64,000 bases of DNA. Source: Yuukianura sp. NJ FZ-2021 (Eukaryota). The stretch covers positions 6,820,001 to 6,884,000 of the forward strand of contig CM102286.1 of NCBI GenBank assembly GCA_046563655.1, read 5' to 3'. The stretch's first letter is position 1. The number at the start of each line of letters is the position of its first letter. Under the pieces are notes generated by a model, which did not search any database, was not told the origin of the DNA, and worked only from the letters and a program-made list of their open reading frames with translations. A program made the position numbers and the translations under genes. Shown in pieces: positions 1 to 64,000 of this stretch.

Positions 1-265
1 CGGAAAGCCGTCATCACCACACGGCTCCTTTTTGGACAAAAGTGCTTACGCTCAATTTTAAAAGTAATATTAGATTTGAGTTGGACGGAATATTGTGAGT
101 GACGTTGATATTATTAAAAATCAACTGCCTCCAAGATCCTAGCAGTGGAGTAACAGTTTTTAGACAAGGGGAGTATGAAATGGGATGTGAAAGTAGAAAG
201 TCTTACGGCTTGAGAGCGATGAGCAGGACACGTAGAGAGTCGCTCCAGATGGTCTTGACAAATAC

Positions 266-3200
266 AAGCGGATTCGGAACGCATCCGCTTCCATTCTTCC
301 ACATCCACGGCTTCGTCACTGAAACAGAACCAACGCAACAGTATTTATTAAAGTTCATATTAACACTCGTACATGGCAATATCACAGACACTTTGGATTT
401 GATAACGGCGTTTCCTGCATCACAATTTTCAAACAGGAATTGGTTGACAGAGGTTCTCAATTTTTTTAAAACCATGTTGCTCCTGATTTTCAGCTACTTC
501 AAGCTGCTAACCTAACCTCGCCTAACCTAACTTTAATACAACTAGGCTCTATGGCTCTATCGATTCTGACAGCACTGGAACTCATCTTAAGCAGGACTTA
601 AGGGCCGAAAAGACACAATTACTTCGTAGAGCGTCCACAAGTAAGTGTTGGACATAAAGTTGAAATTGTTCGTTAGAGAAAGTTCCAAGTCAGCTTTTCT
701 AAAGACCTAATCAATACAGGAAATCTCGAGACGTAACATCCATTTGGGGGGTGTTTTGAGTTCTAAATGTGAGTTGTGATGTTGTGATGAAGGTTTGAAG
801 TGAAACCAGGGCGTAAATTAGGTGTGAGATGGGCTGGAGGAGGCGGTGGTTATTGAGAAAATTGGAAGGCAGCAGAGAGTCCTCGGAGAAAATGAAAGGA
901 CTTTCTCTACTCAACTCTTATTTTCAGTACCTTCAAAGCGGGAAAGACGAGAGGCTGACACAGTCGCTTTGTTCACAGTCATTATCCGCACAGTTTGCGT
1001 TCCCTCAATGGTACACTACTTGCGACGACCGCACTGCCTTAACGCGTTTCCTCTGCAATTTGTCGCTTCCACAGAAAGAAAGAGGAAAATAACAATTATC
1101 TCGGAGAAAAGCAAACAGAAGTCTCTGATTAAAAATCCTACTTTGAAAAGCCGTCATTCTATAAATAGATTTTCTTAAGATTGGTTAAACAACAGCCACC
1201 TTCAATTTGTAAACATTCTCCAGTGTTGGCAATTTAAGCAAAATATTTGAAATCATTGTGCTATTCTTAGACGCAAGTTCTCTAAAAAAAAATTCCGAAA
1301 TATTTTGAATTCTCAAAATTGTATTTTTTGGATTGACGCTGTTCACAACTGATATTTCCAAAAATTTTGAACCTTCTCGCGTCAAAAAAGTAATTAATTT
1401 TTACTTTTTGGAAACTGATTATCCCTCTTGTCAAAACAGTTTTTTAGCTAAGCGTCACCAAAATACTATTAAGGTTTTTAAGGTTTTTTTTTTTTTGTAA
1501 ATCTGACTAACATACTTATTTAACATTGAACACAGCACAAAATAAATAAATTCTTATCTTTAGTTAAAAAAATGAAAATGTTCTAATTTTAACAACACGG
1601 ATATGAACCCGATTTATCTTTGACAACCCTGGACCAATCTGCGGAGCTTTCTAATAAAAAAGAAGATCAAGTTAATGTTAGAGGCGCTTTGAATTCTTCT
1701 GCATGTTTAGTCATGCTATGCTGGATTATAAAGACAATTCGAATTCGTTGTAGAATTAACCAGACGCAAAATTGACGTGACCGAAAGCTGTTTTTCCAAG
1801 TCTTCCTAAATTCTCTTTGAATTGAAGAAATGAATGCTTTTAGGAATTGTTTAGACTGCGTTGTTTCAACAATAAAAGAGTAGGAAAGGGAGGATTAGAG
1901 GCGGATTTAAGGAGTAAAGTGTCTTTTAATGCCGTCATACAATGTGGAACACGAGCCCAAAATGTGTCTCCTGCTCAATTAATTTTCCAGCTAAAGTTCC
2001 TATTAGGAACAAGGGTTTTGTCTTTCTCCCGACTAATTGCTACAGGTGGAGAAACTACAAAGACAATGGCAGGAGGAAGATGAATTCTGGCAAATGACTT
2101 GGAAATGAATAGATTCGGGGGTGCTTTAATTTGGAGACTTTGATCAGAGAAGACAAAAATAAGTGAAGTTACTTGAAAAAAGGCGGGGCAGAAGTCCCTG
2201 GGGGATTGTTGGTGAAAGTGGAAAGTTTTTCGTATGTTTCCGCGGGAAAAAAGTGGAACAGACTCAGGGACTCATCAGTCTGCGGATCATCAACAAATCT
2301 CCGTCTTAATTCTGCACAATTCCAGTGACGCCACCAGTCTCCTAATCCATCCACCGCACGACTTACACGTTAGTTTTTCTCTGTGGTAAACTTACATGCC
2401 AGTGGAAAAAAACTAAAGACGGATGGTCCCTTCAACTTTCTTTTTCATGAGAAGTTTTAATGAAGAAACTAAAAGCAGGGCTTCCTCCAGTTCCTCCAAT
2501 GTCAACAGCTTCCGCTTTATCTTTTTTGCAGAAAGAACAGCAACGCATAATTTTGTAATTAATAATAATGGTTTTCCTTAATTCATTGTCCCTGCTTCTT
2601 TCATCCATTTTTTAAGCAATTAACAACAGCTTAAATACTCGTCATGTTGACATTCATAGGGTTAGGCTTGTATAATAAAGCTATAGCGTTAATATTAATC
2701 CAGGCTGTTCATGATGGGCATTTGATGCCGGTGTTAAGTCATTCATTGCTTTGACTGTGGAGATTACTTAGTTTAAATTTGCTTAGCTGATACACTATGG
2801 AAAAATATGGTTTTTTAGCTGTTGAGTAAATGTTTAATGTTTAAAGTCAGAGTACTAATTTGAGCCAGATTAAGCTCATATTATCCTGTAGTACATTTGA
2901 ATCGCAGATAGAATACCAAATACAACTCGAATTTGTTTTAAAAATTCATGCCTTCTCAGCTTTAGCAGGGTCATTCGGCTGTCTGACTTGCAGTATTAAC
3001 TAGACTAACCAAATTTTCTAGAAATCTGATTTTTACCAAAAAATTAAATTCTTCAAGTTTCCTTTCTGAATAACGTACACTATTTTTTTTAATTAAACTT
3101 GATATTTGAATGCACGATGTAAATTTTGATTCCAAAGGACACTATTGACACTTATAAGAGTAGACAAACATTTTTTGATTAATCTGAAACAATTTACTTT

Positions 3201-6200
3201 CAAATTTTTTTTATACACTTTAGAACTTACATTCAATTCTCACGCCTCATGATGTGGTAGAAACACAGGTCATACCAAGGCGGCCCAAATTTTATTTTAT
3301 TGTGGGACTGGGACACAAACGTTCATCAACGTTGAAACTTTTACAACCTGAGTTTCCATTTCCCAGTATTCCCACCAGGCGGTTGCGATGAGTCCTGGAG
3401 GGAACATTTGGACCCACGCTTGTACTGGTGCGTACATAGTACATACAAATTTCATGGGTACAATGACAACGGACTCAAAATTTACACTGGCGGAGATAGG
3501 ACTAAACCACCAACGTTTACTTCTACTGAAACCTTGCTACGAAATACAACGTAGAATTTACTAACAAAGAATAAGTGGCTACTTTATCGGTTGACCTGCT
3601 CGCGTCGATGTTTGAATTGAGTTACGTTGAAGTAAACTTCACTTGTTCTAATCAGACTCAGCACACCCAACATTTCCAAGTTGCTGACACACAGCGGTTT
3701 TATTGGTTCCTTCTCCGAGAATCTATAAAAGTGGATTTCAGTGTTCTACTGAAAAGGAAGTTTTTTCCGAAAACGATACTAAAACCTGTGAGTTAGGATA
3801 CACCAGGTACTTGGAGATATATTTCGAAGTTCAAAATTTCGAATCAACTGTCGAAAGTTATTGCTGAAAATAAGGTCTTTACACCACTTGCAAGGTAAAC
3901 ATTTCAAATAAAATTGAAATTGGTGTAAACCTAACGCATACCTCATTGTTTAGAAAAAAATAAATGTTCACACATAAACCTATGGGATAATGAAAACTAT
4001 GTGGCAGCGTAACTGCTAATGTGATTTACAACTTTGGAGCTGAAAAGGTAAGCCTAGGATTTTCATTTAATTGGAAACCATTTGAAATCCAATTTTCTAA
4101 ACCGTTCATGTGGTATTGGGATTTATATTTTTTTAGAATTGCGGGGCAATAATGAATTTTTGTCGTTGAAAAGTTTTCGCATCACTCGAAAAATGAACCA
4201 AAAATTTACCGAAAGAGAAAGGCTTAAGGCTTGATTCAAGCAAAATCCAAAACTTTGGGCATTATTTTTTGGAGGACTTAAGAGCTCACGAAGTTGTCGT
4301 CTGTCGCTTTTGAACCGTGTGGCTGGAAATGGTTGACTGTGGAGGGCTTTACAAGTTGTCATTAGAACGTTTTGCACGCTTTCCCTTCTGAATATTGTTA
4401 TTAACGTCGTAAAACCAGGATGGGAAAAGAGAAAGCGAAGAGCGAAACTCATGGAATTTCTGTTACTGCCCGGATTAGCGTGCCATTTTGTTCGGTCCAA
4501 AACTCCAAAACGAAATTGAATTCGTAGTGATTTTCAATTCCAATTTCATTTTAGTTCCTCCCAATTCCTCAGCCATGCCACTGGATACAAGAAAAATTTG
4601 GTGATGCTGGAAGCCAAGAGACTTTAGCACCTAGAAATATATGTTGTCGGAAAGCCACTGGCAATTGACTGCCCTTGTACATCTACGTGGAGCCCTTATG
4701 GAACGGCAATCATGAATTATTCTGTATTTTCCTATGCCTAATATGATCATGGATGCATTTAGCTCTACATACACGAATCCCACAAACATAGAGATTCACT
4801 TAAAGAGGAGACACTCCAGAGAGAAAGTCGATAACTTTCATCACGCCTTCCAAACCCAAAGTATTCTTTAGGATAACAGGAATTCGACTAGTCTTTTCTG
4901 GAAGTAGGAACGGAGCATTGGGATTGGTTGCCATTGTTCTTTGTCAGAATACTTGAGAACACTGCGATTCAATTATTAAAACGTTCTGTGTCAATCCTAT
5001 TATCCGTTTGAGGTTTACCTGGAATTAGAACGTCTACTTGAGTCCTTCTTGCCTGCCTGGAGTTGTGACAGATCCCTCTGCCTTTTCTCTGTTTCCTGCC
5101 ATATTTTCCAGTAGAGACAGAGCATAATAGACACGGGGACGTAAAATGCTGCGATGGCAGTGCCAAAAGTGATGTAGTGGTTCGTTTCGATGAATTGGAT
5201 GTAACATTCTAACGGTGGCACTGTACGCTTTCCTTCTAGATATGGCCAGGAGTATATCCATGGTGGCCAGAGAATCAGTGAAATGCCCCATGCTGCTGAA
5301 ATCATCATGGCTGCTCGGCGGGTAGTACGCCTAGCCCTGAAATTAAAAAGCAAGATTAAACTGTTGTTCTGAAAAACTCCTGCTTACTTAAAAACGCCGG
5401 AACAAGCTTTCACAAATCAAATCACTGATAGTACGATTGCAATTTTGTTTTAAAAATTCAATTTCTCAGCTGCAAAATTCTTGTACGACAATTTTCAAAA
5501 ACTAATACAAAGGATACATCAGTAAATTCTACAGAATGATGATTTCGCTATGATGAAGTAAGTGATTAGTTGTTCAAAACGCCTGACGCAGTCTCCCGAA
5601 GGGTATTAAATACAGAAGGAAATTTTGTTTAACTTATCCAATCTGTCTTAATTCTGGTGCGTAGGAGACATTCGTTGACGAACCGAGGGATTCAGAATTG
5701 TGTGGTGAACTTCCATAAATTCATCACGCCTTTTAATGGAATTATGTAGCTGGCGGAAATTAGGTTTCAACGGATCTGTAGCAAGTTAGGCCAAACCGAA
5801 TTGAATTAGTTGAATGGAGCATCTTGTGTCTTTCAGCAAGCGACGAGCGAAGCAATTTGCAGGGCAGAATTGACCACTTTCTCTAGTGTCGTCTACCAGG
5901 TAAGAGCAAGGTATGCCGCAAATTTAATCAAATTTCGAGCAACCGCAACCAATTGTAAGCGAAACTCCGCCTTAGTTTTCTACCGTAGGTGCTATCTATT
6001 ACAACATTAATATTCAAGCGACTTTGTAAATTTCGACAGCTTTCACAGGTCGCTAGGTTGCACTTAGCCTGGGGAAAGTAACGTAACAAATCCAACGTTT
6101 CGCATCGTTGTTTTGAAATAGTATATTTCAAATTCAATTCTGAAGTTTAAGCTCCTTTGTTTCATATTTGGTTTTGAATTTCAACTGTTCGGTAACAGGT

Positions 6201-6776
6201 TTTTGAGTAACCATGGATATTAATTTCTAAACGAGCCTTAGGATATGAACGGGCAAAACTTTCTGAATGGAGTTACCTGTATGTGAGGGGTCTGGTGACT
6301 GAAAAGTATCTGTCGAATGAGATGATGAGTAGATTGAGCACGGAAGCGTTGGAAACAAGGTAGTCAAGTGCCAACCAAGTGTCACAGACGCTTGGACCAA
6401 ACGGCCAGTAACCCATGATTGTGTAGATGGAGTACAAGGGCATTGACACCAACCCTATCACAAAGTCCGCAACGGCCAGGGAAAACAGAAAGTAGTTACT
6501 GATTGTCTGCAACTGTTTGTCAATTTTGAAGGAAACCATCACTAGAATATTCCCAAGTACAGTAAAGAGGGACAGAAACGAGGAGACACAGCCCACAAAA
6601 ACCATTTCAAATATTGAATACTTGGAGGACTTGAAGGGGTCAGGAGACATTGTAGTGGTGAGAAGAGCCATGGAGGCATTAGCTCCAGTGTCGCCCCAGG
6701 TTGACCCATGTGTAACTGTTGGAACTATTGGTGTAAACCCTGACGAGAACCCTCCAGCCACGCCTGGAATCTGCAT
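266..6776 (-). CDS. mAChR-A: Muscarinic acetylcholine receptor (A-type, class A GPCR); 3' part runs off the window start
   Basis: Exon 6776..6277 encodes TM1-3 ([67 protein letters not shown]). Exon 5336..5019 encodes TM4-5 ([13 protein letters not shown]...[10 protein letters not shown]). A phase-compatible ICL3 exon starts at 318 ([19 protein letters not shown]); its donor near 265 is uncertain. Confidence 0.92.
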
Positions 6777-9700
6777 TCTCAAATTCCCGGTGAATGTAGG
6801 ATGATAATGGAATGTCTTGAATTGGTCATTCCCCGAGCACTGGGTCACTGGCAATAACGGGTTCTTTGTCACTGACTGTGTACGTTGCCCCGACCATTTC
6901 CTGTTGTCTAAAACTGGTCGACGGTTGGAGGACTGTGAGTCAGAGGAGTCAGGTACATCTAGGCCCTTGATACTTCTCAAGTTGACTAAAGTTTCTCTTC
7001 CCTGCGCACACAGACACCGAAATCCTGCCTCTGATGGTCCTGGATATTCGGGAGCTGGATGTCGTGCAGCGGAGCTTATGGGAAAACAATGGGAGTAAAT
7101 ATGAAAACAGAATGGAGAAAGCGGCGGTGAAGTTGAGGACTTTCTTCTCTAAAGTATCATCTTGTCTCTCCTTCAAAATTCAACTGCTCAAAACCACAAA
7201 CTTCTGAGACGTTTTCTTAGTTTGAGGGCACAACAGTTCGTGCTGACTTCAAAAGAGGAATGATGTCTGGAACAGGAATTAGCCTGAATTAGCACAATTG
7301 GTTCCACTAGAACGCCACTAGTCCGTGGGTTTGCTAGTCCAAAGCCACTACAAATAGTAAGTCTTGTAGAATTGATGGTTTGAAAGAGGTTTCTCTTTTC
7401 TTGTCTAGGTACTTTGGAAAATTGAACCACTCCCAAAGTGAAGGAAAATGAGACTGACTGCCAAAGTTTTACCGACAGGTCTGAAAATGCTGAATTTTTT
7501 CTGTGCTGCTCCTTGGGATTTTTTGAAGATCCATTGTGCTTTCTCCTCCCGGAGATCCAAGGCTCTCCGCCTCTATTGACTGCTTTCCCTTCGCAGGAAA
7601 ATGAAAGAGGAGGAAGCAAGCGTCCCTTCTTCCAGAATCAACCAAAAGAGCAAGTGGGAAAAATACACGCCTTTTAATGAATCCCAGTTTCACAACCAGC
7701 CTCCCCAAACCCCGTCTCCGTTGGACCATTTAAAAGTATGAATTAATTCTTTGCCCTGGAGAGACTTCAAAAAAATTCAAGTCAAACGGAAGTTTTAAGC
7801 GGAGAAATATTTAATTTGAAATATACGGTTGTACATTGTGTGTTTTTAATATAAATAAAAACACATCAAAACTCTGAAATGAGAAATAAATATTAATTAA
7901 ATTATATTGCCTTTATGTGAACAGCTTACGATTCACACGCTGAATTTTACAAATACAAATCAAAGTAAAGTGGAAGGATTGGAGGACCAATATAGCGGTC
8001 AAACAATATCGATCGATATTCCAAATACTATTTTGTTAACTTTGTAATATGCAACAAACGAAAGCAATGTTACTAGCCACAAAATAAAATTTTATTCCGA
8101 TTCTTTTTAATGAAAGAGATGTTATTTCGCAGTGTTTACAAAATGTACAAATCCGAAAGAGGAAAAGATACTTTTTCTTTTTTGTAAATTATTCTTGAAA
8201 TGTGGAGTAGTGAATAAGTAAAGTTTCCTGTGGGTATATTCACAAAGCAGTGAAGAACAATGTAAGTACAAAATATCAACGCTGTACTATGTGAATTTGT
8301 AAAATGTTATACTCCGGATACCGCTTGTGAATGAATAAGATGAAAATTTTACGTTGCTGAATTTTTTTTCCAGATCATAGGGCGAATCGTGCCGGCAAAA
8401 CCAGGTCAGACAAAGTAGTACAAGTTTTAAGTGACTTCTAACATGATGCATGAACTCAAGTATTTACAATTAAAAATTCGGTGTTTTTTGTTAAGAAAGT
8501 TCAAACTATATCAATTAATTCCCCAGAAATCCATCACAATAAAAAGATTGCCAAACATTCGTACAACATATTATTGGTTGAAAATCCCACTTGTCTTGTG
8601 AATAGAAGTGTTTCGTTATGTTTGTGCGTTTAGATTATTGCGAGGATCAGGTCTGGCACCAAAAATACACATTGCTGTTTTTATTGTTTTTTTTTTCATG
8701 AAATAGTTTTTATTGCACTACTATTGCTACAATTACTGTTGGTCAGCTTCCAAAAATGATGCACGGATGTTGGCAGAGTTCATTGTACCATTTGTTTAAA
8801 CTTCAATTTAAGAAATTTTGAATATCTTCAGATATTCCAATTTAATATTCTCAGACGAATTTCAATTTCAATTCCAATTTTCCGTTATTTCGGGCTTTCA
8901 CTTTCCCTACACACGTCAGTCACCTGTCATGAGAGGCGCACGGATGGAGTCGTTGGGGAAAGTGTCTAGTGATACGAGCATGACAAGATGAGCAACGTTA
9001 TACTTCTCATAAGTTGAGCAATGGAATGGATTAAATTTCAACACAGTTTGACAGCATCTGCTTCTCAAGGAGGGTTGTGTTACGTGGAAAGTGAGCGATT
9101 TCTCCATATCTTGAGAATTGATGTGTATGCTATTGTTTTACCTGTTAGGCTAAACTGTAGTGCTCCAAAGGGCCAAGGCCTTTGGCCTCTAACTTACTAC
9201 ACTTTCTTAGAAGCCTTAGCCCAGAAAATGAGCTGAATTTGGCATGTTGTTGCCGGCGTCGTTGGTGGAACAAGGAGATTGAATTCAGGATCGATCTCTG
9301 GAGGAATGTAATGATGTGGCATAGAGTGTAGTTGGGTTCAGGAGAAAGGAGGATCAGCCTCACTTGCCCAGCATATCCAGCATCCGCATTTCATTTCCCA
9401 TTGATTTTCGGAAGAGTGGGTTCTACGCCACGGGAAGAAAGCAGGGAGAAAGTGCTGGGCCATCCTTTGCAATCCCAGCGAGCAGTGGGGCTCCTCAATG
9501 GGTATCCATGGCAACAGGCCGAGGAGCAGCAGAGCCGAACCACCCAGCAGAATCCGTAGCAGACCCCGGGTTTCTTCCGCCTGGACCCAGTCAGCATGCA
9601 CAGGGCACAGTAGTCTCCAGCTTTCGCAAAAAAGTGCGAGGGCCTTTTAGTCCTTGCTGAGCGGTGAGGGCGCATACATTCCAGGACGCTCGGAGTCCTT

Positions 9701-10857
9701 GATCTTCTCACTCCTTGTGCGGATCAATGACTTCCATGACCGAGGAAGTCATCTTCCGCTGGAGCACAGACTGTTCCCTTTGAAAAGCTAATTGATGCCT
9801 TCTCTCCTTCAATCTGACAATTCCTGAGTCATAACGACACTCAAACTCTTCGCTCTAATTAACCTTGTCCCCGACTCAATTACTCACTTTTCTCGTCACT
9901 TTCTCTTGGAGTTTTGTGACTCTCCCAATCTAGAGCCTTTTTCAGTCATCGGAATAACCGATGCTTCCAGGAACCGGTGATTGGATGAAGACGAAGGAAA
10001 CAAAGCGCAAAGTGGAAATAAATGGCAGTTATGCCTTTCCGTCTCATGAGCTTCCTTTTCCCTTTCCAGTTGCTTACTTTCACGTCGATGCTTCTCTTTC
10101 TCTCTGTCTACCTTCATTCTAATCAAATCCAAGTCCTCCTCCTTGCTTTATGTCACACTTTTTAATCCCTCCTGATAGAAATTTAGTACAACCGTCATCT
10201 TTCAAAGGGTGTTATACGAAGAAAGCAAGCTGGTAGAATGACAGCAAAGTTTCAAAATTCTCGCATTTGAATAAACTTAAAAAGTTGTGAGTTTGGTTCA
10301 CATAAATGGAAGCACTAATTATTGTTCGTTTGCATTAGCTGTGGGATTGCAAATTCTGATAAAATTAAGGCGTAATAATTTCATATTTTTTTTGCGTTTC
10401 GTTTGCTCAGATTATTATAATATTGATTATAAAATTGAGGCAACGTGTAACACTGGAATATTCACTTCAAACGTCAAGGCAGATACAGAATTTCAATGTA
10501 TTAATATGTTGTGCACATTGCTTTGTATATTGCTTAAACCTTATTTGTCAACTCCGCGTAGGTAATTCCACCTTTGAATATGACGAAAGCTTGTACTATT
10601 TAATAATTTTCATAGCTTTATTTGTGAATTATTGATATACGAGGTACTTTCACCATGCCAAAGTTTTTATTCGCATCGTCTTGTGACTTTGAGACGACGA
10701 GGATGAAAAGAGAATGTTATTCAGCTCTTTACAATAAGGGGCTCAGGATTGGCGAAACATTACGTACAATGTGAATTGTGAGTTTGATGAACAAACAATA
10801 CGACTACGTTTTGTTATGGCTGAAAAGCCACTTTACCTTATTTTCGCTCTCAAGGTC

Positions 10858-12701
10858 TCACGACTGCCTTTGAAGCTGTTGTTGCGCATTTGGATCATAA
10901 TAGTGGCCGTTCGCTTTCATTTCTTGTGTTAAACATTTGTAAGCAACTTGCTTAAAGTAACCTTGATTGTGTGGCAAAATTAAAATAAAATGGAAAGCAA
11001 ATGGGAGGTTGGCAGGATTGCCAGCATATGTCTTCAGCATCATTCTTTGCATGTTGGCTTCCAACTGAGGTGGTGAGTCTGGAATATCGCGTACCATCGT
11101 TAGCCACTGAAATACTGCTGGTTGATATTGCTGGTACTGAATATTTGAGGAAATCATAGCAATAGGTCGACATGCATTCAATCGGACCTGTGTTATAAAC
11201 GTTAATTATAATAATTTCAAATGCTAAGTTATGTATACGTTATGTATCGAATTTCCATACCTGGTTTTGCACATCGTACATCTTGATTGTAGATGGATTA
11301 TTGGGGCCAATGTTTTGAGCTGCCTGTTGACAGTACGGGGTCATGTCTTTCCAGTACAATTCCTCCTGGGCTTTTTCAGAACTGTTCAGTTTGTCTGAAA
11401 TAGCACCGTAGCAGGACTCTTGGACCGTGGGGTTTGGAATTTCGTTGACAAAGTCCATGACTCCCGTAGGTGAAGCACCTTGATCTATCGCTTCTTCAAC
11501 AATTCCCTTGGTCACGTTTCCTAACTCGTCGGGGGAGCTGACGTTTTGTGCAAGGTCTTTCCAGTTGTCAATTGCAGTTTGTGGATCGCCAGAAGCCAAA
11601 TTTGCAACTGTTTCCTTTTGTTTCATAACTTGCGGCGTATTCTCAAGCTGCGTAAATTACATATATTATAATATCTCCGTATGTGTATATAAATATGCTA
11701 AATTTAAAATTGAATTTACGGAATAAATATATTCAATAGCTTAATGAAATGCAAATGCTTGCCATCTTTCCGACCTTTTTCTGCAAGTCATCAATATTTT
11801 CATACAACGCACGTTGAGTAGCCTCAAGGTTCTCAATCTGAAATGTAATTTGTAAGAACTCAAATTCCGAAAATTCTGGGTCTTAAAAATTTGGAGTAAA
11901 TTCTAAAATACAAGTCCACGATTTTGCTTTACCTTTCTAGTTAAATCCTTTATAAGTTTTATCAAATCATCAGTAGATGGATTTGGTGAGGCGTCCTTGA
12001 CCAAATTGGCTTCAGGTATATCCAATTGCTTTCCTTGCCTGGGACTCAGCTTCTCCGGTGCTTCTGTAGTAGTTGTTGGCGACTCAACCGTTTCAGGTGG
12101 AGGAATTGGCGTCGTTTCATCGTCGCTGTTTTTCGGCGATTCTTGGGTAGGAACGGTTGTTGGAGGTTCAGTGGCGCTTTCCGTTGTGGTAGTTGTTCCG
12201 CTCTCCGTTGTAGTAGTTGCTCCGCCTTCCGTTGTCGTAATTGCTCCGCCTTCCGTTGTGGTAGTTGCTCCGCCTTCCGTTGTAGTAGTTGCCCCGCCTT
12301 CTGTTGTAGTAGTTGCTCCGCCTTCAGTTGTCGTAATTGCTGCGTCGTCACTGGAAGGTTGAGCTGGCTGTTCTGTAGTTGTTTCTGCTGCCAACTCTCC
12401 CGGCGTTGTAGTATTTATATCTGGGGCGTCAGTAGTTGTCGCTTCGGGGTCATCCTTCCTCAATTCTGGGAACAGTTCCATGCATTGCTGTCGAAGTTGC
12501 TCTTCCGTGGCGTCCCGAAGTTTGTTTCTGCAAGAAAAGAACCGTAATGTTACCAATTCCAGTTTTCAGCGGTAGGCGTCAACATTCTTACGGAATTAAA
12601 GATGATATTGAACTAGAAGCTGACTTTTCTTGACTTCTGACATTTCCAATTGCAACTGAAAATGCAAGTACGATGACACTTAAAACCAAATGCCTCGCCA
12701 T
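10858..12701 (-). CDS. Uncharacterised secreted protein with a Thr-rich mucin-like region (5 exons)
   Basis: ATG 12701 with signal peptide MARHLVLSVIVLAFSVAIG. Exons about 12701-12592, 12527-11933, 11837-11775, 11647-11261 and 11187-10858 join through GT-AG introns. Contains TTTEGGA repeats and a coiled-coil-like segment (IENLEATQRALYENIDDLQKK). Confidence 0.75.
12178..12340 (-). repeat. 21-bp coding minisatellite, about 7 units, encoding TTTEGGA/ITTTEGGA
   Basis: Repeated TCCGCCTTCCGTTGTAGTAGTTGC-like units on the + strand. Confidence 0.9.
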
Positions 12702-13458
12702 TGTTTGAGCTTGCAAGATTACTTTTCCGTCCTGTTTCTTCGACTAAGAATCATGGAGTGCGTCTGGATTTTCGAAGAGACCTATTTTATTAAATCATTT
12801 CCTAAAAAAAATTCCAGTAATACGCAAACAACCAAGCCCTCATCCAATTAGTCATTAGTTTCGCCGAACACCGCAAAAAACAATTCAACCTGTCCTGTTC
12901 ATTCAGGAACAGGTAAACCTTACACTAAAAAAGCAAATTGAGGTGGCCTGAGGATAGTCGTGACTTCATTACATGACAAACTATGAAACAATGAATTTAC
13001 AAGCGATGAAAAGATGCTCTTCATTAGTTAAGATCCTGAAACCTTGAAAATAACCCTTGAAAACCTGCCCACAACTTAAATTCTGTCAGTATTAAAATTT
13101 GATGACGTGATTGAATTTGATAGAAAAACTTATTCCAAGATTCCGATACCAATGAGTTAGCAGTTAAATGTTATGCGTAAAATGATTCATCTGGAAAAGT
13201 CATGACGAAATAGAAGTACCTTGCTCCATGAAATATCATTTGGTTTTGGTTTCTAACGGGTACTGAATGACATAATGAAATGTCTAGTCTACACATTAGT
13301 CTCATGTTCTTAATGCATTTTAATTATTTACAAACGTCTTATGAAATAGCAAATAAATTAGCCTAGTAGTGATAACTTTAACTATGAATTATGAACTTCC
13401 AGTATACGACTGTCCATGAAGAAAATACAATAGTTGACGATTTGCAGTGGTACCGAGT

Positions 13459-14221
13459 TCAATTCATGAGGAGGCCCAGGTAATCGTCCATGAGAGTACC
13501 AATAGCAAACTACAAAAAAATTGCGTTAGTATCTTGCACGACTATCGATATCCGTGAAGGTGACATCCGAATGGGACTTACAATTCCTGAAGCATCAACT
13601 CGTGTTCCAACAATTTTGAGACGAATCTCGTCATCCTGCTTTATCATCATATCTTCGTCCTTGGATCTGTAACATGGAGGGATTGCTGCTGGGTCGAACT
13701 CCATTTCTGATGGAATGGACTGTTGTGAAAAAAGAACAAAAGAAACATCGTCAACAATATGAAAGAATGAAGAATAGGTTTGAAGGGCATAAAATTGTTT
13801 TAAAATGACTTACATGATGTGAGATAAAGCAGGACAGTGGCCCGATGTCACAGAACATACCGACTTTATTAACTTGAGTTACTACAGCATCAACCACTTC
13901 TCCTTTAAATGGTCGGAAGACGATGGCTGTATAGTTGACTGGGTAGACCACAAACCCTTGCCCAGGCAGAATTGTTCCAGCGCCAATTTTGTCTATGGTA
14001 GTTACAGCAATTACGAATCCATACTTCCCTGTACAAGTCCCTTCAACCTCGGCAAATAGTTTCTGTTTGACAACTTCCAACAACTTGGGTCCAAAGTATT
14101 GAGGATGGAGTAGGATTTCATGTTCCATAGTAATCTGTTAAAAAGAAGTGATTAATTTAACCGTTTAGTAAAAACCAATCTTATGTCAAGTATGTTTGAA
14201 TTCAAATACATGGTAGAACAT
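13459..14221 (-). CDS. POLR2G: DNA-directed RNA polymerase II subunit RPB7 (4 exons)
   Basis: [22 protein letters not shown]...[15 protein letters not shown]...[20 protein letters not shown]...[31 protein letters not shown]; canonical splice sites. Confidence 0.97.
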
Positions 14222-14536
14222 CTTGAATTCAATTATTAAGTTCCAATTTAGAAATTTTGTATCCTTCCTCGATCCTCGTATGCTTGAACAACTTAAGTTT
14301 CTATCTAAAATGAAGAAGAAAAATGTAAAATCAGTTGGACGAGAAGGTGCACGTGCAAGTATTAGAAGCACGAATAAATTATTATTCTGTTCTGAATACC
14401 TGACTTTTAGTGATACAACGTGATTTAATTAAAAAGTTACTTTGTCCCTGGCAGTTGTCCCGCAGACTTGACAGGCAGTTGCTCTTTCTAATCGTTTTCG
14501 TTTTGTGTTTGTTTATGCAACGGCTACGGCGGCAGC

Positions 14537-15291
14537 GGTTGAAGTAAACTTGGGCCGCGCGCCTGTCCCCACCCGTTCAAATTTTCGCGCTGCTTCCATT
14601 GTCCCCACCCAGTGTCCCCACCAAGTGGGGACAAATGTGTCCCCACCAGCCTTAAACAAGGACTCCCCCTAGCGGTTGTGTCGAACTAACGAATTCGAGC
14701 TGGCAACGTTGTAGTGTTGCTTCAATGTAAAAAACCCGCTGTAAATAAGCCCACTAGGGACTACGGAACATGTAATCACTATTGCGAAACTTTTAGTCAG
14801 CCAAACCTACAGACGTAATCACTATTGCGTGCTTTACCAAACCTAACGCCGCGCCTTCGGCGCGGAAACTGCAACGAAACTTCTTCGTGAAGTTTCAGCA
14901 CGAAACTTCTTGGTACAATGCAGTTTCCGCGCCGAAGGCGCGGCGTTAGGTTTGGTTAAGCACGCAATAGTGACTACGTCTGTGATTGTCCTACAGTAGT
15001 GATTTTGTCTGCAGGTTTTTCTGATTTAGTCTCACTATATAAATACAATGTATTTATTACCTGTGCCCTGTGTGGGGGCAATGTAGCAACGATACGACGT
15101 TGCCAGCTCGAGTTCGCTAGTTCCACTTCAGCCGCTAGGGGGCCTCGGCGTAAGGCTGGTGGGTACAGATTTGTCCCCACCAAGTGGGGACATTTGTCCC
15201 CACTTGGTGGGGACACTGGGTGGGGACAATGGAAGCAGCGCGAAAATTTGAACGGGTGGGGACAGGCGCGCGGCCCAAGTTTACTTCAACC
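14537..15291. mobile_element. Non-autonomous TIR element (MITE/foldback), GGTT...AACC termini, 8-bp TSD (Merlin- or MULE-like)
   Basis: Long TIRs starting GGTTGAAGTAAACTTGGGCCGCGCGCCTG; TSD GCGGCAGC at 14529-14536 and 15292-15299; subterminal TGTCCCCAC repeats. Confidence 0.9.
14809..14983. repeat. Nested palindrome (possible small MITE) inside the 14537 element
   Basis: Arms of about 65 bp (ACAGACGTAATCACTATTGCGTGC...CCGCGCCTTCGGCGCGGAAACTGCA) and their reverse complement; CAG...CTG ends with TA on the left only. Confidence 0.75.
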
Positions 15292-15519
15292 GCGGCAGCA
15301 GCAAACTCTGTTTGTTATGAACGAAAGCAAAATAAGAATTCTTACTTGGTTTCCCGCCGTAGATTCTGCTGGGTTCTCAGCCTTTAGTATTCCTCTATTC
15401 TGATTGTTTACTCACTTAACTCTTACGTTGACTAAATGGCACTAACTAATTTTGATGGATTATTTAATTAACACTAATAATGGACTTGTTTAAAGCCAAA
15501 TATTGGACGCTCAGTAAAT

Positions 15520-16209
15520 TTACTGATTGATGCCACTGCTGCTAGATACGTGGTGCTCTTCCAAAATTGTCATGGCCTCCTTCACTGCTCCTCTGACATT
15601 GTCCAAGCTATTGTTACGTTTGATCACGCTGACTTTCTCCGATTGAAGATTGATTTCGCTTTCGTAATTACGTTTTAGCGGACGACGTGTCCCTGCCACC
15701 CCCTTAATGTTATCCGGCGCCGGCAGTACAGCGGGCTGACCGGTGTAGCGACTAATCAACTCTCGTTTCAAGGCCAAAAGTTCGCCGACTGTAAAATATT
15801 TTCGATGCAGTGCCGACTCAGGGACGTCTGACGGCCGGAGAAGTGCTTGACATCCGGAGGGGACTTGCTTCAGGACGACCTCAATTCCACTTGGATACTG
15901 GAAACAAGCTATTGAGTTTACCGGTTGAGCAATAGCTGACCTCTGGAAGTCTTCTTGAACTTCTGCTGAATTCCACTGATGGTACAACCAAGGGTATTGA
16001 GCGCTGGGTTCGGCGTCAGCCATTCTGTTCAGTTGGCCATGACCGTTGCTCATTCCAGCAGCTTCAACTGAAGACAGGATGTCGTCCGGTGAAAAGTCCA
16101 GTAGTTGTGAATATTGCAGTTCTTGGGAGAATACTGGCGAGGAAGAGGAGGATGTCAGAGATATAAAGTCCTCGTAAAGATCGTCGAAATCAATCGGCGT
16201 TGAAGACAT
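15520..16209 (-). CDS. Intronless 229-aa ORF, no recognised family
   Basis: ATG-initiated 690-nt ORF with coding-like GC content between AT-rich flanks; acidic N-terminus and a basic RRPLKR patch. Confidence 0.5.
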   Translation of the reverse strand: MSSTPIDFDDLYEDFISLTSSSSSPVFSQELQYSQLLDFSPDDILSSVEAAGMSNGHGQLNRMADAEPSAQYPWLYHQWNSAEVQEDFQRSAIAQPVNSIACFQYPSGIEVVLKQVPSGCQALLRPSDVPESALHRKYFTVGELLALKRELISRYTGQPAVLPAPDNIKGVAGTRRPLKRNYESEINLQSEKVSVIKRNNSLDNVRGAVKEAMTILEEHHVSSSSGINQ

Positions 16210-17379
16210 TCTAATTAAGTTCTACGAATTTACCTAATTTAATTCAATTTACAAGTTGTAAATTACGACGTCTGACAATCTGCTTATTAAAACCAACAGT
16301 TCCGTATCTAAGGAATACTGATGGTGAACTGAATTTCCTGGAAAAGTGTCGAGTTGGATGGATAAATAAATTACATGTGTGTTAGTAAGGTTTTATTCCA
16401 ATTACCTCACCTTTGTCTGTCTTCAAGATTTACCTGTATTACACAGGAAGTTAGATTTTGAATAAAGAAGTCATGGTAAGTTCCTTATCTGACCTCAATT
16501 TATTCTTCGAAAAACCCTTGTGTCCCTGAACATGAACTGTTATGGACGGAGATGTGTCAGTTCCATTATCTCGGAACTAACTCCCAACCACAACCACAAC
16601 AAAGTTAGCATTTGTTGATCAAAGAACCAATTCGTATGCGGCGTTTTAAACGAATTTATTAAATTTGGAACGTTAATATTCCAAAGTGGAGAATTTCGCC
16701 GCCTTAAGACGCCTAGGTGCCACTCTTTCGCAACAGATCGTTTGTCTTAATTCGTAGTCTCACAAAAAATAATCGTAGAAAATGGCGTCGTACATTCATT
16801 CGTTTGCATCACTAATTACTATTGGAAAATATGGAGTGAAAGGCGGCAAAACGTAAAAGTAAACCTGAGATGAGAAAGCGCGGGAAAGTATGAGCATCTG
16901 ACTATGATGACTAGGTTGAAGTAAGACATAATAACACTAACTGTGTCTAGTCTACCCGTTGTGTGTGACTAAAGTCGGTAACTTACCCAATAATGTCTGG
17001 TCACTTTGACTGCGCGTGGCCAGTATGAAAATTTAACCTAAATTAACAAATGGAACATAAGTAGTCGTGCTTCGTGAATAGTACGCCTCGTAGTACTCTG
17101 GTTACAGTATGATTGTTAATCCTCGCCTCATCCGGTGCTGGAGAATTTGATCTTGGATATATGTGTGTGTGTTTGCAAATTAGGTAAATAAACACGGAGT
17201 TCATAAAGTTTCGTTTCTTTTCAATTTTTGAGTGACTTTTAATACTGTATCTGCAATCTGCATTCGCTGCACACCAAAGAACCTAACTCTACTCAAATCG
17301 AGGATAGTTTATTAATCAAAACGATTGCTTTTGTACTCTGAATAACGAGTTGTCCTTGTCAACCTCTTGCTCCTTAAGA

Positions 17380-19016
17380 ATGTCGACGCATATCACTCAA
17401 ACTGAATCTTCAACTGCGTTAATGGAGAGGAGTTTGGTCGATGACTTCTATCCAATCCGGGCACCGCTTTCCGCAAAGTACAAAAAGTAAGCAATCAAAT
17501 CCGAAAAGAAGAACATATAAGTTTTTTTTTTGATTGGGTAGTTCTTTTGTAAATTATTTACTCAAAAGCAAAATAAATATTTTTATTCTCAATTCTTCCA
17601 AGAACGTTCGGATACACAACCATCGGTTTCCGCTTGCCTGTCATTTTGACAAAAATAATCGACCAACTTTCACGCGACAAAAACGAGATACAAGAAAAAT
17701 TCGGCCTGGTAAGTCATACTATGTTTTCCTGATTTGAAGCTATCTATTATTATTTCCCGTTGGTGTTTGTTTTCTGATTATAGGATGCGCGTTCAGAAAT
17801 TAAAGAAGTTGTTGGATACCTTGCGAAATTGAAGAATGAATTACAAACAAATAAACCCATTGCTCGCGTGGATAGCTCTATCTGGAATGACTACATATTA
17901 CAAATTGCTAAGCAACATCATAACAATTTGGAGTCGAGTGTGACCTACTACTTCTCTCCGTGGCTGTTCGTAGAATGCTATATCTATCACCGTATTCATC
18001 AAGCATTTTATTCAACGATTCATTTGAAGGATTACGATTATACCAAAAAGCAAAAGCAAGAAAATTTCTTGGAATGTCTGGAACAGGCAGCCGTTCTTGG
18101 TGAATTCGAATGCGTACTCTCGTCGACAGCACCAGTTGAAGCGCTACAGTCGCTACTAGAAGTTGCTTTATGGGGAAATCAATGTGATCTTTCCCTTTCT
18201 TCTGGGGAACCCAATTCTCAGTCTCTACATTTGCTCGAAAGCCTGCACGAATTAAGAAAACACATTCTCTGTGATAATTCGGATTCCGTTTGGAAGGTTC
18301 TGAATGTTGAAGCAACCAAGAAGACGATCGGCTACGTTCTAGATAATGCTGGGTTTGAACTATTTACGGATCTGTGCTTTGCGGACTTACTGCTGACTGA
18401 AGTTGACAGAGTTGACTTTTACGTCAAGGATATTCCGTGGTTCATTTCGGATGCGATGGCTTCTGACTTCGAGTGGCTCATAGAAACGTTAGAAAATAGT
18501 GAACGACGGACTCTACAGCAGTTGGGCCAGAAGTGGAGAACGTATTTGTCAACCGATCGGTAACGTTTTGGAATCTTTACAAGCATGCTACTAGACAATC
18601 AGTAACTAGTGGTAGACAATCGATGTTCCTTTTGTTCTTGAATTATGCACCTAACAACATGCTTTTACGTATTTAGCTGGAGGATTGTGAAACACAGTTT
18701 CTGGACACTACCACACTCGTACAATGAGATGGAGTCTTTTGATCCAGCGTTGTACTCGGAGCTCTCGAGCCACACACTGCTAGTCTTCAAGGGCGATCTT
18801 AACTACCGTAAACTAGTCGGTGATATCAATTGGGAACCTGAAACTCCGTTCAAAGACGCCCTGCGTGGCTTTCTCCCAGCACCGCTTGTTACCCTACGCA
18901 CATGCAAGGCGGATACAGTGGCTGGGCTTAAACCCGGACTGGCCGAGGAAATGAACAAAAATGAACCGGATTGGCTTATTACCGGTAAATATGGTTTAAT
19001 TCAATTCGCAAGTTAA
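17380..19016 (+). CDS. ARMT1: Damage-control phosphatase ARMT1 (DUF89 family), 4 exons
   Basis: PLSAKYK|KTFGYTTIGFRLPVILTKIID, PWLFVECYIYHRI, LWGNQCDLSLS, VLDNAGFELFTDL, KDIPWFISD, FKGDLNYRKL, LRTCKAD motifs. Confidence 0.95.
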
Positions 19017-19217
19017 GTACCTTCCTCATCTTGAGTAACTTTAAATTATTGGTGTTGACAATTCCATTAAAACTCCCATATTTGTTCGTGTTGACAACAA
19101 TTCCGTTAAAATATTTGTTCAACTATTATTTCCCAGCACTATTAAGTTCAGTCTTTATACGAAGGAATTCATCCAGGGTTAGGAGAGAGTGCTTAAGAAC
19201 GTCATGTCGGAAGCTAT

Positions 19218-22200
19218 TTAGTGTTCATATGCTGGGTTGCTGGAAAATTCACCTTGATATATTGGTGTTGTCAGTTCCAGCGAATCACAGTACATGTCAC
19301 GTATTACAGCTTGGGAAGTCTTCAGAATACCGAGAAAAGTAGACGCCCACCTCAAACTAACCTCGTCCTCCTTGCTTTGTAATTTACAGATCAACCTGTA
19401 GACAGGAAAATAAAAGAATATTCGAGTCAATTCTAATTTTAGTTTCCAATTTAGGCAAGGAGCTTATGCGTATTTTAAGTTAGCTTCACAAATACTTACT
19501 GCCAAATGTACGAGATCAGTTCCCGGCCTTCGTCGAGGTGATTTTCGGTGAGCAACTCTTGCAGATATGAAGCTAAGACTTGTCTATCTTCATGGTTAGG
19601 ACTCTGCTTGGACTTAATACCACCAACTAGGACGGATTTTATATCCGATATTTTGTTCACACCGTTCAGAAATGGTAGCACGTTACCGTTTGTGGTGTCA
19701 CCTATGTCACTCGTATCCATTGGTTGACTGGTAGGGTTTACCGGATCTCTGTCTACTTGTAGACCATCACGTGTATCTCCTTGTACTTCTGCGTCTTGCG
19801 ACAGTGGAGACATATTGTGTAGTATCGTGGATTGCACGGACCATACATTATCACTCGAGGGGTTCCGTCGATCCCGTCGTCCAAATGAATCATTGATTGT
19901 GGATTGCACAGATTTCTTTTCCGTTGCTGTCATATCATGTTCGTAGCGAAGGTTGTCCAGAGAAATTCTTACACCGCGGATATAATTTGCCGGGATTGAA
20001 GTTTTCGTTATCGACCTTCCAAGTTCCGATGCAATTTTGGCGAGCACTTTTGGATCTCGAGTTGGGATATGCAGTGGGCGTGTCCTAAATTACAAAACGA
20101 AACGTTAAAACGTTATTAGTGCGAACGCGATACTTCTTCATGCATCGGACCATTTTCCACAAGGATTGTGATACGAAGCTTACCTCGAATGAACGTCAAC
20201 TGCTCCATGGGCGCCGGGTTTTACTGGTTCATGTATGTGACCTTTCTTCACAACCCAAAACGACAATGTAATTTTTTTTCCAAAGCCCTCGCTTTCTTCC
20301 GCTCTTTTTGCCACTTCGGTGGAAAGTTGCTTGATAAATGTATTCACTTCCGTAAAATCTGTGAACCTAACGCCAAAACTACATCCGGCAGAGATCGACT
20401 TCGCTTGGTAACTCGTGTTATCGCACTTCAAAGCGTCATTGTCGACTCCTCTGCAAAGCCTGTTACAAAGAACGAGAATAAACATGTTAGTAAACACATT
20501 AAAACAAATTCCATTCTAAAAATATTTTCAAGTGCTTAAATCAAAAACACTGCATTTTACGATCAGAGTCTTGAGCTCACCAGTACAATTTCTCGCCATT
20601 TTTATCCCCAAATCCGCTTTTCAGATCATGCAAGGTCAAGCGTTGCAACTCCCCACAAGTTTCAATTTTGTAGAAATCCCGCAATTTTTCGGTAGTAGAA
20701 TAGCCGACACCCGGAAGTTTATGTGCTGGCAAGGAAACGATGAATTCCTTCAACTCGGACTCGGTCAAGTGACACGTTCCAGTTCCATTTTCCTTCGCCT
20801 GACGTGTCGCGATTCTGGCACTGAGTTTGTTATTGCCAATTCCAATTGAACACGAAATCTTTGCCGAATCCTTCGGGGCATTCAAATTACAAAATATATA
20901 ATTACAAGTTGAAAATATTAAGATAAATGGTTATATAAAATGCTGAAATACCTTAACAGCGTTTCTTAGGAAATTAGCAAGTCGTATTGGACTGGTCCCT
21001 GACTCGACGATAATCTTCGTTGCATCGATGTAGAGCTCATCACAGCTCACAGGTTCAATTTCTAGAGTAAGGCTGTTTAAAAAAAAATAGTTATGTTTTT
21101 ATTAGCAAAACATGGAGATTTTAACAACAAAAGTTACTTTGGCGAATATCTATCTCACCTTGCTACGGTTTCGAAAAATAACGTAGAAACCCGTTTGTAC
21201 TCCTCAAATTCGAATGGTATTGTTTGCAGCTCTGGACACAATCGTTTAGCCTGATCTAACCACATTCCAGCGTAAATACCTTTAGCTCTTCCCTCATAGC
21301 TGACACATGCAACCTCTGACTTGGAACCGGCCGTAGTCCCCTTAGAATGCGTTACAGCGACCGGCAAATTGGCAAGGTGCGGGCGGGTGAGGCGTCCCAC
21401 CGCCACAAAAAAACAATCGATGTCGACGTGCATAACGACTATAACAAAACATCGATTACAAGATTTGAAATGAGTTTAATTACACACAACGACACTCACC
21501 TTGCTTCAAATTTTCACCTAGTGAGTCAAGTGAGGCTATTGGTCTTGTCGTCGAATCGAGCAAATACTGATGTAGCAGTTTGAATTCGGGATTAGCGTTC
21601 CTTCTCCAACTAGCAACGAGTTGTTGTATGTGTTTCTTCATGGTAGAGATTAAGTGAAGCCTGGAATTGTTATAAAAGTCATCCAAGAACCCAACCTCTG
21701 TAGTAGATTTGAGAAGTTTAGCATGTCGTTGCTGTCCATCATCCAAACTTCTTTCAGGAGATATCGCTGTTGCTGTGCCGGGAGAAGGTGTCTCAGTCTC
21801 CGGCTCGTTTTGTGATTCACATATTGGAATTGAAGAAGAATTGGGAGACAAACTAATTTCGTCCCTTGTGACAGTGTCGTCCAAAACAGAATNNNNNNNN
21901 NNNNNNNNNNNNNNNNNNNNNNNNNNNNNNNNNNNNNNNNNNNNNNNNNNNNNNNNNNNNNNNNNNNNNNNNNNNNNNNNNNNNNNNNNNNNTTTCTGTG
22001 CCGGGGGAAGGTGTCTCAGTCTCCAACTCGTTTTGTGATTCGCATATTGGAGTTGAAGAAGTATTGGGAGACAAACTACTTTCGTCCCTTGTTACAGTGT
22101 TGTCCAAAACAGAATCGTTTTCTTTTGTGGTCGCATGGGGTTCCACAACTTGTGTTAAAGTTCTCTGATTTTGCTCCCTATCAATCACATAGATGTGAAT

Positions 22201-22874
22201 AATTAGAACTTCTTCGGCTATACCACAAATTGCTGCTGTCGTAAATAACACGTTTGTTCTTACTCGTTGGAGTCGTAAAGAAAGTACTTTCGAAAATCCT
22301 GTTTGATTCCGGCGATGATGCTGTCAGTAATCCACTCCGGTCTCAACGTTTTCTTGGCCATATGTCTGCGGTAATACAAAGAATTAAATCAAAAATATGG
22401 TACGAATGAAGCAAAAGTATAAAATATTTCCGATAATTAGTGTCTCACCTTTTTTTAGCTGCAGGTAGATTGGTAGCGATTACGAATGTCGTGCTTGCAA
22501 GAAAATACTGGCTGTACTGACCGCCATGTTTGGAGAAAAGTTCGCGCAGTTCTGGTTCTGGAGGATCTTCAAATAGTTTAAACTCATTCAATTGACAATT
22601 TGATAATTGCTGTATATTATATTATTAGTATCGTACTTGTATATCCATTGATGTATATACTGACTCCTTGAAATATCTGTTTACAATTGTTTTCTGGACC
22701 CTGAGTGTTAAACTGTTCGTTCAATTTCGCCTTCTTTGCAGAGAAATAACTTCCCCAGTCACCCTAAAAACGTATCCAATTAGTGGAAAGGGAATTAAAT
22801 AAATTAACCGGAAAATCATTTTTATGTAAAGATACGTAAAATACAATATCTGACTTTAAATCGTAACTTACCAT
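19218..22874 (-). CDS. REV1: DNA repair protein REV1 (Y-family deoxycytidyl transferase), multi-exon, spans an assembly gap
   Basis: M|GDWGSYFSAKKAKLNEQF, BRCT (IFQGVSIYINGYT...RPEWITDS), N-digit FYNNSRLHLIS, HVDIDCFFVAV, IEPVSCDELYID, SIGIGNNKLSARIATRQAK, LPGVG, and a C-terminal domain ending WASTFLGILKTSQAVIRDMYCDSLELT. Confidence 0.95.
21893..21992. other. Assembly gap (100 N) between two copies of a 126-bp repeat in REV1
   Basis: N run; 21773-21892 and 21993-22113 are near-identical direct copies. Confidence 0.95.
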
Positions 22875-23550
22875 TTTATGATTTAAGCCAAAAAGAGTAA
22901 TCCCGTTGTTCTCCTGATGTCGTTCAAGAATGAACAATACTAAATCATAATTTAATTATTTATTATCATTCAACACCATAACCTACCACCTACCTAAATG
23001 AGATACAGGAGACAGGACAGAACGAAAACGAACAGACGAAATCCAAAACAACAAAAACATTGGCTGAAGTAAACGCTATTTCTAGTGATTGTGTACCCTA
23101 GGTAGTAGTCCACCAGTGCAGTACACACATTATTATTGCAAAATTTCACAATAATTAATAAATTTCCCCTTCGGCGCCAAATCCCAAATCGGTGCACTAA
23201 CCAGCCGTGTTAATTTTGTTTTAATATGGCGCTTTTGAAGTTAGCAACGTTCAAGCAAGGGCAGGAGATACGCAATTAAAGGAATTGTGCCAAAACCTAA
23301 ACCATACGCCAACCAAATTCCTTTAGCAATTTTGAGTGGAGTCTGGGTAAAGGTCGGATATCAGATTCCGCGGATTTAAATGACTGTATGAGGGGATGAC
23401 TCATTCCTCGCGCTCTTAAATTGCACTAACAGCTTAGGTTTAGTAAAAACCTTTCGAAAACTAATTTGAAATATAACCCCAAATTCTTGTGGAATGCGAT
23501 GTTCAGATATGATTTTTAAAGATCTGAGGAGTCCTAGGTATACAATTCGA

Positions 23551-23922
23551 GGTTGCTCCTTCTATTCCGGTCCCAGTTTGGAAAATTTTCTAAGTACAAA
23601 GTTGATGTTTCCAGACAACCCAAAAAATGACCTCTACAAAAACTGATCAGTATGATGACACGATCATTTTGACATATCACACATGACCCTGCGACCTTCC
23701 CTTGAGGTCAAAGGTTAGGTTTCTCAAAAATTAACCAAACCTAACCTTTGACCTATGTCCTCAACCGATAGTCACAGGGTCATGTGTGATATGTCAAAAT
23801 GATCGCGTCATTGACCTTAACAACTTTTTTAGGGGTCATTTTTGGAATTGTCTAGGAGCATCAACTTTGTACTTACAAGTTAGAAAAATTTTCACACTGA
23901 GACCGGAATAGAAGGTGCAACC
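23551..23922. mobile_element. MITE, GGTT...AACC termini, 8-bp TSD
   Basis: Almost fully palindromic; ends GGTTGCTCCTTCTATTCCGGTC / GACCGGAATAGAAGGTGCAACC; TSD CAATTCGA at 23543-23550 and 23923-23930. Confidence 0.9.
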
Positions 23923-24154
23923 CAATTCGAAGAACTCAACATCGCAATACACACCCGACACCCGTCATGTACGATCCGAGGAATCCCATATCAGGTCTTT
24001 TGCCAGACCCAGGAAAATTCAACTGAAACAAGAAAACTTTTAAGCAGTGTTTTTGCTTCTAAATCTGGAGGGATGATGGAGGTTTAGTCTCTTATCACTG
24101 TTAATCTTAAAATAATTGTAATCCGACACTATTTTAATCAGTATTTCGAGGAAA

Positions 24155-27100
24155 ATGCTCGAGGAACACAATTATGTAATACACCACAGTCAGCAACGTT
24201 CAGAAGACTCTGGTACCCGGAGATCTAAACCATCACCGTCACCGACGAAGGAATCTGGCGTTACATTTGCAAATCCAGCATCGCTAAAATTTTCTAAAAT
24301 ACTACATCAAAAGGGACATCCGCCAACTGGCTTTGTCGCAGTGGTAAACTTCAAATATAAATAACAATCATGATGTTGCGTTTCGAGACTGAGGGTGGAT
24401 TGGGGCAAGTTCCAAGCAGTGAAAATTTTCTAAGTTTTTTGGTCAAAATTTTCGAAAAATTTTTTTTTCGTTATTTTCACGTTTTATGATGTTTCAAACG
24501 TTTTTGGAACGTTTGGAGCAAAAAAAAATTTTTGACCCCAAGGGTCCCCCCTTCCCATTTTTTTCAAAATTTTGAGTCGAAAATTTTCAAAGTCCCGAAG
24601 GTCAAGTGGGCACCTCTGACAACCTAAAAAATGACCCCTATGAAAGTTGTTTAGAATCATGAGAGGAATATTTTTTGTCCTATGGACTATGCCCCTACGG
24701 TCACTCGTTGAGGTCAGAGGTCAACTCAAAGAAAAATTGTGGGAAATGTTTGAGCTGACCTCTGACCTCAACGAGTGATCGTAGGGGCATAGTCCATAGG
24801 ACAAAAAATATTCCTCTCATGATTCTAAACAACTTTCATAGGGGTCATTTTTTAGGTTGTCAGAGGTGCCCACTTGACCTTCGGGACTTTGAAAATTTTC
24901 GACTCAAAATTTTGAAAAAAATGGGAAGGGGGGACCCTTGGGGTCAAAAATTTTTTTTTGCTCCAAACGTTCCAAAAACGTTTGAAACATCATAAAACGT
25001 GAAAATAACGAAAAAAAAATTTTTCGAAAATTTTGACCAAAAAACTTAGAAAATTTTCACTGCTTGGAACTTGCCCCAATCCACCCCGAGACTGATCTAA
25101 AAGTTTTATTTTTACTTTTAAGCGTTTGGGACCAACGAAAGTTCAAAGTCCCCCAGCACCTCCACCGACACCCGCTGCCGTTAGTATGGAGTCGGCAATG
25201 GGGGTTCCTGGTGGACCGGTGACGACTGGCTGTATAATTTGCACGAGGCATATCTTAGCTACCAAAGTGTTTGGTCACCGAGCCAACAGTTTTTCGCCAT
25301 TCCTCTCCAAACTCATGTTTCCGTTGACAAGGAACATCACAAAGACTTATGAGGATTTGCGAACAGATTTGCAAGATAGGGACATATGTCAAAGTTGTCG
25401 CAAAGGACTCGCCAGTTCTACGAAACTGCAACAGCAACTTGGAGTTGTTTCACATGAGGATAGAGTCAACATGCTACTGGAGCCGTTGACTATGCTGGAA
25501 ACTACTATTATGAACTTGCGAAACACGTTAATTAACCTCTTGACCATGGGCATAAGCGGTATGTTCACAGTTTTTTTTCGTTAAAGTAAAATTAAGACGT
25601 AATAGTATTTTAGCTTAGTTTGAGATAGAGAAATTGAAATGTCAAGTGCAAATTGAACTAACAGAAATCGAAAGTGGCACTGAGGAAATTACGGAACGAA
25701 ACAGCGAGAGTAACCACGAAGGAGACTACGAACTTGTGGTAATTGATGATGACGATTCTCCAGCCGCCTCTACTGCCGAGAAGTCATCTAATACACTAAT
25801 GTCGCTGCCGAACGATGAGTTTGCTGCTGCGGATGATATAGTGATTACCGAATCAGCTGCCGAAATCGCTAAAGAGGAGCCCTCGATACTGCACGGTCTT
25901 ATGTTGCAAGATATCAACGTCTCGCGATACTACAAATCCGTAACTGCTCAACGGTAACTGCTTAAAAATAAAAATTATCAAATTATAATTACTTTAAAAT
26001 ATTTAAGGGTCTTTGGGCTTTGCTAAAAAATCTCCTTTTTTTTCTGTGAATGAAGGCCAGAAACCGAGGGCATGGAGAAACAACAACAAAACGCGAAATC
26101 AAAAAGAGGCACGGAGCAAATACAAGTAGACATGGAAGTCTTTGTCGCATCCGGCGGTACATACCTTTTAATCAACTAAGTAGGTCTTATAGTAGGATTT
26201 AATTATTACACAATTTGTAACATTTCAGATCCTCCGTTTCCTTGTCCTGTTTGTAAGCAACTGTTTTACAGCAAACCACATCTACAAAGTCATATGGCCT
26301 TTCATGGGAAAGACTTGCGTGTAGAATGTGGAATTTGTAAAAAGACATTTTACCACAAATCCACACTATCCTCACACATGTTTGTTTTAATCAATGTCTC
26401 ATTGTCTCATCCTAGTTTCAGCTCCAAAGAAGACGCTCCACGAGTGTCCAATTTGTAAGAAAAACCTCAGCAGTGCACAACATTTGACTGCACATTTGCG
26501 AATCCACACGAATGATAAGCCCTACGAGTGCAATCTCTGCCATCAAAAGTTCCGACATAATTCCTCACTTTTTCTACACAAGAAACGGCACGAAGGGGAT
26601 CTCCGCTACAGTTGCTCTATTTGCCAACGGAAGTTTGTATGCAATTACAAGAGAAAAGTTCACGAAGAAACACACATACCGATACCCGACCGTGTACGCG
26701 ACATTACTTGCGAGTTTTGGTAAATGTGTGTTAGTTTAAATTCAATCTTTAAAATGCATAACATATTCTATGTTTTCTTCTTTTCAGTCCGAAAACGTTT
26801 ACTAGCAAAGCACATTACGTAATGCACACAAGAAGGATTCATCCAGAATCTGTAGATCCTCAAAAGTATCCTGTAGACAAGTTGCTTACGTGCGACGTCT
26901 GTGGCAAAAAATTTTTATCACTGCCCTACCTTGAGCAGCACCTAGTCCAACATTTTCCTGAGAGGAAGCAGGAGGCTATCTGCGACATTTGTGGTCGAGG
27001 GCTGACGCACATTTACTCTCTGCGGAGGCACATGCGTGATGTACACGAGAAAGTCCCCGGCACCGTGGCGCCCAAGGTTATTCCATGTACAATATGTGGT

Positions 27101-27376
27101 AAAAAGTTCACAACCAGAGGCGGAATGAAACGACATGCGAAGGACATGCATGAACCAACTCTACCTAGAGTTCCTTGCGAGATTTGTGGAAAGCTACTCC
27201 GCCCGGGAAATATGCGGGTTCACATGAGAATTCATCAGAGAGGTGACGACCATCGTGCCAAAAGAAAATCGAAACAAAACACAAAACTAAAGGACCCACT
27301 TGCTCTCGACGGAGAGGATTCTTACGAAAATGGAGGTTACATTGAAAGTACAGATTCACATTCAGAAGATGATTGA
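24155..27376 (+). CDS. C2H2 zinc-finger protein with an N-terminal ZAD-like domain
   Basis: Exon 24155-24343 splices in phase to 25123 (FVAV|RLGP). CIIC...CQSC cysteine pairs are followed by an acidic linker and about 9-10 C2H2 fingers with HTNDKPYEC-type linkers; stop at 27376. Confidence 0.85.
24393..25086. mobile_element. Foldback element (Mutator-like), 9-bp TSD, in intron 1 of the ZNF gene
   Basis: Near-perfect arms of about 338 bp (GGGTGGATTGGGGCAAGTTCC... / ...GGAACTTGCCCCAATCCACCC) around a loop of about 18 nt; TSD CGAGACTGA at 24384-24392 and 25087-25095. Confidence 0.93.
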
Positions 27377-27694
27377 AACAAAAATATTTTTCGGCTCAAA
27401 ACAACAGAAACTGTGCGTATCACTTGTGCTGTTTCTGATTCAACTGTGTCCCTGCGTTCCTTTATTAGCTCCAATATGCCATTCTGGCATTTTGTATCTA
27501 AAATTAAAATTAAACCTAAGTTGTTTTTAAGTAACTAAAAAATTTTGTCAGGGTAGGTAGTGTATAACTATGTCGAATTTTGAATTTTTTATTTGAAATA
27601 GGTAAAAAGATGAATTAATTTCTTAAATGAAAGAATGAACTGTTGGAGAAGTTATTTAACCTAAGTAGTTGTCTGGTCATTATTGTTGTGCAAT

Positions 27695-29584
27695 TTAATT
27701 GTCGTCGCTGTCCACTTCCAGGGAAGCTGATGAGTCATTTTCCACCGAATCCGGAACCCATACAGGTTCTGACGTAGTTCCCGTGTCAACTTCATCTCCA
27801 TCGGCTTCGACCTTTGGCGCCAGAGTCGTGTGAGATTTTGACTTCGATTTCTTTGGCTTCGCAATTTTGTGACACAACATGTCCTCTTTCACCTCAAACT
27901 TCTTTTCACACAGGCACCGCCCTGCTACCAAAATATTCGAATTCATCTGCACACAGTGTGCTCCCTCACTGCATTCTGTGACATTTTTCGAGAGGCTTCC
28001 TAGCTGCATTTTTTTATCGCGATAACATCGAGCACCAACGACGCCTAAACATTGGCGTCGAGTAGCATCATAGCTGGTTAAAGTATCAGCACATGCGCAG
28101 AAACCGTTCCGACATTCCAGCTGTGCCAGGGTGTCACACGGAGTCGTATCGTCTGCGTCACATGTCGAGTTCCAGGCCTTGTCGCATTTCCCAGACATGT
28201 CTTCCACAAATCCTCCTGCACAAAGACATTGTTTTCTTCCCGTCTCTGGAACAACTTGGCAAACGGCGTTCGTCAAACAGTCTGAGTCTTCGTTACAAAA
28301 AGACGAAACGCGTCCAAGACATTTTTTGCTTGAGTCGTTATAAATTTGATGCTGGGCTTGCGGACAGTTGCAACGGTCGTTGGTACATTTGAATGAGTCG
28401 GAGCATGGCGTTGACTTGGAACATGCTCGTCCGTAACCTATCCCACATGTACCCGTGGAAGTAGGCGAGAAGTACTCCGAGCATGAGCAAACATTCTCAA
28501 CGCACTCTGAATTCTTAACGCAGTGGGATTCTGGGTTACACGGCAGTCGAGCTAGACCAACACATTGCGATAAGGTGTCAGTTACGACAGTCTCAATGGT
28601 AGCGTTGATGAATACGTAGTTGTAACAATTGTGCGGACAACGGTAGCTAGAATCTCCAAGCCATTCTCCTTTAAATTTTTTATCACTATTGTACTCTTCG
28701 TAATAAAGTTGATTTCCTTCATCATCAAGCCCTGCGTTTCTGGAATTCCAATTAATAACTTCTTTCCTCGCGTAGGTTGTTACAGTGCGCTGTTTTTGAA
28801 AAGTTTGAAACAGCGAATTGGTTGGATCGCATCCACATTTCCCGTTGACGCATTTGAGGTACTTCTTCATAAATTGGCATTCTTCGTCTCCAGAACACGC
28901 TTCGCCAAAATCTTTTTTCACATGGCAGTACCCATCTCCTCCAGGGTAATTGTAATCCGGCTCTTTGCACGCACAGACGCCATTTTGAAGGCTAGTTCCT
29001 TCTATACAAAGCGTTCCTCCGGTATTCGACGCTCCTGCCTTCGTGACGCACATGGAAGTGTAATTGACCTTGTTTGGTACAGCATATATGTGTTCATGAT
29101 CAGCCGCACATCGGCATTGACCTTGGATACAGAAGAGAGACTTCATGTCCTTACATTCTGCACTGGATACGCACGATTCATTAATATCCTTCTGCTCTAA
29201 GCACTTTCCATCCACAGTTTCAAAGTGACCCGGATCACAGGAGCAAGTGAACCCGTTGTTGCAGTGCGCATTTGCGACGCATTCCGTGCTCTCATACAGA
29301 ACCATACCTGCATTATCCGATGTCGTGTCAGCAATTTGGAACTTACAACGCTCGCCGGGCTGTGAAACACATTTGCCCTTGGTCGTGTCAAAGATCATAT
29401 CCTCCATCAAGCAAGCGCAAAGAGACGACTGGCATTTAAGCCAACTTCCTTTCTCACACTTGACTGTTTCATTACAATGCTCTCCGAAAGAGCTTCGTTG
29501 TACTGCTTGACCACGACACAAAGCAAACAAGACACAACTGATCACGAGGAGGGATAGTCCTATTCGACTTGGAACCATTTTCAT
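27695..29584 (-). CDS. Secreted cysteine-rich protein with EB-module/EGF-like repeats (single exon)
   Basis: Signal peptide MKMVPSRIGLSLLVISCVLFALCRG; many C-x5-C...C-x-C repeats; acidic tail; no transmembrane helix seen. Confidence 0.85.
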   Translation of the reverse strand: MKMVPSRIGLSLLVISCVLFALCRGQAVQRSSFGEHCNETVKCEKGSWLKCQSSLCACLMEDMIFDTTKGKCVSQPGERCKFQIADTTSDNAGMVLYESTECVANAHCNNGFTCSCDPGHFETVDGKCLEQKDINESCVSSAECKDMKSLFCIQGQCRCAADHEHIYAVPNKVNYTSMCVTKAGASNTGGTLCIEGTSLQNGVCACKEPDYNYPGGDGYCHVKKDFGEACSGDEECQFMKKYLKCVNGKCGCDPTNSLFQTFQKQRTVTTYARKEVINWNSRNAGLDDEGNQLYYEEYNSDKKFKGEWLGDSSYRCPHNCYNYVFINATIETVVTDTLSQCVGLARLPCNPESHCVKNSECVENVCSCSEYFSPTSTGTCGIGYGRACSKSTPCSDSFKCTNDRCNCPQAQHQIYNDSSKKCLGRVSSFCNEDSDCLTNAVCQVVPETGRKQCLCAGGFVEDMSGKCDKAWNSTCDADDTTPCDTLAQLECRNGFCACADTLTSYDATRRQCLGVVGARCYRDKKMQLGSLSKNVTECSEGAHCVQMNSNILVAGRCLCEKKFEVKEDMLCHKIAKPKKSKSKSHTTLAPKVEADGDEVDTGTTSEPVWVPDSVENDSSASLEVDSDDN

Positions 29585-30297
29585 TCGAAATTTTAAGAAA
29601 AACTCACAACTTTCAAAAACAGTCTTTAGACTTGAATGATCAACTGCAACAGAAAGTTTATTTATTTGCGTCTGCAGTTCCTTGTTCCACATCTACACGA
29701 TTTCAAAACAGCAAGCTGACCTATGACCTTCTTCCCATCTTGTACAACTGTGAGTCTCGGCGCCAAACAAGTCCTTGTTTGTTCAAAATTAGTCATACAC
29801 AGATAAAATTTTAAATACTTACGACTAGAGATGAAAAAGAAAACAAGGATGGTCTGCATGACCTGACCTCTGCCCTATGCGATTAATCGCAGCGTCAACT
29901 TGATAAGCCATATTTACCAACGCTGGATACAACTTCCAAGCAATTGACAAATTCGAAAGAGAGATACAGAAGCTGAGAAGCATTTTGCCAGTAGTGTTCA
30001 AAGTTCAGCGACTCGTGTATTTATTTTTTAGCTATTTACAGATGTATGTATGTATGTTTCTGTATGTATCCCTTTTTTCTGTTTTAGTTGGTAGATCCAA
30101 AGAACTATTACCACAAAAGTTGCTTACAGCTTAATTATAATACGCTTACAGAAATGAGCGGTAAAATTTAAACCAAAACGTAAATGTCTCTCCAAAACAG
30201 AAATTGAACACATGAACTAAACGGACTAAAAACTTTGGTAAGATTGTGATACCCAAAACCCAATCTGCTTATAAGGGTAAAATTGCTAATACTAGGT

Positions 30298-32165
30298 TCA
30301 AAATGCAATGAGAAGATTTATAATTGAATTTACAACTACGTCTGACCAGATACGCAAAAGAAACTCCCTAGTTTCAAAGGTAGAGACGCTACCAACGTGA
30401 ATACGTAGAGGAGTCATTCCCATCCAGAATTTCGATTCATATGTTGCTATGCTTTTTATTCCTTGGTTATGGCGACGCGCTGCCTGAATCAAGCTTTTGG
30501 ACAGAATGTGCTGATCCGTTGAGAGACTGAGAGTGAAATTTGTGGAAAATAGACAATTGAAATCAGCAACAATAATAAGAAAAATGACGATAAAGGGAAG
30601 GTCGGAGCCCCGAATTATGATAAATGTCATAGTGACTACCGCCATTAATAAGTTCGCAACGAAAAAGGTAATTTGATATCCAAACGCTACTCGAAATGCT
30701 TCAGCCGTTACCTTCACCTTCATGTACTCAAATCCAGTTGAAGTCGAACGATCCAAATTCCCCTTGGATTCATTTCTGCGAACATCAATTACACCGTAGC
30801 ACGCCATTAGATCAAAAAAATTAGGTAAGCAGAATTGACGTCAGCAGAAAATAGGTAAGTTGAAATTATGTAAGCAATGCATTTAGGTAAGCAATAGATT
30901 TAGGTAAGCAGAAAAGAGGTAAGTGGAAAGTAGGTAAGCGGCATAATTAGGTAAGCAGGATTTACATAAGTCACGAAGGCAAAATGTTTGGTTAGGGTTT
31001 GCTCGTTACGTTAGGTTAGCTTTATAGTTTCCCGCGCCAAAGGCTCGGTGTTAGGTTTTCAAAAGTTTGAAATACTGATTCGATCTCGAGGCATCGCTAA
31101 GGTTTGATTATGTTATCTAACGACCAAAATTTGAGCACTAAATAGTAACTTTTTTCAAAATTTCACCTTCGTGACTTATGTAAATCCTGCTTACCTAATT
31201 ATGCCGCTTACCTACTGTCCACTTGCCTCTTTTCTGCTTACCTAAATCTATTGCTTACCTAAATGCATTGCTTACCAAATTTCAACTTACTTATTTTCTG
31301 CTGACGTCAATTCTGCTTACCTAATTTTTTTGATCTAATGGCATGGAACCAATTACACACGTTATATCATAAATCCAACCAGTAATAAAGATTTAACTAA
31401 CTAGTCGTAATGCGGTGCAAGATGCGACCCAACAATTGCATGATTGTTGTATTGTTTTGCCTACCCATTCAAGCTCATGTCCTTTAGTTGTTGGTTAGTC
31501 ACATATAAGTTTATGTAAAACCAATGGCCCTGTATAAAGCAATTTACCACCGCATGACCCAGTCCAACTGCGATGGTACCAAGGACAGTGAATTTGAGAA
31601 GACCATAAACCCAGAAGTAAGTAATGGCTCCTTCGAAGCTCAGTTGCGAAGCTATTGAAGCTAGTGCTTGGTGTAACGTCGTGTATAGACCAGGGAATGA
31701 CCATGACGTAAAATACAACACTGGCAAGTAAATTAATGGGAACATAACTGAACTGTAAGAGAAAGCGAAACATATTATGTCAAAAGAGCGCGGTAGTTTT
31801 CTGGAAAGATTGAACTTCGTCTGAAGCGCGACGTTAGTGCCGTTAACACAACGTTGTCGGGTAGTCGGAATAAGGTGTATCCATTGAGACATGTGCATCA
31901 TAATAAACACGAAATTCATGCTAACACCAAACACTATTTCAAATTGTTGTGCGTTCCCAATAAATGCTTCATAGTACCAATAAGATACAAATACTCCGAC
32001 AACGACGGTTGAAAAGATTCCAAAAATTGTTTCTACAACTTGATGTTTAGTGTGAACAATACGATCAGGCTGTCCAGCTCCGAACTGATACGTTACCGGT
32101 ACGTAGTGCATAAAGTTTGCCCACTTATACATCCACCTCTCCCATATGTTAAAACGTTGCTTCAT
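30298..32165 (-). CDS. Gustatory/chemosensory receptor-like multi-TM protein (2 exons)
   Basis: Exons 32165-31465 and 30775-30298 join in phase (LNG|NES); several hydrophobic helices; GR-like C-terminus PLRIHVGSV...VVVNSIINLLIAF*. Confidence 0.75.
30795..31350. mobile_element. MITE with 8-bp TSD in the intron of the GR-like gene
   Basis: Arms of about 185 bp with repeated TAGGTAAGC; right end ATGGAACC, left end degenerate; TSD AATTACAC at 30787-30794 and 31351-31358. Confidence 0.88.
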
Positions 32166-33567
32166 ATCGTAAATTATGATTCGAAATTTTATTTTCAATA
32201 GGTAAAATATGTTTTCACAGAATTCAAGTTACTCAAATGCTAACACTACCGTAACCACAGAAGTAACATTATAGGTTCAAAATTCCTCACTCAGTATAAA
32301 AAACAACGCTTAGACTTTATACTGCTTTTGCAAACCTGAGAAACTTGATTTATAAGTTTTCCAACTTAAGCTCAAACGCAATTTACTTTAATTCGTCGAA
32401 GAATCGTGACGATTCCAATTATCGCTCATGTCAAAAAATTCCGTGAAGCTAAATGATTCATGAAGGTAAGCTATGCGTTAGGATTATAATCAACCTGTGG
32501 GCTTAATTTACCCTGCTACTGACGGTTTATACGAGATTTAAGCAACCTTGGTCAGGGCACAATATCTAAGCTCGATTAACCGTACATAGAAAAAAAAACA
32601 AAAATATTATTATCTTTCTTGGAATGGGCGCGGTGATTGGAAAAAGTACTTTCTTATTCCATTTTTTTGATAATTGCGAAATAAAATGCCACCCATATTT
32701 AGGATAGTTCGGTTGTGATGAAGGAGTCAGTCAGTCCTCAGGGTATGTTGAAGACTAAAAAAATACAAGAGAATGGTAATTAAAGTGTAAATTATTAATT
32801 TCAATTATCGGTTAATGAAAATTTAAGCTCTACATGACAGTAATTGAGTTTTGCCTCAATAGTGTTGGCGTTGAGTCAATACAAACATCAACTTTCAAGA
32901 AGTGAACTCTTTTAAAGGTTTCTGCAGGTATAGTTACTGAATGCTGAAATAAAACGCTGTCGCAACGGTGTTGCTAATCTTGTAAAGCAAAGTAATGTAT
33001 AACTTTAGAGGAAAAACATCGTTTATTTAGTACAGCATTTACGCCTAATAGCAATAGCAAATATATTAATTTTATAGTCAGAAGATTATCTTATGTCCAT
33101 TTGAACATCACCGGACAAAATTGATGTTGTAACACAATTCCCATTGCATTTTAGAACGCTCGGCCCCTCCAACCGAAGTGGTGAAATGGGCTGCCTGTGG
33201 TACCACATTTTGAATGAAAATTTTAAGTAATTCATGACCATTAAACACATTAAAAGTACACAATTAAGCAAAGAGAAGTATTTTACAATTCTACAGAATT
33301 TAAACTGCAATAAAATTTTGCACGAAAATGAAAATGACTTTAGCCAACACAATGCATAAACAATTCTAACACCTATTTTTTCACGGCTAGTTTCTTTTTA
33401 AACCGATTTCGAAAAAGAAAATTTGTCATTTCGCATTAATTCTTAGTCATGGTTAAGTCTACACTTGAGAATCTCGCCCATTTCTTAACTTTACATAGGT
33501 TTAGCGGTATATTGCCACTGGATTCCATCTATGCTGCACCAGAACGCCAAGCTTGGACAGCTAGTAC

Positions 33568-33932
33568 TGTTGAATAAACGAGCCAATTTCAACTTAGGCA
33601 CAAATCAACTACCCGTTGATCTGTGGCTATCTAATTCCGAACACTTTAACCCTCGACTAATGAAAACTGGAAAGTCTGAACTGATCTTTGATTTGTTTAT
33701 GTTTATTTTACTTTTAAATCAATGCCATTTAATCAAATCTTTAAATTCCTAATCAGAGCCAATTCCCTTACTGCTTATCGGATCTCTTCCAAGTACTTAC
33801 TACTAAAAAGTTCCCTCTTTTTCCACTAGCAGTCGAAAAGGAAACGACGCTATCCCTTTTCAAATATATTTAGCGCCGTATTCTCAAATTTCCCAAAAAA
33901 CCAGAATTTAAAAAATAGCCATATTTCCAACA
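33568..33932 (-). repeat. 3' LTR of the BEL/Pao element
   Basis: TGTTGAATAAACG...TTTCCAACA on the + strand; appears identical to 39972-40336. Confidence 0.95.
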
Positions 33933-33952
33933 TTATTCCCACTTTTCCTTTC
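33933..33952 (-). other. Polypurine tract of the BEL/Pao element
   Basis: GAAAGGAAAAGTGGGAATAA on the minus strand, directly before the 3' LTR. Confidence 0.8.
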
Positions 33953-34071
33953 GACCGCTAGTAGAAAGGAAACTTCGTTAAATCTATTAAATCAAAATGA
34001 AACAAATGAAAGTTTAAAGTTGAAATTAACCTAAGTCCAAATTAAAACTGAAAACCCTTAATTCTAAGCTT

Positions 34072-34228
34072 TAAATCAGAAAACCTTAAATCTAGAGTAA
34101 ATCTAATCCAATTAAATCGGAAAGAACTTACATCTAAAACTTAAATCGGAAAAATCTTAGAACTAGAATTAAATCGGAAAAATCTTAAAACTAGAAATTA
34201 AATCGGAAAATCTTAAAACTAAAACTTA
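34072..34228. repeat. Degenerate tandem repeats of about 24 bp in the retrotransposon 3' UTR
   Basis: Repeated TTAAATCGGAAAAATCTTAAAACTAG-like units. Confidence 0.75.
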
Positions 34229-34252
34229 TCCGAATCCAGTTCCGATGTCTTC

Positions 34253-37200
34253 TTAATTTCCAAAACGTTCCGGTTTCTTCACAGTACGTCCAGATTTAGT
34301 CACAACCGGTACTTCGACTTGAATGTCGTCTGCTTCCTCTTCAGCGTATTCCATGGTCATCTCACGGTTTCGCTTCTGCTTTCCAGTAGCCTTCCGAACA
34401 TCTCCGACTGTCTTCTCGTCGCCAATCGACTCACGAACATCTCCGACTTTCTCCGGATCAGCTTCTTCGACTGGTAGCTCGTCCCTCCTCACTTCCAATG
34501 GCACTAAACGTTGAATTGGACGAGTTAGAATTCCAGTCTTGGTCCGAACTTTTGCGATACGAATTTCCCCGTCATTGCCAGGAATCAACTCGACAATCTT
34601 CGCCATTGGCCACAGGACCTTCTTCACCTTGTCGATTTCCACAATGACGATTTCCCCAACTTCAAATTGCCGAATCTTCTTCTCGTTGCCCCGCTGAACA
34701 AGTTGGCCTAAGTAGTCACTTCTGAATGCCTCCTTCAGTTCAGCCAGTAGTTTCCCCAGTTGTCGTTTCTTGTCATGTAGAGATGACACTTTCACTGTAG
34801 ATGCTTCTGGAACTTCACTTTCTGGTAAGTCGTGGAGGAACATTGCTGGAGTTATGGACACAAAATCATCTTGGTCCTCAGTGACGTACGTTAGTGGACG
34901 GTGATTAACAGCTGATTCCACTTCACACAATGCAGTCTCTAACTGTACATACGTCAATTTGGCGAATCCCAGCATCCTTCTTAGCAAGTCCTTGACGCTC
35001 CTAACCAGACGTTCCCACCATCCTCCCCACCATGGTGCAGAAGGAGGGTTAAACACCCACTTCACGCGATGAACTTGAGTTTTCTTTTGAACTGAATCCC
35101 AGTTGATGCTTTTGAACAAGTTCACGGCTCCGACGAAGTTGGTGCCGTTGTCTGTGTAAACGATGGTTGGTCTCTGTCTTCTCTTGCTGAATCTAATAAA
35201 AGAGAAAATAAAGTCTTCTGTAGACAGAGATTCAACTAACTCCAAATGAATTGCTCTGTACACTGCACAAGTAAACAACACAATGTACACTTTGTCCTTG
35301 TTCTTAAGTGTTAATGGGCCTGCCAGGTCAATTCCAGTGACCTCAAATGCTTTTGCATCTCTGACTCTTGGTTCCGGTAGTGGACAGATTCTGCTTTCGC
35401 CTTTCTTCCCATCAAATCTGGTACATCTGACGCACTTCCGGATGACTTTCTTGATGGCTCTGCGACTTTGAACAATCCAAAACTTCTCTCGTAGTTTAGC
35501 CATCATCAGCTGCGTCCCACTGTGAGAGTTCAGTTCGTGGGTCTCCATAATGATCAAAGTCACGAATGGATGAAAGTTTGGCAGTAAGATAGGGCGACGG
35601 AACAAATCACTGTCTTGACGGTTGGTAATCTTAGTTTTCACTCTAATGATTTCGTCCGTGTCCTTCTCCACTCTAAGTCCTTCAATGACACTTTTCTGAG
35701 TAGAAAACGATTCCAACTGCACAATTTTGATGAATCGTCGTTCCACACAGTCTAATTCTTCTGCCGTTGGTCGTATGCTGTTCTCTCGTTGTCCAATCTT
35801 CCGTGTATTGTTCAGGAACCGGAAAACAAATGCCAAAACACGGAGATTAGAACTGTAATTATTTTTAACTACATACCAAGGCCTAAAATCTGCAGTAACG
35901 TTGAGAGTCGAGATTCCCCGTTTCCTCTCCTGATCGACTGCTTCCTCGTCTGTCGGTTCTTCTGCCAGTGGCCACAATTCCTTTTGCAGTCGAAGCCAAC
36001 CCGGTCCTTCCCACCATCTCGACTCGACAAATTTGGTGGGTGTGATACCCCTGGAGGGTAGATCGGCTGGATTATGTATTCCGGGAATGTGATGCCACTG
36101 TGATGCCTGGGTCAACTGACAGATCTCCTTCACCCTGTTGCCTACGAAAGTCCCCCATTCGTTGCTTCTCTTGATCCAGGAAAGTGCAGTGGTCGAATCT
36201 GACCAAAAGTAGCATGGGACGTTGTCCAAATTCAGGGCCGTCTTCACTGACATTGCCAGTCTTGCTGATATGGTGCATGCGAGTAGCTCTAGGCGTGGAA
36301 TTGAAGCTCCCTTGATAGGAGCAACTCTGGATTTGGCCTGTAAGAGATGAACTTTGACATCTTCCTTGGTTTCCACTCGCAGATACACTACTGTAGCGTA
36401 GGCTCTCTTGCTGGCATCTCCGAAAATGTGAAGTTGGTAATTGTCAAAGTCATTGATCTTGTCTCCACTGACGTCTCTGCGTAATTTGACTTTGTCCATG
36501 ACTTGAGAGAGTTCAACTGACCAATTCACAAATTCGGTCACGATGTTAGGAGTCACCTCGTCGTCCCAATTTCTGTCTTCCATCCACGCCTGTTGCATGA
36601 GGATCCTTGGAACGATGAGAACTGGTGACCAAAGTCCAAGTGGGTCAAATACCTTCTGCAAAGAAGACAAAATAACACGTTTAGTTATTTTCGTAGGTAT
36701 TTCTGTAGGGATGACGTCACAAAACAAACTATCTTCGTCCTTGTCCCACTTTAACCCCAAAACGTTAGTCACACACTGATCTTCACAACTGCCACTTCTT
36801 TCCCACTGTCGTAGCTCCATCTTTGCAGTAGACAAAATTCCTGTAGACACTTCCTTAACAGTTTCAAACTCTTTCACAGTGTCCACTGCCAAAACCAAAT
36901 TGTCCACGTACAAAGATTTGATGATGTGAGTCACGACCGAGGGATTCTCACTGTGATGTTGGTTCAAATGATGAAAAATAACTGCACCCAGTAAAAATGG
37001 GCTACAGTTCATGCCGAACACCACTCGGTTGTGCATGTAAATTTTAACGTTCTTACGTTCTACGTCGTTCCACCACAAGAATCTGATGAAGTCCCGGTCC
37101 TCTGGATGAACTTCTATCATCAGAAATGCCTTCCGAATATCTGCGATGATCCCAATTTTCCCCATCCGAAATCGAAGTAAAATTGAAGGGATGAGATCCA

Positions 37201-39550
37201 GAAGATTCGGGCCTTTCTCCAGGCATTCATTGAGAGACGGGTGTCTTCCCACTTTGCATGATGCATCAAAAACGGGACGAACTGGAGTGGTGACACTGTT
37301 TTTGAAGACAGCACGATGAGGCAAAAAATGACACTTCACGTTCCCACCGTCTGCTTCCTCCTTGACCACGGAAATGATCCCCTCAGCCTCCCAATCGTTG
37401 AAAACTTTCTCGTAGTCTGAGTATCTTCCAGTTGACATCAATTTCCGGGTCGTGTTCTGTAGTCGTTTCATCGCAACTTCACGATTTGACGGTAGCACTG
37501 GAGTCTGACTAATCCACGGAAGTCGGACAGAATATCTTCCAGTCTGATCACGACTCACGGTCTTCTGAAAATGTTCCAGTGCTTCTTGCTCGTGCTGTTC
37601 TTGAGACATTTTCTCCACGGGGTCACGGATACCGAGTGTGTCCAAACTCCAGAGTTGACTGACGGTTGAATTGGAAACTGTCATAGAAAAAACAGACATA
37701 ATTAGTTCATTTGAAACTTTTCGTCTGTCAATTTCCCCCATCACTGCCCATCCAAGTTGAGTTTCAGTTGCAGTGAGTCCGTTCTGCAAACGCTGGATCT
37801 TCCCTGTCAAAATGTCACCTAAAATGTCCGCACCAATTAGAAATTCAATTTCTGTGGGGTTACGCTCGTCCAAGTCATTAACGAAAATTCCGAGTCGTTT
37901 CAACTCCCCCATCCATGGACCTTTCGTTACACGAGGTAACGATCCACACAATGATTCATGGTCCATCACTTTCACATTTAGACAAAACGAACCGTGAACA
38001 CTCTGCACCTGAAAGTCGTAAACAAAATGAGGCACATTACGCACTTCCGTTCCACCAAACAACTGATGGTTAATTGAGAGAGTGTCAATTGGTTTCAAGT
38101 TCAAATCCAATGCCGTCTTCTTCAGGAGGTAACTCCGTTGTGACCCGCAGTCAATTAGGACTCGAACAGTCTTCGTCTGCTGACTTGATGGATTCACTAG
38201 TCTAACCATCATCGTTTGTAGAATGACTTCATTCGTGCAGTTGAGGTTAGACTGTGTAGTGACATCCGTTTTCTTCTGTTCGTCCTTCTGACTATTCCTC
38301 GGATTCTGCGGACACTGTAGTAGCTCGTGACGTTTGGTGCACAATGGGCACTTAATGTTCGCCTTGCATGATTTGGACATATGCCCCGGTTTTAGGCAAA
38401 CAAAACAGGCCCCTTTCTTCTTCAACTTGTCACCTCGTTCATTCTTCGTCATTTTCTGTGCTGCATAGCAGTCTTTGGAAGAATGTGACTTGTCACAGAA
38501 GACACACGAAGGTTTAGAATTTCCACTGAAGAGACCGGCAGCAGTGGGAAAACTTTCATCAGTTGACTTGACTTTTCTGGTTTCTTTCTTCTTGTCAGCT
38601 GATTCGAAGCCGCTTCGTGCCAATTTACGGTGTTCTTCATTTTCTATTTCCAAACGGAGAAAATCCATGAGGAAATCCATTTCAGTTTTCGGTGGTGTAA
38701 GTACGGATCCGTCGGCACCAAAATTCGGACTCCGTTGCCATGCAACCAAAATATCCTCTGGCAGACTTGATTCCACCATTGGGAATAGGACTACTTCCAT
38801 GGCCTCCACCGACAGGTTAAGTGACTCCAACGAACGAAGATGTGAAATCAGACGATCGTACAGTGAGGACAAAGTCACTTTCTCACGAACACGAAGTAAA
38901 ATCATGGAGATGACTTCCCGTACGTAGTACTGCTGTAGGAGTTTCGTTTTACCAAAACGATTTTTCAAAGCATCAATCGCCTTCTGATAGTTTTTCTTCG
39001 ATTGAGGGTAGCCTTTGATCAGTTCCTCAGCCCTTGATCCTTTCTCCATGCTTTGAATTAGATAAGTGAACTTATCAGATTCATCTAAATCTTCATCCAA
39101 GTGAATCTTCTCGAATTGCCCCCACCACCCGAGCCAGTCTTTCAAGTCTCCTCCGAATTTAGCAAGTTCAATTTTAGGATACTTGATCGTTTTCTGCCGA
39201 TGTGTGGTTGAGCAGTTTTCACTTGGGTCATGCACACTGCTGTGATGTGACTGTGGATAGAAGATAGCGTTGACTCTGACACGAACAGCACTCACTTTCA
39301 GTTGATACTCTTGAGTGTGTGTCAATTCTTCATCCAGCATCTCATCCGTTGTTGAATCAGAATCCAACATCATGGACTTGATAGTGTCATCTGCTTCGTT
39401 CAGTTTGATAAACTGGCCCTCAAGTACTGCGAGAATGGTTTCCAATTGTGAATTGTCTTTCTTCTCCTTCTCCAGTTCCAAATTGAGTGAGTTCACCAGT
39501 TTCGTGACAGCTGACCGAAGTAGTCTTCTTTCTTTCTTTAGCTTGTCCAT
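34253..39550 (-). CDS. BEL/Pao gag-pol polyprotein (1765 aa)
   Basis: DUF1759-type gag (FGGDLKDWLGWWGQF), three zinc knuckles, aspartic protease (LIDCGSQRSY), RT (ADIRKAFL, FGMNCSPFLL, YVDN), RNase H (FGDASKRAY, IPRLELLA, WSDST), integrase (GIDLAGP, TDNGTNF, PWWGGWWERLV) and a DUF5641-like tail. Confidence 0.97.
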   Translation of the reverse strand: MDKLKKERRLLRSAVTKLVNSLNLELEKEKKDNSQLETILAVLEGQFIKLNEADDTIKSMMLDSDSTTDEMLDEELTHTQEYQLKVSAVRVRVNAIFYPQSHHSSVHDPSENCSTTHRQKTIKYPKIELAKFGGDLKDWLGWWGQFEKIHLDEDLDESDKFTYLIQSMEKGSRAEELIKGYPQSKKNYQKAIDALKNRFGKTKLLQQYYVREVISMILLRVREKVTLSSLYDRLISHLRSLESLNLSVEAMEVVLFPMVESSLPEDILVAWQRSPNFGADGSVLTPPKTEMDFLMDFLRLEIENEEHRKLARSGFESADKKKETRKVKSTDESFPTAAGLFSGNSKPSCVFCDKSHSSKDCYAAQKMTKNERGDKLKKKGACFVCLKPGHMSKSCKANIKCPLCTKRHELLQCPQNPRNSQKDEQKKTDVTTQSNLNCTNEVILQTMMVRLVNPSSQQTKTVRVLIDCGSQRSYLLKKTALDLNLKPIDTLSINHQLFGGTEVRNVPHFVYDFQVQSVHGSFCLNVKVMDHESLCGSLPRVTKGPWMGELKRLGIFVNDLDERNPTEIEFLIGADILGDILTGKIQRLQNGLTATETQLGWAVMGEIDRRKVSNELIMSVFSMTVSNSTVSQLWSLDTLGIRDPVEKMSQEQHEQEALEHFQKTVSRDQTGRYSVRLPWISQTPVLPSNREVAMKRLQNTTRKLMSTGRYSDYEKVFNDWEAEGIISVVKEEADGGNVKCHFLPHRAVFKNSVTTPVRPVFDASCKVGRHPSLNECLEKGPNLLDLIPSILLRFRMGKIGIIADIRKAFLMIEVHPEDRDFIRFLWWNDVERKNVKIYMHNRVVFGMNCSPFLLGAVIFHHLNQHHSENPSVVTHIIKSLYVDNLVLAVDTVKEFETVKEVSTGILSTAKMELRQWERSGSCEDQCVTNVLGLKWDKDEDSLFCDVIPTEIPTKITKRVILSSLQKVFDPLGLWSPVLIVPRILMQQAWMEDRNWDDEVTPNIVTEFVNWSVELSQVMDKVKLRRDVSGDKINDFDNYQLHIFGDASKRAYATVVYLRVETKEDVKVHLLQAKSRVAPIKGASIPRLELLACTISARLAMSVKTALNLDNVPCYFWSDSTTALSWIKRSNEWGTFVGNRVKEICQLTQASQWHHIPGIHNPADLPSRGITPTKFVESRWWEGPGWLRLQKELWPLAEEPTDEEAVDQERKRGISTLNVTADFRPWYVVKNNYSSNLRVLAFVFRFLNNTRKIGQRENSIRPTAEELDCVERRFIKIVQLESFSTQKSVIEGLRVEKDTDEIIRVKTKITNRQDSDLFRRPILLPNFHPFVTLIIMETHELNSHSGTQLMMAKLREKFWIVQSRRAIKKVIRKCVRCTRFDGKKGESRICPLPEPRVRDAKAFEVTGIDLAGPLTLKNKDKVYIVLFTCAVYRAIHLELVESLSTEDFIFSFIRFSKRRQRPTIVYTDNGTNFVGAVNLFKSINWDSVQKKTQVHRVKWVFNPPSAPWWGGWWERLVRSVKDLLRRMLGFAKLTYVQLETALCEVESAVNHRPLTYVTEDQDDFVSITPAMFLHDLPESEVPEASTVKVSSLHDKKRQLGKLLAELKEAFRSDYLGQLVQRGNEKKIRQFEVGEIVIVEIDKVKKVLWPMAKIVELIPGNDGEIRIAKVRTKTGILTRPIQRLVPLEVRRDELPVEEADPEKVGDVRESIGDEKTVGDVRKATGKQKRNREMTMEYAEEEADDIQVEVPVVTKSGRTVKKPERFGN

Positions 39551-39950
39551 CGTTCGTGCAAATAAAAGAAGAAATAACGAACGATTAGTTACCAGGTACC
39601 AACGATTAGTACAAAACGATCTGCACCTGGGTCAATCCCGTTCCGGTAGGGATACACCGCGACGTAAACGTTTGGTTTAATTGAAGTACGTAGATTCCAA
39701 GTCTCGTCACGTCAAATCAGTTTGTTTCCCGTAAGTCCGATCAGGTATGGCTCCGTCAATCCAATTCAAAACAAAGATCCTCGATTAGTTATGATCAATC
39801 TCAATATCAATTGGAAAGATATCACCTTAATCAATCCCACTCCGGCAGGGATACGCCTCGATGTAAACAGTTGTTTTAGGTGATGATCGATCCTCTTCCG
39901 TCAATTAGCAGGTTCCAGTATCCCGTATGTCAAGGTCAAAGCCACAAGTA

Positions 39951-39968
39951 GTCCGGCCAGGGTCACCA
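39951..39968 (-). other. Primer-binding site of the BEL/Pao element
   Basis: TGGTGACCCTGGCCGGAC on the minus strand just inside the 5' LTR; TGG is complementary to tRNA CCA. The tRNA identity was not determined. Confidence 0.75.
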
Positions 39969-39971
39969 AAA

Positions 39972-40336
39972 TGTTGAATAAACGAGCCAATTTCAACTTA
40001 GGCACAAATCAACTACCCGTTGATCTGTGGCTATCTAATTCCGAACACTTTAACCCTCGACTAATGAAAACTGGAAAGTCTGAACTGATCTTTGATTTGT
40101 TTATGTTTATTTTACTTTTAAATCAATGCCATTTAATCAAATCTTTAAATTCCTAATCAGAGCCAATTCCCTTACTGCTTATCGGATCTCTTCCAAGTAC
40201 TTACTACTAAAAAGTTCCCTCTTTTTCCACTAGCAGTCGAAAAGGAAACGACGCTATCCCTTTTCAAATATATTTAGCGCCGTATTCTCAAATTTCCCAA
40301 AAAACCAGAATTTAAAAAATAGCCATATTTCCAACA
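39972..40336 (-). repeat. 5' LTR of the BEL/Pao element
   Basis: 365-bp direct repeat of 33568-33932. Confidence 0.95.
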
Positions 40337-42247
40337 AGTACAAAACCGGAAAGGAAAACGCAAAAAGTCTTCATAGGGGTTAAGCTTTCCCCCAAAACAG
40401 TTCACATTTTTTCGTACATCGTCTATTCCTACATTTCAGTTCGATGCATTGCTATTATAATCCAGTACATTTCCAATTTCTCTCTGAACAAAGTACTGCT
40501 AAATCAGAACGTCACATTCGTTCTGTCAATTGCACAATTTGCAGGACTTACGGTGGTATGGTTTACGCAGCGGAGAAATGCCCACGCCTTTGTCGCTTTT
40601 CTTAACAGTTGGCACATTTTCGAGAAACAGTTTGCGGAATGGATTTCCAGTAATTGCTGCCCATTATTTAAAATTATTTTTAAAATGACAAAAAAAATAA
40701 CAAAAAGTTTATGCAAAACAATTTAAAAATTTTATTTATAAAACTAAACTAAAAATGTGTGATAATGGATATGTGACCTAAAAATAGGTAATAATGGAGA
40801 ACGAAATTTCGCTCACTTTGGAGAAATTGCTCGGCGTTTCTATATTCTTGGAGTTCTAACTGCGACAACGCCTGTAGGCTTGCTTATTGTAAAAATGGAT
40901 TGGCTACTTACTGTCATCCACTCGTACTGGATCCTCGGATTCCAGAATTTCCCACCTTCAGGCTTGAACACTGCCATGTACACTTTAACGACATTCGAAA
41001 CATTTGTGTTTGTTGAATTGTTCTGGATGGCATCCTACATCTACGACATTGTCTATCTGGCCTTTCCATGCAGCATGGAAGCATGTCTGGAGACATTGAT
41101 CAAGGTTCTGCCAGGTTCGGGAGAGGAAATTTCGGACAAAATTGAGGTCACAAAGCAGGCGCGAGGTCAAGGGGCCGAACTTCACCAGGTCATTGAAATG
41201 TACAAGCGCCTGCGTCGCCTTATAGCATTGTTTAATAAGATATTTGCCCAATCTGTGTGCGTGTTGATCAGTCTCACATTAGTTGCTACGTGCTACACTA
41301 CGTATCGGTTTGCTAAGTTCTGGCATGAAATGGGCATTGAAACCTGTATGTTCCATTTTGTTTTCATTCTGATAATGACTTCACGCGGATTCGCAATGAC
41401 AATAGTCATGGGCAGAGTCCATAACGCATCTCTTGAGTTGCTAAAATCGTGGAAGGAAATTATGCAAAATGTTGGCGGGAGTAACTATCTTAGCGGTTCT
41501 GACCAAAAACAACTGGAAAACGCCATACAATTTTTCACGCCGTTGCAATTTTGGAGCGGCAAATTTCACAGCATTTCTTCCTCAACTTTCCTTACACTCC
41601 TTTCTGTCGTAGTCACAAACAGCATCATGTTGTTGCAAATGTTTTAAAACGTTGAATTTTTGATTTTTGGAATAACCTTGTTCCATTTTTTTCTTTGGTT
41701 TAGTTACAGTATTGAATAAAGGTATTTCTATTTGGATATTTTTTTATCTATTCTTTAATTTCTTCTGCAAAAATTGCGAAACCGTGACACACGAGCCTAA
41801 TTTTTTTTGACAATTTCATTGCACCGAAAAGCTTTGTTCGGTTGTATTTTTATTTGAACACTGCTAGTACAAGTACAATAGACTTTTAGGGGTAAATCAA
41901 CCTTAGCTAGTTCCTGCTTCAATTTGGAAAATTGAAATCTTCTTTAGCAAAGTAAACCATTAAAGCACTCTAAGCTAATTTGTTGATCTAGTTTGCAATA
42001 AATAATTAAAGCCTTTCAATACTAATCAAATTAACATTCTTTTGTTTTTCATTCTCTTTGCTTTCTGAGTAAAAATGTTCGTTGATTATAGAAATTGGAT
42101 TTTAAACTTATCCACGGTTCTTTTGTTACTTGGCAAATGAAAACAACGTAATGAGTTTACTCAAACACTTCAAAAATTTTCCTTATAATGATACGTTTTA
42201 CATTTTTTTTTCTTCATTTGACTCAATTCGGATCCACAGTTGCACAA

Positions 42248-43667
42248 ATGAAGAAATCAGTTGTTGAGAATCTCCGTTGGCTTATGACCCTGTTTCGGTT
42301 GTATGGACTTCTTCCGCTGGAATACATCTATGTACCGCCGAAACGCGGGAAGGCAGATTGGGTAACTAACAGACCAATCAAGACAACCGAGAAATCTTTT
42401 GAAGTTATGCTGAGTGGCAAAAAGTTTCGTCTATTTTCCGGTGTTGTCTACGCCTACATGTCAATTCGTGCTTTCCTTGGCATCGGTCTCTTTCTTATTA
42501 AGCTACTCAAGAAGAATTTGGGGTTTGACAACATTTTTATAGCTCTTTCAATTTCTCAAGTTACTAGTGGTTTTGTCGCGAATGGCACGATTCGCAAAAA
42601 TGCTGAAGCTTTTTCTGCGTTTATGACGAACTGGCATATACTGGACCAAAAGCTGTCGGAATGGAATTCTGGTACGATCATTAGTAAAAACAAAAATAAA
42701 ATTGAAAGTTAGTAGGCAGCAATTTTGTTATCGAATTATTCTTAGATATGGAGAAAGACATTTCAGCCAGAGGAAAGCAACTTTCGCGTCTGCTATTTTT
42801 TCTCCTAGTATTCAATTGCATGATGCCCATTGTCCTTTTCGTACTAATACCCGAGCAACTATTTGTTATGTTTCACACTTACTGGATCTTTGGACTTCAA
42901 GAGTTGGAGCCATCATTTACAACCAGCGCCATCTACTTCCTCACCTCAGTGGAAACGCTTCTTGCTTTACAATTTTGGTGGATTGCACTTGCTCTGTTTG
43001 ACTTTACATTCTGTGTGTTCCCTTACAGTCTGGAACAGTATTTGAAATCATTTCCAAAAGTAATGAAAAAATTTGAAATGACAACAAGCAAGATGTTGGA
43101 ATTTGGAGGAGCTGACGAAAGCCGGGATTGGGATCGGATGGAAGTGATTGGGGCAAGGTACGTCAGGTCAGAGGCAAAGGTCAATGACCTTACGAGTGTG
43201 ATTACTTTGTATTGGCGAATGTACGATCTCACTGAGTCTTTCAACCTCATACTATCAAACGTTGTGCTGTGCTTGAACGCCATTACAATGACTGGGATGT
43301 GTTATTCCATATATGGGTTGGCGCCAACTTGGCGCAGGGATGGAAGAGCGAATCCAAAAGCATGTTCGTGTTGTACTTCCTGTCAATGATGGTAGTAATT
43401 CCACGCGTTTTTGGTATGATGCTGTTGATGGGCCGAGTACATTCTGCATCGAATGCATTGCGGAAGCATCTAGTCAAGCTGGTGGCAAGTGATGGTGGTA
43501 CTGCGCTTTTGAATTTTTCGGCGAGAAAACAACTTGAAAATTTTCTGCAATTTTTTATGCCGTTGCAGTTCTGTAGTGGCGAATTCTACGGCATTTCGTC
43601 ATCAACGGTACTCACTCTACTGTCAGTCGTTGTCACAAACACAATTATGCTGCTTCAAATGTTCTAA
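42248..43667 (+). pseudogene. GR-like chemoreceptor paralog with a frameshift near 43335-43365 (pseudogene or assembly error)
   Basis: Exons 42248-42671 and 42746-43667. Homology to the upstream paralog switches from the 42748 ORF frame to the 43269 ORF frame with no intron; ends TLLSVVVTNTIMLLQMF. Confidence 0.75.
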
Positions 43668-44118
43668 AATCTTGTATGTTATATTATTTCTTACTTACTT
43701 TCTAATGTAAACTAGTGAATTTTAGCGGAATGTAGTTAGTGACCCCTGCTTCTGCTAATTCTAGAGTTGCACTTTCATAGTTTGTTCGTAAGAAAATCAA
43801 ACATTTCCGATATAAATAAGGGGGAAACACTTTTTAGTAAAAAAATACAAGAACGCAAATGTACCTATGATAGCTGAAAAAGCTTAGATTGCTAACATTT
43901 TTTGAAAACGAAAACGTGCTGTGTAGCTCTCGCTTGAAAAAGTAATATTAGACCAAAGTAATAGTTTTCGAAGATTTGTTTTTGTTGTGATCATATATTT
44001 AACATTTTACTTCAAGACTTGAACAGCAAAAAATAGGGACATGGTTTGCAAAAACAAATTCTAATAATAACATTCCTTTCAAAATTCCTTTCAAAATGAA
44101 AATTTCAAAATGTAGCTT

Positions 44119-45732
44119 TTACTCCAACAGAATGTACAAGTAGAAAGTCCCACAAACAATTAATGGGAGTCCTATTAAAGCATAAATTAATTCGGTTGCT
44201 ACCGGCATCCACACTAAAAACGGTGACTGTATGCGGAACATTGACCACCAGAGTGTCACACATGGAAATCCGATGCACTTAAACCCGATGGCGACAAGTG
44301 GAGATTCGAGAGATATCACAAGATAGGTAAACGAATGTGTAAACGTAAATGCTGACGCTATGATGATCCAGAAAGTGCAGCTTCCAAAGGAATTTCGAAC
44401 GGCGGTTTCAAACGAGTATGCTATGTTGAAGTCATCATCCCGTAATACCTGTGCAAAATATTTTTACATCAAAATCGTAAAACTGATTCAAAAACTTTGA
44501 AATGTAAGATCTCCTGATATGTCTTACTTTTCCAAACCCTGGAACAAATTCAGTCCAGAACAGACTAAGTACGACTGTCCATGTCGCTACGTGGAACCAG
44601 AGTAAGCTTTTGTAAACAGAAACTAGAGAGACGCGTGTGCCATTTTTGAATTGCTTATGTGTATACGGCGTTTCACTTTCAGTATGTGTTTCAAAAGGCA
44701 CATTCGAGTGCAGCACTCTCATGCACATTTCTGATTCGCCAACACTTTGATTAGTCTGAAAACAAAGTCAAGGTTAAAAAACACACTTCGCTTGCAAAAG
44801 GCGTAGACGCCGCAGTAAGAAAAGAATCACCCCCGATTTGACTGGATTCGCCGATTCGAGCCCAAACACTGCGATTGTCCATAACCAAATGGCAACAACA
44901 AAAGCTAGTGTCCAAACAAGGTGTACTTTCCAGGACCAGATATCTTTCGGGGGAGGATGCACTCCGCGACAGTGTTCGTGGTCCATGAGACTGAAATCGA
45001 CGCTGAGAAATACGCCGCCAATGACTGCCAGCATCCCGATTGATCTTCTGATCCCTGGTGCTGAAATTCGTTTTTTAATACATGAGTTATTTATCAATTC
45101 CGATAGCATTCTTGATTATTTGTATTGCATTACAATTTATTAAATTGTTTACCTTTCCATTGACATAGGACTTGTGTAATTGAGGCAAAGAGAAACACTA
45201 AACCGAGTAACGGAAGCTGCATATTGCAGCGCACTTTGTCATCTTCCCATGCATAGCACAGCGTAAGTAAACTTAGCCCGGTTGAAATTCCAATTTTAAG
45301 TACGCTTGCGCGAGAAACCTCTGGATTAAAAATGCTTGTCTGATTTCGAATTTTGAACAAAAATTGTCCAACTTCCAATACAACTCCAAGCAGTAGGAAC
45401 AATGTAGTTGAAACTGTTGTGAGAACGAGAGCAACTGAATACCCATCACTTCGTGCACCGCTTTTGTCACCAGGGTCCTCTGTGATCAGTTCCAGATATT
45501 CTGGAAATAAAATCAAAATGGAGGTTGACGAGATCGTAGTAAATAGGGCTGCGACGAGATTTTTTCTCTGAAATTTTGCCCATTTCACTAAAAGCACTAG
45601 ACGGGAACTACTGGTTTGACGTATGCGCACTTCCTCGGCCCAAGGACTAGCACTGCCATTTGTTGTTCTATTGGGTTGATCTGTGTCATTCCTGTCACCG
45701 CGCAGGATCAGAATTTCTTTATCCTCCTCCAT
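44119..45732 (-). CDS. Multi-pass membrane protein, probably CRT-like/DMT superfamily (about 4 exons)
   Basis: Hydrophobic exons about 45732-45153, 45061-44833, 44756-44530 and 44449-44119; about 10 helices. Family assignment from memory of KVRCNMQLPLLG and VFLSVDFSL-type segments only. Confidence 0.6.
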
Positions 45733-46603
45733 TTACACAATTTCCGACAAGGATTAAATTCAAGTTAGTGCGAAATACAACAGATTAAAAATGTGCGTAC
45801 AACTACCGAATGAAACTTCCGTCTTGAACTGTTCTTATGCTGAAGAGAATAACATTATGAGACACTAGATACGTATAATGAAGGGGGAAATAAGCCTTCT
45901 AAGTTGTGCAGGTCATACCGGCGATTGTAACAAAAAAGATTTCGCAAGGCTCCCTGGTTGTTTATTCTTGCATGTCACTTGGTTGGATTGTTGCAGTTTT
46001 TTAGTTCCCGTGAATTTTGCACTCTTCTGAAGAAGCCAAGATGAGAACAATGGAAACGAAAGACTTTTTTTTTGCATTTCGGGATAAGTATCTATAGCAG
46101 ACAAGTAAGAAATCCCAACGTAATATTTTCTTTTTTACATCCACACTAATTCAAGGTTTCTTAAACATTGATTATGCTCTCCGGTAAACGTATACACTCG
46201 TCACGGAAAATGTTTTTATAGTACAACTGACGAAGCGTTAAGTTGCAAAGTTAAAAAGACTTCAGCCATTTAGAAAATTTAAATCGATTTCGCAGTTGCA
46301 TTTCAACAGCAAATTTATTTTTTCTTAGATTTTTCTGATTAGATTTTTTTTGCACTGAACGACATTTTCGTACAAGTCATCGGGAAGGAAGATGCAAACG
46401 AGGAATACCTTGGGTGAAAAACGTTTTTGCCGCAGTGCGTCAACATCTACACAATTTATTGGCATATTTGCAACACTTATGAAAATAAATTCACAAGAAT
46501 ATTTCACTGAAGTCGAGAGTTTTTAAGTCGGTTCACAATTTCAAAAAAGTTGAAGTTTTTATTTCGTTTTACGCTTCATCATACCGGGATCAATTTTACT
46601 TAC

Positions 46604-47205
46604 ACAAAGGATATGGCCCAAAGTCCATAAGAAAGTGGGCTTGGTGGTATTCGAATGAAATTTTTACCAGTTGTTAGGGTCAATACTGGGATCATATGTG
46701 CAAATTTTCAGCCCCCTAGAAACGATAGGTCACGGGTCACAGGGGGTCAAAGGTCACCATGTCATCCTATGACGACCCCATGCAAGTAGCATATCGTTGG
46801 AACGGGCTTGATCTCCTGATTCAGAAAATGTATATATGTCGCTATCTACGACGTAAGACAACAAAGTTACTGCATATAACAAGTCGCAGTTGAAAATTGG
46901 AGATCGAGTGCGACATGGGTTTCAAAATTAAAGTCGCCGTAACTTTGTCGCCTTACGTCGTAGACATCAACATATATACATTTTCTGAATCAGGAGACCA
47001 AGCCCGTTCCAACGATATGCTACTTGCATGGGGTCGTCATAGGATGACATGGTGACCTTTGACCCCCTGTGACCCGTGACCTGTCGTTTCTAGGGGGCTG
47101 AAAATTTGCACAAATGATCCCAGTATTGACCCTAACAACTGGTAAAAATTTCGTTCGAATACCACCAGGACAACTTTCTTATGGACTTTGGGCCATATCC
47201 TTTGT
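46604..47205. mobile_element. Foldback MITE with long TIRs; superfamily unclear
   Basis: Arms of about 275 bp, ACAAAGGATATGGCCCAAAGTCCATAAG... / ...CTTATGGACTTTGGGCCATATCCTTTGT; possible 3-bp TSD TAC. Confidence 0.88.
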
Positions 47206-47231
47206 TACGGACAAATCTTTTTGTCCTATTA

Positions 47232-47613
47232 CGCCTGGTTTATAGTCTCACTTTTCACTTCACTTTTGTGCTGAGCTTCACTTCCTCCGTCACTTTGTCG
47301 TATTTAGAGTCGGAAGTGATGAGGACATGATCATCCCTGTCTCACTTTTCGTTTCCTCTTCACTTCCTCTTTCACTCGCTGCCTATTTTGAGTTTCACTT
47401 TCGTATCACTTCGTCGTCACTTTTCCGTCACTTTTTCAAAGTTGGACTCGAGTCAACTTTTCTCAAAGTGACGACGGAGTGAAAATGAAGGTGAAGTGAT
47501 GTTGTAATGAAACTGTAAGCGTAATTTATAGTTCACTCGCATAAAAAGTGATAGTGAAAGCGACATAACAGCGAAGTGAGCATGAAGTGAAGAGTGAGAC
47601 TATAAACCAGGCG
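47232..47613. mobile_element. PIF/Harbinger-type (Tourist-like) MITE
   Basis: TIR CGCCTGGTTTATAGTCTCACT.. / ..AGTGAGACTATAAACCAGGCG; TTA on both sides; internal TCACTT/AAGTGA repeats. Confidence 0.85.
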
Positions 47614-47997
47614 TTATGTCACAGTTCCCTTTATATCAAAAAAACTTCGCCAACGTAGTGCTAACAAAAAATACCGAAGTGACGCATTTACGCATACTAA
47701 AACTTGGCGTAGGATCGGACAAGTGAATGTCAAAGTCAATGGATGGTCATGTGAGTTCCAGCCCATCCACCAGCAATGTTAAGTGTTTATCAAGCCAAGG
47801 TCCCTCTTTGTAAATCAGTCAAGGAGTTTCCAAGGGCAAAAGCAGAGTCAGTGATTTGCACTTTTTGGAACTTTGGAGAGGGGAATGGAAATGGAATATT
47901 GGACTTGATAAAAGGCGAAACTTCCTGCCTGTGAAGCCGGAGTCTTGGTGTTGCTGCAGTGAGAGGATAACTGATTCTTTTAAAACCTCCAGTGAAC

Positions 47998-48877
47998 ATG
48001 AAGCCGGTTTTGGGGTAATATTTCGCCGCCAAGTAGAATACAATAGTCAACATAGACTGTAGATATTAATTATAATAATAATAATTATAATCCAAAATGT
48101 TTTAGATATTGGAATCTACGAGGACGTGTCAATCCAATTCGCATGTTGCTTCACTATGTTGGGGAAGATTTCGAAGACAAGCGATATACAACACCGGAAG
48201 ACTGGTTCGGACAAGACAAAGTGAAATTCCAACAGGGTGTACTGGATTTTCCAAACCTGCCGTATTACATTGACGACACTGTTAAACTTTCGCAGGTCAG
48301 TTTCAAATACATTTGCAAGTGAAAGTTCGCTCATTGCTAAACCTATAGGTAACGTCACTTTTCAGTATTGAGGATTTTTCTTTTTTTACAGACCCGAGCA
48401 ATCTTGCAGTATTTAGGCCGAAAGCACAACCTGATTGGCCAAAGCGAGCAAGAACTTGCGCGAATGGATCTAATCGCTGAACAGTGCGCAGACATGATTT
48501 CCGCCCTTATCACCATCGCATATCCTCCAAATGTTGACAACCGCCAAGAAATCCACGACCTCACGCGGAAAGAGTATCTTGCATCACTCCATCAGAAATT
48601 AGAAGCTATTGCTAAATTCTTAGGAACCAATCAATGGATTGGAGGAAGTCATGTGACCTACGTCGATTTTTGGGTCTACGACATACTGGATTTCAACCGT
48701 CATTTATTCCTTAAGAAACATGTAGACCAATTCCCAACACTCGTTGCGTACATGACTCGAGTTGAAAGCTTGAAAGGAGTCAAAGAATACTTGAATTCAT
48801 CAGCATTTCAAGTACTCCCAATTTTCGGTCCATTTGCTATGTTTGGACAGACCAAGGACTACGTCCCATCTGACTGA
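47998..48877 (+). CDS. GSTM: Glutathione S-transferase, mu class (3 exons)
   Basis: MKPVLG|YWNLRGRVNPIRMLLHY...LDFPNLPYYID...KLSQ|TRAILQYLGRKHNL...VTYVDFWVYDILD; exons 47998-48014, 48106-48295 and 48392-48877. Confidence 0.92.
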
Positions 48878-49208
48878 AATGTCAAAATGCATTGCATCTC
48901 ATAGGATCTGAGGTGTTTTTCGAAAGAATTCTTGGATTCGGGATATCATCCTTCTTTCGGAAGCAGCTTTCAAAAAGTTCTGTTTTTGGATTCAAAATTT
49001 CAAATCTAATGGCTAACTTTTTTTTCATGGTATTAGGCTGAAAACTAAAACTGAAATAATTGAATAAAAACCAACTTCTTAATTGCCTATATTTACTTAA
49101 AGATGGACTGCGGTTTTTAATTGGCCATGTTGGCACCAAGTCGTGCCACTTCGAGTTCTCCGCAGGCAACAGTTTTGGAAACACAGTGAAAATGTAAAAG
49201 TAGTAAAA

Positions 49209-51531
49209 ATGGTGTCATCAACCTATTTCTGTTTTGTACTTATTGCAATGTCTAGTGTATCTTCTGAACAAATTGAAAGAATCACATCAATCTTGGTTAG
49301 TTAGTAAATAATTTTCTGAAAACTTTGAAATATTATTATGGTGTTGTTTTTGCTACAAGGCGGAGCCATTTTTAATGCTGAAGCGAGATCACATAATGTA
49401 CCTCGGAAATGACATTTATGAGGGATATTCAAAAGATTTGGCTGACATGCTCGCAACTCGTCTCAACTTTACTTGTAATGTGTTAACTTCATTGACAAAC
49501 AAAATTTATAATGCTTGATAAACGATACTTGTATGTATTGAAGTCATTTGTTTTTTAAATTTTCCACAGATAGGCTGAGCTTAGTACGGGACAGCAAGTA
49601 TGGAAGACAAACAAACGGCATTTGGAATGGAATGATCGGAGAGCTTCTGGACGAGGCATTCTAATATGAAAAATGACATTTCCGATTGCTTTTGATCATT
49701 TTAGATGATCAAAATGATCAAAGATGAGTTTACTGTAGCCATGTACAGTAATTATTTGATTTATTTAACTTGAAGGGTGTGGCTGACATGTGCATTGCTC
49801 CTTTGACGATTACGAAGGAACGAAGATCTGCGGTTGACTTTTCGACTCCGTTTCTTGAATTTCAATTGGCCATACTTCTGCGAAGACCAGGATTTGGATC
49901 CGATGGGGCTATGATCGTCAACCAATCAACAACAGACAATAAAGGCGTCAATGAGAATCCAATATTTCGCGCTGCTAGCACCGCCGTTTGGATTGCACTT
50001 TTGGGATCCCTAATTACTTTGATTTTCATGTCACTTATAATCGAACTAATCTTCACAAAGAAACTCAGAGAAAGCAAAGACTCAGCAACGACTTCCGGCG
50101 TGGCGCTACAATTCGTATTTTGGATCTTCATCGCCGTATTTCTCACGGCATACGTTGGGGCTTCTGTCTCTTACAGAGTTGTAGAAATACTTCGCGGGAA
50201 TGAAGACGACGCTGTATTGTCTATTAATTCGATTTCGGATTTGGCTTCCCAGGATCAAGTTCGATTTGGCGCCATTAGAGCTGGCAGCACTTTCGACTAC
50301 TTCAAGGTAAAAAGCAGACCTCTTCACACTCAAATCTACTACGTGTTATAAATATTAAAACCGACTAAAAATCAATAGTGTGAGGTAGTACGAAACGTAT
50401 AAAGATAATTTTCAAAAATTCCGAAACCATTTTTCGCGAATAAATGTAAACTGTTATTAGTATGTAACATATAACCTTCAAGTGTAAAGTGTCGCCATCA
50501 AACTCTGACATTGGTTCTAACTGTTTGTATAGGTGTCTCCAGATCGACTCCACCGCAAAATATATTCTATCATGAACAGAGACAAAGTTTCATTGCCTGG
50601 GACCATTGAAGAAGGCGTGTCAAGAGTACGATACGGAACAAGTAATTCCGGATAAACGATTGAAGCACAGATCTAGTTAAAAAATGACAACTATTTTCTA
50701 CATAACTTTTAAATAACTCATTTTCGGCTGTGCCATCTTTATATGTATACCTTTTTTTTTAATTTCTATAGTTTCGAATATGGAAGAACGCATGCGCAGC
50801 GCATCACTCCTTCCATTAAATTAAATGCGTGCTATTTATACGGATATGGAATTGCATAACAAATAATTTGTGATGACTTTAGGCCCATTTGCGTTTATAA
50901 TGGAGTATCCCTATGCAGCATATCAGACGACAGTGAAACCTTGTAACGTTGTAATGGCTCCAAATTATTTTGGCCCGAAAAAAGCCTTCGCCGTAGCGTC
51001 ACGACCAGGCTATTGGTTGAGGTGAGAGTATTAATGCGTTTTTTGCAATTTACGTAATTAGTACATTCATTTTTGGCTCTCAGGGGACAAATAAATTCGG
51101 CGATCTTGACCATGAAGGAGAACGGGGAACTGGATGAATTGGAAGCAAAATGGATGCAACGTACAAATGAATGCGAATCGGAGGCAATATCCAAAGGAGA
51201 GGTGCCTTTTGATACTTAATGAATTCAACCATACAGACTTATTTCTTTTCAATTTTAACTTTCCCTTCTTGCATGCAACTAGGATCAAACAAGTGATACA
51301 GAAGTGACTGTCGAAAATTTCTTGGGAATTGCTTGTATTGTGCCAATTGCTTTTATATTTTCACTCATCGCAGCCGCAATTGAGTTAATATTAGCCAGAA
51401 CGAAAATTAAGGTAAGGTGAACAGATAAGCCAAAAAATCAAATAGTTTTTTTTTGCACTAAAAGATTGATTTTAATGCAGGAAAACACAAATCAAGCACG
51501 CCAAATGATGCAGATGCAAGTACGTGATTAA
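49209..51531 (+). CDS. Ionotropic glutamate receptor-like protein lacking the ATD and the pore loop
   Basis: Signal peptide followed directly by S1 (EPFLM, YEGYSKDL, KYG..WNGMIGEL, IAPLTITKERRSAVDFSTPF), M1, M3, S2 (GSTFDYFK, FAFIME, INSAILTMKENGELDELEAKW) and M4 (NFLGIACIV...AAIE); about 9 exons. Confidence 0.85.
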
Positions 51532-52584
51532 AAAAATTCAATACAGTTTCTTCAATAACCAAAATTTAAATTTTCTTTTTACCTACTTATTTTTCCTAAT
51601 TAAGTCAGGTTTTCATAATAAAGAGTGAGAGCAGTAATCTCTTTTAAGCCAAACTGTTATATTTCCCTATGTAGTCAAAACTAACCTATTTAAGTATACA
51701 TGTGTATCAAGATATTCGTGTGATTGTTTTATTTTTTGCAATAAGTGGAGTTTGTATTTGCAAAAACGTAATGAAAGTACATAAGATAAGTTAGAGGTTG
51801 ACGAATAATTTAAACACTCCCTTCTACATTCAGGATCACCTTGAACAATATTTCTCAAGTGTCGTGCTATCTCCTCGTTGCGGATCAAGGAATTCCTACA
51901 TTATAAAAACTCTATTATCATCGCACCCCTTACTTAATAAAAAGCGAGTAGAGTTGTGAAGTTATCAGCATGGTTGCGTGTATTTTTTTAACAAACTTGA
52001 ATATACGATTAATGGAGTTAAAAATAAAAACAATAATGAAATGAAGTTTGACTAGTTCTCTCTCATTGTCTTTTTTATTCTCCTACCTGTATTTCTATAT
52101 AGAGGATGAGAATTGATTAATATTACTTATCATTGTACTACTCATTGTGTTCAGTTAGCGTTTTTATTCATTGTAAATGAAATGTGTAGTTTTGTTGCGG
52201 AAAATATTACTATACAGTGTGTCAACGAAAGCGAAGCACCACCACTGCGTTCTTAAGTAACGAACACATTAACTATTTAACATCGACTTCAATTAAGTAA
52301 AAGTTTAATGTTTTCCCAGCTATCCTAGTCCCTAACATCAACTAGAGATTGGGCAAGCTAAATACGCTACAAAGTATGGATTTTACGGTATTAAAAAATT
52401 ACCTGGACAACAAGCTTTCTCGGAGTAGCGACGAGGCGTTTGTGACGAGGGGACAGCAAATATTATTTTCCGTCTCCTGGATATCTTAAAACTAAAAACC
52501 AAGCAAAGGAATATCGATTCGACGTTCCAATTTTTCATTTCATCCAATCCTACAAGTGTTGCTTTTACTATTTTAGAAAAGACA

Positions 52585-53033
52585 ATGGGAGTTCCGTTCA
52601 ATTTTACGTGCAGTGGCGTCGGAATTTACGTTTGCTCACGCTGCGGAGGCGAGCTTTTTAGCACGGACAACAAAATTGAAAAGGAAACTCCGTTTCCAAT
52701 CTGTTTTTCCAAAGCAATTGCGGAAAATGTAGTCACTTTGATTCCCCAACCTTCACCAATACCGCCGCCACGTAGAAGACAATCTCTAAATAGGGCACCA
52801 CTTGGAACTGGTATACAGATATCCCAGGTTGGTAACTCGCAGAACATACATAGTCTAGAAAATTCGATTAAGACATTCTTAATTTTTAATCAAAGGTCGC
52901 CTGTGGGAGATGTGGCATTACAATCGGGGAATTCGAAAAAGTTAACGGCCGGAATTGCTTTCTTATAAAATGGCAATCACTACTATTTCAACCGAAGAAA
53001 ACATGCGAAGTTCCGTGGTCATTTCTTCTCTAA
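52585..53033 (+). CDS. MSRB1/SelR-like zinc-binding protein lacking the catalytic Sec/Cys (2 exons)
   Basis: Exons 52585-52827 and 52896-53033: GIYVCSRCGGELFS...PFP..F...|VACGRCG...CFLIKWQSLLFQPK, aligning with MSRB1 GVYVCAKCGYELFS...PWP...VSCGKCG...RFUIFSSSLKFVPK. Confidence 0.75.
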
Positions 53034-53119
53034 AACATTTTGAGTTAGAGCCTTCAGTAATTATAATTAAGAACTCTTATTAGGTAGATCTAAGACCACA
53101 CACATTTAAGAAACTTATA

Positions 53120-53743
53120 CAGTGAGTGCCACGAAAACCTGCACACCCTAAATTTGTTTCCATGGCAACAACTCAAAGTATGGAGGAAATCCTGTTCCTA
53201 CACAACCTGAGTTGAGAATTCGAATTAGAGAGTAATTGCAAACCGAAATACAAAGCGGAAATATGAAATATGGAACTTATTGCACAGCTTGCACGAAGAA
53301 AATTAAACTGTTGTTAAATTAAACAACATGTCAAATTGGAAAATTGTTTATGTGCGCAGTTTATGCGCAGTTGCTATGCAGTTAGTGCGCAGTTTGTGCG
53401 CAGTTGCTGTGTAGTTTGTCCGCAGTTTGTGCGCACAAGTCAATTTTGCCAATCAGCGAATTTTTCTTCCTGTATTCTATATTTCTAATCGAAATATAGG
53501 ACTTTTCTTTATTTCTCATAATCGCAAAATATAGAATATGGAGCATTCCATTCTATATTTTATATTCATATTCTATAAACTCTATAAAGTGAGTTGAAAT
53601 TACTGTCTAATATTATATCTAATAATAGTAATAATCACACAGGATTTTGTTAGGTTGTTTTGTGCAACATGTTTCCCCCCAGATTTCGCAAAATAAACAA
53701 AATAATTACTGTGGAGGTGTGCAGGTTTTCGTGGCACTCATTG
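53120..53743. mobile_element. Tc1/mariner-type MITE
   Basis: TIR CAGTGAGTGCCACGAAAACCTGCACACC / GGTGTGCAGGTTTTCGTGGCACTCATTG flanked by TA; internal GTGCGCAGTT repeats at about 53350-53437. Confidence 0.88.
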
Positions 53744-53861
53744 TATAATATGTTACATTTAACTCCCACGGGGATGAACTGGCATCAATAATAATTCTAT
53801 TTAGTGCTAAGTTAATTAGAAAAAGTTCAAAAATTGTCGACAACATCGCAGACGACGGAAA

Positions 53862-54608
53862 TCATTGCCCTTTCAACTCCAGAAGAATTTCGGTCGCGCT
53901 AGGACTCAAATTAGGTGGGTGGCTTGTATCCTCCTATAATAACGGAAGATATAATATTAGAACTTAGGTAAAATAAGGCGTGATAAGAATGCGTACGTAT
54001 TTAGTCAAAAATAAAATTGGTACCTGTGGAAAATTAGCGAGGTTCTTGTTCGGTGATTTATGAGTAAATTGATTCCACGGCCCCTGGATGCTTGGGTTAT
54101 CTGTTTTCTGATAGCTTTTCAGGCGCATCTCACCAGTTCCACTTGCCGACCGAAAATGATTTATCCATTTACCAACTTCTTCACGGGGAAACTGATGCAA
54201 TGACATCCAGTCACGGTGACCGTTTACTAAAAACAAAAACAAATTTTGTTACCCGTGGTGGAGGGTTCATGATCTGGAAGTGTGTGAAGTTCGCTAAAGA
54301 TGTAACGGTGAACCTAGCTTAGCTCCGTGAAATGAGGACTTACGGTATTCCGTAACGATTACTGGTGACCGATGTCTCCTTGGCTTCAGATAGACAACTA
54401 CTCCAGGGTTGGCCCTTGCAAAGTCCACCAGATCGTTTTCAATGAACTCTCTGACGCCTTGACTACCACCATGACTTTTGCAAAACTTAATCGTCATTCG
54501 CTGGCACTGCTGAACAAACCTGCCTACACCATTCGTCAGTGGTGCATTGATGTATCCTGATTTGAGGAAGAAGTTATAAAACGGCGACGGAGCTCGAATC
54601 AGTGACAT
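53862..54608 (-). CDS. MRPL43: Mitochondrial ribosomal protein L43 (3 exons)
   Basis: [32 protein letters not shown]...[20 protein letters not shown]...EY|VNG...[10 protein letters not shown]...|EDTSHPP...LKGQ*. Confidence 0.95.
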
Positions 54609-54847
54609 TTTTAAACGGAACCAATTCTACTTTAAAAAACGTAGATGTGAAAACCCCAATAAAATAACATAAAGTCTACACACAACAATTAACAAACTAT
54701 AAACAATGAGGGGGGAACTTCGGCAGACAGAAGATCCACTCAATGCGTTGATTCATGCGCTCGGATTGTAACCATTGGGGCATTAAGAAATGATGGGCAG
54801 GCTTTGTGGTTACATTACGTACGGCATTTATTTACACTAACCAGAAG

Positions 54848-55166
54848 GGTTGAAGTAAACTTTGAGGCAGTCCATTGCACCCCCAAATTGCATTGTATTG
54901 TACTCCCCCCCCTATTATAATCCGTGGCGGCAATTTCAAAAAAGCAACAAATCGCCCCCTCTATTGTTGGTTAGGTTAGGTTAGGTTAACATAACCTAAC
55001 TAAGGACGGGGGGTACAGTTCATAAATCTATGCGCAACTGAACAAATCAACAGTAGAGGGGGCGATTTGTTGTGTTTTTGAATTTGCCGCCACGGATTAT
55101 AATGGGGGGGTACAATACAATGCAATTTGGAGGGTACAACGGACTGCCTCAAAGTTTACTTCGACC
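54848..55166. mobile_element. MITE sharing its termini with the 14537 element, 8-bp TSD
   Basis: GGTTGAAGTAAACTTTGAGGCAGTCC... / ...GGACTGCCTCAAAGTTTACTTCGACC; TSD ACCAGAAG at 54840-54847 and 55167-55174; central (GGTTA)n. Confidence 0.9.
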
Positions 55167-56537
55167 ACCAGAAGGGTACTTGGTGAAAACACAATTCGGT
55201 TGACGTAAGGGTGATGATCACTTATGAACTCACAAGTGAATATTACCAGCGTATCACATGCTGTACCTGTACCTCCGATGTCCCAAACAACCGTCATATT
55301 TACAAAATGTCACAATAATGTTTCCTCTAGGTTAGGTTTGTTTGTATTTTTGTACAGTGTGAATGTGGGATTGCCAACTCGAGATTTGTAATAAGGTACA
55401 ATACAATGCTCACAACGGTACAGAAAGGGCCATAACTTTTACGTCAACGTGAATCCAAGATCGGATTAATGAAGGTAAAGCCGTATGAGGTGTGACCACA
55501 ACATTTAAATGTGCATTAATTTGATTGTACTGATTAGTTGTCGCATTCTGGCAATTCATGTCGGTAATCAGATAATGGTCATTTTGAAGCTAGCCTTATA
55601 AAGTGTGTACTTACCTCATCTCATTCGGTATAAGTTACATATTACCTTTCTATTTCAACCATTTAAAGTTAACACGCATCTTTTACCTGTTTCTTTGCTC
55701 GAGGCAATAATTCTAATCAATAATAGACAAACATCAAGCCTTCCTATAAACGTTCGACGTGTTCCTCCATTCTATCGCATTCCGACGACCTTCTACGCCC
55801 GCCCCCTTAAACTCCATAGGTACGCTGGTACATTGACCAGGATAAGCGTCAATCTAACTTGACCTAACGTAGCGTAAAACGGCGACTATGTTGCCGTAAG
55901 TGTAGCCCATCGCTGTAGCCGTGAAATATTTCGCTGTGAAACTTTACTCTCGCTAAAGCGTACTCCAACCAGAGGAATACCTTTTGGCTTGTCATTGTGC
56001 TGATTTTACTCATGTCCGTGAATTCAAACTGCGGTTATTCTTATTAGTATGGACAAACTGACTAATCCTCAGACTTGTGATGTTTACAAAACCTACCAAA
56101 TGCTTCTGAGTAGTAGTGGACCCAGCACATACCGTGGTGAAACGTCAGCCCGAATTCACACACGGTTTTACATAAAGTTTTTTTTATATTGTCTATCGGA
56201 AAGTCGCTGGTTCCTAGAATAAGTAAGTAACGTTGGCTCGTGATATACTTTATCAGTAAAGACTTGGACGATTGTAGTTTGAGAGTTCGATCAGTGGCCG
56301 GTCACTGTCGTCAATTCGATAACTTATAACGTCACATCTCTGGAAGGACAAGAGGTATGACGGCTGACGGCTTGTTTTCGTTTCATAAAAATGTTTTTGC
56401 TTTTGCCGGTTTGTGTGTTCTAATAATATAATTAACCTTGATTCAGACGTATCTATAACACACTACTAGCAAGGTAGTAAAAAAAATACTAATTTCAATT
56501 TGTACTTTTTGAAGCATTCAGGAATTCCTAAGAAGTC

Positions 56538-57949
56538 ATGAGGCCTTCGGAAAACGACGAAATCGACGAGGAGGAGATGCATCGGAAGGCTGAGCAGTAC
56601 AAATTGGAGAAGAACGCTAAAGGTTTCGAGGAACTAATTCAGGAGCTTCAACGAAAACTTTGCCTTCCAAGCAATGAGAGTGTCAGCAAAGCTCGTGCTG
56701 CTCGTTGGGTTCGGAAGTTGGTAGACATGTTCCTGGAGACTGGGAACGCAGACGAAGTCTCTCAGGTTAACGTGTGTCTCAAATGCATCGATTGGGCAAC
56801 AGAAGAGAAGCGAACGTTCCTTCGTCAGTCTCTTCAATGTCGACTGGTTGCAGTCTATTACGATACGAAGGACTACCAGGAGGCACTGAGACTCGGAGGC
56901 ATTCTTCTCAAAGAACTGAAAAAAGTGGACGACAAGAACTTACTCGTAGAAGTACTTTTGCTCGAGAGCAAGACTTACAAAGCTCTAGGGAACTTGCCAA
57001 GAGCAAGAGCTGCCCTTACGAGTGCTCGTACCACTGCTAATTCCATTTATTGTGCTCCGTTTATGCAGGCGGAGTTGGATTTACAATCAGGTAAAAGTTA
57101 TGTTTGTTTTCGTATGAATTTTTCTCTGTCATTCAATGTTAAACGTTCATTGGTTCATTTTCGTGCTAGGAATTCTGCATGCTGCGGACGAGAAAGACTT
57201 CAAAACGGCGTACTCCTATTTCTACGAAGCATTTGAAGGTTTGGATAGTATTGACCACCCCAAGGGACTGGTGACACTCAAGTACATGCTCCTTTGCAAA
57301 ATTATGCTGAACACGTAAGTCTTTGTTTTCGATGAGGTACTGGTCTAATAGTTCTTAGTATGTTCTAATGTTATTCCAATATTTGTGTAGTCCAGAAGAA
57401 GTCAAGCATCTTCTCAGTGGAAAACTTCATCTGAAATATGACGGTAGAGACCTGGAAGCCATGAAAGGAATTGCACATGCTGCTCAAAATCGATCATTAG
57501 CAGAGTTCAATTCTGTTAGAGTGAATTTTCAGGCTGAATTAGAAGGCGACAAAGTTATTCGGTCACATTTGGATGCTGTTTATGATAAAATGATGGAACA
57601 AAATCTCTCCCGTATCATTGAACCATACTCCAAGGTCCAGGTAGGAGTTTATAAAGTAACTAACTACAGAAGGCAGTTAAAACGCATATTCTGATTTACC
57701 CAATTTTGTTTGAATTAGATTTCTCATGTCGCTGCCCAAATTGGCCTCCCAGAATCCGACGTGGAGAAGAAGTTGAGCCAGATGATTCTGGACAAGAAGT
57801 TGGCAGGAGTATTGGACCAAGGTGCAGGGCTTCTGATTATTTTCGACCAAGTTGAGGATAGTAAGGCATACGAAGCTGCTCTTGGTCTTATTCAAAACAT
57901 GGGGAAAGTCGTGGACGGACTCTACCTAAAAGCAAAACATCTTACGTAA
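56538..57949 (+). CDS. PSMD11: 26S proteasome non-ATPase regulatory subunit 11 (Rpn6), 4 exons
   Basis: [64 protein letters not shown], and PCI domain ([25 protein letters not shown]). Confidence 0.95.
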
Positions 57950-59841
57950 AAATATTAAAAAAGCGTTCCTTATTCTGCTAAAACAAAAATTTAACTAATA
58001 ATCTGGGATCGGTTGAAAATAAACAAAGATTTCTCATTCTCAGTTTGTATCCAATTTTCAGTACCCTGTGTTTGCAACAACGCGCTGATGTAGTCGTAGT
58101 ACATAGCTAGTACGTACGTACGTGTCCTTTTAAAAACCAGTTTAAAAGTTGGTAAAAGAAGCTTTTTTAATTTGGCCAGCTTGGCCAGGCCAAGGGTAAA
58201 TAATGATTAAAACTTATTTGTTGGCAATTAGGCAATGTTTTTGGCTGGACATCGTTTAATCGGTGAATATGATGTTTTTTACATAAAATTTAGTATTTGG
58301 TATTAGTATTGTGATTGCGATTTTGCTATCCGCGGTGTATTGCCGGTTTTAATGAATTTCACTGAACTCCGAGGATTAGTTCGCTCATCCTATTCTTCTC
58401 CAGCAAGCAGCTGTTGTTGTTGCAATGCAAAATCCATTGCCCAATTCAAAGTTCAAAAAGCAGCTGACTCTGACTCATCCTATCCTGTTAACCAAAATCA
58501 AAATCTTCCACATTTATTGTCATTTCTTCGTTACGTAATTTTCCTAAACGTCACTAGCAAACAATTACCGACGGCATCTTTAACTAAGGGACCCAATTGT
58601 CTACAACGTCACACAAAACCGAACTGAGCACTGGAAGCCCACCTTAAGCAGCGCTGACATTCCTGACGTAAGTTTTTTAATGGTGCCCATTCGAACTTTT
58701 AATATTATTCTTTTAGTTGAAAAAAAATACTAAAATCAATCATATTCAGTTTGTAACGCAAGGTGTGGAATCCAAACCCAAATTTCTTTTAGTTAGTCGC
58801 ATTAGAGCAGAGGTAAACCAAATTATAATACATTCCAGAAAAATAACATTACTACGACGTGAAACAATTCTTCAGTTGACTTATGAATTATAAGGTTGAC
58901 TTAAAGTCAGTGTTGATCCGCAACAGTTACTCGTTTCAAATATGCATAAAGGATATTTGTCAGGACATTCTGTCGATAAATATGAGCAGAGACAAGGTAA
59001 TCTGGGATGTTAAATCGAAACATTTGCAGGCAAGCAATGAGCCGCATGCGATGACATCGTAAAAAAAATCAGGAAGTGAATTTTTTACTTCCTGTGTCCT
59101 GGTTATTTTTGCTTAGGTTTCAAAGCGTTCTTCTTCTTTTTAATTTATTATTTGTAGCTGAACGTCACAGATGCAACCCAAACTGTTTCATGTATATTCA
59201 TTGATTATTGATTTTTATATATAAAATTTTTATATATATTTAATGTTTGGTTTAATGCTTGCATTATTTTGAATTTCAGATTAAAGAAAATACGCGGCTT
59301 TTGAATCAGCGAATGCCACAAACGAAAATCAACAATTAACTAAGGAAGCTCATCTACTATTTTGCTACGCGGCGGTTTGGCGCTGACTCACACAACAGGA
59401 ACGGATCGCTAATATTTTCAGTTAGTTACTGGGTTTTCTCCTGGGTTCTTCGATACGTATTCCAGAAAATTATTCACTACAGTTAGACCTAATGAATAAT
59501 TGGTATTTGTAGGCTTGTAAGCACACAATACCCGCGCTGTATCAAAAATCACCATGGGTCTTAAAGCGCTGTTCACGGGAATGACCTTGGGGGTTGCGAC
59601 AATTCTTATTCTGTGGTATTACGAAATGTAAGTTTTATTTATTTATTTATTTTTTGCTATCGCGACGCGAATCAAAAGTTATTATGACGATCGTTAGTCC
59701 ATTCAAGAACCAACTCGAACATTTATGGGACGATCAGTTTCACTGGAAAAATAACTTTCCAAAGTGCATCTTGTCTTGTCTTTTCTAGTCTTCTCGTATT
59801 ACATAACAACAATTTCAATCCCGTTTTGCCATTTTTCAACA

Positions 59842-61595
59842 ATGCTAATGCTATTGGGTTTAAAACGTTCAGGAAGTAATAGAAATAGGTACATGCATCG
59901 TAGTTTAAGATATTACAAACATCAACGTTGGTTTAGGCAAATCTTCTTCGGTGTACGAATCGCAGCAATAGCAACACTTCTGCTCTACCTACTTATTCCT
60001 GTCCTGTTTCGATTCTCTCCGTCCGTCCAAAGGCACTTGGTCTTTCTTCCATTCGGTAAAGTACATAGATTTCACTATTAAGCAAGAAAAATTAAAATGG
60101 TAACTGGTAGAATAATTTTGAAAATCTCTCTTTTTTTTTTGTCTTTGCACAGTGCGATGGCCGGCTGGAGTAAACTTTTCGGATCCGTCCACCGAAGGCC
60201 TTGAAGGAGGTCGGAATTTTTATTTGGAACCAGTGAAGGATCAGACAATCGGAGTGTGGTATGCTTTGCCATTTCTCACTTTATGTCCACCTCGGACCGG
60301 AAGCGTAGCTGCTTGCTGATATTAGTTATCCAGTTAATTTTTTTTTAACATTAGGCATTTACTGCCCAAGAGCGAAATTGAAAAATCCGAAAATCAACAA
60401 GACCATTTCTGGGACGAATCACTTCGAACTAGCGGAAAACATGTTATATTGTACATGCACGGGAACTCGGGTTCGCGAGCAGGAGAGCATAGAAAAGAAT
60501 TGTACAAGATTCTGCAGCAGCGAGACTACCATGTAGTGACATTTGGTAAATTGGAATGGGAAATTCTCGTGTAGTCTCGAAATTTCACAAAATGATTTCC
60601 AATTGTAATCTTGTTACAGATTACAGGGGATACGCCGATTCGAAGCAGATTCCGCCCTCTGAGACGACGACTGTTCAAGATGGCCTTCATGTGTACAAGT
60701 GGATCACAAGCATCATTGGATCCTCAGAAACAAAAGTGTTCGTATGGGGTCATTCACTTGGAACAGGGTAAGATTTGTGTGAATATATTAATATATATTG
60801 AAATGTCGAATCAAAACTATTATAATAGCTTTCATTTACCACCACAATAGAAATCATGACTAATTTTGTTTGAATTGTAGCGTCTCGTCCAATGTTGTCT
60901 CTAAATTATGCATAGAAGGAGATCGTCCTAGTGCGCTCGTACTCGAGTCACCGTTCACAAGCATTGGTGAGGAAGTGAAACATCACATGCTATCTGCTGT
61001 AAGTTTTGTGGCTTTTAAAATAAATGTGTCACCGTCTATGGGAATGCCTTATAATCCAAAATAGGCATTTCACAGGTTGTAAGCTTATTACTGGTATTTT
61101 ATTAATTCAATGCATTTAATTTGACCAACAGTTGTGGCGACGTATGCCATTCTTCGATTCGTTCTTTGTCCATCCCCTTAAACACAACGACCTTGGCTTT
61201 GAGACGGATGCCAGGATTGGAACAATCGACATTCCTATCTTGATCCTACACGCAACAGATGATCCTGTTGTTCCCTTTGCGTTGGGAGAGAAGGTTAGCC
61301 ACTCTTCAAAAATCAACGAGTTCAGCCAGATTCCGAAAGTAATTAGCATTTGATTTTGGTGTAATTTGTTTAGCTCTACAAACTGGGATTGGGTTCGAGA
61401 TCAAATTCAACTTTAGATACAATCTACTTTCAAGGATTCGGTGACGGATTTGCCCACAAATTCATCTGCAGATCACCTCATTTACCGACACTAATGGATG
61501 GCTTTTGTATTTGTACGATTGCGAATACTTGGCCATGCGAAGTACTGGAGAAAACTAAATCTCGAATCCTACCGTTAATACCAATGTCGGATTGA
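59842..61595 (+). CDS. ABHD12: ABHD12-like alpha/beta hydrolase (lysophosphatidylserine lipase)
   Basis: N-terminal TM helix, IGVWHLLP, LYMHGNSGSRAGEHR, DYRGYADS, WGHSLGTG nucleophile elbow, LVLESPFT, PILILHATDDPVVP and AHKFIC. The start codon is uncertain. Confidence 0.9.
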
Positions 61596-62312
61596 GTTAC
61601 ATGGTCGTGAAAACATGTTTTTCTCGCACGTTATACACGATTATACGAAATGTGGTACGTAAACCAAGCTAGAAAAGACAAGCTAGACGGCTTGCTCACA
61701 ATCACAATCTGCCTTATTCTTTAAACTATTGTTAATTTCATCCGGCTCTAATGGACTTATTTGAATCCAGCAGCTAATGCATATCAATTATAGCATGTAG
61801 TTCGAGAAATATTGATCGGTTTTTACATTCCTTGATTTGCTATTAATTTTTTCGATTTTTTACTTAATTGTTAATTAAAGGAGTACTCACGTGACTGGAG
61901 AAACTATAGTTGAATAATTAAACCAAAATAATGCGAATCGTTTCGATAAAGTGCAGGACATTAAAATGCAACTGCTGAAAATGAGACCGAATATTTCCAG
62001 CGTTGGCACACGGTTTTTGGTTCTTTTTACTCGAAGAATGAGGAGACCAAATAACATTTGTTTGCTTCCTGTTCAATTTCTGGAGCCTTTGACAATTTTT
62101 CTAACCAGATTTAAATATAACTATTAAGTCCACTGCTGAGTTTATGGAATCAATTTATAGCAGTATTTGTGTAAGAGGTCGAGAGTGCTAACAACAAAAG
62201 AAAGTCAGGAAAAGTGTTGACGTGTTCCCAAGGATTTGCAAATAACGCATGCCTCTTGTGGCCACTGCCATTCATGTCAATACTAATCCTTTGGATTGTT
62301 CAGCGAATCACA

Positions 62313-64000
62313 TTATGCCCAAACCTAAGAAATAGCAAACATTGAGGTTAAAACTTGCAAGTTTTATATTAAAAATGAATTGTAGGTTTTGTTTTTAATG
62401 GAAATTGAACTGATTGCACCCTTACTCGTATCGTAGAGTCCCAGCTCGCCGTGCAAAAGGCTGTACCGTCGGGAGATACTTTTAGGGATGAGACTCGGTT
62501 GTCGTGTCCATAGAGTATTGAGACGCGGTTACACTTAAGACTGTCCCACACATTCACTGTGTAGTCACTATAACCAGCGAACAGAAGTCGCCCACTATGA
62601 GAAAAATCTACGGAGTTGACTCCAAAAATTATGGATTCCTTTGAGTACTCTGCAATTTCACGGTCAGCTCTCAAGTCGTACAGACGACACTGGAAAATGA
62701 AAGAAGAATTTCAAAAACAGGCAAAGATCGGCAGACAGACAGACAGACATGGAGAAACGCATGTTTGACCATCTTAAACTTACCGACGCGTCGTCAGATC
62801 CTGTTGCAATTGCATCCCCACTAGGATGAAATTTTACAGTGTTAATGTCACTTTCATGACCGTCAAAGGTCTGAACGCACTGTCCGCTGCGCATGTCCCA
62901 TATCAGTGCCTTTCTGTCGCAGCCCTACCAATTCCCAGCATAAAAATGAGATTCCGTAGTTTACATACGGTCAAATTCAAAACTTACGGCCGAAGCAAAC
63001 GTGTTTCCGTTTTCTTGCGGGGCAAGGTCGATGGCCATGACATCACCGCTATGCCCATGGAAGCTTTGCAAGCGGGATCCAGACTCTACATCCCAAAGAG
63101 CACAAGTACTATCACCGCTACCGCTGAGTATCTGTAGAATTGAGTTTTTATACAACAAATTATAACATCAAAATGTTAGATATGAATATGAAAGTTTGAT
63201 TTTGAATTCCGGAGGAAATGCTTACCTGATAGTCTGAATTAGGAAGGAATGTACAACAGGCAGTATAGGAAGTGTGGGTTCCAACCAGCTTCTTCCGCTG
63301 TTGCTGCGTCGAGTCGTCGTCTAGTGAGAGATGGTACACTGTCACTTTGTTGTCCAACCCACTGTTCAAAACCGTATCAAATCAAAATTTGGCATGTAAC
63401 TGTAAGTTTTAATATTTAGCTTCGTTTCAGCCAACTAACCCGCAAGCGATCACAGTTCCGGAAGGGCCATAGGAGCAAGCCATGACCCATGTTGTGGGCA
63501 TTGTCAGAGCATGTTCTTTATTTGTCGTGAACGCATCCCATATTATTACTTTTCCATCCTACAAATAAAGTAATTAAAATATTATCATCACATTAACAAA
63601 TCATAGTTGAGTCTTTAACGCTTGTTGTAATTTCTTTTTAAAAGTGCAAACCTGTGACGATGAGACCAAGTGACGCTTGTCGTGAGACCAGTCGACGGCA
63701 AGTACTTTTCCTTGATGTCCTTTGAGCACGCGTCGATGTTTGATACTCAGTTGACCCACATTATCCAGGCGTTGAGCTACGGTAGATACTGAAAAAAAAA
63801 GTTTTCACAATTTAGTTAAAAGCAGGTTAGTGAATAACTTCAAATAAATTCGAATTTAAAATTATACTATGCAGACCATACATGCAACATCGTTGAGTTT
63901 TTGTCTTTCTTCCTCAAGCCGAGATTTCAGCGTTTCCGCTTCCTTGGAAAGTGCTTCGATGCTTTCTGCTGGAGTGTCGATCTTGAGACTTAATTCTGCA
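62313..64000 (-). CDS. GNB5: G-protein beta subunit 5 (WD40); 5' end beyond the window
   Basis: [65 protein letters not shown] and C-terminal [10 protein letters not shown]. Confidence 0.95.

Follow-up and report, generated by a model that had tools for sequence, protein, structure and literature searches.

To our knowledge, a pore loop is present in every characterised iGluR, IR, plant GLR, bacterial GluR0 and kainate-binding protein, and the field views the binding domain as the gate-keeper of the pore. Kainate-binding proteins ('glutamate receptor U1', 'probable glutamate receptor') keep M1-M2-M3, the complete pore loop and the gate motif. They lack an N-terminal domain, measure ~450–490 residues and run from the signal peptide straight into S1 of an AMPA/kainate-type binding domain with its glutamate contacts, all features shared with the protein described here. 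For IRs, the definition in Croset 2010 is of binding domains without one or more of the glutamate-contact residues, together with PF10613 and the PF00060 channel domain (PMC2924276). GluD1/2, which differ from the present protein in having an N-terminal domain and a complete pore, provide a precedent for non-ionotropic use of the iGluR scaffold; one article argues that their biological role is independent of ion flow (PMC11295041), and a 2025 paper reports GluDs as ligand-gated channels (PMC12520249). In the Ramos-Vicente 2018 survey, sequences with fewer than 4 SYTANLAAF positions were excluded (PMC6307864), and published surveys that discard degenerate gate motifs in this manner would thus filter out, by design, proteins such as this one. 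A search of the open-access literature found no description of an M2-less iGluR.

Within a 64-kb window, the whole stretch of DNA that was analysed, positions 49209–51531 of the plus strand carry an open gene model of nine exons and 454 codons in one frame, which bears out the span given in the preliminary description. The product begins with a signal peptide and S1, continues through M1, a short basic turn and a degenerate M3, and closes with S2 and M4. Exon 1 (49209–49295) holds the start codon, the signal peptide (residues 1–19, 49209–49265) and the onset of the first S1 strand, with relatives aligning at the N-terminus. As originally claimed, the signal peptide runs into S1, the first strand of which begins no more than 10 residues later, and the ATD is absent; full-length relatives likewise pass from signal peptide straight into S1. 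A GST gene on the same strand ends at 48877, ~330 bases upstream, so there is no space for N-terminal-domain exons. S1 continues through exon 2 (49360–49474), which contains the YEGY motif (49417–49428) and an NFT glycosylation sequon, and exon 3 (49570–49655), which contains KYG (49596–49604) and WNGMIGEL and ends at a non-canonical GC donor (GAG|GCATTC). Exon 4 (49776–50306) is a single open frame of 177 residues that comprises the end of S1 with the ligand Arg codon (CGA, 49821–49823), a long pre-M1 linker, M1, the turn, M3, a lengthened M3-S2 linker and the start of S2 with the AGSTF motif (50280–50294), the GST of which supplies ligand residues.

The remainder of S2 is spread over exon 5 (50533–50641), exon 6 (50883–51021), with the ligand Glu (GAG, 50903–50905) in FIME, the first S2 cysteine in KPC (50936–50944) and the family motif FGPKK, and exon 7 (51084–51201), with the helix J region AILTMKENGEL and the second S2 cysteine in NEC (51166–51174). 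Exon 8 (51283–51411) encodes an acidic S2-M4 linker and the M4 helix (51319–51396), a hydrophobic 26-residue segment that aligns with M4 of the references. The uncertain exon 9 (51481–51531) would add a 16-residue cytoplasmic tail and the stop codon; a homolog of this tail was sought in the MAFFT alignment with relatives and none was present, and without the exon 8-9 splice the frame stops 2 codons past exon 8. A candidate polyadenylation signal, AATAAA, lies at 51617–51622, 86 bases past the stop. Seven of the eight introns are GT-AG, and intron 3 (49656–49775) is GC-AG. Read by eye, all six comparable intron positions and phases are common to the window gene and its genomic relative L004, including the intron after ..SIL at the end of exon 1 and both introns flanking exon 5; the L004 counterpart of intron 3 has the same position and phase with a GT donor. 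Searching the gene model against the whole 64-kb window with tblastn returned no further iGluR-like segment or paralog. Genes of the 7tm_6/7tm_7 chemoreceptor type are also present in the window. We take the locus to be a genuine gene, still intact, whose product is a type-I membrane protein of AMPA/kainate-like iGluR descent.

The bilobed S1/S2 domain, of the periplasmic-binding-protein type, is present and can be aligned from end to end with the AMPA and kainate references. Pfam PF10613 was matched by exon 4 (E 1.5e-8) and exon 2 (7.6e-5), and PF00497 by exon 4 (4.5e-5) and exon 7 (1.1e-3). In the alignment, P0127 (AMPA-type) and P0041 (kainate-type) carry the same residues at the Arg of ITKER, the Ser/Thr of GST and the Glu of FIME, and YEGY, KYG and both S2 cysteines also match the AMPA/kainate references, confirming the earlier proposal that three glutamate contacts are kept in an AMPA/kainate-style binding domain. 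These contacts, the S1 Arg and the S2 Ser/Thr and Glu, we take to be GluA2 R485, S654/T655 and E705. In this alignment, the clamshell keeps all residues that hold the alpha-carboxylate, alpha-amino group and distal carboxylate of glutamate in AMPA receptors.

By contrast with the AMPA-type reference P0127, in which 50 residues separate the end of M1 from the SG that opens M3, the window protein has 13 in the MAFFT alignment, so that ~37 residues are absent where iGluRs have the M2 pore helix and filter. Solved-structure searches gave the same picture, with alignments to PDB structures jumping over the M2 region: exon 4 residues 3–45 align to GluK1 491–533 and residues 113–177 to GluK1 619–676 (best E 1.5e-10). 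The six exon translations that were scanned, each singly rather than spliced, gave no match to PF00060 at E ≤ 0.1; precomputed annotation assigns PF00060 to the relatives P0001, P0005 and P0153–P0155. Structure prediction, proposed at the outset as a check, returned for exon 4 alone a helix (69–97), a coil (98–105) and a second helix (106–145), with mean pLDDT of 71–88 per 10-residue block across 71–140; in this exon 4 model the region is a plain M1-turn-M3 hairpin and the re-entrant pore helix was not seen. The M1 helix maps to 49980–50066 (protein residues 165–193) and is closed by KK directly before the 8-residue turn RESKDSAT (50067–50090), which replaces the M1-M2 loop, M2 pore helix and selectivity filter of iGluRs. 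The M3 helix (50091–50210) includes the gate position (50145–50174) and is followed by an acidic 7-residue insertion, by which the M3-S2 linker is longer. M1 and M3 do share one uninterrupted exon, as first described, and the linker between them, put at about 19 residues in that description, proved shorter: an 8-residue turn in the AlphaFold model and 13–15 residues by alignment. The SYTANLAAF gate, already noted as missing, retains one of nine identical positions in the MAFFT alignment, and the pre-M1 collar motif is lost. Because M2 dips into the membrane from the cytoplasm and returns there, its deletion would leave the topology as it is, with S1 outside, M1 running inwards, a cytoplasmic turn, M3 running outwards, S2 outside, M4 and a short cytoplasmic tail.

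Compared with GluA1-4 and GluK1-3, which gave the best solved-structure matches, the window protein shares the ligand contacts, the S2 disulfide cysteines and the order S1-M1-M3-S2-M4, but it lacks the N-terminal domain (PF01094), the M2 residues and eight of the nine gate residues, and has longer pre-M1 and M3-S2 linkers and a very short C-terminal tail. With IRs it shares an arthropod origin, the absence of an N-terminal domain, descent from iGluRs and a divergent channel region; the retention of all three ligand-contact residues and the lack of a pore loop set it apart, and an IR identity was rejected on the former ground. A protein-atlas feature search placed the relative P0001 nearest to kainate-binding-protein clusters (score 0.97, 461 aa, Chordata). 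Unlike kainate-binding proteins, however, the window protein has neither M2 nor the gate, and it falls within an arthropod clade, not among chordate sequences; this identity was rejected because the pore is absent. The preliminary description was therefore right to distinguish the protein from both IRs, by its contacts, and vertebrate kainate-binding proteins, by its missing pore.

The same description treated the gene as a singular oddity, which does not hold; it has company in a conserved family, within which it is the most reduced. The best match among 1.84 billion representatives was P0001 (478 aa, 39% identity), and a profile search added P0153, P0154 from the springtail Orchesella dallaii, the only named family member, and P0155. 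A close ortholog of the window copy was sought in homology, profile and nucleotide searches without success, the nearest sequences being 35–39% identical; with exon 4 as query and lengths set to 'longer', nothing appeared at E ≤ 1e-3 among 2053 candidates. One further locus, L006, was set aside as a weak match only. The family, which includes metatranscriptome sequences, consists of the window protein, P0001, P0005/P0151, P0153–P0155 and L001–L003. Its nine rows were all monophyletic in a 44-row IQ-TREE phylogeny (SH-aLRT 100), and the same clade was recovered in a 94-row FastTree phylogeny (SH-like 98). Members have PF(L/Q)(E/D)FQL in place of the iGluR PFMxLGIS and FGPxxG(Y/F) in S2, and every one lacks the N-terminal domain and a canonical M2 helix and has a lengthened M3-S2 linker. 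By its sequence, the window gene belongs to this conserved arthropod family.

The absence of a pore loop, as first claimed, stands for the window copy but not as a family trait, since the other members keep a conserved segment that MAFFT aligned to the C-terminal end of M2 and the filter. This segment has an Arg at the column of the first Gln in the references' MQQG, which we take to be the Q/R site. L001–L003 are intron-free contigs of 1.7–1.9 kb with full open frames, and L004 and L005 represent the same gene lineage with introns. For L001 versus L002, pN was 0.116 and pS 0.759 (saturated), for L002 versus L003 dN/dS was 0.116, and pN was far below pS in all six regions, the M2-end segment included. 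These comparisons indicate that the relatives occur as spliced mRNA and are under strong purifying selection; the search for relatives that share the M2 loss under such selection was thus successful, for the relatives rather than for the window copy itself. Given the conserved M2-end remnant under purifying selection, the family may retain some pore-related function.

How far the window copy has diverged depends on the region. Its identity to P0127 equals that of P0001 in S1 (47/108 for both) and is similar in S2 (45/143, versus 47/142 for P0001), but falls to 2/46 in pre-M1 and M1 (P0001 10/46) and to 5/28 in M4 (P0001 9/28). Judged by these counts, the membrane helices resemble anchors on which constraint has eased, with a binding domain as conserved as that of its relatives. 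Taking these observations together, we consider that the window protein is probably a membrane-anchored, amino-acid-binding, non-conducting receptor derivative in which a canonical pore is not possible.

The same divergence could also mean that the window copy, a paralog within a functional M2-less family, was recently disabled or is decaying, with the GC donor and the additional linker deletion marking the loss and the open frame persisting through young decay. The weak donor of intron 3 fits this account, as read-through would meet a stop after 2 codons and end the protein after 98 residues, and so do the shortest M1-M3 linker and the most degenerate gate of the family, in which relatives keep 4 to 6 of the 9 positions. 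In addition, the terminal branch of the window copy is the longest in the clade (1.51, versus 0.97 for P0001, in the 44-row tree), its M4 matches that of P0001 at 4/28 positions while P0001 and P0154 agree at 12/26, and among the columns invariant in five comparison sequences it has the lowest retention, 47/65, with relatives at 47/56, 47/54 and 47/47. Yet no stop or frameshift interrupts the 454 codons in nine exons, the other seven introns are canonical, and introns of the GC-AG type form a recognised minority. Of the 18 substitutions in otherwise invariant columns, most are conservative (for example Y to F, I to V, A to G/S/V), and the ligand contacts and both cysteines are retained. Neutral decay would strike all regions equally, whereas the divergence here is concentrated in the membrane part and spares S1/S2, making this explanation unlikely.

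Another account holds that the protein still conducts, either through a filterless tetramer pore of M1, M3 and M4 or as a tuning or gating subunit in a heteromer with M2-bearing partners, in the way that IR tuning subunits depend on IR25a/IR8a. M1, M3 and M4 are all kept with iGluR topology, in the relatives purifying selection acts on both M3 and the linker remnant, which are conserved, and the family adjoins M2-bearing proteins in the 44-row tree, a placement that is unsupported (42). Structure predictions for P0001 bear on the non-conducting reading as well as on this one. In support of the former, no helix separates M1 from M3 in the P0001 model (pLDDT 85.3), residues 204–214 fall below pLDDT 50, and the solved structures most like the model are GluA2 LBD-TMD chains (E 4e-32, ~30% identity). 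As a predicted homodimer, P0001 scored 0.50, with 0.12 for the best of three controls, at least 52% of contacts agreeing between runs and a partner pLDDT of at least 68. The mark applied was reached by 21/30 solved homodimers and 0/23 solved single chains from microbes, and by 17/29 homodimers from eukaryotes, but by only 1/7 of those without an older solved relative. The predicted interface, formed by an S1 helix (residues 111–127) and an S2 helix (375–391), is presumably the classical iGluR dimer interface, and the pass may be a memory of the many solved iGluR binding-domain dimers, reflecting likeness rather than binding. Against conduction stand the window protein's own gate, lost pre-M1 motif and extended M3-S2 linker, as well as M1 and M4 helices far more diverged than those of the relatives, a poor fit with specific helix packing in a tetramer. 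The literature search found no precedent for a pore with one to four filterless subunits, and we regard continued conduction as improbable.

It is hardly credible that the gene model is wrong and that missed splicing supplies an M2 segment or an N-terminal-domain exon: exon structure does vary in the family, L004 and L005 carrying an extra intron just before M3, but here, as in P0006, the genomic ORF of a relative, a single open frame reads from M1 through the linker into M3, neither M2 nor the N-terminal domain appears in the relatives' full-length mRNA-type contigs, a GST gene lies just upstream, and the tblastn search of the window returned no further iGluR-like segment.

Returning to the non-conducting receptor derivative, the window protein would bind an amino acid, most likely a glutamate-like one, and a canonical cation pore presumably could not form. 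The parts that couple clamshell closure to ion flow, namely the pore helix, filter, gate and pre-M1 collar, are gone or degraded, with the M3-S2 linker lengthened. Such a ligand-binding protein at the membrane could serve as a stand-alone sensor or buffer, or as a silent modulatory subunit beside pore-bearing iGluR/IR subunits; the sensor, decoy or dominant-negative role first suggested is likewise a hypothesis.

More tentatively, pore-less iGluRs could form a selected, recurrent class, each a non-ionotropic amino-acid receptor or a silent regulatory subunit anchored by M1, M3 and M4, with the window gene as the most reduced member of one such springtail-like arthropod family and at least one other lineage, P0013/P0087, having lost M2 independently, both missed by SYTANLAAF-filtered surveys; this wider reading is possible rather than probable. 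If true, pore-less iGluRs would be the ligand-gated counterpart of voltage-sensor-only proteins such as Hv1 and voltage-sensing phosphatases, in which a channel family's sensor module persists with its pore module gone (PMC4148356). The parallel is an analogy only, given the unrelated fold and family of those proteins, whose outputs are known. A conserved, expressed family that keeps a glutamate-competent clamshell and three helices without a pore helix would show reuse of the scaffold beyond canonical conduction, and would offer a natural test case for non-ionotropic iGluR signalling, which is still argued for delta and kainate receptors. The P0013/P0087 lineage was also seen on short intron-free contigs.

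Aligned with two references, P0127 of AMPA type and P0041 of kainate type, the iGluR-like protein of the window keeps identical residues at the S1 ligand Arg (CGA, 49821-49823, + strand), the S2 ligand Ser/Thr within the AGSTF motif (50280-50294, + strand) and the S2 ligand Glu (50903-50905, + strand), all three as proposed in the preliminary description, together with YEGY, KYG and both S2 cysteines. When the exons were scanned one by one, Pfam PF10613 matched exons 2 and 4, and PF00060 matched no exon. By the definition of Croset 2010 (PMC2924276), the binding domain of an IR lacks one or more glutamate-contact residues; the intact ligand residues run contrary to this definition and rule out an IR identity on that basis, in line with the distinction from IRs drawn earlier.

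In the MAFFT alignment with the same two references, 13 residues separate the end of M1 from the Ser-Gly opening M3, versus 50 in P0127, and about 11 to 15 additional residues lie ahead of M1. M1 and M3 share exon 4 (49776-50306, + strand), a single uninterrupted 177-codon frame as first described. Aligned to solved structures, its residues 3-45 correspond to GluK1 491-533 and residues 113-177 to GluK1 619-676, with a 7-residue insertion past M3 and no counterpart of the M2 region. An AlphaFold model of exon 4 (40-row alignment) contained a helix at residues 69-97, an 8-residue coil (RESKDSAT) and a helix at 106-145, with pLDDT means of 71-88 per 10-residue block over residues 71-140. M1-turn-M3 is thus predicted to form a simple hairpin lacking any re-entrant helix, which together with the shortened alignment bears out the M2 loss noted before, and the gate, likewise noted as lost, reads AYVGASVSY, identical to SYTANLAAF at 1/9 positions. 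Lys and Arg residues on both sides of the turn and past M4, and the sequons NFT and NQS in predicted outside parts, fit iGluR topology. The reported absence of an ATD also held, as a GST gene ends directly upstream at 48877 on the same strand, therefore leaving no space for N-terminal-domain exons, and tblastn of the gene model against the whole window found no second iGluR-like segment.

A full HMMER pass with exon 4 over 1.84 billion representatives gave 209 matches at E <= 1e-3, the best being P0001 (478 aa, 39% identity, E 1.5e-17). Among 152 retrieved proteins plus the window model, 129 had at least 300 residues and 120 had S1 and S2 anchors; after these 120 were ordered by S1-to-S2 span and M2 absence was called by eye, a minority lacked a canonical M2 (P0105, P0087, P0042, P0013/P0152, P0101, P0135, P0029, P0116, the partial P0138, P0005/P0151, P0001 and the window protein). 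A 94-row FastTree, which left out short-flank rows and from which P0004, P0012, P0030, P0100, P0050 and P0152 were removed manually because they were chimeras, duplicates or redundant, grouped the window protein with P0001, P0151 and P0005 (SH-like 98); on it, the M2-less label has to change at least five times. Three further members, P0153, P0154 (Orchesella dallaii, 479 aa) and P0155, came from a profile search. IQ-TREE under a mixture model united the nine family rows (SH-aLRT 100) and paired the window protein with P0001 (89) among 44 hand-picked rows, a tree that does not resolve the sister group of the family. In alignments, the family is marked by FQL in place of iGluR LGIS past the S1 PF motif, FGPxxG(Y/F) in S2, an acidic run ahead of M4 and a longer M3-S2 linker, and has in common no N-terminal domain and no canonical M2 helix. 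Judged from sequence, the window protein is a member of this family and not a one-off.

Several family members come from contigs scarcely longer than their coding sequence. The contigs L001-L003 (1.7-1.9 kb) hold unbroken frames of 481, 479 and 446 codons and are intron-free, while L004 and L005, of the same lineage, carry introns, indicating that L001-L003 are spliced mRNAs without M2. By the Nei-Gojobori method, L001 versus L002 gave pN 0.116 and pS 0.759 (saturated), and L002 versus L003 gave dN/dS 0.116; pN was far below pS in 6/6 regions of the relatives, M1-M3 linker included. M2-less relatives with dN/dS below 1, a check suggested at the outset, thus exist.

A second group without an N-terminal domain (P0013, P0152, P0087 and P0101; ~400-420 aa) has only ~20 residues from M1 to M3 and partly keeps the gate (IYSANL); P0013, P0152 and P0087 are on short intron-free contigs of 1.4-1.8 kb. 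Its two tree rows, P0013 and P0087, fell away from the window family in both trees, suggesting more than one loss of M2. The nematode predictions P0042 (Acrobeloides nanus) and P0116 (Pristionchus entomophagus) have no M2 between M1 and M3, but are genome annotation models in which an exon may have been missed. In the iGluR-like P0157 (292 aa), S1 is joined to S2 by ~8 residues with no M1-M3, so that the protein looks like a naturally occurring counterpart of the S1S2 construct used in laboratories; the contig measures only 1005 bases, and the 3' end, with any M4, may be cut off. An extra intron lies directly ahead of M3, where the M2 region would end, in the Orchesella-type relatives L004 (~880-1040) and L005 (~340-530); M1, linker and M3 share one exon in the window gene, as they do in the genomic ORF P0006.

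M1-M3 spacing is ~28 residues in the Orchesella subclade and ~45 in P0001. In the MAFFT alignment, the relatives' linker end (..FLRQES..SPESLAGK in the Orchesella subclade; for P0001, ..LCRNG..GPRSATGR) is placed opposite the final M2 turn and the filter of the references. This segment is conserved in the relatives, and their Arg shares a column with the first Gln in MQQG of the references, the presumed Q/R site. The AlphaFold model of P0001 (pLDDT 85.3) has no helix in the linker, residues 204-214 having pLDDT < 50. The canonical pore helix is missing from all family members, and only the window copy is too short between M1 and M3 for any re-entrant loop.

Identity to P0127 in S1 was 47/108 for both the window protein and P0001, and in S2 45/143 and 47/142, respectively; in pre-M1 plus M1 it was 2/46 versus 10/46, and in M4 5/28 versus 9/28. 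M4 identity was 4/28 between the window protein and P0001, and 12/26 between P0001 and P0154. At columns invariant in five comparison sequences, the window protein keeps 47/65 and the relatives 47/56, 47/54 and 47/47, and its changes at otherwise invariant columns are mainly conservative. A decaying copy of the gene is an unlikely explanation, since a constrained clamshell beside relaxed helices argues against uniform neutral decay and for a membrane-anchored binding protein.

The window protein is probably a non-conducting binding protein. It would most likely bind a glutamate-like alpha-amino acid outside the cell, could not build a canonical cation pore, and may act as a stand-alone sensor or buffer or, alongside partners that have a pore, as a silent or modulatory subunit; that it is still part of a conducting complex seems improbable. 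The best structural match of the P0001 model was to GluA2 LBD-TMD chains (E 4e-32). A P0001 pair prediction scored 0.50 versus 0.12 for the best of three controls, with runs sharing at least 52% of contacts, partner pLDDT of at least 68, and a predicted interface formed by an S1 helix (residues 111-127) and an S2 helix (375-391). The mark was reached by 21/30 solved homodimers and 0/23 solved single chains from microbes, and by 17/29 eukaryotic homodimers but only 1/7 without an older solved relative; since iGluR dimers are common among solved structures, the predictor may have reproduced what it had already seen, and the predicted pair indicates likeness, not binding.

AMPA and kainate subunits are the nearest kind by sequence and fold, and by overall build it is the kainate-binding proteins of vertebrates ('glutamate receptor U1' clusters; score 0.97 for P0001), but neither the pore nor the gate that defines these two kinds is present in the window protein. 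We found no published description of M2-less iGluRs in the open-access literature searched. A large iGluR survey, by its own account, dropped sequences with <4 SYTANLAAF residues (PMC6307864), a cut-off that would remove the window protein.

A rebuild from raw sequence gave one open frame of 454 codons from nine exons at 49209-51531 (+ strand), the same coordinates as in the preliminary description. GT-AG borders occur in 7/8 introns; intron 3 (49656-49775) starts with GCATTC, a GC donor, and its counterpart in the genomic relative L004 lies at the same place with a GT donor. Compared by eye, codon and phase are identical to L004 in 6/6 comparable introns, so the gene model rests on more than reading frames, and with the relatives' spliced mRNAs likewise lacking M2, a mis-modelled gene is very hard to credit. 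The last exon (16 codons) has no homologue and is uncertain; omitting it, the frame stops 2 codons past M4. An AATAAA lies 86 bases 3' of the stop.

The window is arthropod-like and also codes for a rhodopsin-type GPCR, chemoreceptors of the 7tm_6/7tm_7 type, an EB-module protein and G-beta; one frame is of the BEL/Pao retrotransposon type. For the proteasome subunit ORF of the window, identity is 66% with transcripts and 58% with the springtail Orchesella dallaii; the remaining proteins listed, among them those of insects, mites, ticks and a millipede, fall at 52-65%. Tandem seven-transmembrane chemoreceptor-type frames lie at 40766-43667 (+ strand), the first of which matches the Pfam models 7tm_6 (odorant receptor; 27.3 bits against a cutoff of 25.8) and 7tm_7, and long multi-pass frames without a Pfam match occupy 30298-32228 (- strand). 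A single, apparently intact 1792-codon frame at 34253-39631 (- strand) resembles a BEL/Pao-type LTR retrotransposon polyprotein, in which gag-like zinc knuckles, protease, reverse transcriptase and integrase were recognized by eye. An assembly gap of 100 N (21893-21992) has repeated, mutually similar open frames to either side of it, and a Thr/Glu/Gly-rich tandem-repeat frame at 11903-12565 (- strand), with ..TTTEGGATTT.. several times, has the apparent look of a mucin-like secreted protein.
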